From contig NC_057751.1 of NCBI RefSeq assembly GCF_004010195.1, positions 3,551,907 to 3,592,834 of the forward strand: a DNA stretch of 40,928 nt, given 5' to 3'. The notes under the pieces are model-generated. The model saw only the letters and a list, made by a program, of their open reading frames with translations. It was not told where the DNA came from and searched no databases. The position numbers were made by a program, and so were the translations under genes. The stretch comes from Chiloscyllium plagiosum. Lineage: Eukaryota. Positions 1 to 40,928 of the stretch are shown piece after piece; position 1 is the first letter of the stretch, and the number at the start of each line of letters is the position of its first letter.

Positions 1-425
1 AGGATAATGCGCTGTATCTGGATATTCGTGAGGTAGAAGGTGAGGACCTATCCCTTTTGCAGTTCGGAGGGGTAGGGTACAAGGCTGAGGTGCGGGTGTG
101 GAGGAGGTGCACTGGAGGACATTGTTGATCACATGTGAGGGGAAATTGCGGTCCTTGAAGTTGGAGGCCACCTGGGATGTCTGGGAGTAGAATTGCTCCT
201 CCTGGGGACAGATACAGTGAAGTGGAGGAAATGGGAGTAAGGGATCGTGGGAGGAGGTGTAGTCTAGACAGCTGTGGGAGATGATAGGTTTGAAATCTAT
301 GTCTGCGTTGAGTTGGTCACCAGAGATGGAGACGGAAAGGTCCAGGCAGGGGAGGGACATGTCCAAGATGGTCCAGGTGAACTTAAAGTCAGGTTGGAAA
401 ATGTTAGTGAGGTTGATGAACTATT
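1..425 (-). mobile_element. Penelope-like retroelement, RT C-terminal/thumb fragment (decayed, runs off window start)
   Basis: Minus-strand translation FINLTNIFQPDFKFTWTILDMSLPCLDLSVSISGDQLNADIDFKPIISHSCLDYTSSH...ICPQEEQFYSQTSQVASNFKDRNFPSHV...VLTFYLTN resembles the PLE RT pattern F-HP-LKFT...LPFLD...YKPT-S-YL-Y-S-HP; frameshifted. Confidence 0.85.
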
Positions 426-659
426 CAACAGCCAAAGTTTTTGAGTGTCCATTTCAACATTTGGGGAGCAAATTGTGAAACATTTATCAGCTGATGGCCA
501 TGCAGGGGTTCTGTAGGGGTTCTGAAAATGGCCAAGGCATGGTTGCCCTCTGCTCTCCAACCATTGTATGGAGCCACTGTTTTGGCCATCAAATTCAGTC
601 CTGTGTACATTTCTGACCACCAGCAAAACTAATAACAGGGTGCTGAAGCAAGCAGTGAA

Positions 660-1000
660 ATTCCTGCCTGTTAACTCTGTTTCTTTCACCATGGATATTG
701 CCAGACCTGTTAAATATTTCCAGCACTTCCTCTGTTTCACTTTAGTCCCCCCGGGAAATTAGTCAGTTGTATTTAAGAAGGCAGCTCAGCACCACTTTTA
801 CCTGAAGGGCAGTTGAGACTGGGCAATAAGGCGACGGATAAGTGCTGGAAAATGGAAATCAAACAGATGGATACTACATGACAGGTGCAGACATAATAGG
901 CTGAAGGATCTCTTTTCTTTTCCCGAGAAAACTCTACTACTTCATGACTCACCACAAATGCTGGTCTGGTCAGTAATGCCCACATCACTTGAATAAATTA
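660..1000 (+). repeat. Cluster of decayed repeat 3' ends (PLE terminus, L2/CR1-clade LINE tails)
   Basis: gttaactctgtttct...ccagacctg...tttccagcac resembles the other PLE termini here; aagaaggcagctcagcaccac...gggcaataa...atgctggtctggtcag resembles the tail at 6520-6610. Confidence 0.55.
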
Positions 1001-1959
1001 TAAACTGTGAGTAATATCCAAAATGGAGAGAATAAACAAAGGAGGTGAAACAAATTGTGTCCAGAGTCAATGTCGACTTATATTTTTCTTTCATTGCTGC
1101 TGAATTACAAACAAGTTCCCAATTGGAGCAGCTGTTGCAAAGTGAAATAGTGGTGTGGGTATCTAAAGATAACACAGGAATGCCAAAAACAAAAGTGTGA
1201 GACTTGTTTATTTCTGTAGGAAGTATGGTTGCAGGAGGTGGGATGCTTGAGAACGAGATAAACTATCGGGATTAGGAAAGCCAGTGGGAGTTGCAACTGG
1301 GCTTGCAAACAATCTGGAGGAGTGTAGTAATCTCAATAGACGTGGTTAACATCCCTGCCAGGATGCATGATCAGACTATTACTGTAGTCAGTGGAAAGCA
1401 AGCTCCTCAGAAAGGCAGATGAATGTTAATCAGCGAGTCACCAGTAGTGGATATTCCACATCAAACAGAACAATTCCATCACCAGTGAAGTTGCCCACAG
1501 ACTGATGAACATTGGACATTGTGAAAAGTGAGAAGGTTAAGATGGTTAAGTGCCATTTGTAGACAATTAGTAACAAATGAATTCCCCTTGGCAAACAATC
1601 AACAGTTATGCACAACATTCCTGACAGCAGAAACAGTTCAGAGTGCTGTGAACAAGGAGTCTGATAGGCGATGGAAGGCTGTTTGAAGAGAGAGAGAGAA
1701 GTGAAGGCATAGTTGAATTGGATTTCATTTTTAGGGGTAACAACACAAAAAACTCCTGAGACAGAATTGCAGAGAGCAATGAAAAATTGACTTCCCACCC
1801 ACAATCAGACAGTAAGTGGTGAAGGGTACAAGGTTAGATTTACAGAGGGAGAGCGAGTAAAGACATGCGAACATCTCAAAACAAGGACATCGATACCGAA
1901 GGATATGGGAAAACAGTGGTGATTGCTGTGTGACATGAAGAAAAAAAAACTTTACATCT

Positions 1960-2290
1960 CAGAAAAACAGAAACGAGATGCTTGTGGCCTAGTTGGTTCA
2001 ACATCAACTGATGTTTATGGTTCCCATGAGTTTCCTCCAACTTCTCTTCACTGAACCCTATTAACATATCCTTCTTTCCATTCCCCCTTGTGTTCAGATT
2101 GAACTTTCCTTTCAAAGCATCCATGTTCCTTTGGTGGAAAGTGTCAAATTCTAACCACTGTCTCTGAGTGAAGAAGTTTCTCCTGAATTCCTCATTGGGT
2201 CCCTTATTAATGACTGTCTGATACTGTCAGCTCTGTAGTTTTGATGGAATTGGAAACATTTTCTCTTCACCTCGTCTGTTAAATCCCTTC
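1960..2290 (-). mobile_element. Old CR1-type LINE 3' remnant
   Basis: ttctaaccactg...gagtgaagaagtttctcctgaattc resembles the reverse complement of the CR1 ORF2 end (NFFTQRVV..W). Confidence 0.5.
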
Positions 2291-3109
2291 ACAACTTTGA
2301 ACTTTGTGCTTTAAAGATTTTACTGCAGGGACAATCTTAACTCCCTCCTTTCCAACAACTAATTTCAGCCAAAATAGGCAGACAGAAAATTTGTGGGCTT
2401 GGAGGTGAAAGCAGGAAAATTGGCAGATAACAGAAATAGGTGGCCTTGGCTTCAATGACATTTTATTAACAGAGTTTTAGATTAACCCAGGATCTGTGGA
2501 TTGACCTGCAGCTGGATAAAAGCTGGTGACAAAGAGTTATAAGTGTTTAAACTGAGATCATGCTTTGCAGAATATGTCACCATTAAGTGACAGTGAGACC
2601 CTAGGACACAAAGAGGTGGTGACTTGTGCACTTATGGGAGCAGGTACAGCTGAAGTCAATGCTTGAGCAAAGGACAATATAGCCAAGCAGAAATTAAGGT
2701 GCATATGAAAGGTAATCAGGAGTTGGATGAGAATTGCAGAAACATGAGTTCGATGTAAGAGGAGGATCTCTCTCTCTCCCACTCACTGTCACAGGCAAAA
2801 TTTCTTGGTTTTTCTGAAATAATTTTCACAGAGAAAAAGGAAACACTTAGAGCTGAAAAAATCCTGAGAGATTGGGCGGCCTGACTAGATATCCAATCTA
2901 TCATTTGCTGGCAATATCATGGCTGTGGATACAAGTAACCATGCCAGCTTTCCATTCAACCAATGTACAAGCAGCACTGAGGAGTGCAGCATCACCATCC
3001 CACTCTCTCTCAGGTTGACTAACTGACCCCTCAGGATCATTAGTCAGGGAGCTGGACCCTTGATCTCTCCTGGAGACTGCACCCCTCTGAAGATGGAGTC
3101 ATGCTGTAT

Positions 3110-3720
3110 CCTAGAGAAATTAGCAGCCAGTGTACAGCGCTGTAAAGTTATTTTCTACTTAAAACTTTTGGTGGACTCTGTCCTTGGCAGCATTCTGAAT
3201 GTAATTGCTGATGAGGTGGCCTTGAATGGAACACCACACTCAGTGAACAAAGTTGGCAGAGGCCAAGTTCAATCATGAGCCTTGGACTGACATGCCTAAA
3301 CAGGGGCAGGGGCGAGGACAGAGCACGGCCATCCATGCTGCGAGAACTGCCCTTCAGAAAACAAGGTTACTTAGGACATGGCACTGTCCCTCTGTATGGC
3401 GGGTATCGCTGAATCCCATGTTGAATGCTGGTGTGTTGATGATACTGGCGCTTTTTCTTCTTGTGTTTCCATCCTTCTCCCTGAAGAGCCGCCATACCTG
3501 TATGCTCAGAGGAATGATTGTGTGGCTCACACAGACACTCCCTGCACCTGCAGCAAGCACCAGCACAAGAATACCCACACTGGGAATTCTGAATCAGCCT
3601 TGCAGAATGAAACACTGTTTGGAGCACACACAGCACCAGGCAGGACCAAGTCCAGGTGGCAGCAGAGGAACATCCAAAGGCTGGCAGGGTGACAAGCCCA
3701 AGAGAAACCTCAGTTGCTGA
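3110..3720 (+). pseudogene. Decayed Myb/SANT-like DNA-binding ORF of a PIF/Harbinger transposon
   Basis: LKLLVDSV...IADEVALNGTPHSVNKV(frameshift)AEAKFNH aligns by eye with the Harbinger Myb pattern LE.LV..V...W..IA.EV......R...QCRKKFNDL; lies convergent with the transposase relic at 4780-5650. Confidence 0.4.
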
Positions 3721-3904
3721 GCTTTGAGACTGTTTTTATATACTGCTTGTTTAGAAAAGAATCCTGCCTTTTGACCACCACCATTTGAAATGTCAACTTG
3801 GGGATATATTTTTCAGGAGAAAGTGAGGACTGCAGATGCTGGAGACCAGAGCTGAAAAATGTGTTGCTGGAAAAGTGCAGCAGCTCAGGCAGCATCCAAG
3901 GAGC

Positions 3905-3946
3905 AGGAGAATCAACGTTTCGGGCATAAGCCCTTCTTCAGGAATG
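3905..3946 (-). ncRNA. Minimal type I hammerhead ribozyme motif (best-preserved copy)
   Basis: Minus strand reads AUUC-CUGAAGA-A-GGGC-UUAU-GCCC-GAAAC-GUU-GAU: intact CUGANGA and GAAA core, perfect 4-bp stem II, palindromic AACGUU at stem III. Confidence 0.7.
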
Positions 3947-4083
3947 AGGAGGGTGTGGAAAGCAGGCTAAGATAAAAGGCAGGGAGGAGGGACTTGGGGG
4001 AGGGGCGTTGGGAATGCGATAGGTGGAAGGAGGTTAAGGTGAGGGTGATAGGCCGGAGAGGGGGTGGGGGCGGAGAGGTCGGG

Positions 4084-4306
4084 NNNNNNNNNNNNNNNNN
4101 NNNNNNNNNNNNNNNNNNNNNNNNNNNNNNNNNNNNNNNNNNNNNNNNNNNNNNNNNNNNNNNNNNNNNNNNNNNNNNNNNNNNNNNNNNNNNNNNNNNN
4201 NNNNNNNNNNNNNNNNNNNNNNNNNNNNNNNNNNNNNNNNNNNNNNNNNNNNNNNNNNNNNNNNNNNNNNNNNNNNNNNNNNNNNNNNNNNNNNNNNNNN
4301 NNNNNN
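4084..4306. other. Assembly gap (223 N)
   Basis: Run of N inside the PLE copy. Confidence 1.
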
Positions 4307-4779
4307 AGGTGTGGGTGCAAGTTTTGCATTTCTTGCGGTTGCAGGGGAAGGTGCCGGGAGTGGAGGTTGGGTTGGTGGGGTGTGTGGACCTGACGAGGGA
4401 GTCGTGGAGGGAGTGGTCTTCCCGGAACGCTGATAGGGGAGGGGAGGGAAATATATCCTTGATTTTTTTTTACATGCAAAATATCAACAATACTGAGGTG
4501 AGATGTGGGGAGAGTAGTTTGGACGAAACATCTTAACTGCAGTATTATAAGGAAATGTATGAGGATGCTATTCTGTACCAGAGCTCGTCACTTGCTACAA
4601 GACAAAATTCAAGTTCTGGGCCTCGAAGAGAAGCTATGGCTTAAGGTGCTTATTTTTCTTCCTTATCCCTGCTCTAAACATCCACTTTCAATCCTCTTCC
4701 TCGCATATACATGCTGTTCACTCCCTGACTTTGTCCCAGTCACAGTCCTGACAGCTCACACCGCTGCCCTGTTCTGGAG

Positions 4780-5650
4780 CTGTCTCCCCTCTGACCTGAA
4801 GCTACTGCAGATATCTTTTTCTGGACACAAGGCTCATACTTGTTCAGAGTGTCTCTGGGATTTGTCCTGTATTCTGTGGAGGAAACCTCTCTCCATGTAA
4901 CTGCACAACAACCGTGTTCTCATTTCTTTAAAAACAAAAGCATGGCTCCATGGCTTTCAAATGAGCCTTGAGCCCTGGTATGGGCCCCAGAGTTATGCAT
5001 CTTGTGCTCCCTGTTGTACATGATGTTCCTTGCCTTTCAAGTCATTATGGCCCTGAATTCATTTGTCTTGGGATCTTTCCAGCCTGCAATGGATGACATA
5101 ATGTCCAGCATAAGTCAAAGTTATAGATCCCCTTCGAGACAATTCCAAGCACTTGATTTTTTTTCCTTATGAGTGAAGCAGAAGTACGAGATCCTGGGGG
5201 CTTTGCAAGCATGGCAAGCCTTCCTGGGGGTGCATTTACCAACTGCACAAATGTAGTCTGTGTCTATTTCAAATAGGTAGAATTATCCCTCACTGAACAT
5301 CCAATTGGTGTAGGAATCTCATGAAAGCAGTGGTAGACTTTCTAAGTGTCTGCAGGAGGGCCCATTGAACAGTATGACAATTTTGGATGCATGAAGTATA
5401 TGACATACACATTTCCCTGATGCTGTTCCAATGCACTGGTGAAGTGCTTTGTTGACAATGCCAGTTGGAGCACTTCTCCTTCGTCAGGTGAAGTGCAAGG
5501 TGCACTTCCCTCCACTTCAGCTGTTGAAGGAGCAGCGCTCCGAAAGCTTGTGATTTCAATTATACCTGTTGGACGAGAGCCTGGTTTCGTGACTTCTTTG
5601 TCCACCCCAGTCCTGAACATCCACACCTCCAAATCATGACAATGATTTTG
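4780..5650 (-). pseudogene. Decayed PIF/Harbinger (HARBI1-like) DDE transposase
   Basis: Collinear degenerate motifs on minus: NSIREMCMSYTSCIQNCHTVQWAL (~GDLCGISQS..H.CI.EVTDAL), VQ*GII (~VQG.ID), NRHRLH/VQLVNA (~NRKGFHSLNVQLVCD), AKPPGSRTSASL (~ARYPGS.HD..IL), GIVSKGIY..CWTLCHPL (~LGDKGY....LMTP), HKMHNSGAHTRAQGSFE..G.ML..KEMRTRLL (~YN.AH..TR..IE..IG.LKMRFRCL). Confidence 0.6.
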
Positions 5651-5904
5651 AGTGTGCTCCTGTAGCAGGCTGGTTCAGATCACTGAGTTTCTTCCTGCAT
5701 CTGTTCCAGGGTAACACTGGGAAGGTGTTTCCATACATATCTACATAATGGTGTTCAAATACTTCACAAATAATAAAACAACTTTGAAGAGAAACCTAAT
5801 TGTTTGAGACTCCTGTGATTCCTGGAACAACTTCTGTCCTTTTAATGTGATGGAAATGGGTTAGTTATGTTCCTTACTGACTTCAATGTTGGAGCTTGTG
5901 TGGC

Positions 5905-6055
5905 TTGCAATATCATTTCAGAAGTAAGTTAAAAGTCACAAACATTCTGTGCATCTGGAGTTTTTATATAGACCAGACCAAAAAAGCGGGGCAGACACAT
6001 TTTCCTGAAAGCTGTGAGTGAATCAGATGGACTTGACCAGCAATCTGATAATTTC
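5905..6055 (-). mobile_element. tRNA-derived SINE remnant (same family as 25790-26050)
   Basis: Reverse-complement similarity to 25920-25990 (tggtctgg...tgactc...ctcttaa-ctgccctctgaaatg). Confidence 0.45.
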
Positions 6056-6058
6056 ATG

Positions 6059-6191
6059 TAAAAGCAAAATACTGAAGATGCTGAAAATCCAAAAGAAAAA
6101 TACAAGTGCTGGAGAAACTCAGCAAGTTGGGCAGCATTAGTGGGGAGAGAAACAGAATCAGTGTTTCGAGCTCAATGACTCTTCTTCGGAA
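6059..6191 (-). mobile_element. Short PLE terminus with degenerate hammerhead
   Basis: Minus AGUU-CCGAAGA-A-GAGUCAUUGAGCUC-GAAAC; flanked by degenerate direct repeat ctgataatttcatg (6045-6058) / ctgatagttttgag (6192-6205). Confidence 0.7.
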
Positions 6192-6229
6192 CTGATAGTT
6201 TTGAGATATGCACTTCGCTTTTAATAAAC

Positions 6230-6630
6230 ATTCACTCCCTTCACCACCAATGCACAGTGATAACTGTGTGTACCAATGACAAGATGCACTGCATAAACTC
6301 AACAGCCTCCTTCAACAGCATCTCCCAAATCAGCGACCTCTTCCACCTAGAAGGATAGAGGCAGGAAATGCTTGGGAACACGATAAGCCATAAGTTCCCC
6401 TTCAAGCCATGCAGCACCTAGCCTCAGAAGTATATCACCATTTCCTCATTGTCGCCGAGTCGAAAGTCTGGAATTCTTTTCGAAACAGCACTGTGGGAGT
6501 ATCTACATGACATGAACTGCAGCAGTTCAAGAGGACAGCTCACCACCACCTTCTCCAGGGAATTATGGATGGACAATAAATTCTGGCCAAACCAGCAAGA
6601 CTGAAATCCCATGGAAGAATTAAAAAAAAG
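6230..6630 (+). mobile_element. L2/CR1-clade LINE 3' end
   Basis: ORF-end-like tcactcccttcaccaccaatgcacagt...tggaattc...cagttcaagaggacagctcaccaccaccttctc followed by aataaa and an A-rich tail; related copies on minus at 23950-25120 and 40190-40640. Confidence 0.65.
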
Positions 6631-8531
6631 GATGTTGAACACAAATTTGTGCAGTTCAACTTTCATTCAAGTAGAAGTGTTTGAAATACCCCTTTACAGC
6701 TCTGCTGATACAAAACAAGATGATCCTCACAGTAACAGTGAAAGTGTGCATTGACCAAACCCAACATATTCTTGGATCAAGTAGTAAACACACAAGAGTA
6801 AACAGAAGTAACTAAATGTGTACTAAGAAATCAACCGAGTTGTCATAAAATATATCTTGTTCATAATTTTGCTAAACTTATCGTACTAAAGTTAGGCATC
6901 CATCTTTTTAAGTTTTGTTCAGTTCCTTTGAGATTTTTAATTAATATAACCCATTTTAGTGCAGGTACAATGGGTTGAATGGTTCCCTTCTGCACTTTAA
7001 TAAATCTGTGGTTCTGGGATTCAATATCAAGCAACCCACTGTGACTCAATGACATTTGTGAAAAGACCACTTATCGGATGACATTTTGTTATCTTACGAG
7101 ATATCTTCGCTTAGAGATAGGACAGACACAAAATGGTGTGACTCGTAATGCAACATATCACTGTTCATGCAAGTTTCCAGAAAGGTTAATTTAAAAGTAG
7201 AACCAAATCAGAAAATTTAATCTCCCAAAGTTTGTGCCGCAGTACGTGTAATACAGGCTGCATTCTGTGAGCAACCTCGTGGTTTTTAAGCCAACTTTTC
7301 CCACAGGTCCAAATCTTGCTGTGTAGGAATTGTGAAATGGATCCATGTTGAAATCTAAACACTGAGATAGGTTGTAAATCCTATCATAATAATCCAAAAT
7401 ATTGGGCCAATCACTGCATCATCACATTTCAAATGTTATGAACTCTAAAAAATTTCCACATTACTAAGAATATCTATATCTTAAGTAATTGACTGCAATT
7501 GTTTACTTCTGAGAAATTAGCAGCATTTCTCTAATTTATTACTGTTACAGTGTACTCTAGGCCGAGTGAACTGTAATAGCTGGGATGCACTGTTACCGTG
7601 TGAGGGATTTTCCCTGTGTAGGTCATTTTAAAAAGGTTTGGCATTCCCCCAGACAACATTATTAGACTATGTTTGTGCCAAATGCAAACCGATGAGAAAG
7701 TGTGAAGATCGATGTTTGCCAGTTGCTGAACATGTGCAAGTAATCCCAATCCAGATCTACAGTTATTACATTGCAGACATCTGTCTCAGTAATACTCGTG
7801 TCTTTTGGTGAACTAATACTGTGAATGCTTTGTGGAAGTATCTTTACAAGTAGAGTAAAGTGGTTCCTGAATCTGGGTGACACATACTTTCATGATACCC
7901 CAAACTCACTAAATACCGTTTCCGGCCAATAGCCGAGACAGTGACAAAAGGAAATCCCCATGCTACTGGAACACTTCTTAAGTTGATATCAATTACTTCT
8001 CGGACGAAAATCCAGTGTTTGAAAATTCATGAAATTATAAATTGATTTGCAACCATTTACTCAGTTGTTTCCTAAAATGTATTGAAAATAACAGCATAAG
8101 AAAAGGTACCACCAACAATTTCTGATTTTGCCTTTGGAAATATTTACTATTTGTTTCTGTTATTACATCACAGACTACCTGCTTTAGAAGACCCCTCAAA
8201 ATACTATTAATGAATTTGAACTCCTTCTGTACAGCAGAAACAAGGTGAAAGAGGTGTTGAGAATGTGTGGTACATTTGGTTGCACTGTTGATAAATTTGG
8301 TGAATTCAGATAGACAACTGATAATAAACAAAAATAAAAATCAGCACTTTCCAAACTTCTGGACTCAATATTGAGTTCAACCCCTTCAAACTGTGAACCC
8401 ATTCCTTCTTTTAGCTTTACAGCCCAATCATGTAATCTGAACTATCAACGTCTTTTATCCCTCAGCACTCCAACTCCCCACCGCCGCCGCCCCCCCCCCC
8501 CATAAATACTGCCTTGTCCACACTTCACATC

Positions 8532-8570
8532 AGCTCTGGTGAACAGTCATCTTGACTCGAAACGTTAGCT
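8532..8570 (+). ncRNA. Minimal hammerhead motif (core mutated to CUGGUGA)
   Basis: AGCU-CUGGUGA-A-CAGUC-AUCUU-GACUC-GAAAC-GUU-AGCU: 4-bp stem I, stem II, palindromic AACGUU. Confidence 0.65.
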
Positions 8571-8596
8571 TGCTCTCTCTCCATGGATGCTGCCTG

Positions 8597-8720
8597 GTAA
8601 AAACAATGACTGCAGATGCTGGAAACCAGATTCTGGATTAGTGGTGCTGGAAGAGCACAGCAGTTCAGGCAGCATCCGAGGAGCAGTAACATCGATGTTT
8701 CGGGCAAAAGTCCTTCATCA
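8597..8720 (-). mobile_element. 124-bp PLE-terminus mini element with hammerhead, 12-bp TSD
   Basis: Flanked by ggatgctgcctg (8585-8596) and ggatgccgcctg (8721-8732); minus strand reads CUGAUGA-A-GGAC-UUUU-GCCC-GAAAC-AUC. Confidence 0.85.
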
Positions 8721-11639
8721 GGATGCCGCCTGACCCACTGTGATCACCCGCATTTGTTGTTCTCATTAGCATGCCTTGTTCAGACAAGAATCTGTGTCAA
8801 TGTTAACGGTTGACTGTAATGAAGCCCATGGTGATCAATCTGACCAGTGAAGCTTGCTAAAACAGAGGACAGAACCACAAAATAAGTCTGGATCTTTCTC
8901 TTTGGGCTTTGGCCTAATTCTTCTCCAGCCTGAAACATCTCGCAAACACCCATTGTGATATATTTGATTGTTTGTGGTGAGCTTCAGGCTGCTTGCTCTG
9001 GGAAAGGTGGCAGCTAGAAGCCCTTCTGCTTTTTTACACCCTGTATGTGCTTGTACCCAAGGCCCAGCTGGAAAATAAACCAGGTTGGCCCAAAGAGCCT
9101 CTCACTTAGCTTTGGATGCGGAAGTGAAAATCCCATTCTGTCACTGCAGAGCTACAGGTCTCCCTGCACATTGGATCTCATTTCCATAGCCCACATACAA
9201 ATATTCACCTCACTGGAAGAGGAAATTTTAACATAATCCACTCAGCAAGAGACTAACGAAATTAGAATGGTCACCATTTTACACTCGGTACAATTTTGCT
9301 GTTAAAAGAATTCAACAGCATGTCCAATCAGGCAGTGTTTAGGAATATAGGAATATCTTCATTTGTGATGCTGGCAAAGCCAGCATTTAGTGCCCATCTT
9401 TCTCTCTCTCTGCCTTTGAGTAGTTTGTGATGAGCTGCGTTCTTCAATAAGTCTGGTCTGTGAGATAAAGGTACTTCACAATGTTGTCTGGGTGAAAGTT
9501 GGAGGGTATTGACTCAGAGACAACAAAAGGATGGCTCTCGTGTTTCCAATAGACTGAGATCTTCCAGCTACTGGATAAGGGATCAGTTGCCTTTCTAACC
9601 CACTGGCAAATTTTCAACAGTAGCCTTTTGTAGGCCATGAGCTTTGGAGTATAAAGTACTCAGTTTATGAATAATGCCATTGCCAGAAGCTTGCCACCTT
9701 TGTGACAGTTTCCTCAACTTTCATTTCCTTGAGCATTCAAGTTTGGGTGTGCTTCCAAAAATTCAAACAGGTAACCAATCCAATTTCATCAATTTTCTTC
9801 TGAGCACATGCAGATAAAACTCTCAGACTATGTTTGTCGCTCGTATCTGTTCCTCAACAAGGATAGCCCACAGGATATATCGCCTGTGCTCTGCATCTTT
9901 TTTTCCAAGTTAATGTCAGTGAATATCATAAACTGTGCAGTTTCCAAGTAGGTGAATTAAGTTAACACTTGAAGCTGAGAAACATTTCCCAGCAGTTTCT
10001 CTAAATGCATGACTATGCCAGACAACTATTTTGTAGCCAATTCACATAACTTGAAAAGAATACTTATTTCGATTTTAACACTGTTCTGTCAGTCAGAAGT
10101 ATGAACCCACAGGGTAAAATTGTCAAATCTTCCCACAAGCAAAAAATGCCTTTTCACTCTTTCATCTCATCTTTTTGCTTTGCAAGAACAGATGACATAC
10201 GTATATTGTCCCAGAACTGCTGCCAACAGTGCAAAGCTCTTGCGCTGTAATCAGGAAGATTAAGATGACAGAGGATAAGTGGTACAGCTACCCACAAATC
10301 TAACTCACATAACAGCCTTAATAAATGTCTTCGTGATGAGTCAATGAGGAGTTGGGGGAAGGGTAATGGATAAGGTGTTATGTATTAGAAATGTGACACA
10401 TATATCACACCTCCTTTTGCACAGGTATTGGGTGGCCAAATATTTCACTGATTTAATTGATATTTAAATTGGGCCTTTGAGCACTTGGGAGCTGAAGTGA
10501 AATTCAGAATTTCTGCTTTGATTTTCAAGGGTTCAAGAATGCCAACAACAAAAGGGAGGAGTGTGCTGCTAGTTCTCCGGTTTCCAGCATCCTTGTTGGC
10601 TTGGAAGAGAAGGAGTTCTCAAGATGTTTATTCAAGGGGAGCCAATCACCCCAGTCCTCCAAAATTGTATCTCCTTCCTAGCCTGCCCCATCATGGGACT
10701 CTCTCTGCTGGCTGTTTATGACTTTTTCACATCTCCTGATGGCAATCTTCTCTCCACCCTCCCAATCACTCTCTTTCCTCTCCCGATCCTCACTGAATCC
10801 TGATTGCAGGGTTCTGTCATCTGGGGTCACTGGCTGTTGTCACCAGCCTACTCTGGCGAGACTGTCCCAGGAAAAAGGACTAAAAAATGTGATTGAGGTT
10901 TTGCCTTACACTTCAACAGAAATTACACATCTCTAGCCCTGCCAGATTCTTTTTTAATCTGCCCTTCTTTGGGGGACAGAATAGCCTTAGGGGTTGGCAA
11001 AACAAGTCTTCAGCTACAGTTGATTCAGACAATTCGGATTTTGCAATGAGAAGCAAGTAGGCCCAGGATACTGACAACAAGCAGCAAATAGTTGTTTTTC
11101 AAAAATCATTGTTAAAATACTCTTTCAGGAGAGTAGGTGACTATGGATCTTGAGTGTTGCTGGAAAGAGAGACATGTTGCTTAAACTGTTCATCTTGCAA
11201 ATCTCAGGATAAAGGCAAGAATACCAAATTTCAAATGATAACAATATGTACTGCAAGAGTAAAGAATGCTCATTGGTTAGCAAGTCAGATCTGATTCGTT
11301 GAGATGTTGCTCCAAGTCAGTTTTTTTTGTGTAGATATTTATTGAAAAATATTTTCACTCTTTTACAAAAAAACTCCAAAAGGTTATAAAAGTAAAAAAG
11401 TACAGAAAAGTAGAAATAATATTGTACTATTATACTATATTACAGTAACGTTGACAATAAATGGCCTACTATTCCTCAAGATATAGTCGTCTCATATTTA
11501 CTTAAACCAAATTAGCATAAACTCAAATTAAATAAAATAACATTAAATTAAATTCCAATCCATTAAAATTGAATAACACTATATTGTACTCGCCTCAGTT
11601 CCATCCCGTCCACGGAAGCAACAGCGATTATACCCACAT

Positions 11640-14261
11640 TTAGTAGGCACACCCATTCGCCCACATATGACAGCAGGGCGCTTATTTGGTATCTCCTTTG
11701 ATCTGGGAGGTCCACCCCACCCCATATCCTGTGGAAGTTGCAACTTGGTAAATTTAATCAGGGGGCACCTACAGCACCAAATAAATTATCTAAGCCATCC
11801 CACAAACCTCCGCAGTACCTGTTTGGGTAACAACAACGGGAGCATCCTCATAGGATATAACAACCGAGGAAGAACATTCATTTTAATCAAGGCTTTACGG
11901 CCGAGCCATGATTTGGGCAGTTCTTCCCATTGCTGCAAGTCCTGCTTTATTCTCTCAAACAAATACACAGTTGCTGGAAGCGAGGGGTAATAAAAATTCC
12001 CAGATAGAGAAAACCTTTCTCTAAAAGGAAACTCCATTCTGTCCTCCAGCTTCAGTACTTCTACCAATCCCCCCTCAGGCATGACTTCTGACTTTGTGAA
12101 ATTTATCCTGCATCCCCAAAAGCTGCCAAGTAATTGAACCTTTTGTATTAGCCGGAGTACGGACTTTTTGGGGTTAGCCAAAAAAAGGACATCGTCCGCA
12201 TAGAGAGTGATTTTGTGTTCCTCAACTAAGACCTTTGGTGGCATTACCTCAGGGTCCTTTTGGATGGCTTCTGCCAACAGTTCAAGTACCAAGGTGTACA
12301 GCAGCGGTGACAGGGGACATCCTTGTCGACTGCCCCTCCCCACGCTAAAATTGTTCAATTTAACCCCATTTGTGATAACCGCTCCCATGGGGTCTTTATA
12401 TACGACTGCCACCCACCTGGCAAAGGCCAAAACGATCTGGAACAGCAAAGAGATACAACCATTCCACCTGCTCAAAAGCCTTTTCTGCATCCAGGGAGAC
12501 CACCAAACCTGGAATCATTCTCTGCTGACATATTTGCACTATATTCAATACCCGTCTGATATTGTTGGAGGAGCTGCAGCCCTTGGTAAAACATCTCGTC
12601 TCTTTTATAATAACGGACAGTACCTTCTCCAACCTCAGAGCAAACACCTTCGATAGGATTTTAAAATCCACATTCAACAATGAGATGGGTCTGGACATCT
12701 GGACGTCTCCGGATGATGCGCAATTCTCGGGGTCTTTCCCTTTTTTTAAAATAAGGAAGATATTAGCTTCCTGAAGAGAGGACGGAAGGCAGTCATGGCT
12801 ATACAAATGACGATACCTCATTAACAGTGGTCAGCTAACGTGTATGAACTCATTGTAAAATTCACTCAGGAATCTGTCTGGACCGGGTGCCTTACTACCT
12901 TGGAGCTTCCTTACAGCCTCTAGCACCTCCTGTACTGTCAGTGCTGCATTTAAAAGGGAGGCCTGATCTGTGTTTATACTATGGAGGTCCAAGTTTTCAA
13001 AAAAGGATTCCATTCTCCATCCCCACAGTCCTCTGACCGGTATAGTTCTGTATAGAACTCCCAGAATCTGGCAATGATCTTCCTCAGTTTGCGTGTGACA
13101 GTGCCAGTTCTCTCCCTGATAGACATAACGGACTGTGGAGCACTTTTCTTGCTTGCCAGGCAAGCTAGGCTTATCCCCATATTCAAACAGCCTTTGCTTT
13201 GCAAAGGAGTCCACTCTCTTGGTCACTTGTTTGAGTGCTGAGTCCAAAGCAGCCCAGAGAGCCATGACCCACTGAAACTTGACCATGGATGGTCTGGTAT
13301 AATATGCCGACTCAGCTGCCTTCAGCCGGGCCTCAAACATCTGCTGCTGCTGGTCTCCTCTCTCTGCCTCCTTCTCGTTGTCAAGTATGAAACAATTATA
13401 CTCCTTAAGAATGGTTTGGTGGTCTCCCAGGGCACTGATAGATTACTGGCCGTACCCCGATTATGTCCCAAAAAGCTCTGAACTCCCTTGTGATATACTG
13501 TACAAAGTTGTCATTCTTCAACCGAAATGGATCCATGCACCAGTGATGTGTGCCTACACCACTACCTTTGGTCTTAACATCCAAATATACTGCCGCATGG
13601 TCTGAAATAGTTATGCTCCCAATCCTGCAAGTCAACACCAAGTCCAAAAAAACTGACAGAACAAAGAACATATCAATTCTTGTGTGGCACTTGTGCAGAT
13701 TGAAGTCAAAGGTAAAATCTCTCCCACTAGGGTGGAGGCACCTCCACACATCCATTAGCTCCAACTCCTCACACAAGTCCATGAATTGTCTAGACTGCCG
13801 AGGTGTACCCGACAGCCCTCTTGGCATCCTGTCTGCCCCAAGGTCCATGAGACAATTAAAGTATCCTCCTATAATCACCCCAAGAGCCATTAAGTTAGAG
13901 ACTGCATCAACTAAAAATTTGAGATGATGCGCCGGATGTAAATGTTCAGGATGCCATACTCTTCTCCATGAGAATGACGAACCGTCCATACTCATCCTTG
14001 ATTTGACCTGTCACCTGAAATGGGAGGTTCTTTCATACCAGTATGGTCACTCCTCTGCTTTTGGTGTTAAAGGAGGAAAAGAACACCCCTATTGTATCCC
14101 CTGCTGTAAAGTGAGATGTTGCCCATCAGTCAAATGGTCTCTTGCAACAGCACAATGTCAACCCTTTCCTTCCTAAGATTTGAGATCACCTTTTACCTTT
14201 TAATGGGGGAATGGCTCCCCTTTATATTCCAGATGCACCACCTGAACAGATCGCTAGCCAT
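11640..14261 (-). pseudogene. L1 ORF2 (APE endonuclease plus reverse transcriptase), frameshifted
   Basis: ATG at 14261 (MASDLFRWCIWNIKG); endonuclease motifs GGYFN, TRIDMFF, ISDHAAV; RT motifs KAPGPD, RPISLLNVDFKILSK, SLDAEKAFEQVEW, RGSRQGCPLSPLLY, LYADD, GRKALIKMNVLPRLLY. Confidence 0.93.
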
Positions 14262-14824
14262 GACCACACACCACAGCCCGCAGTCCCCCAAGAGGAAGAA
14301 GCCCATTCAATGTGTGATGAGTGGAGAAAAAACAAACTTTATCAAATCTAAAGACTATTCCCACAAATGCTACCAAAACTACAAAAACTAATAAACTAAA
14401 ACACAAATCTCCAGAGATCTCCCTCCTTTCCCATCGGGGAATTCACTCCCAAACTCAGAACAATCCAAGCACCTTCCAGTAAAGGCCTTACCCCAAACCC
14501 AAGCAATGGAAAAAAAAACATATTACGTACACTCCTATAAGTTAACCATGGATGCCCACCCCTCCCCCTCCACATCTCAATCCCACATATCTTTACATCA
14601 AAAGGAGTAACCGCCCCACACCCAGCAAAACAGAACAATAGAATAACTAATAACCACCAAACAGACAGACTATAAAACATACCGGATTTTATACCAAAGC
14701 AATACCAAGCCTATCAGGCCTAAGACCCCAAAAGGGAAAAGAACAAAGAGAGGGAAGATAAAAAAAATTATACAATGCCATTATCCACCGCATATTTTCC
14801 TCCTTCTCCCTTGGTCAAAGTCTA

Positions 14825-15680
14825 TTACTTTAGCGAGTGCAAAAAGTCTTTTACTTTTTCCGCTGAGTCAAAGTTGCAGTCAGTTCCCCCTTAATTGAAG
14901 TGTAACACTGCCAGGTATCTCAGAGAATATTTAAAGCTTAAATCTCTTCATTTTTTTTCTTTACATCATCAAAGGTCTTCCTTTTCTTAATTATGGCCCC
15001 AGAAAATTCATGAGAAAACATTATCTTTGAATCTTTATAAGCCAAAGCCTGTGGATCTCCACGCAGTCTTCTGGATGTTTCTACAATTAATTGCTTTTCC
15101 TTGTAATGCTGGAGTCGCACTGGGACCAGGCGGGGGCACTGATTCGGCCCGGACCTGCGCATCTGGTGGGCCCGCTCCACATTCACCCACCTCAATCTCC
15201 AGCCCCAACAACTCCAGAAGCCACCTCTCGAGAAAATCAGCAAGGTTTTCACCTTCTCCACTCTCCAGTAAGCCCAAGATCCATAGACATTTTTCTCCAA
15301 CCTCAATTTTCAAGGTCGTCTACTTGTTCCTGCAGGGTCTGAACCTGGCCTTCCAAGGCACGGACCCGCACCTCGGAGCTCTCGGTTGCGGCCTCTAAAG
15401 CCATGGTCCTCTGTTCCACTGCTTTCCACATGCTGATCCAAAGTCCGGATCTCCTGCTCATGCTTTGTCAGCATGGCAGTAATTGGTTCCAGTGCTCCCT
15501 CGATTTTTTCACAGAGTTTTGTGAACTCCGTGAGTAAACGCTGCTGCTCCACTGAACTTAAGGGCGTCGCCATGGGAGTTGAGGTATCGGCTGCGGGTGT
15601 GCCTGACATAGTAGGGGAGTGGCCTGCCTGCAGTGCTCACTTTCCGTTGGATGTTTTCTTTTTAGCTTCAGATCTATGAA
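14825..15680 (-). pseudogene. L1 ORF1 (coiled coil plus RRM/CTD), frameshifted
   Basis: Coiled-coil-like LTKHEQEIRTLDQHVE, then WILGLLESGEG..LADFLERWLLELLGL, VERAH, PRLVPVRLQHYKEK, KIMFSHEFS..IIKKRKTFDDVKK, and FDSAEKVKDFLHSLK*. Confidence 0.88.
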
Positions 15681-15843
15681 ATCTTAATTTAAAAGGGCTG
15701 TCGGTATTATTCCACCTACATTACATTACAAGCTTTCCTCAGGGGTGGCTAATGGTGGGGGGGAGGTAGGACCCACCTTGCCTGGGGTATGGCACAGAGC
15801 CCAACACAGCAGATTGTTCAGACTGACGTGATATTGAATCTCC

Positions 15844-16012
15844 AGTCAGTTCTTCTTTAATGCAATGGTTGCGTTTAAATGATGGCACTCTAATCAAGTT
15901 ACAGTTAGCACACGTTTTAGAGGTTCACGCTGTAGAAACGCCGTTCTCAATTCATCAATCACATTACAGCAAGTTCGCATTGACAAAACGTGCGTGAAAG
16001 CAGAACAACCTG
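15844..16012. mobile_element. Short Tigger/pogo-like MITE whose left TIR was the L1 target
   Basis: Left end cagtcagttcttctttaatgca versus right-end reverse complement caggttgttctgctttcacgca; TA follows the right end (16013-16014). Confidence 0.55.
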
Positions 16013-16486
16013 TATCAAGAAAATAATTCGAACTGGAGGTTTCTCAGCCTCCCTGGTAATTCACAAATGACACATATTCCTCAAACAAACAAAAACAGAC
16101 ATTGTTAGAGAGACTCAGCAAGCCTAACAGCATCAATGAAGAGAAAACCGCGTGAAAGTTTTGAATTTAGTGACTTCAGAAGTGAACCTGTTTCCATTAT
16201 TTGCAGAGAACAGGTTCCTGTACATGAATGTATGTCACTTCTGGCATAAATGAGATACATTAAGAGCTTGACTAATCACACATTAGCATAGGTTTTAGCA
16301 TGCATTATTATTCAGCAAATGCTGTCGACTCACATTTAACAGTAGACATGGTTCAAAGTACTTCCTTTCCTCAATGTGTTTGTTCAGAAATTTGCAAATA
16401 GCTTCTCCACTGCTGTCTTTTTTAATTGGTCAAAAATTAAACGGTCAACATACACATTTGAATTTGTATTGCTTTATACATTATAA

Positions 16487-17741
16487 CATGTTTCATAAAC
16501 TTGATTGAGTTTTTTGAAGAAGTAACAAAGAGGATTGATGAGGGCAGAGCGGAAGATGTGACCTATCTGGACTTCAGTAAGGTGTTTGACAAGGTACCGC
16601 CTTGGGAGACTGGTTAGCAAGGGTAGATCTCATGGAATACAGGGAGAACTAGCCATTTGGATACAGAACTGGCTTAAAGGTAGAAGACAGAGGGTGGTGG
16701 TGGTGGAGGGTTGTTTCAGACTGGAGGCCTGTGACCAGTGGAGTGCCACAAGGATTGGTGCCAGGTGCACTACTTTCATCATTTATATAAATGATTTGGG
16801 TGTAAGCATAAAAGGTATAGTTGGTAAGTTTGCAGATGACACCAAAATTGGAGGTGGAGTGGACAGGGAAGAAGGTTACCTCGGATTACAATGGATCTTG
16901 ATCAGATGGGCCAATGGGCTGAGAAGTGGCAGATGGAGTTTAATTTAGATAAATGTAAGGTGTGAGGGAAAGCAAATCTTAGCAGGACTTATACACTTAA
17001 TGGTAAGGTCCAAGGGAGTGTTGCTGAACAAAGTGACCTTGGAGTGCAGGTTCATAGCTCCTTCTAAGTGGAGTCGCAGGTAGATAGCATAGTGAAGAAG
17101 GCATTTGGTATGCTTTCCTTTATTGGTCAGAGTATTGAGTACAGGAGTTGGGAGGTCATGTTGCGGGTGTACAGGACATTGGTTAGGCCATTGTTGGAAT
17201 ATTGTGTGCAATTCTGGTCTTCTTCCTATTGGAAAGATGTTGTAAAACTTGAAAGGATTCAGAAAAGATTTACAAGGATGTTGCTGAGGTTGGATAATTT
17301 GAGCTATAGGGAGAGGTTTAATAGGCTAGGGTAGTTTTCCCTGGAGTGTCGGAGGCTGAGTGTTGACCTTACAGAAGTTTATAAAATCATGAGGGGCATG
17401 GATAGGATAAATAGACAAAGTGTTGTCCCAGGGATGGGGGAGTCCAGAACTAGAGGTCACAGGTTTATGGTGAGAGGGGAAAGATATAAAAGAGACCTAA
17501 GGGGCAATATTTTCACAGAGAGGGTGGTACGTGTATGGAATGAGCTGTTAGAGGAAGTGGTGGAGGCTAGTACAACTGTAACATTTAAGAGGCAGCTGGA
17601 TGGGTATATGAATAGGAAGGGTTTGGAGGGATATGGGCCGGGTGCTGGCAGGTGGGACTAGATTGGGTTGGAATATCTGGTCGGCATGGACGAGTTGGAC
17701 CGAAGGGTCTGTTTCCGTGCTGTACATCTCTGTGACTCTAT
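16487..17741 (+). mobile_element. HER1-like CR1 LINE, 5'-truncated
   Basis: CR1 RT motifs NLIEFFEEVT, YLDFSK, KFADDTKIGG, YRTLVRPLLEYCVQFW, GHRFMVRGERYKRDLRGNIFTERVVRVWNEL; 3' tail gggtctgtttccgtgctgtacatctctgtgactcta. Confidence 0.93.
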
Positions 17742-18848
17742 AGCATGGTTTACCATCGATTCTGCTGAAAACCTCGAAACAGTTTTCAAATCTAGAGATT
17801 TCAAACAGTTCTCTCTTTGAGGATTCTAAGGTTTAATATAAATTCAACAGAGAGATGGAAGTTTACTTTGTCTTTGGTGCACTTCCCAACATATTGAAAA
17901 ATCAAACATAAGATATATCTCATGAAATTTTTAAGTCTCACGAGTCAATGAAGCTAATTAGAAGGAGATATGTAGGTAATGAAATGGCAAAGGCAGAATG
18001 CATTTTATGTGCTTTATTAAGTCTCCATGATGAAAAAGTTTGAAGACTGTTTCACCTTTCCAAGCAGTATTTTACTGACTACGATTCTAAACTGCAGAAG
18101 GAGACACAGGTTAAAAAGATGAGTGAAAATTACATTTCATCATGAGGATACAGAGAAGAGTAGTTCAGTATTTAACATAACAGCAGGGTCAAGAATAACA
18201 TGGCATTTTTGTTTGTCAACTTTGGTTGTTTTCTTAAAAATTAATTCAATCCACTGGATACTTCAAACCTCACCAGTCTGAATTTATGATCCAAGTCTTA
18301 AAACTTACAAAATAAATTAAGATCAATTGTTACTCAATATTCAAACTAGTTAGCAAACCTGGATGAGCTCATTATTATTTGTGGAAAATGTGACTTTCAA
18401 ATCACTTTCAAATCCTTCTTTGCTTAACAAAATCTATAAATTTTCATTATTGAATAGGCAAAAGATGCTGGAAGCACTCTGGTATCACCTTACAAGCCCC
18501 CATCATCTGATTGAGTCTGGAGACAAACCATCACAGAATTCTAGTACACTCAGGTGACTGCAGAAGTTAGGATTGAGGGAAGAAAAAGAACTAAAATGTG
18601 TGAATCTTGCCTTCAAATGGAGATATCTACAAGGTTATCAAATAAACAACAAAGTCAAGGGAATGGAAGAAATAAACCCAGACCACGACTTTAAATTGTC
18701 ACAAATTGGCACATGAAATTACCTTGAGATAGGATGGGCTGATACTTTCAAAAACAATCAGATGTTGCAATGGGAGATTGGGCAGTCTTTCACAGTTATG
18801 AACGAAAATGGAGTGAACCACCTTCCTCAGCAGAATTCTCTCACTCAC

Positions 18849-18863
18849 ATATCTTGCACAGTG
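18849..18863 (-). other. Candidate 15-nt microexon of an unidentified gene
   Basis: Minus strand catttgtttctgtactgttttcag|CACTGTGCAAGATAT|gtgagt: strong acceptor and donor, length divisible by 3, no stop in any frame. Confidence 0.3.
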
Positions 18864-18941
18864 CTGAAAACAGTACAGAAACAAATGGTACATAGACCAA
18901 CGAGTGAGGCATTGCCATGTGAACAGTGAAAACACAAGGAC

Positions 18942-20290
18942 TTACAGAATTGGCTGACTGAAAGAAGACAGCAAGTAGTAGTGAATGGAAAGTTTTCCGC
19001 CTGGAGGTTGGTAACCAGTGGTGTCCCACAAGGAATTGGGCCTCTGCTCTTTGTTGTTTTTATAAATTATTCGAATGAAGAAGTGAAAGAGTGGGTTAGT
19101 AAATTTGCATATGACACAAAGCTTGGTGGTGCTGGAGATCGTGTCGAGGACTGTTACAAGCTGCAACAAGACATCGACAGCTTGCAGAATTGGGCTGAGA
19201 AGTGGCAGATGGAGTTCAACCAGTCATGATGCCTCACAGCACCAGGGTCCCAGGTTCAATTCCAGCCTTGGGCAACTGTCTACGTGGAGTTTGCACATTT
19301 TCCCTGATTCTGCGTGGATTTCCTCCGGTTGCTCCGGTTTCCTCTCACAGTCTAAAGATGTGCAGGTCAGGTGAATTGGCCATGCTAAATTGCCCATTGT
19401 GTTCGCCACATTAGTCAGAGGGAAATGGGTCTGGGTGGGTTTCTCTTCAGAGGGTTGGTGTGGGCTTGTTGGGCCCAAGGGCCTGTTTCCACACTGTAGC
19501 TAATCTAGTCATCTCATCTAATCTAGTCTAGATAAATATGAAGTGATTCATTCTGGAAGGTCGAATTTGAATGCTGAATGAGGGTTAAAGACAGGATTCT
19601 TCACAGTGTGGAGGACAGCGGGACCTTGGTGTTCATGAACATAGATCCCTCAAAGTTGCCATCCAAGTTGATTGGGCTGTTAACAAGGCATATGGTGCTT
19701 TGGCTTTCATTAATGAGACGATTGAGTTTAAGAGCTGCGAGGTTTTGCTGCAGCTCTATAAAACCCTGGTTCGACCACGCTTGGAATATTGTGTCCAGTT
19801 CTGGTTGCCTCATTATAGGAAGGATGTAGATGCTTTAGAGAGGGTGCAGGGGAGATTTACCAGGATGTTGTCTGGATTGGAGGGTTTGTCTTATGAAGAG
19901 AGGTTGAGTGAGCTCGGGCTTTTCACACCAGAGAGAAGAAGGAAGAGAGATGATTTGATTGAGGTTTACAAGATAACGAGAGGCATAGATAGAGTAGGTA
20001 GGCAGACACTTTTCCCCAGGGCAGAAATGGCTGTCACGAGGGGTAATAATTTTAAGGTGATAGGAAGAAGGTATAGAGGATATGTCAGAGGTAAGTTCTT
20101 TATGCAGAGAGTGGTGGGTGCGTAGAATGCACTGCCAGTGGTTGTAGTAGAGTTTAAGTGACTGTTGGACAAGAGCATGGACTGCATTGAGGGGTGTGTA
20201 GATTCGGTTGGTCTTAGATCAAGGGAAATGCTTGACACAACATCGTGGGCTGAAGGGCCTGTACTGTGCTGTACTGTTCTATGTTCTATA
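18942..20290 (+). mobile_element. CR1 LINE (second subfamily, ctatgtt tail), 5'-truncated, interrupted by a SINE
   Basis: VTSGVPQG, SKFAYDTKLGG, LYKTLVRPRLEYCVQFW, KFFMQRVVGA; tail gggcctgtactgtgctgtactgttctatgttcta. Confidence 0.92.
19228..19530 (+). mobile_element. HE1-like SINE, slightly 5'-truncated
   Basis: B box ggttcaattcc, body shared with 27759 and 31389 copies, 3' gggcctgtttccacactgt and (ctaat)n-like tail. Confidence 0.9.
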
Positions 20291-21000
20291 TATATCCTTG
20301 TTGCATGGTCAAAGTATGACATACATTGCATAATCAAAGCCAAACAGAAAAAGAAAGAAACTGCTCGTCATTCCTCAAACTAATAATTTCTGGAGATACA
20401 ATGGGTAAATCAGATTTTATTACTCATCTTTACTGAACCTATTCATTTTTCCTGAACACACCCATGATATTTCAATTTCCTTATAATCCAATAAATCATC
20501 ATAACATTCTCGATGCACACCAATCAGAGTAAAATTAAACACTCAGAATTGAGCTTTGGACCAAAGTTGGCTGAAAACCTCATTAGACAACCAAACTTAG
20601 ATTACTGGGTTCCCTGATAACATTTAGACAATCAGCCTTCCCAGCCACATTATTCCTGATTGCTTTCTATATCTGTGATTTTTGAATCAATCTATTTTGC
20701 TTTCTTGATGCAAATAAGAAGAGTTAAAACAAAGCCATCTAGATACCATAGATTTTCCTGTTTGCATGATTGTCAATGGCATATTTTTAATTCTTGGACT
20801 TTAAGTTGCAACCAGAACACTGATAAGCGGTTATTTATTATAATGCTTGTTTTCGTGGAACCCGTGTATGCCAAACAAAATCAGCTTCTCATGTCTTGAT
20901 ATTACCCAAGCGAAAGCGGTTAAAGACTTTTTTCTATGGAAGGCGTTATGCAAAGCCGAAGTCTCTCCTTGAAAGCTTTCACAGCCAAGTCGTTCCTTCA

Positions 21001-21120
<120 letters not shown>

Positions 21121-21139
21121 TCAACACTGAATTAAACAG

Positions 21140-21311
21140 GGAGATAGTGAGGACTGCAGATGCTGGAGATCAGAGTCAAAATGTGTGGTGCTGGAAAAGC
21201 ACAGCTGGTCAGGCAGCATCCGAGGAGCAGGAGAGTTGACGATTTGAGCTTATGCTCTTCTTCAGGAATGTCTGCCTCACCGGCTGTGCTTTTCCAGCAC
21301 CACACTTTGTG
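21140..21311 (-). mobile_element. 172-bp PLE mini element: hammerhead terminus plus inverted partial copy, 16-bp TSD
   Basis: TSD acactgaattaaacag (21124-21139) / acactgaattgaacag (21312-21327); inverted arms gtggtgctggaaaagcacagctggtcaggcag and ctgcctcaccggctgtgcttttccagcaccac. Confidence 0.85.
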
Positions 21312-22744
21312 ACACTGAATTGAACAGCTCAAGTCAGCATCCAGGATCAGAATCCTTTTACCTGTGATCTGTTGCAGCACGCAAAAGATATCCAACTTCC
21401 CTGTATATATGGGAATGGGTATTTCGGAATGAGTAGAGTAAGGGATCTGTAAATTTGCTTGTCAGGTTTTTGTGGTATATTTGAAGGTGCTTAAGCTGTT
21501 AGTATATTACTATTATCAGATAGTTGTGAATGCAGGCATTGACTCACTCTGGATTTCAGAAAGCATTCAAAAAGAATATTTGTGACAACAGATGAAATTC
21601 TGCAATGTGATTCCCACCTTGTAATGATTTGCTTTGTCTCTATTCTTTACGATATATGCTGTGGAGAAATAACTATTCATGTTGATGATGGGAAGGTTTC
21701 CTCTGAAATTTGTGAAATTGCAGCAGATTCTTTCCATATACCTTTACAATCTTGCTACAAGTGACAAGACAATCAATTCTTAGCTTTTACGTTTCCATCC
21801 TTACGCTAATATTGATTATAAACACAAGGTGACAATTGGAATCCGCCTGATTATTGTTGCTCCAGCTGAGGGCCGTGAGTTAGTCTGATGGGTAAGGTGT
21901 GTGGGGAAGAGGCAGTCAGAAGGGGGCTGAACTGTAGTCAGCAGCAGTGCACATATTTCTCATGAAAGCAGAAAAGGCCCAGCCTCCTCCATAATCTTCA
22001 TTCCACATCAAGGGATAATTAATCAAATCAATAAGTGATCAAAGGGAGATGATCTTCAGCAGGTTTCTCTTCCTGCTCCCATACCATAATCCATGAAGTC
22101 ATCTTTGGTTTCCTTTTCTTCATATTTGTACACAAACAAGAGAGCAGCTGCTAGATGTACTTTGACAATACTAAGATTTCCCTCCCCACTAGGCTCTTGA
22201 TGTTTCTACTGCATCTCCAATATCCAAGATTAGATGAAACAGAATTTTTCAATTAAAGACAGAAAAATCTGAATCTGTAATTTTTGATCGACCACAAACT
22301 CCTAGCCTTGCTACTGATTTGATTCCTGAAAATGAACCAGGTTGTTCCATCCTGTATAACTCCGTTCATCTTATATTTTGCTTCATTTGAGTTCGAACTC
22401 AAGCCTCTACCCTGTCCCCTCCAAGGTCCTCTTCATTAACTATTCTGAGCATCAGTCCGCAAATGTCTCAAATTTAAATTCTTTATTTTCACAGCTTCAT
22501 CCAATTCTTTCTATGCAAGTTCTGCAGCCAGAGCTGTAACTTTCCCTGGTCTCTTAGCTGCACTGTCTTTGCCTTTTTGTCAATAGTTTAGACCATCACT
22601 GACAGTCAGAACTTTATTTGACAAGACCTCACACTCTACAGTTCTCCTTCCTGTAAATTCTGAGCCTCTCCATTACTCTGTTCTTTAGGATATTCCTTCA
22701 ACTAAAGCTTTAGGTCACTTCTCCAAAAATCTCCCTGTTTCCTT

Positions 22745-22873
22745 TCAAATCCAGTCTTGTCTGCTTCTGTTCTCATGTGGTGCTGTAGGACAGTTCTCTT
22801 TCTACTTTTTTACTTTTTAACAAATTACAGTTCTTATTAGGAATTCCTTCAAAGGTTGTGAGATAAGCACAGG
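22745..22873 (+). repeat. About 130-bp direct repeat, copy 1 (copy 2 at 24843-24973)
   Basis: tcaa..cc.gtct.gtctg.ttctgt...ggtgctgtaggac.gttctctttctacttttt...gttgtgagataagcacagg is present in both places. Confidence 0.92.
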
Positions 22874-23949
22874 TTTCCAGTGAACCAGATTTCTCCCCGT
22901 GTCTTTCTCGCATCCAAAATATCTGTTATGTGCAAGTGCACATGTTTTATTTAATTTCATTTTCAGAGAAGGATTTTGAGCTTACTGCTGTATCTTAGTG
23001 ACAATTAGCCTCAGTTTTATATTTCATAATGCAGGGATTAAATGATGAGCATCAGGATGCATCAGTTGCATTTCCAGCTTTTTCAGTCATGGGGCTTTCT
23101 GTTTGCGCTATCATTTAATTCACCTAAAATGCACAGTTTGCTTTGAAAGTAAACCTTCTCTCTGATGCCTAGTAACTTCTCCCTGCAGTCATTTACCAAC
23201 AGCCTGAATGATTTATTGCATTTCATAAATTTCTAAATGGGAGGAGTGCCACTCGTCATTTCAAGGAGATTTTTTTCAAGTAGGTGTCCATGTCATATTT
23301 TACTTTGTGCTTTTTATATGTGCCATTCTATACACCGCTCAACCTCAACCTAGTTTATAGCAATTTTTCACTTTTCATTCCAAAATCTGTCAATTAAATG
23401 TTGAGGTGAATTCTTTTCCTTCCTGTCTATTTTCTTTAAATAATTTTATCTTCGCTTTTGGTCTCCACAAAGGAGTCAGGAAAGCTGAGCAGTCAATCTG
23501 CTCTCAGATGTCTGCTGCCTTGGCCTCAGCTCACTTATAAAAGAAGTGCAAAACTGGCTAAGGTACAAATGCCTAGCCTCATGCTTCACCCCATTGGAGC
23601 CCAACAACGGGAGTGTGCTAATGTGGGTTTGCCATGAAGTATCCCACGACTTCACCTTGAAATAACCTTTTTTGGGGAAAAATTCTTTGTCTTTTGTCAC
23701 CTCACCAAATCAAATCAACATGAGCTTTCAATAAGGGATGAAAGTGTGAACATTGCTGCTCTCCAACAACCTGTTAATGCAACTGTATGGAATGCTGCAA
23801 AGCGAAGGCCATTCAGTTTCACTCACACCTTCCGGAAAGCAGCTTCCTTTGCGCACTCTTATTGATGTTGCAGATTTCGGTTTGGAAATTTATAAGAATA
23901 GAAGAAGAAAATCATTCTAAGTCTCCTTGGCACAATATCCTTTAATGTT

Positions 23950-25120
23950 AATGTGCTGCCTTGGAAAATAACCTTTTAATTTTCCCATCCAAAACTGTCC
24001 TTAAGGTGATGATGAGTTGGCACATTGATCTGCTGCAATCCATGTGCTGTAAGTATACCTACAGTGCTACTGGCTCAGGAGTTCCAGGATTCAAAATCTA
24101 CAATACAAAAGGAATAGCGATATTGTTTGAAGTCAGTTTGATGTTTAGCTTGTGGGGAACTTGTAGTTGATCACATTTTAATAGAATTGGTGTCCCTGTC
24201 CTTCTAGGTGATAGAAGTTCCGAGTTTGGAATGTGGTGTCAAAGGAGCCTTGGTGTGCAGCCCAAACTTGGATACTGTCCAGATCTGGGTTCATAATTGC
24301 AGGGAATGCTTCAGTATCTGAAGAATTGCGAATGATGCTGAATATGGTTGGGGTTCTGACACTATGATGAGGAATTCCTGCAGAGACGTCTGAGATTCAG
24401 AAAGTTGGTCTTCAACAAGAGTAACCATTTTTCCTTTGTGTGAACTACAACTCTTATTAGTGGAGGGTTTTCTCACTGTTTCCCATTGACTTGAGGCTTA
24501 CCAGTGCTTGATATAAGACTGGGTCAAATGCTGCCTTGATATAAACCACCCCCGCCCTCCACGAACTCTGTTGATTTCCGCTCTTTTGTTTGCCTGGTTC
24601 TTGTCAAATTCAAGGGAGCATTATTGAGCAGGTCATCGCTGAGCAAGTGCATCTTGATATCATTGTTGCTGATTCTGTCAATTAGTTTTACGATGATCAA
24701 GAGAAGAATGATAATGCAATAAATGGTTAGATTGTCCTGCTTTTTTGAGGAAACACGATGGCTTGGCAAGTTTTCACATTGTTGGATTGACGTCAGTGTT
24801 GCATCTGCACTGGAACAGCGTAACAAGGTGCATACCTCAAACTCAAGTCCGGTCTGGTCTGATTCTGTCTTCATTAGGTGCTGTAGGACTGTTCTCTTTC
24901 TACTTTTTTTAACTTTTTAACAAACTGCAGTTATTATTAGGAATTCCTTAAAGGGTTGTGAGATAAGCACAGGCTATTGCCGAAATTTTGTCAGGGCCAA
25001 AGGTCTTTGCACTATCCAATGCCGACAGCTGATGCTTAATATCACATGGAGTAAACGGAGTTGTTTGAAGACTGAATCAGTGACACTCTGATATCATAAG
25101 GATGTCAAGTTAATAATATC
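23950..25120 (-). mobile_element. Decayed L2/CR1-clade LINE (same family as 6230-6630)
   Basis: 3' end is the reverse complement of 6480-6610; RT-like stretches upstream (ttgtcagggcc resembles GPDN on minus). Confidence 0.6.
24843..24973 (+). repeat. About 130-bp direct repeat, copy 2, embedded in the LINE
   Basis: Matches 22745-22873. Confidence 0.92.
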
Positions 25121-25789
25121 AACTGCTGTAAAATCACTCAACTAACATTTTCACTGCACCAAGCAATTAAGACAATTACTTTTAACAAAATATGATGATG
25201 TCATTTAAAAATGTTGGTGGCTTGTTCGACACATTTAAATGACAAAGTCAATTTGAAATATTAGACCTTTTCAATTGACATGATTCTTCTTTTAGGATAA
25301 GTGTCATAGTCAGTATAAACCACTGGTTTCATAGTGCCATTGATATTTTTGAATCTGGCAAACAAGCTTTGAATTGCAGCTAACATAATTAAAACAGATA
25401 CGATTGCTTAACCAGGCCCTTTGCCCTTTAGGTCTTTTAAACCCAGCCTTGTAAAACAATTACATTATCTGTTAATTGTCTTACTTGCAGAGGTTCAAAT
25501 GAAACCGTTTGAGAAGATCCCAAGGCAAAATCCCAATGATATTCCAAACTAATACGGTACTCGATAAAAATTAACAATATCATTAAAATCTTGCAAGATG
25601 GCACCTCCAATAATTCAGCACTTCCAGAGCATGAGACTGCTGTTTCAGTCAAGATTCTGTATTCAATTCTCTGAAATGGGGCTTGATGCCACTGCACCTC
25701 AGTTGACAAACAAGTCTGGACGAAACATTATCCTCCAATATGAATTTATCATGAAAACCACTTTTTTGTTATCTTGAAACCTGGACAGG

Positions 25790-26060
25790 GCAATGGGAGT
25801 CATTTAAATTCAGTATATAAATCTAGAATATAAAGCTAGTTTTGGTGGTGATCACGCAACTATCATCCAATTGTCATAAACCCAATCTGATTTATAACCA
25901 AATTTTGGGTTGTCCTTGACTGGTCTGGCCAAAACGTGACTCAATCCACAGCAATGCAAATTGGCTCTTTAAACTGCCCTCTGAAATGGGTCTCGTGAGA
26001 TAGTTCGGCGACAAAATGTTAGCCTTGTCAGTCACATCCACATCCATTAAAAAAAATAGA
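25790..26060 (+). mobile_element. tRNA-derived SINE remnant with L2-like tail
   Basis: tggtctggcc...gtgactc...cacagcaatg...ctctttaaactgccctctgaaatgg...aaatgttagccttgtcag..ccacatccattaaaaaaa; a possibly related 5' part lies at 39880-39990. Confidence 0.55.
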
Positions 26061-26732
26061 GATAGGCTCTCAACCCTAAACGGACAATGTAATTTCTTCA
26101 AGTGCTGGAAGCCGATGTGGGATCCAGCGGCATCAGTGGTATCTGCTTTGGCAAGGTCCAGCAAGGACTCATGGAGTCGGCAGCACTGTTGGAGGTGAGA
26201 TTATCCTGGAGAGTATCAGCTCTTGCGCTGGCAAAACAGCAAAGGGCAGCACAGCTGGCCGCTCCAGGCCCATGGCTGGGCACTTACCAAGAAGGACTGG
26301 AAAGCTGAACTTCATTTCTTTACTTTTCTGCCTTTATATTCTACGTTTTATTTTTGTTTGTGTTTTAAGATGGTATCAGAGAGTGTGACATTACGCTAGA
26401 CTTTGCCCTGTACTTTGTGAAAGAAAGTGACAACCAACAAATCAAAAAGTGAATTATTCATCCAACACTTGTGGATGAAGATGGTTCCAACTAATTCAAC
26501 GTTCTTTTTAGCACTGATGGGCTGATCTCTCCCACCATTGAGGACAGAGATATTTCTATGACTACTGGTTTTCATTTTGTCATCCATCATCTTTTATGAT
26601 TGGATGTGGCAGAATTTCAGAACTTTGATCTGATTCGTCACTTGGAGGATCACTTCGCTTTGTCGCAAGCTGAATACATCTTTTCACATGCAACAGTCCA
26701 AGGTACAGAAAAAGTATATAAGAGCTGGCATA

Positions 26733-26850
26733 AAGCTCCTGTGGCACAGTGGTAGTGTCAATGCCTCTGAAGTCAGAGAGTCTGGGTTTAAATCTCACCT
26801 GTGCTAGACATGTGTCATACACGTCTGAACAGATAGATTAGAAATATCTA
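26733..26850 (+). mobile_element. tRNA-derived SINE head
   Basis: A-box-like gtggcacagtggtag and B-box-like gggtttaaatctc; no intact cloverleaf. Confidence 0.55.
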
Positions 26851-27294
26851 GAAGAACTAACATAGGAAGGATGGGCTGAATAGTTGTCTTTTTTGCTGCA
26901 CAGTTCCACACAAGTTGAGAACATAATTTTGTATCTTGGCTTTAATCTTAATCAATCACATCATCTTAGCATCTTGACTTGGAATGATGTTTCTTTCATG
27001 ATTAACCTTTTCAGAATAAAGTGCAAAGATGCTCATCGACTGTTGTTGGATGAGCCAGTGGGGGGCTTTTATCTGGAATTTCAAATTGTAAGACAAAAAA
27101 CTACCCCAATGGGTGAAAAAGCTTGGAGTCTGACACAGACTGAATACATCTTTCTCTTAAATCATTGGCATTTAACCCCTGCAATCAAAAATAAATGAGC
27201 CTGATCATCATTAAGAAAAGGAATAGTTAAAACTCCTGCTTGGAGAATTAGATCAAAAGATCTATAAACAGTCCGTTTGCCTACAGTTGATGCA

Positions 27295-27407
27295 GTTGCT
27301 AGGAGATTCCCCTCCACTGCTATGGTGATGGATTTTAGATTCACTAGTAATGCTGGGGCACCTTTTAAACACCTGATCATTGTAGAAGTGGCATATCTCC
27401 TAGCAAC
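27295..27407 (+). other. 113-nt imperfect hairpin
   Basis: Perfect 13-bp arms gttgctaggagat / atctcctagcaac plus inner helices ccact/agtgg and ctatggtgat/atcattgtag. Confidence 0.75.
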
Positions 27408-27758
27408 AATAAGAGATAGGTAAGCTGCTTTCCCTTTTTTTCTTATTTTCTGATCATAGAAAACGAAATGCACCATTGTTGCAACATGCATGTGACCTTA
27501 TGTTCTCAAAAGTGGCCTATGACCAAGGTTATGATCTGGAATGCAATGCCTGAAAGGGTGTTTAGAGCAGATTCAACTGAAATTTTGAAAAAGGAATTGC
27601 ACATGTGATTGAAGTGAAATCTTTAAAGGGAAAGAGTGAGGGAGCAGAATCTATTCGACAACTCTTAAAGAACCCACAAAGACATGATGGCTGATTGTGG
27701 TATTATTCAATGATCCCACAAAAAGATAGCTGTAGAAAATTCTTATGTTAGAATTTGA

Positions 27759-28065
27759 GGGCAGCACGGTGGCACAATGGTTATCACTGCTGCCTCACAG
27801 TGCCAGGGACCTGGGTTCAATTCTAGCCTTGGGCAACTGTCTGTGTGGGAGTTTGCACATTCTTTCCATGTCTGTGTTGCTCCCCATGTCCCCTGTGGGT
27901 GCTCTGGTTTCCTCCCACAGTCCAAAGATGTGCAGGTCAGGTGAATTGGCCATGCTAAATTGCCCACAGTGTGAGGCACATTAATCAGAGGGAAATGGGT
28001 CTGGATGGGTTACTCTTCAGAGGGTCAGTGTGGACTTGTTGGGCCAGATGGCCTGTTTCCACAAT
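27759..28065 (+). mobile_element. HE1-like SINE, full length
   Basis: gggcagcacggtggcacaatgg (A box), ggttcaattc (B box), conserved body, LINE-derived 3' ggcctgtttccac. Confidence 0.92.
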
Positions 28066-28931
28066 GGAATGTTTTATGCTCATTTGATTAAGAAGAACAG
28101 GATATTTGTGTCAATGAAATGGCAATACCCCTGATGATGCAGTACACCCTGAAATGTGAAATGTCAGCCTTGATTTTGTGCTCCCGTCCTTTTCCATCTT
28201 GAAAGCATTCCCTCTGACTCAAAATGAAAATGCTGTTACTGAAGCTTGCAGATAAACAAAAGCATCTTGTCAAAAACCTCAATTAGCTTACTTAAAATAG
28301 CTTAGAAAATTCTCTTTGTTGATTTTGGGCAGAAGATACTTATTTTTAAAACTTAAGCTAAATTTTTACTCAGGTTTTTAATGCTTAAGACAATGGTCAA
28401 TATGTGCACTGAACAGTCTGTATGATTTCCTTGTAAATCAAAGTGCGGCACTTTGTTTTGGATGTGACCTCCTTGGTTGCACAGCAACAGTGGTGGTGTT
28501 GATCAAATTAAATAAATCCATATCTTTACTGTGCTATGTTGGTAATGCGTGCAGTAAATTAAAGGGTGATGGGATGGAAGGTGAAGACAATAGGAATCCA
28601 ATAATTTTGCAAAGGACAAGTGCAAGAAATGGAATGGAGTCAACCATGGTGGATGGGAATGAGTTGAGGAAAATGGAAGTCTTATGGACAACTAAGTTGG
28701 GCTGTGATTTAACTGTTCTCATTTACATCTTACATTTCTTTATTTGACCCATTGCCATCCACTATCGGCCGTCAGTTATTTAACATACCCCACCTTCTAA
28801 ACAATCAGACCTTTTGGGTTTTCCTCTATTCCCCACCTTCATGTTCCCTGCTTCTGTACTTGCTCAACACTTGCCACATCAGAAACTTAATTTGAGTTCT
28901 GATAAAAGGTGTTGACCTGTAATGTTCACGA

Positions 28932-30038
28932 TAGAATAACCTCGGTTATCCAAACATCAGTTATTCGAATTTCGGATTATCCAAACAAAATCGCAAGGTC
29001 CTTGTACATGCATTTCAATTGAAGTAGGAAAATTCTATTCCTTATCCATTTAATGCATAATCTTGCAAATTTGAACAGGAATATAGATGCAAGTATGCTT
29101 TAAAAAATAATTAACTTCAAATATATACTCGAGACGATGTTAGAGTTAAGTCTTACACTTTTTATAAAGAGGCTCTCCAATACATATTCTCCCCTTGAAC
29201 AAAGGTTTGTGACTGTGAACACACAAGAACAACATATGTGCAAGCCTGAGCTGTGCGCTCTTACAGCAAGATTGTCTCTCCACATTGACTCACTCCATTT
29301 TGCATATGCATCAATTTTTTTCCTCAGCTCATACTCTGGAGAGTTAAATCAAAAAATGTGCTTGCACTTTTCATTTCCGTTGCTTTTTTCTCCCGTTATC
29401 CCATGACGACTCTTTTTTTCCAAACAAAAAGTAGTTCAATATCTTTCAGCTGACAAGAAAATTTAATGTAACTTTTTTTTGATTAGAGAGAGCAAATCAT
29501 AGTGAGTTAGCACATGTGAAAATAAACAGGAGGAAAACTTGACAGAAGGAAACACGAGGAAAACATTATCCCCTCAAAATAATTGATGAGAGGATGGAAA
29601 CTGAAGTCAGTGAAAAATCTTCCCCCTGTATTTTGCGCCTCTCTCTCTCTCTCTCTCTCTAAGGGCTCTAAGTCACTGAGGAAAGAGGGACAACACTTGA
29701 TTAGTCTGGACGGCAGGATGACACCAAACAGAAAAATGCCGGCTGCTGTCGAGGACCGGGATAAAACGAAGGAAAATGTCAGCGAAAAATTTCACAGACT
29801 TCAATCAAACTCTAGCCAAAAAGTGATTTTATTTGTAAAATCTCATGAATTTTTAAGCAATATCCAGTGTTTGTACACATTTAATCGATTGAATGAAATA
29901 AAAACTGTAAACATGCTTTTTTATGTAATTATGTTCAAAATGGTTTCCTTTGTTTACAATCAGATCAGTTATCCGAACAATCAGTTATCCGAACAAAATA
30001 CTCCCCGCTGTCTTGTTTGAATAATTGAGGTTGTTCTG
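28932..30038. mobile_element. Non-autonomous Tc1/mariner (Tigger/pogo-like) element inserted in a PLE terminus
   Basis: TIRs tagaataacctcggttatccaaaca / reverse complement cagaacaacctcaattattcaaaca; TA at the right flank; subterminal cagttatccgaaca repeats; flanks 28895-28929 and 30041-30120 rejoin as one PLE terminus. Confidence 0.8.
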
Positions 30039-30354
30039 TATTTCCGTCTTCATAAATGCTGCCAGACATGTGAAGCATGTCAAAGATATTCTGCTTTCAT
30101 TTCAGATTTCCAGTGTTCAGAAATAGTTGGCTTTGGTATAAAAAGAATATGGATATTCAACTTTTGCCAAAAACCCAAATCATGTGACAAGCTCCATCCT
30201 CCTTCCCAACCAGTTGCTGACGCCAAACCAAATGGTAAAATGATAAATCACACTTCATTTGTCCCGAGAATTAGTTTGCCGACAGGGTTGAAGTGGAAGT
30301 CTACAGCACCATTTGAAGATTTTTGACAAGATCTGAACAAATAGTTTAGATTAT

Positions 30355-30750
30355 CTGCAAGCTTCAGTGGCACCATTCTCACTTGGAGTCAGGAGGAATG
30401 CTTTGAAGACTGACATAGGACTTGAGCACACAATCAAGACTGACACTTCACATTTCAGGGAGCAATGCAGAGTCAGGGGCTTTGTTTGAAAAATGAAAAA
30501 AGTCTTGTCTTCTTACCCAGATGGGCAGAAAAACATGTCACTGGAAAATTCAAAGAGAATTTCTTCCAGTGTCCATCCAAACATTTAATCACACAATCAA
30601 CGCCACAAGAACAGATATTGGTCAGGTGTCTCATTGCTGATTTGGGCTCATTCACAGATTGGCCACAATGTTTCTTGACGAAACAGCCATAAAATAGCTA
30701 GGTACATCATGAGGCTGTGAAAGAAGCTATACCAGTTTAACTCTGTATTT
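30355..30750 (+). mobile_element. Old DeuSINE-like (SacSINE1/AmnSINE1-related) element
   Basis: ggacttgagcacacaatcaagactgacac...agggag...cagtgtcc...aacagat..tggtca..tctcattgctg.ttggg...attggcc follows the Deu-domain consensus as I recall it; highly diverged. Confidence 0.55.
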
Positions 30751-30788
30751 ATTTCTTTGAGTCAAAGAAACACAGAAAAAAGGAACAG

Positions 30789-32677
30789 ATCAAGATTGAT
30801 GAAGTTGATGTGCTAGAAATTTTGGAAAACATTAAGATTGATAAGTCCCCAGGGCCAGACCAGATTTATCCTCGGCTGCTCCGGGAAGTGAGAAAGGAGG
30901 TTGCTAAGCCGCTGGTGAGGATATTTGCCTTCTCACTCTCCACAGGAGTTGTACCTGAGGATTGGAAGGAGGCGAATGTTGTTCCTCTTTTCAAGAAGGG
31001 TAATAGGCAAATCCCTGGCAATTACAGACCGTCTTACGTTTGTGGTCAGCAAAATTTGGAAAGAATTCTGAGGGATAGGATTTATGACTATTTGGTAAAA
31101 CATAGTGTGATTAAAGGCAGTCAGCATGGCTTTGTGAGGGGCAGGTCATGCCTCATAAATCTTATTGAGTTCTTTGAGGAGGTGTCAAGACAAGTTGACA
31201 ACGATTGAGCAGTCGATGTGGTGTATGTGGATTTCAGCATGGCATTTGATAGGGTTCTCCATGGTAGGCTCATTCATAAAGTCAGTAAGTATGAGATACA
31301 GGGAGATTTGGCTATCTGGATTCAGAATTGGCTGGCTGACAGAAGGCAGTGGAGGACAGTGTTGAGTGGGGTCGCGCAGGGCTCAGTTTAGATTAGATTA
31401 CTTTACAGTGTGGAAACAGGCCTTTCGGCCCAACAAGTCCACACCGACCCGCCGAAGCGCAACCCACCCAGACCCATTCCCCGACATTTACCCCTGCACC
31501 TAACACTACGGGCAATTTAGCATGGCCAATTCACCTGACCTGCACATTTTTGGACTGTGGGAGGAAACCGGAGCACCCAGAGGAAACCCACGCAGACACG
31601 GGGAGAATGTGCAAACTCCAGACAGTCAGTCGCCTGAGGCGGGAATTGAACCCGGGTCTCTGGCACTGTGAGGCAGCAGTGCTAACCACTGTGCCACCGT
31701 GCCGCCCACTACAGCCCTTCGATCTTGCTATACCATTCAATACAGCTAAGTGTTACGACACCGGGTGAACCCACCTGCTTAACTTAAAGAGTTCTTGGGC
31801 CTCTGCTCTTTGTAGCTTTTATAAATGACTTGGATGAGGAGGTTGAGGGGTGGGTTAGTAACTTTGCAGATGACACAAAGGTGGGAGATGTCGTCGATAG
31901 TATAGAGGGCTACTGCAGGCTGCAGCGCGACATAGACAGGATGTAGAGCTGTGCTGAGAAATGGCAGATGGGAGTTTAACGTGGATAAATGCGAAGTGAT
32001 GCATTTTGGAAGGTCGACTTGAATGCTGAAAGTAGGATTACAGACAGGATTCTTGGCAGTGTGGAGGAACAGAGGGATCTGGGTGTGCAAATACATAGAT
32101 CCCTCAAAGTTGCCATCCAAATGGATAGAGTTGTTAAGAAAGCATATGGTGTTTTGGCTTTCATTAACAGGGGGATCGAGTTTAAGAGCCCCAAGGTTTT
32201 GCTGCAGCTCTACAAGTCCCTGATGTGACCACACTCGGAATATTGCGTCCAGTTCTGGTCACCCCACTATAAGAAAGATACAGAGGCTTTGGAGAGGGTG
32301 CAAAGAAGGTTTACCAGGATGCTGCCTGGACTGGAGGGCTTGCCTTAAGAAGAAAGGTTGATTCAGCTTGCACTTTTCTTTCTGGAGAGGAGGAAGAGAG
32401 GAGACCTGATTGAAATGTACAAAATAATGAGAGGAATAGATAAGAGTCAGAAGTAGGTTCTTTACGCAGAGAGTTACGAATGCTTGGTGCCAACTGTGGT
32501 GGTGGAAGCAAAGTCATTGGGGACATTTAAGCAACTGCTGGACATGCACATGGATAGCAGTGAGTTGAGGGGTACGAAGGTTAAGTTACTATATTTTATG
32601 TTAGGATTAAATCTCTGCACAACATTGTGGGTCAAAGGGCCTGTTCTGTGCTGTACTTTTCTATGTTCTATGTTCTA
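30789..32677 (+). mobile_element. CR1 LINE (same subfamily as 18942-20290), 5'-truncated
   Basis: DKSPGPDQIYPRLLRE, VPEDWKEANVVPLFKKG, QHGFVRGRSCLINLIEFFEEV, FADDTK; (ctatgtt)n tail. Confidence 0.93.
31389..31707 (-). mobile_element. HE1-like SINE, full length, young
   Basis: Minus gggcggcacggtggcacagtgg...gggttcaattccc; CpGs retained; (aatct)n tail. Confidence 0.93.
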
Positions 32678-32727
32678 AGTAGTCCATTCAGCCCTTCGAT
32701 CTTGCTATACCATTCAATACGGCTAAG

Positions 32728-33434
32728 TGTTACGACACTGGGTGAACCCACCTGCTTAACTTAAAGCAGCAACACAGAAAAGATTTATCCCCATGCTGTA
32801 ATCTGTGAAAATTTGAGAGGCCAAGAATTATTTAAAGTAAAAACTAAAACTTTATTTCTTTCAGTATAACTGAGAATAATTAACAAACAAATATCTAACC
32901 TATCTTTTACCTTTCCCTTCCACAATACTAGTCCATAAGACTCCCAATTAAGATTAACAAAACAAAACTTCTAATCTCAAAACCATGCAGCTTTCAGTTT
33001 TCTCTGTATTCCTGTTTTCTTTTCTTCTTTTTAGGGGTTCTGCTTCACAGGTTACTGATTGATAAAGGTACCTTTAAGAGAGCTATTTTTCAGACACTCT
33101 TTACATGCTGGTAGCTTGATAGTTCTCCTCTCAACTGTTCAATTTTCCCCGGTCTTATACCCCCAAAGCATCGGATTTTGTCATTGGCTTTTAAGATTGT
33201 CAATATCCTAAATTCAAACTGGTTTGGAGTCTGGTATTTTTTTGGGTATAATTTAAACTGATTGGTCTAATTTAAATCTGTTTTGTCGTTTCCAGGCAAC
33301 CACCTACCCTAGCCACCCGAGTGGCTGGAGCACATGTTACATTGTATCTTTTTTCAGAACAGTTGGTGCTGTCAGGTAGTTTTTGCGAGCTTTTAACTCT
33401 CTTAAAGGTACAGTACACCAACATTTTCATATAA
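32728..33434 (-). mobile_element. Solo LTR (Gypsy-like, 4-bp TSD)
   Basis: Starts tgttacg, flanked by taag (32724-32727, 33435-33438), cleanly interrupts the old CR1; aataaa and a TATA-like gtataag on minus. The right terminus is degenerate. Confidence 0.6.
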
Positions 33435-36400
33435 TAAGCATACAACTCACACAACCTTGTTCCTGCATTTTCCCCATATCTTTTGATCTCTTTCACCTGA
33501 AGAACTATATCTAACTTCTTGAAAACATTGAATGTTTTGACCTCAACCACTTTTCACACAACCTGATTACTCTCTGGGCAAAGCAATTTCTCCTTGTCTC
33601 GACCCTAAATGGCCCACCCATATCATTATTCAGTGAAACACTGCCAGTGTACTGAATACACAATGAATTGTCATTTGGCCTAAGTATCAGGAGAAAAAAA
33701 AATCACAGAAGAAATAACATGACGGATGTTCGTAATCATGTAAGAATTGAGTTTCTGGATAAGGGTGACAAAGTGATTTGTAAAGGTAACTTTTTTTGAG
33801 GTGGTTACTGAAATCACCCTGCTGTCCCCACCACTTCTCATTTCAGTCTTGAATTAATGACAACAGAACCGTGTTTGCAACTTCAGAGGTTTAAAAATGC
33901 ATGCGTTGCTTGTTTAAAATTCGATGAATCCGAAGATTTAGGCCATCTTGCTCGTGCACTACTAATATAAGCCAAATCCATTAAGCTGCACGTGCCATTC
34001 TGAAGCACTACTCAAAATAATGTTACAATTAATTTTGATGAACTTGAAATGATTTTCTTAGTGCTGTTGCTGGTGAGAATCTTTGCTTACTGATAGTGAA
34101 TAACCAAAAATACATGGCACAATTTCCAAGGAAAATAGTTGTCTATTATGAATAGCCAATGGCATTCCAGTTCTAAAATGTACAGGGAATAACCTTTCTC
34201 TTTGCAACTTTTTTTCACGTGTGGCTAGTCTTAAATATACAATTTTGATTTCCCTACCAATAAACGAAGTGAATCCTTTCACGTTGATGCTCCTCAGAGT
34301 CTATAAAACAGACTGTACAATAAAAGAACCAAAACAGTTTGCAGTGGTGTATGCTTTGCCATCAGTCTTTAACAACATCCAAAAGGCAAAGCAATTCAAA
34401 GTTACATCTTTGTGTTCCCTGAAAGCAGTTGCAATATTAAAGGGCATCTGGACTGCTCTTGTTTTCTTTCCTCCAGATGCATTCCAAATCAGTAACTTGT
34501 GGAAACACAAGGATTCTAAAACAAATGCAAATTGCTAAGTAGTTTGAGAAAATAAGCTGGTGGTTCAGAGGATGTCATAACCAAGATAAATTGTGAGCTG
34601 GTTAAAATATCACCCACATATCAAAATTAAATTTGAGCCTCAAAATCATTGCAAATCTGTCACCTTTTCATTTATACGGTGAATTGGTCCTTTTCATAAT
34701 CATATTTACACGAACAAGTGTCTAACACTGCACATCAACGGCTTGGTATAGAATAATCATCACAGAAAGATCTGAATACCAAATGACACTTCCTCAATCT
34801 CACTGGCCTTTATGTTGCCGTTGTGAACAGAATTAACTCTTTTTGGTACAAAAGTTGCAAAGTTTGACTCACTTGTTTGATTTGCACAAATATCACATTG
34901 TGTCTGATGCAAATATAAAATTACTTCTTTGATTTAATTAGCTGTATTGTTCTTTTGATTGACGGGCTCAGGCGAGTCGTATTGTAAGTATTTGTACATT
35001 CAGTCCATTATTCTCATCACCTGATGCAAATTATTCTCATCACCTACAAGACAATTTAGATAGTCACCATTATGTTTATGACCTCTGGTATACTATAGTT
35101 AATTGGATGTAAATAATTATTCTTGGAATTGTTACTGAAATTGTGTGAGAAAACCCAAGGTCTGCAAATCTGACACTGAGATTTGGCAGCTGGTTTCAAT
35201 TATGCAGAAACTGCGCAAGGGCAAAATTTCCCCCTTTCACAGAGGTTTATGTTAAAATATAATGGGGGTGCCTCTGCATGAGAAGAGATCCATGAGAGAA
35301 CAGCAAATTCACATGTTTTTGAAATGCTGCCTTCACAGAAAAAAAGCAGGCCTACGAGCAAGAACAGGGCACCACAATCAAGAATGTCCACAAAATTTCC
35401 TTCAAGCTTTGGAACCAAGTGCAGAAAAATATGACAATCCTTTAAACAGCAGCTATGCTACCCAGCATTTCTACTCACCAGGTTCAAAGTCAACACAAGT
35501 ATGTGAGTAAGCATTATCTTGTTGCATATGAAAAAAAATGCAAAAATCCAATACAACATTGAGCTTTGTTGCTGACAACCAGCAATGGTTGAAGAGCTCA
35601 TGTGTTAGCTGTAACTTTTAATTCAAAGCCTTGATACAGTTCTTTTACAGATGGAGTTGTAACACCACTGAATTGCACGTTTCCTTCATGATGTGTGTGA
35701 TGTGCAAAAGTTTTATTGAATGTCTCTCATCATCCCTTTGCTTCTTAAATATACAATGTCATGGTGATGTTTGTTTTCACAGTGAGATATACTGAACTGA
35801 ACCAAACTTAAGGACAGTGAAAGAATTCAAAGTTTGTAATCCCTGCAACATTATAGCCTACAGAAGCATCATTCGGGTAAAGAAAAGGTGAGACCATGCT
35901 CTTTCCTGAGCTATGGATCAGTATCATTCAGGGCTAAGGTTTCATCCTCACAAACATATATTTCAACAAAGACATACACATGAAAAGCACAGTCAATGAG
36001 ATAGATTGGAAGATGTATCATGAAGGAAGTATTTTAAATGGTGCTTTTGTCACTCTCAACCCAAGACAACAGATTGCCAATGGACCAAAATGGCACAGCA
36101 TTTCACAGCACTCCACATCCCAATCCACAACCTTTCTGAGCGGAAGCAGAAAAGCATATATCCCACATGAATTAGCTAGCACCTAATATGGTGATAGCAT
36201 CTCATATGCCAAAGTTTGAAGTGAGTGGTGGCCCCAAAGAAGAAAATGAGTGGATCACTGTCAAAGGTAAATGTACTGTGGTAAATGTAGAAATGTTGCA
36301 AAGCTGTATTACATTTAAATTTCTTCGTATGTTCATCTGATTATGTAAAATATATCTGTTCTGGTGTGGTGAAGCAGGAAGATTTCAGTGCACTGATAGT

Positions 36401-36911
36401 CTTATTGTCCACTGGTGGTGTCAATATGGCACAGATTGGTGAAGACATTCTGGTAGCATAGGAATGGGAGTCCTGTTCATGTTCTGTTCGTTCCATTATT
36501 CATCTCAAGACAGTTCTAATATTCCTTGAGAATAAGGCTGCTCTATATATTAAATTCACTTCTTTGCCATTGTTCCAGATTCCTCACTAAAATGTTGATT
36601 GGTCAACCAACCAGAGATTTCCACCCACAGTATCTGTGCAGAAGTGCTTCCTAATTATTTTACATATCAAATGGATTGATGCATGTACATCCATAGTTTG
36701 TGCAATATGAGACAATGGCAATTAAGATCAATGACTTCAATGATTTTTGTCCATTCTGAACTCTGGGGCTAAGAGGTAATCACTGCGTTCCAACTGTCAA
36801 TGCAGCCAACTCAGAACAAATAGGGCATCAAACCTTGGACTGTCTGAGGACCAGTGTGTCTCCAATGAGCTGAGTATGTGATGATATCAGTTTTATCACA
36901 TTACATTCTTC

Positions 36912-37570
36912 AGAAAACATAGGAACATAGCAAGCCATTTGGCACTTCAGGCTTTGCCATTCAATAAGATTATGGGTGATCTGGTTGTGGTCTCAGCTTC
37001 ACTTTCCTGTCTATCACCAATAACTTTGGACTCTCTACATTACCAAAGATCTGTTTGACTTGGCCTTGAATACATTTAAAGACTTGGCCACAATATCTTC
37101 TGGGAAAGACAATTCAACGTTTTAATGACTTTTTTAAAAATGAAAATTCTTTATCTTTTTCTTAAAACAGTGACTTTGGCTTAAACGGAAGACCTTTTAT
37201 TCTTAAACTATGTCCCCTAGTTTTAGTCTCCAACAAGAGAAAATATCCTTTGATATCCATTCTTTCCAGTCCCCTCAAGTTCCTGTATCATTCAGTAAGA
37301 TCATCATTCATTCTTCTAAACACCTGTGGCCATTCCCTTTCTGAATAACAGAAGTGCATCATCTCAGGAATGAGTTTAGAGAGCGTTCTCTGAACTGCTT
37401 CTAAACCAAAAATATGTTTTGCAAACAAAGAGACTAAAACTGGCTGCAACACTCCAGCTCAGATCCCACTAATGTCTTGGACAGCTGCAGTTAAATTTCT
37501 CTACTTTCCTAATCCATTTCCCTTGTCATAAATGGCAATATTCCATTCTCCTTTAAACAGGTCACCTTTC
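36912..37570 (-). mobile_element. Old CR1-type LINE 3' part
   Basis: cataggaacatag tail; actatgtcccctagttttagtctc (KTRGHSL on minus). Confidence 0.7.
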
Positions 37571-37676
37571 AAAGATCACACGTGTTGACTCCACTGCACA
37601 TCCTCTTTGACCTTCACAATGTAAGTAATATCACTGAATGAAAAGAAAAATCTAGAAAGATGGGAAAAAAACAGAA

Positions 37677-38289
37677 ATAGAGTCATAGAGATGTACAGCA
37701 TGGAAACAGATCCTTCGGTCCAACTCGTCCATGCCAACTAGATATCCCAACCCAATCTAGCCCCATCTGCCAGCACATGGCTCATATCCCTCCAAACCCT
37801 TCCTATTCATATACCCATCCAAATGCCTCTTAAATGTTGCAATTGTACCAGCCTCCACCACATCCTCTTGTGTGAAATGGTTGCCTCTTAGATCTCTTTT
37901 ATATCTTTCCCCTCTCACCCTAAACCTATGCCCTCTTGTTCTGGTCTCCCTGACTCCAGGGGAAAGACTTTGTCTATTTATCCTATCCATGCCCCTCATA
38001 ATTTGTAAACCTCTATAAGGTCACCCCTCAGCCTCCGACGCTCCAGGGAAAACAGCCCTAGCCTATTAAACCTCTCCCTATAGCTCAAATCCTCCAATCC
38101 TGGCAACATCCTTGTAAATAAATCTTTTCTGAACCCTTTCAAGTTCCACAACATCTTTCCGATAGGGAGGAGACCAGAAGTGCATGCAATATTCCAACAG
38201 TGGCCTAACCAATGTCCTGTACAGCCGCAACATGTCCTCCCAACTCCTGTACTCAATACTCTGACCAATAAAGGAAAGCATACCAAATG
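37677..38289 (-). mobile_element. HER1-like CR1 LINE, 5'-truncated
   Basis: Close reverse-complement match to 17102-17741. Confidence 0.93.
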
Positions 38290-38769
38290 ACAGACAATGT
38301 CTTAAAAAACTTCTTGAGTTAAAGCCATTTCACAAATGGTTCAGGTGACATGTTTCTGGCATTAATGCCAAGGATCAAACAGAATGAATGGTGAAATTAT
38401 AACTGGTCTGTAATTAGCAAACATATTACAATTCCGATGGCCCATTTATTCAGGGTATTTATTTCAACAGTTTTCTTTCTTTATGTATTGGTTCTACTGT
38501 CAGTTTTTGTTTTGGTCAGCTGATTGTTTATTATGCAGAAAAACTTTTGAACATGTTTTAGAGTTTTCCAAATTCTGTTAATGACACTGCAGATGTCCTT
38601 ATTAGTGCAAAATCAAATTTGATTTGATTTGATTAGTTCCATAGAAGATTCATAACAGACTTGAAACATGAACTTTTTCTCTCTTTACAGATGGTACCAG
38701 ACTAGCTGAGTTTCTCCAGCACTTCCTCTTTTTAGCTCAGATTTTCCAATCTAACTACATAACTGAAGT

Positions 38770-39410
38770 TCTTCATTCTTAGAATTATTCTTGAGAGTCT
38801 TTTCTGCATCCTTTCTCACGCCTTCACATCCTTGTTTAATTTGATTTAATACTCAAGTTAATGGTGAACCAGTGTCTTACACAGGTTCATAATAACCTTT
38901 TTGCTTTGTGACTCTGCACCCCTATTTATGAAGACCAGCATCTTCTATGCTTTTTCAACTGTTCAATCTCCAATGCCACTTTTCATGATATGAGCCAACA
39001 TATCCCCAGTTGCTCTGACCCTCTACTCCCTTTATAATTGTGTCCCTTACCTTGTATTGTCTGTCCCATTCTCCCCACCAAAATAAATCACTTCAAATTT
39101 CTTCCATAATCTATATCATTGGCCACTTGTTTGCCCATATAACGAGCATATCTTTGTCTTCCTGTGGTTTAATACAATCTTGCAACAGTTCACAAAACCT
39201 CCACAAATTTTGAAATGGAGGCTTGCACACTGAAGTCTATGCTATCAAAATATATCAAGAAGAGCAGGAGGTCCTAACATTAAAACCTGGAGAAATCTCA
39301 GTGTAAACATCTTTCCAGTCTGAAAGATACCTGCTAACCACTGCACTGGCTGTTGTTATTCAGCCACTTTCATACCCATGTTGCTCCTGACCTTTTTATT
39401 CCTTGAGCTG
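38770..39410 (-). mobile_element. Very old CR1-type RT fragment
   Basis: Degenerate similarity to the reverse complement of the CR1 RT region (gcttttt-caac, aatcacttca, gccacttgtttgccca). Confidence 0.5.
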
Positions 39411-40189
39411 AAAAAGAAATGCTTAGGCATCAGGAAGAATGCATGCTCTCTTTCTACCTCTTCCCTCTGGCTGGTAGACGTGTACAGCACCGTCCGTAAT
39501 TTTACATCCAGTCAGATCACTGGGTCAGGAGAAGCAGAGTAGCATCACTGCAATGCCGCTTTCAAATTTGTGATCTGGTCATTGACAGGTACAAGCTCCC
39601 CACAGTCCATTCTTGGTAATCACAGTCACAAAGTGGAGGGTTTTCCATTTTGATTTGTTCATCAATTATCCACATTTGCCATGTTTTGTATGGATCGAGT
39701 TTAAGATTGCCTATAACTTTGCTGAAAATGGAAGCCAATGATTTTTTATGTCAGATATTTCACAGATTGCATGTTTGAGACTTCTTCTGAACTCCATTAG
39801 GCATACAAAGCTTCATCAGTTGAAAGTTGTATTCTGAAGGTGAGGCAATAGGTCTGGAAGGGTGTGAGATTATTATTATCATAGTCATGTCATTGGACAA
39901 GTAATCCAGAGGCCAAGTCTCAGGGGACATCAGTTCAAATTCCATCATGGAACTGGTAGAACCTAAAATTCAAATAAATAATTAAATGTGGAATTGAAAA
40001 CGAATTTCAATGAGGTTAGGGTCCATACACAGTTCTTGGCCATGGAGGAGACAAAGGGCATCACTGATGATGTCCAAAACACTAATACTAATGCTTCCAA
40101 GTTTGTGATTGCCAAGTTCTTGACCAGGTTGATTTGCTTTTATCTTGGGAATTGTGGTCATGGAGGTTAGGATGTGATGGAGCTGCACG

Positions 40190-40640
40190 ACAATATAGGT
40201 TCGAGTGAAGTCAAGCCATTCAGTAATGCCACATTAATTTTCACAGGACACTGAATGTCATGAGCTACTGGTCAGATTTTCTCTTAGTGGAAATTATCAT
40301 TGCCTCGCATTTGTGGCAATCTTCAGCCTATCTTTTGTACTGATGACCTCAGCATCCCTGAAGATGATGATGTCTGTGGAGCCTCCTCCTCCAGCACATT
40401 TAATTGTCCATCACAATTCAACTCTGGAAGTGAGAGGACTGCAGAGCTTAGATCTTATCCATTGGTTATGAGATCGCTTAGCTCTCTCTGTCACTTACTG
40501 CTTGTGCTGCTTAGCATGCCAGAAATCCCGATTTGTAACTTCACCAAGTTGAAACCTCATTTTTGAGAGTATCTGATGCTGCTCCTGGCATGCCCTTCTG
40601 TATTCTTCAAGGCACCAAGCTTAATGGTAATGGTTGAGGG
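40190..40640 (-). mobile_element. Decayed L2/CR1-clade LINE fragment
   Basis: gagcctcctcctccagcacatttaattgtccatcacaattc...ggactgcagagcttagatct, recognised as the same family as 23950-25120. Confidence 0.45.
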
Positions 40641-40649
40641 GAAGACATT

Positions 40650-40928
40650 TTCTGGATTAGTGGTGCTGGAAGAGCACAGCAGTTCAGGCAGCATCCAAGG
40701 AGCTTCGAAATCGACGTTTCGGGAAAAAGCCATTCATCAGGAATAAAGGTAGTGAGCCTGAAGCGTGGAGAGATAAGCTAGAGGAGGGTGAGGGTGGGGA
40801 GAAAGTAGCTACAGTGGGGAAAAGGATGAAGGTGATAGGTCAGGGAGGAGAGGGTGGAGTGGATAGGTGGAAAAGGAGATAGGCAGGTAGGACAAGTCCG
40901 GACAAGTCATGGGGACAGTGCTGAGCTG
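40650..40928 (-). mobile_element. PLE 3' end with hammerhead motif (runs off window end)
   Basis: Near-identical to 8631-8721; minus UUC-CUGAUGA-A-UGGC-UUUU-UCCC-GAAAC-GUC-GA at 40708-40745; purine-rich tract follows on plus. Confidence 0.85.

What the first reader, a model, noticed from the sequence alone, without database searches (positions are those of the whole stretch)
8585..8732. Tiny hammerhead-bearing units inserted with their own TSDs, all ending at the ribozyme's 5' edge
Seen: 8597-8720 (12-bp TSD), 21140-21311 (16-bp TSD) and 6059-6191 (degenerate 14-bp TSD) consist only of hammerhead plus 3' terminus. In each, the element's 5' boundary or inversion point lies within a few nt of the CUGA core, not at the predicted cleavage site. 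Relics near 16090-16180 and 38636-38750 appear to stop at the same place. Inference: either a non-autonomous, retrozyme/SINE-like mini element mobilised by the PLE RT/GIY-YIG protein, or a strong reverse-transcription stop or template-switch point at the ribozyme. This is the best candidate for an undescribed system in the window.
Basis: partly seen in the sequence, partly recalled or inferred. Interest (0 to 1): 0.7.

Follow-up and report, generated by a model that had tools for sequence, protein, structure and literature searches.

The report
Penelope stubs starting at transcription start
These 100-230-base inserts are real, very abundant end-pieces of a known Penelope-like jumping gene rather than a separate mini-element family, and their shared front edge lies about 31 bases behind a TATA-like box on an initiator-like motif, so it likely marks where the element's RNA begins, with the hammerhead ribozyme likely copied uncut.

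Summary
The units are real: target-site duplications (TSDs) are 11/12 and 15/16, and a weak 10/14 for the third. They are insertion products of a Neptune/Nematis-type Penelope-like element (PLE) in a shark-like genome. In 1.8 Mb of evenly spaced genome stretches, 5' ends pile up 0-6 nt before the CUGA core (mode -4): 34 ends in 531 nt at risk, against 26 in 5,465 nt downstream. Only 4 of 98 end near the cleavage site. Short and long copies are interleaved on a tree (22 label changes, shuffled mean 22.3), so this is no separate SINE or retrozyme family. The hammerhead is not an absolute block: long copies pass it, and the two arms of inverted inserts stop or pass together (16 of 18). A TATA-like box lies 28-35 nt upstream of A(-4), which carries the only recurrent initiator-like motif. 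The tail continues into the ORF start. Best reading: reverse transcriptase primes inside the mRNA's 5' leader and runs off its start. No RNA evidence for that start was obtained, and a cap-derived G was not shown. The scan noted the same pattern before in this and other shark-like genomes.

The parts
8597..8723 (-). Stub of subfamily A: minimal hammerhead (C3 = 8721, predicted cut 8694/8693; the stem III palindrome ACGU is mutated to ACAU) plus tail to +124/125; 5' end at -2..+1
8585..8596 (.). TSD, left copy
   Evidence: 11 of 12
8721..8732 (.). TSD, right copy; first 3 nt shared with the element start (microhomology)
8501..8596 (+). 5' part of the older hammerhead stub that was the target: CATAAATA at 8501-8508, 31 nt before A(-4) = 8532; decayed core CTGGTGA at 8536
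8733..8770 (+). 3' part of the same older stub (end approximate)
   Evidence: continuity read from sequence
21140..21270 (-). Tail arm of a head-to-head insert, -5..+124 (C3 = 21265)
21272..21311 (+). Inverted, tail-less arm (about +50..+89)
   Evidence: (I13)
21124..21139 (.). TSD, left copy
   Evidence: 15 of 16
21312..21327 (.). TSD, right copy
6059..6193 (-). Older subfamily C stub (C3 = 6189); 5' end between -2 and -7; weak TSD 6045-6054 / 6192-6201
16090..16180 (-). Decayed subfamily C relic; upstream match ends at about -4..-6; no TSD found
38636..38750 (+). Decayed subfamily C relic; upstream match ends at about -4; no TSD found
3816..4460 (-). Long 5'-truncated copy of the parent PLE (subfamily B): linker CX4CXXC coding piece 4308-4460, assembly gap 4084-4306, 3' UTR with TTTATCT 31 nt before A(-4) = 3945, hammerhead (C3 = 3941), tail to 3816
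40650..40928 (-). Long copy (subfamily A) ending at the tail-less site (about +90); CTTATCT 33 nt before A(-4); runs off the window

Best explanation
The units are dead insertion products of an abundant Neptune/Nematis-type Penelope-like element, and their common 5' edge likely marks the start of the element's RNA: the polymerase II promoter is predicted to lie in the 3' UTR of the upstream tandem copy, and reverse transcriptase likely primes inside the 5' leader and runs off that start. Shown: architecture [TATA-like box at -28..-35] - A(-4) - hammerhead - end site 1 (about +84..+95) - end site 2 (+124..+127) - 37/38 nt - ATG of the RT / CX4CXXC / GIY-YIG ORF - 3' UTR - next hammerhead; TSDs of median 14 bp; a sharp pile-up of 5' ends at -4; short and long copies interleaved; concordant arm fate. 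Inferred: (1) capped transcripts start at A(-4); (2) the endonuclease nicks both target strands about 14 nt apart, and each nick can prime at one of the two internal end sites, as shown in vitro for the anole element; (3) priming on the 5'-leader copy gives 90-130-nt run-off cDNAs, joined to the target or to each other by 2-4-nt microhomology (simple or head-to-head stubs), while priming on a downstream copy gives long inserts; (4) stubs lack the upstream box, so they are not re-transcribed from their own promoter and form no lineage; (5) the template is uncleaved by the hammerhead.
For: Hazard of ending: 0.064/nt at -6..+1 against 0.004-0.008/nt at +6..+60 and 0-0.007/nt beyond -15 (113 simple copies; binomial 1e-20). 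17 of 24 TSD-defined simple copies end at -6..+1, and 63 of 72 inverted arms that reach +1 end there. The mode is -4 in both classes (10 of 38 simple, 12 of 52 arms). The upstream flanks of 25 young wall copies are unrelated to each other (scores 15-26, against 32-120 for long copies). Tree: 22 changes against shuffled 22.3. Arm concordance: pass/pass 4, wall/wall 12, mixed 2; Fisher p = 0.008. In 29 long copies the only YYANWYY position found in 8 or more is A(-4) (25 of 29), and YTTATM/TATAWA falls in the -40..-31 bin 24 times (11 matches in all other bins). Older subfamilies carry TATAAATA, CATAAATA or TATAAAG at -28..-33. Two loci show a repeated ATTCCTG head, as expected from slip-back at a template end. 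The tail runs on into the ORF ATG in 7 of 12 N-terminal loci. Internal priming at two sites: PMC11167929.
Against: No RNA 5' end was observed: two read layings showed no pile-up of starts. A cap-derived G is not shown (G at -5 in 4 of 24 simple and 5 of 21 inverted arms, genome G 21%). The wall is not perfectly hard: 13 of 23 simple copies reaching -4 also match at -5, and 6 of 38 reach -6..-11. None of 12 ORF-start loci began at -4: one passes to at least -16, two are cut by gaps, four end at +34..+102, five do not reach the tail. A(-4) is also the base of the short stem I, so structure and promoter are confounded. YTTATCT is not a canonical TATA box and was picked after seeing the data; related copies are not independent.
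Confidence: 0.7

Rival explanations
1. Reverse transcriptase stalls or switches template at the folded hammerhead on one class of long RNA.
For: Inverted arms show a raised hazard inside stem II (0.017/nt at +6..+25, against 0.0045 at +31..+60), and their junctions use the palindromes and hairpin. A(-4) is the predicted base of stem I.
Against: Ends pile up after the enzyme has crossed the whole motif, not at its 3' foot (simple copies 0.0055/nt at +6..+25). 33 of 80 simple copies pass -15. Paired arms pass or stop together (p = 0.008), which independent stalling does not predict. Inverted arms on long inserts pass to -32, -275 and -290.
Confidence: 0.12
2. The template has a defined but uncapped 5' end, made by a 5'-3' exonuclease or other nuclease halting at the ribozyme or at bound protein.
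For: Explains two template classes and arm concordance equally well, the ragged -4..-11 tail, and the lack of a clear extra G.
Against: Does not explain TATA-like boxes at a fixed 28-35 nt and an initiator-like motif on the same base in subfamilies about 70% alike. Stem I is only 3-4 bp and does not form in monomer folds.
Confidence: 0.12
3. A separate non-autonomous retrozyme- or SINE-like family that amplifies from its own short master copies.
For: Near-constant size, own TSDs and very high number (about 60 per Mb). One head-to-tail dimer exists (L176:5540-5840).
Against: No clade of short copies. Ends are not at the cleavage site (4 of 98 at +26..+30). Tandems are rare. Stubs lack the upstream box and carry no sequence foreign to the PLE.
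Confidence: 0.04
4. Ordinary random 5' truncation, with the pile-up an artefact of the hammerhead being the most conserved segment.
For: Alignments to a distant subfamily do break at the hammerhead edge; long-copy ends are hidden by assembly gaps.
Against: The peak sharpens in copies at least 90% identical to a long copy (22 of 42 at risk) and in TSD-defined copies (17 of 19 at risk). Flanks are unique.
Confidence: 0.02

Closest known systems
Insertions of endonuclease-positive Penelope-like elements, Neptune/Nematis type (PMC8557442 and PMC3846280, passages read)
   Same: RT - CX4CXXC linker - GIY-YIG ORF, heavy 5' truncation, partial tandems (pLTR), inverted 5'-truncated copy, 30-40-bp tail at one end, TSDs, microhomology joins, solo pLTRs.
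   Different: The passages read describe variable truncation, not a fixed 5' wall at the hammerhead edge or a promoter placing +1 there.
PAc, Poseidon element of Anolis carolinensis (Frangieh et al. 2024, PMC11167929, main text read)
   Same: Both strands cut and extended; reverse transcription starts internally at two sites bracketing the tail, about 110-120 nt past the hammerhead; uncleaved RNA is the template.
   Different: There the ORF starts in stem II; here the ATG lies 37-38 nt past the tail. The main text does not report run-off stubs or map the RNA start.
[quoted passage not shown]
   Same: Same minimal type I motif with palindromic stem III; mostly found as single copies attributed to truncated PLEs; also opposite-strand pairs 100-700 bp apart.
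   Different: They proposed cleavage and circularisation as the route to templates; ends here argue for mostly uncut templates.
Metazoan non-LTR retrozymes (PMC7229834, passages; bioRxiv 10.64898/2026.07.22.740005, main text)
   Same: Short, non-coding, type I hammerhead, related to pLTRs, presumed PLE-mobilised.
   Different: Retrozymes are tandem repeats with their own families, processed at the cleavage site into circular RNA; these units are single or head-to-head, carry the minimal motif and are interleaved with the PLE.
Drosophila virilis Penelope promoter (Schostak et al. 2008, PMC2377424, passages)
   Same: Promoter and RNA start inside the pLTR, upstream of the hammerhead region.
   Different: That promoter is TATA-less and internal, with 46 nt plus a 75-nt intron before the hammerhead; here an upstream TATA-like box and a start at the hammerhead's first base are predicted.

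Membership tests
EN+ Penelope-like element (Neptune/Nematis type) insertion | Continuous with an ORF carrying RT and C-terminal GIY-YIG | tested here: met
   Long copies join the same hammerhead-tail; Pfam GIY-YIG 25.7 bits (cut-off 22.6); RVT_1 only E = 0.007 on a 106-aa piece; homologues with PF00078 and PF01541
EN+ Penelope-like element (Neptune/Nematis type) insertion | Zn-finger-like CX2-5CXXC linker between RT and EN | tested here: met
   CHRRNCKTC / CNRKKCKTC
EN+ Penelope-like element (Neptune/Nematis type) insertion | Neptune versus Nematis placement by RT phylogeny | not tested
   No RT tree with reference clades was built
EN+ Penelope-like element (Neptune/Nematis type) insertion | Inverted 5'-truncated copy and a 30-40-bp tail at one end | tested here: met
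   77 inverted events; tail arm ends mostly at +124/125, other arm mostly at +84..+95
EN+ Penelope-like element (Neptune/Nematis type) insertion | pLTR / partial tandem: tail continues into the next ORF | tested here: met
   7 of 12 ORF-start loci
Minimal type I hammerhead | CUGANGA, stem II, GAAA, palindromic stem III, UH, short stem I | tested here: met
   Pattern scan; stem II and dimer pairing of the palindrome in folds; not in Rfam at gathering score
Minimal type I hammerhead | Self-cleavage as a dimer | not testable with these tools
   Needs an in vitro assay
Non-LTR retrozyme | Tandem head-to-tail repeats with a hammerhead in each unit | tested here: not met
   The window units are single or head-to-head; one dimer noticed in 1.8 Mb; tandems were not counted systematically
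Non-LTR retrozyme | Own sequence family distinct from PLE copies | tested here: not met
   22 label changes against shuffled 22.3
Non-LTR retrozyme | Monomeric linear or circular RNA | tested here: inconclusive
   Read layings could not resolve small or circular RNA
SINE | Polymerase III-derived head (tRNA, 5S, 7SL) with internal promoter | tested here: not met
   Units hold only PLE-derived sequence; no Rfam match in the window
Polymerase II core promoter (TATA + initiator; consensus and spacing recalled) | TATA-like box about 30 nt upstream of an initiator A | tested here: met
   canonical in older subfamilies, YTTATCT in younger ones
Polymerase II core promoter (TATA + initiator; consensus and spacing recalled) | Capped RNA 5' ends at that base | tested here: inconclusive
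   No start pile-up in poly(A) single-cell reads of a relative; extra G not enriched

The most novel reading that the evidence does not exclude
In these elements the hammerhead is the capped first 32 nucleotides of the mRNA, so its cleavage would decap and retire the message rather than prepare the template; the enzyme mostly retrotransposes the 5' leader of its own mRNA by internal twin priming, leaving on the order of 200,000 promoterless run-off cDNAs that map the RNA start to the base.
Probability: 0.35. Interest if true: 0.7.

Novelty: new variant of a known kind. Interest (0 to 1): 0.4.

Why it matters
The job of the hammerhead in endonuclease-bearing Penelope-like elements is stated to be unclear (PMC8557442), and their RNA start is mapped in few elements. 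If the wall is the transcription start, genomic copies give the start site to the base, show that the template is uncut, explain why a partial tandem is needed (the promoter box lies outside the transcript), and link the in vitro internal priming to the commonest insert type in vivo. One CAGE or 5' RACE experiment tests it. It is not a new mobile system.

Tried and rejected
Rfam scan: no match. Separate SINE/retrozyme family: rejected. Ends at the cleavage site: 4 of 98 simple copies and 5 of 123 arms at +26..+30, hazard 0.008 against 0.004-0.006; two simple copies end exactly at +28, neither with a TSD; a small cleaved fraction is not excluded. Splice acceptor as the edge (as in D. virilis): AG sites seen by eye at about -17..-27, but ends do not cluster there (4 of 33 at -16..-50). 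Cap-derived G: inconclusive. Rare variants shared by both arms as proof of a single RNA: only 10 pairs, 2 with any; inconclusive. RNA: no holder on record as RNA was listed; one raw-read run laid 3,059 and 3,133 reads with no start pile-up, another laid none; depth falls 5-7-fold upstream of the hammerhead in that relative, but passive transcription and conservation confound this. Full-length 5' ends: only 12 short stretches could be examined, none informative for a start at -4. A first subfamily C comparison used the wrong orientation and was redone. Literature searches for the wall or promoter found no paper reporting it; subscription papers and the supplements of the papers cited (Fig. S2 of PMC11167929 on RNA read ends; the preprint's tables) were not seen and may bear on this.

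Full report
Positions are numbered from C3 of the hammerhead's CUGA core (= 0) on the element's sense strand; the predicted cut is +27/+28.

The observation. All five named features are in the window. 8597-8723 has an 11/12 TSD whose inner 3 nt equal the element's start, and it sits inside an older, oppositely oriented hammerhead stub. 21140-21311 is a head-to-head insert with a 15/16 TSD. 6059-6191 belongs to an older subfamily; its TSD is 10/14 and partly equals the element's own upstream sequence. The two relics have no detectable TSD. The window also holds two long copies that pass the same point (3816-4460 and 40650-40928).

The parent. Long copies lead upstream into a GIY-YIG domain (Pfam 25.7 bits), a CX4CXXC linker and an RT. 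The nearest named proteins come from sharks (88% and 62%) and a ray. By the linker criterion in PMC8557442 (passages read) this is a Neptune/Nematis-type Penelope-like element; no RT tree was built. Of 12 loci taken at the ORF N-terminus, 7 show the tail running straight on into a 37-38-nt leader and the ATG (in one the ATG is mutated). The hammerhead and tail are therefore both the 3' end of every insert and the 5' leader of the next tandem unit.

Genome sample. I took 180 evenly spaced 10-kb stretches from 9 large contigs (1.8 Mb, 68.5 kb of it N). BLAST gave 379 units; 311 were of the younger subfamilies (A, B, B2), 308 could be placed on a library of 40 real long copies, and 298 lay away from stretch edges. 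The 68 older subfamily C hits were treated apart (52 aligned). TSD-like matches flank 123 of 298 against 9 of 880 shuffled pairs; the median TSD is 14 bp. After merging pairs and dropping exact duplicates there were 137 simple and 77 inverted events; 53 and 54 have an end at -8..+2, about 62 per Mb or roughly 200,000 genome-wide by plain extrapolation (the simple count includes older copies with less certain ends).

The wall. Among 113 simple copies with a 3' end beyond +80, the chance of ending per base is 0.064 at -6..+1, 0.039 at -7..-15, 0.004-0.008 between +6 and +60, and 0-0.007 beyond -15 (34 ends in 531 nt against 26 in 5,465 nt, p about 1e-20). It holds in copies at least 90% identical to a long copy (22 of 42 at risk) and in TSD-defined copies (17 of 24; TSDs are easier to find in short copies). 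Flanks of 25 young wall copies are unrelated to each other, so this is not an unseen subfamily. The modal exact end is A(-4), with a minor tail to -11. The cleavage site shows no clear peak (4 of 98). Upstream rates are rough because long copies often hit assembly gaps or the 400-nt library limit. In subfamily C, column conservation likewise falls to background beyond -5.

Not a separate family. On a tree of 88 columns (91 short, 24 long and 4 window rows; copies under 85% identity, with gaps, or with intermediate ends left out), the short/long label needs 22 changes against a shuffled mean of 22.3, and starred branches alone force at least 11. Many forks are unresolved, but short and long copies share every supported subfamily that has long members. 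The 8597 unit's nearest row is a long copy (95%).

Why there. Three readings remain: a stall at the fold, a trimmed RNA end, or the RNA start. Against a stall: 33 of 80 simple copies pass -15, inverted arms on long inserts pass to -32, -275 and -290, although two others stop at -2 and -4, and in TSD-flanked head-to-head pairs the arms share their fate: 4 pass/pass, 12 wall/wall, 2 mixed, after removing 3 cross-pairings from local duplications among 49 pairs (p = 0.008). This points to two template classes. For a start: in 29 long copies with at least 200 nt of UTR, the only recurrent YYANWYY has its A at -4 (25 of 29), and a YTTATM/TATAWA match falls at -40..-31 in 24. Older, divergent subfamilies have TATAAATA, CATAAATA or TATAAAG at -28..-33, including the host stub at 8501-8508. 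The consensus motifs and their spacing are recalled knowledge, YTTATCT was chosen after inspection, and copies within a subfamily are not independent. Two loci have ATTCCTG repeated at the head, which fits slip-back at a template end. Against a start, or unresolved: no enrichment of G at -5, no RNA start pile-up, none of 12 ORF-start loci beginning at -4, and A(-4) is also the foot of stem I.

Mechanism. In the anole element both strands are cut and extended, reverse transcription starts internally at two sites that bracket the tail, and uncut RNA is the template (PMC11167929, main text read). Here the two end sites are about +84..+95 and +124..+127. With internal priming, the 5' leader of every mRNA is itself a substrate, and copying it runs off at +1 after 90-130 nt. 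One primed strand gives a simple stub, joined mostly through 2-4 nt of microhomology (11 of 18 TSD-defined wall copies overlap by 2 nt or more); both strands give a head-to-head insert; priming on a downstream copy gives long inserts. Stubs lack the upstream box, which would explain why they form no lineage. These steps are inferred.

Comparison. Truncated copies, inverted heads, tails, TSDs and minimal hammerheads are all described (PMC3846280, PMC8557442 and PMC2377424, passages; PMC4209133, results and discussion). Retrozymes are tandem and processed at the cut (PMC7229834, passages; bioRxiv 10.64898/2026.07.22.740005, main text); those features were not met. Seven searches found no paper reporting the fixed edge or this promoter; subscription papers and supplements were not seen. 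Earlier notes of this scan reached the same reading in this and other shark-like genomes. My start-site idea and the TATA result preceded the look-ups that named them, and the notes are not independent support. One note's extra G was not reproduced in my small sample.

Verdict. Real feature, known class of element, and an apparently unpublished but testable detail of its RNA. New variant of a known kind; interest 0.4.

Noticed in passing
L176:5540-5840 (G000:C8): Head-to-tail dimer of a roughly 163-nt unit: hammerhead, tail and about 30 nt of the 5' leader, joined through CCTCT to a second hammerhead-tail; flanked by a near-duplicate of about 15 bp. Retrozyme-like geometry; could reflect a deletion or a circular template.
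   Followed up: partly
L117:4653 (+) and L117 minus-strand copy; also L111, L112, L096, L101: A subfamily with core UUGACAA in place of CUGAUGA and a canonical TATAAATA 32-33 nt before its A(-4).
   Followed up: partly
window 8585-8596: The target site is identical to the young element's own +45..+56 sequence; the same CATCC/TCC microhomology joins arms in three inverted inserts elsewhere (L168, L072, L083).
   Followed up: partly
window 97-429 (-) and 677-737 (+): Another fragment of the PLE ORF (55-61% identity) and a decayed subfamily C tail.
   Followed up: no
window 28123-28272 and 30334-30484: Inverted pair 2.1 kb apart with a CTGATGA...GAAA pattern at 28131, possibly another PLE family.
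   Followed up: no
L088:1994-2506, L137:5621-6010, L010:2556-2882: Fragments of a second, divergent PLE family (YIGQTGR motif; no cysteine linker seen), likely Poseidon type (clade name recalled).
   Followed up: no
window 11786-15636 (-): Broken frames that look like an L1-type LINE (endonuclease, RT and ORF1 pieces; label recalled, not tested).
   Followed up: no
window 16562-17868, 19036-20290, 27759-28072, 30741-32671, 37677-38301: Several CR1-like LINE fragments and shark SINE-like copies, some nested (labels recalled, not tested).
   Followed up: no
window 22745-22873 and 24843-24973: Direct repeat of about 130 nt, 2.1 kb apart, 87-91% identical.
   Followed up: no
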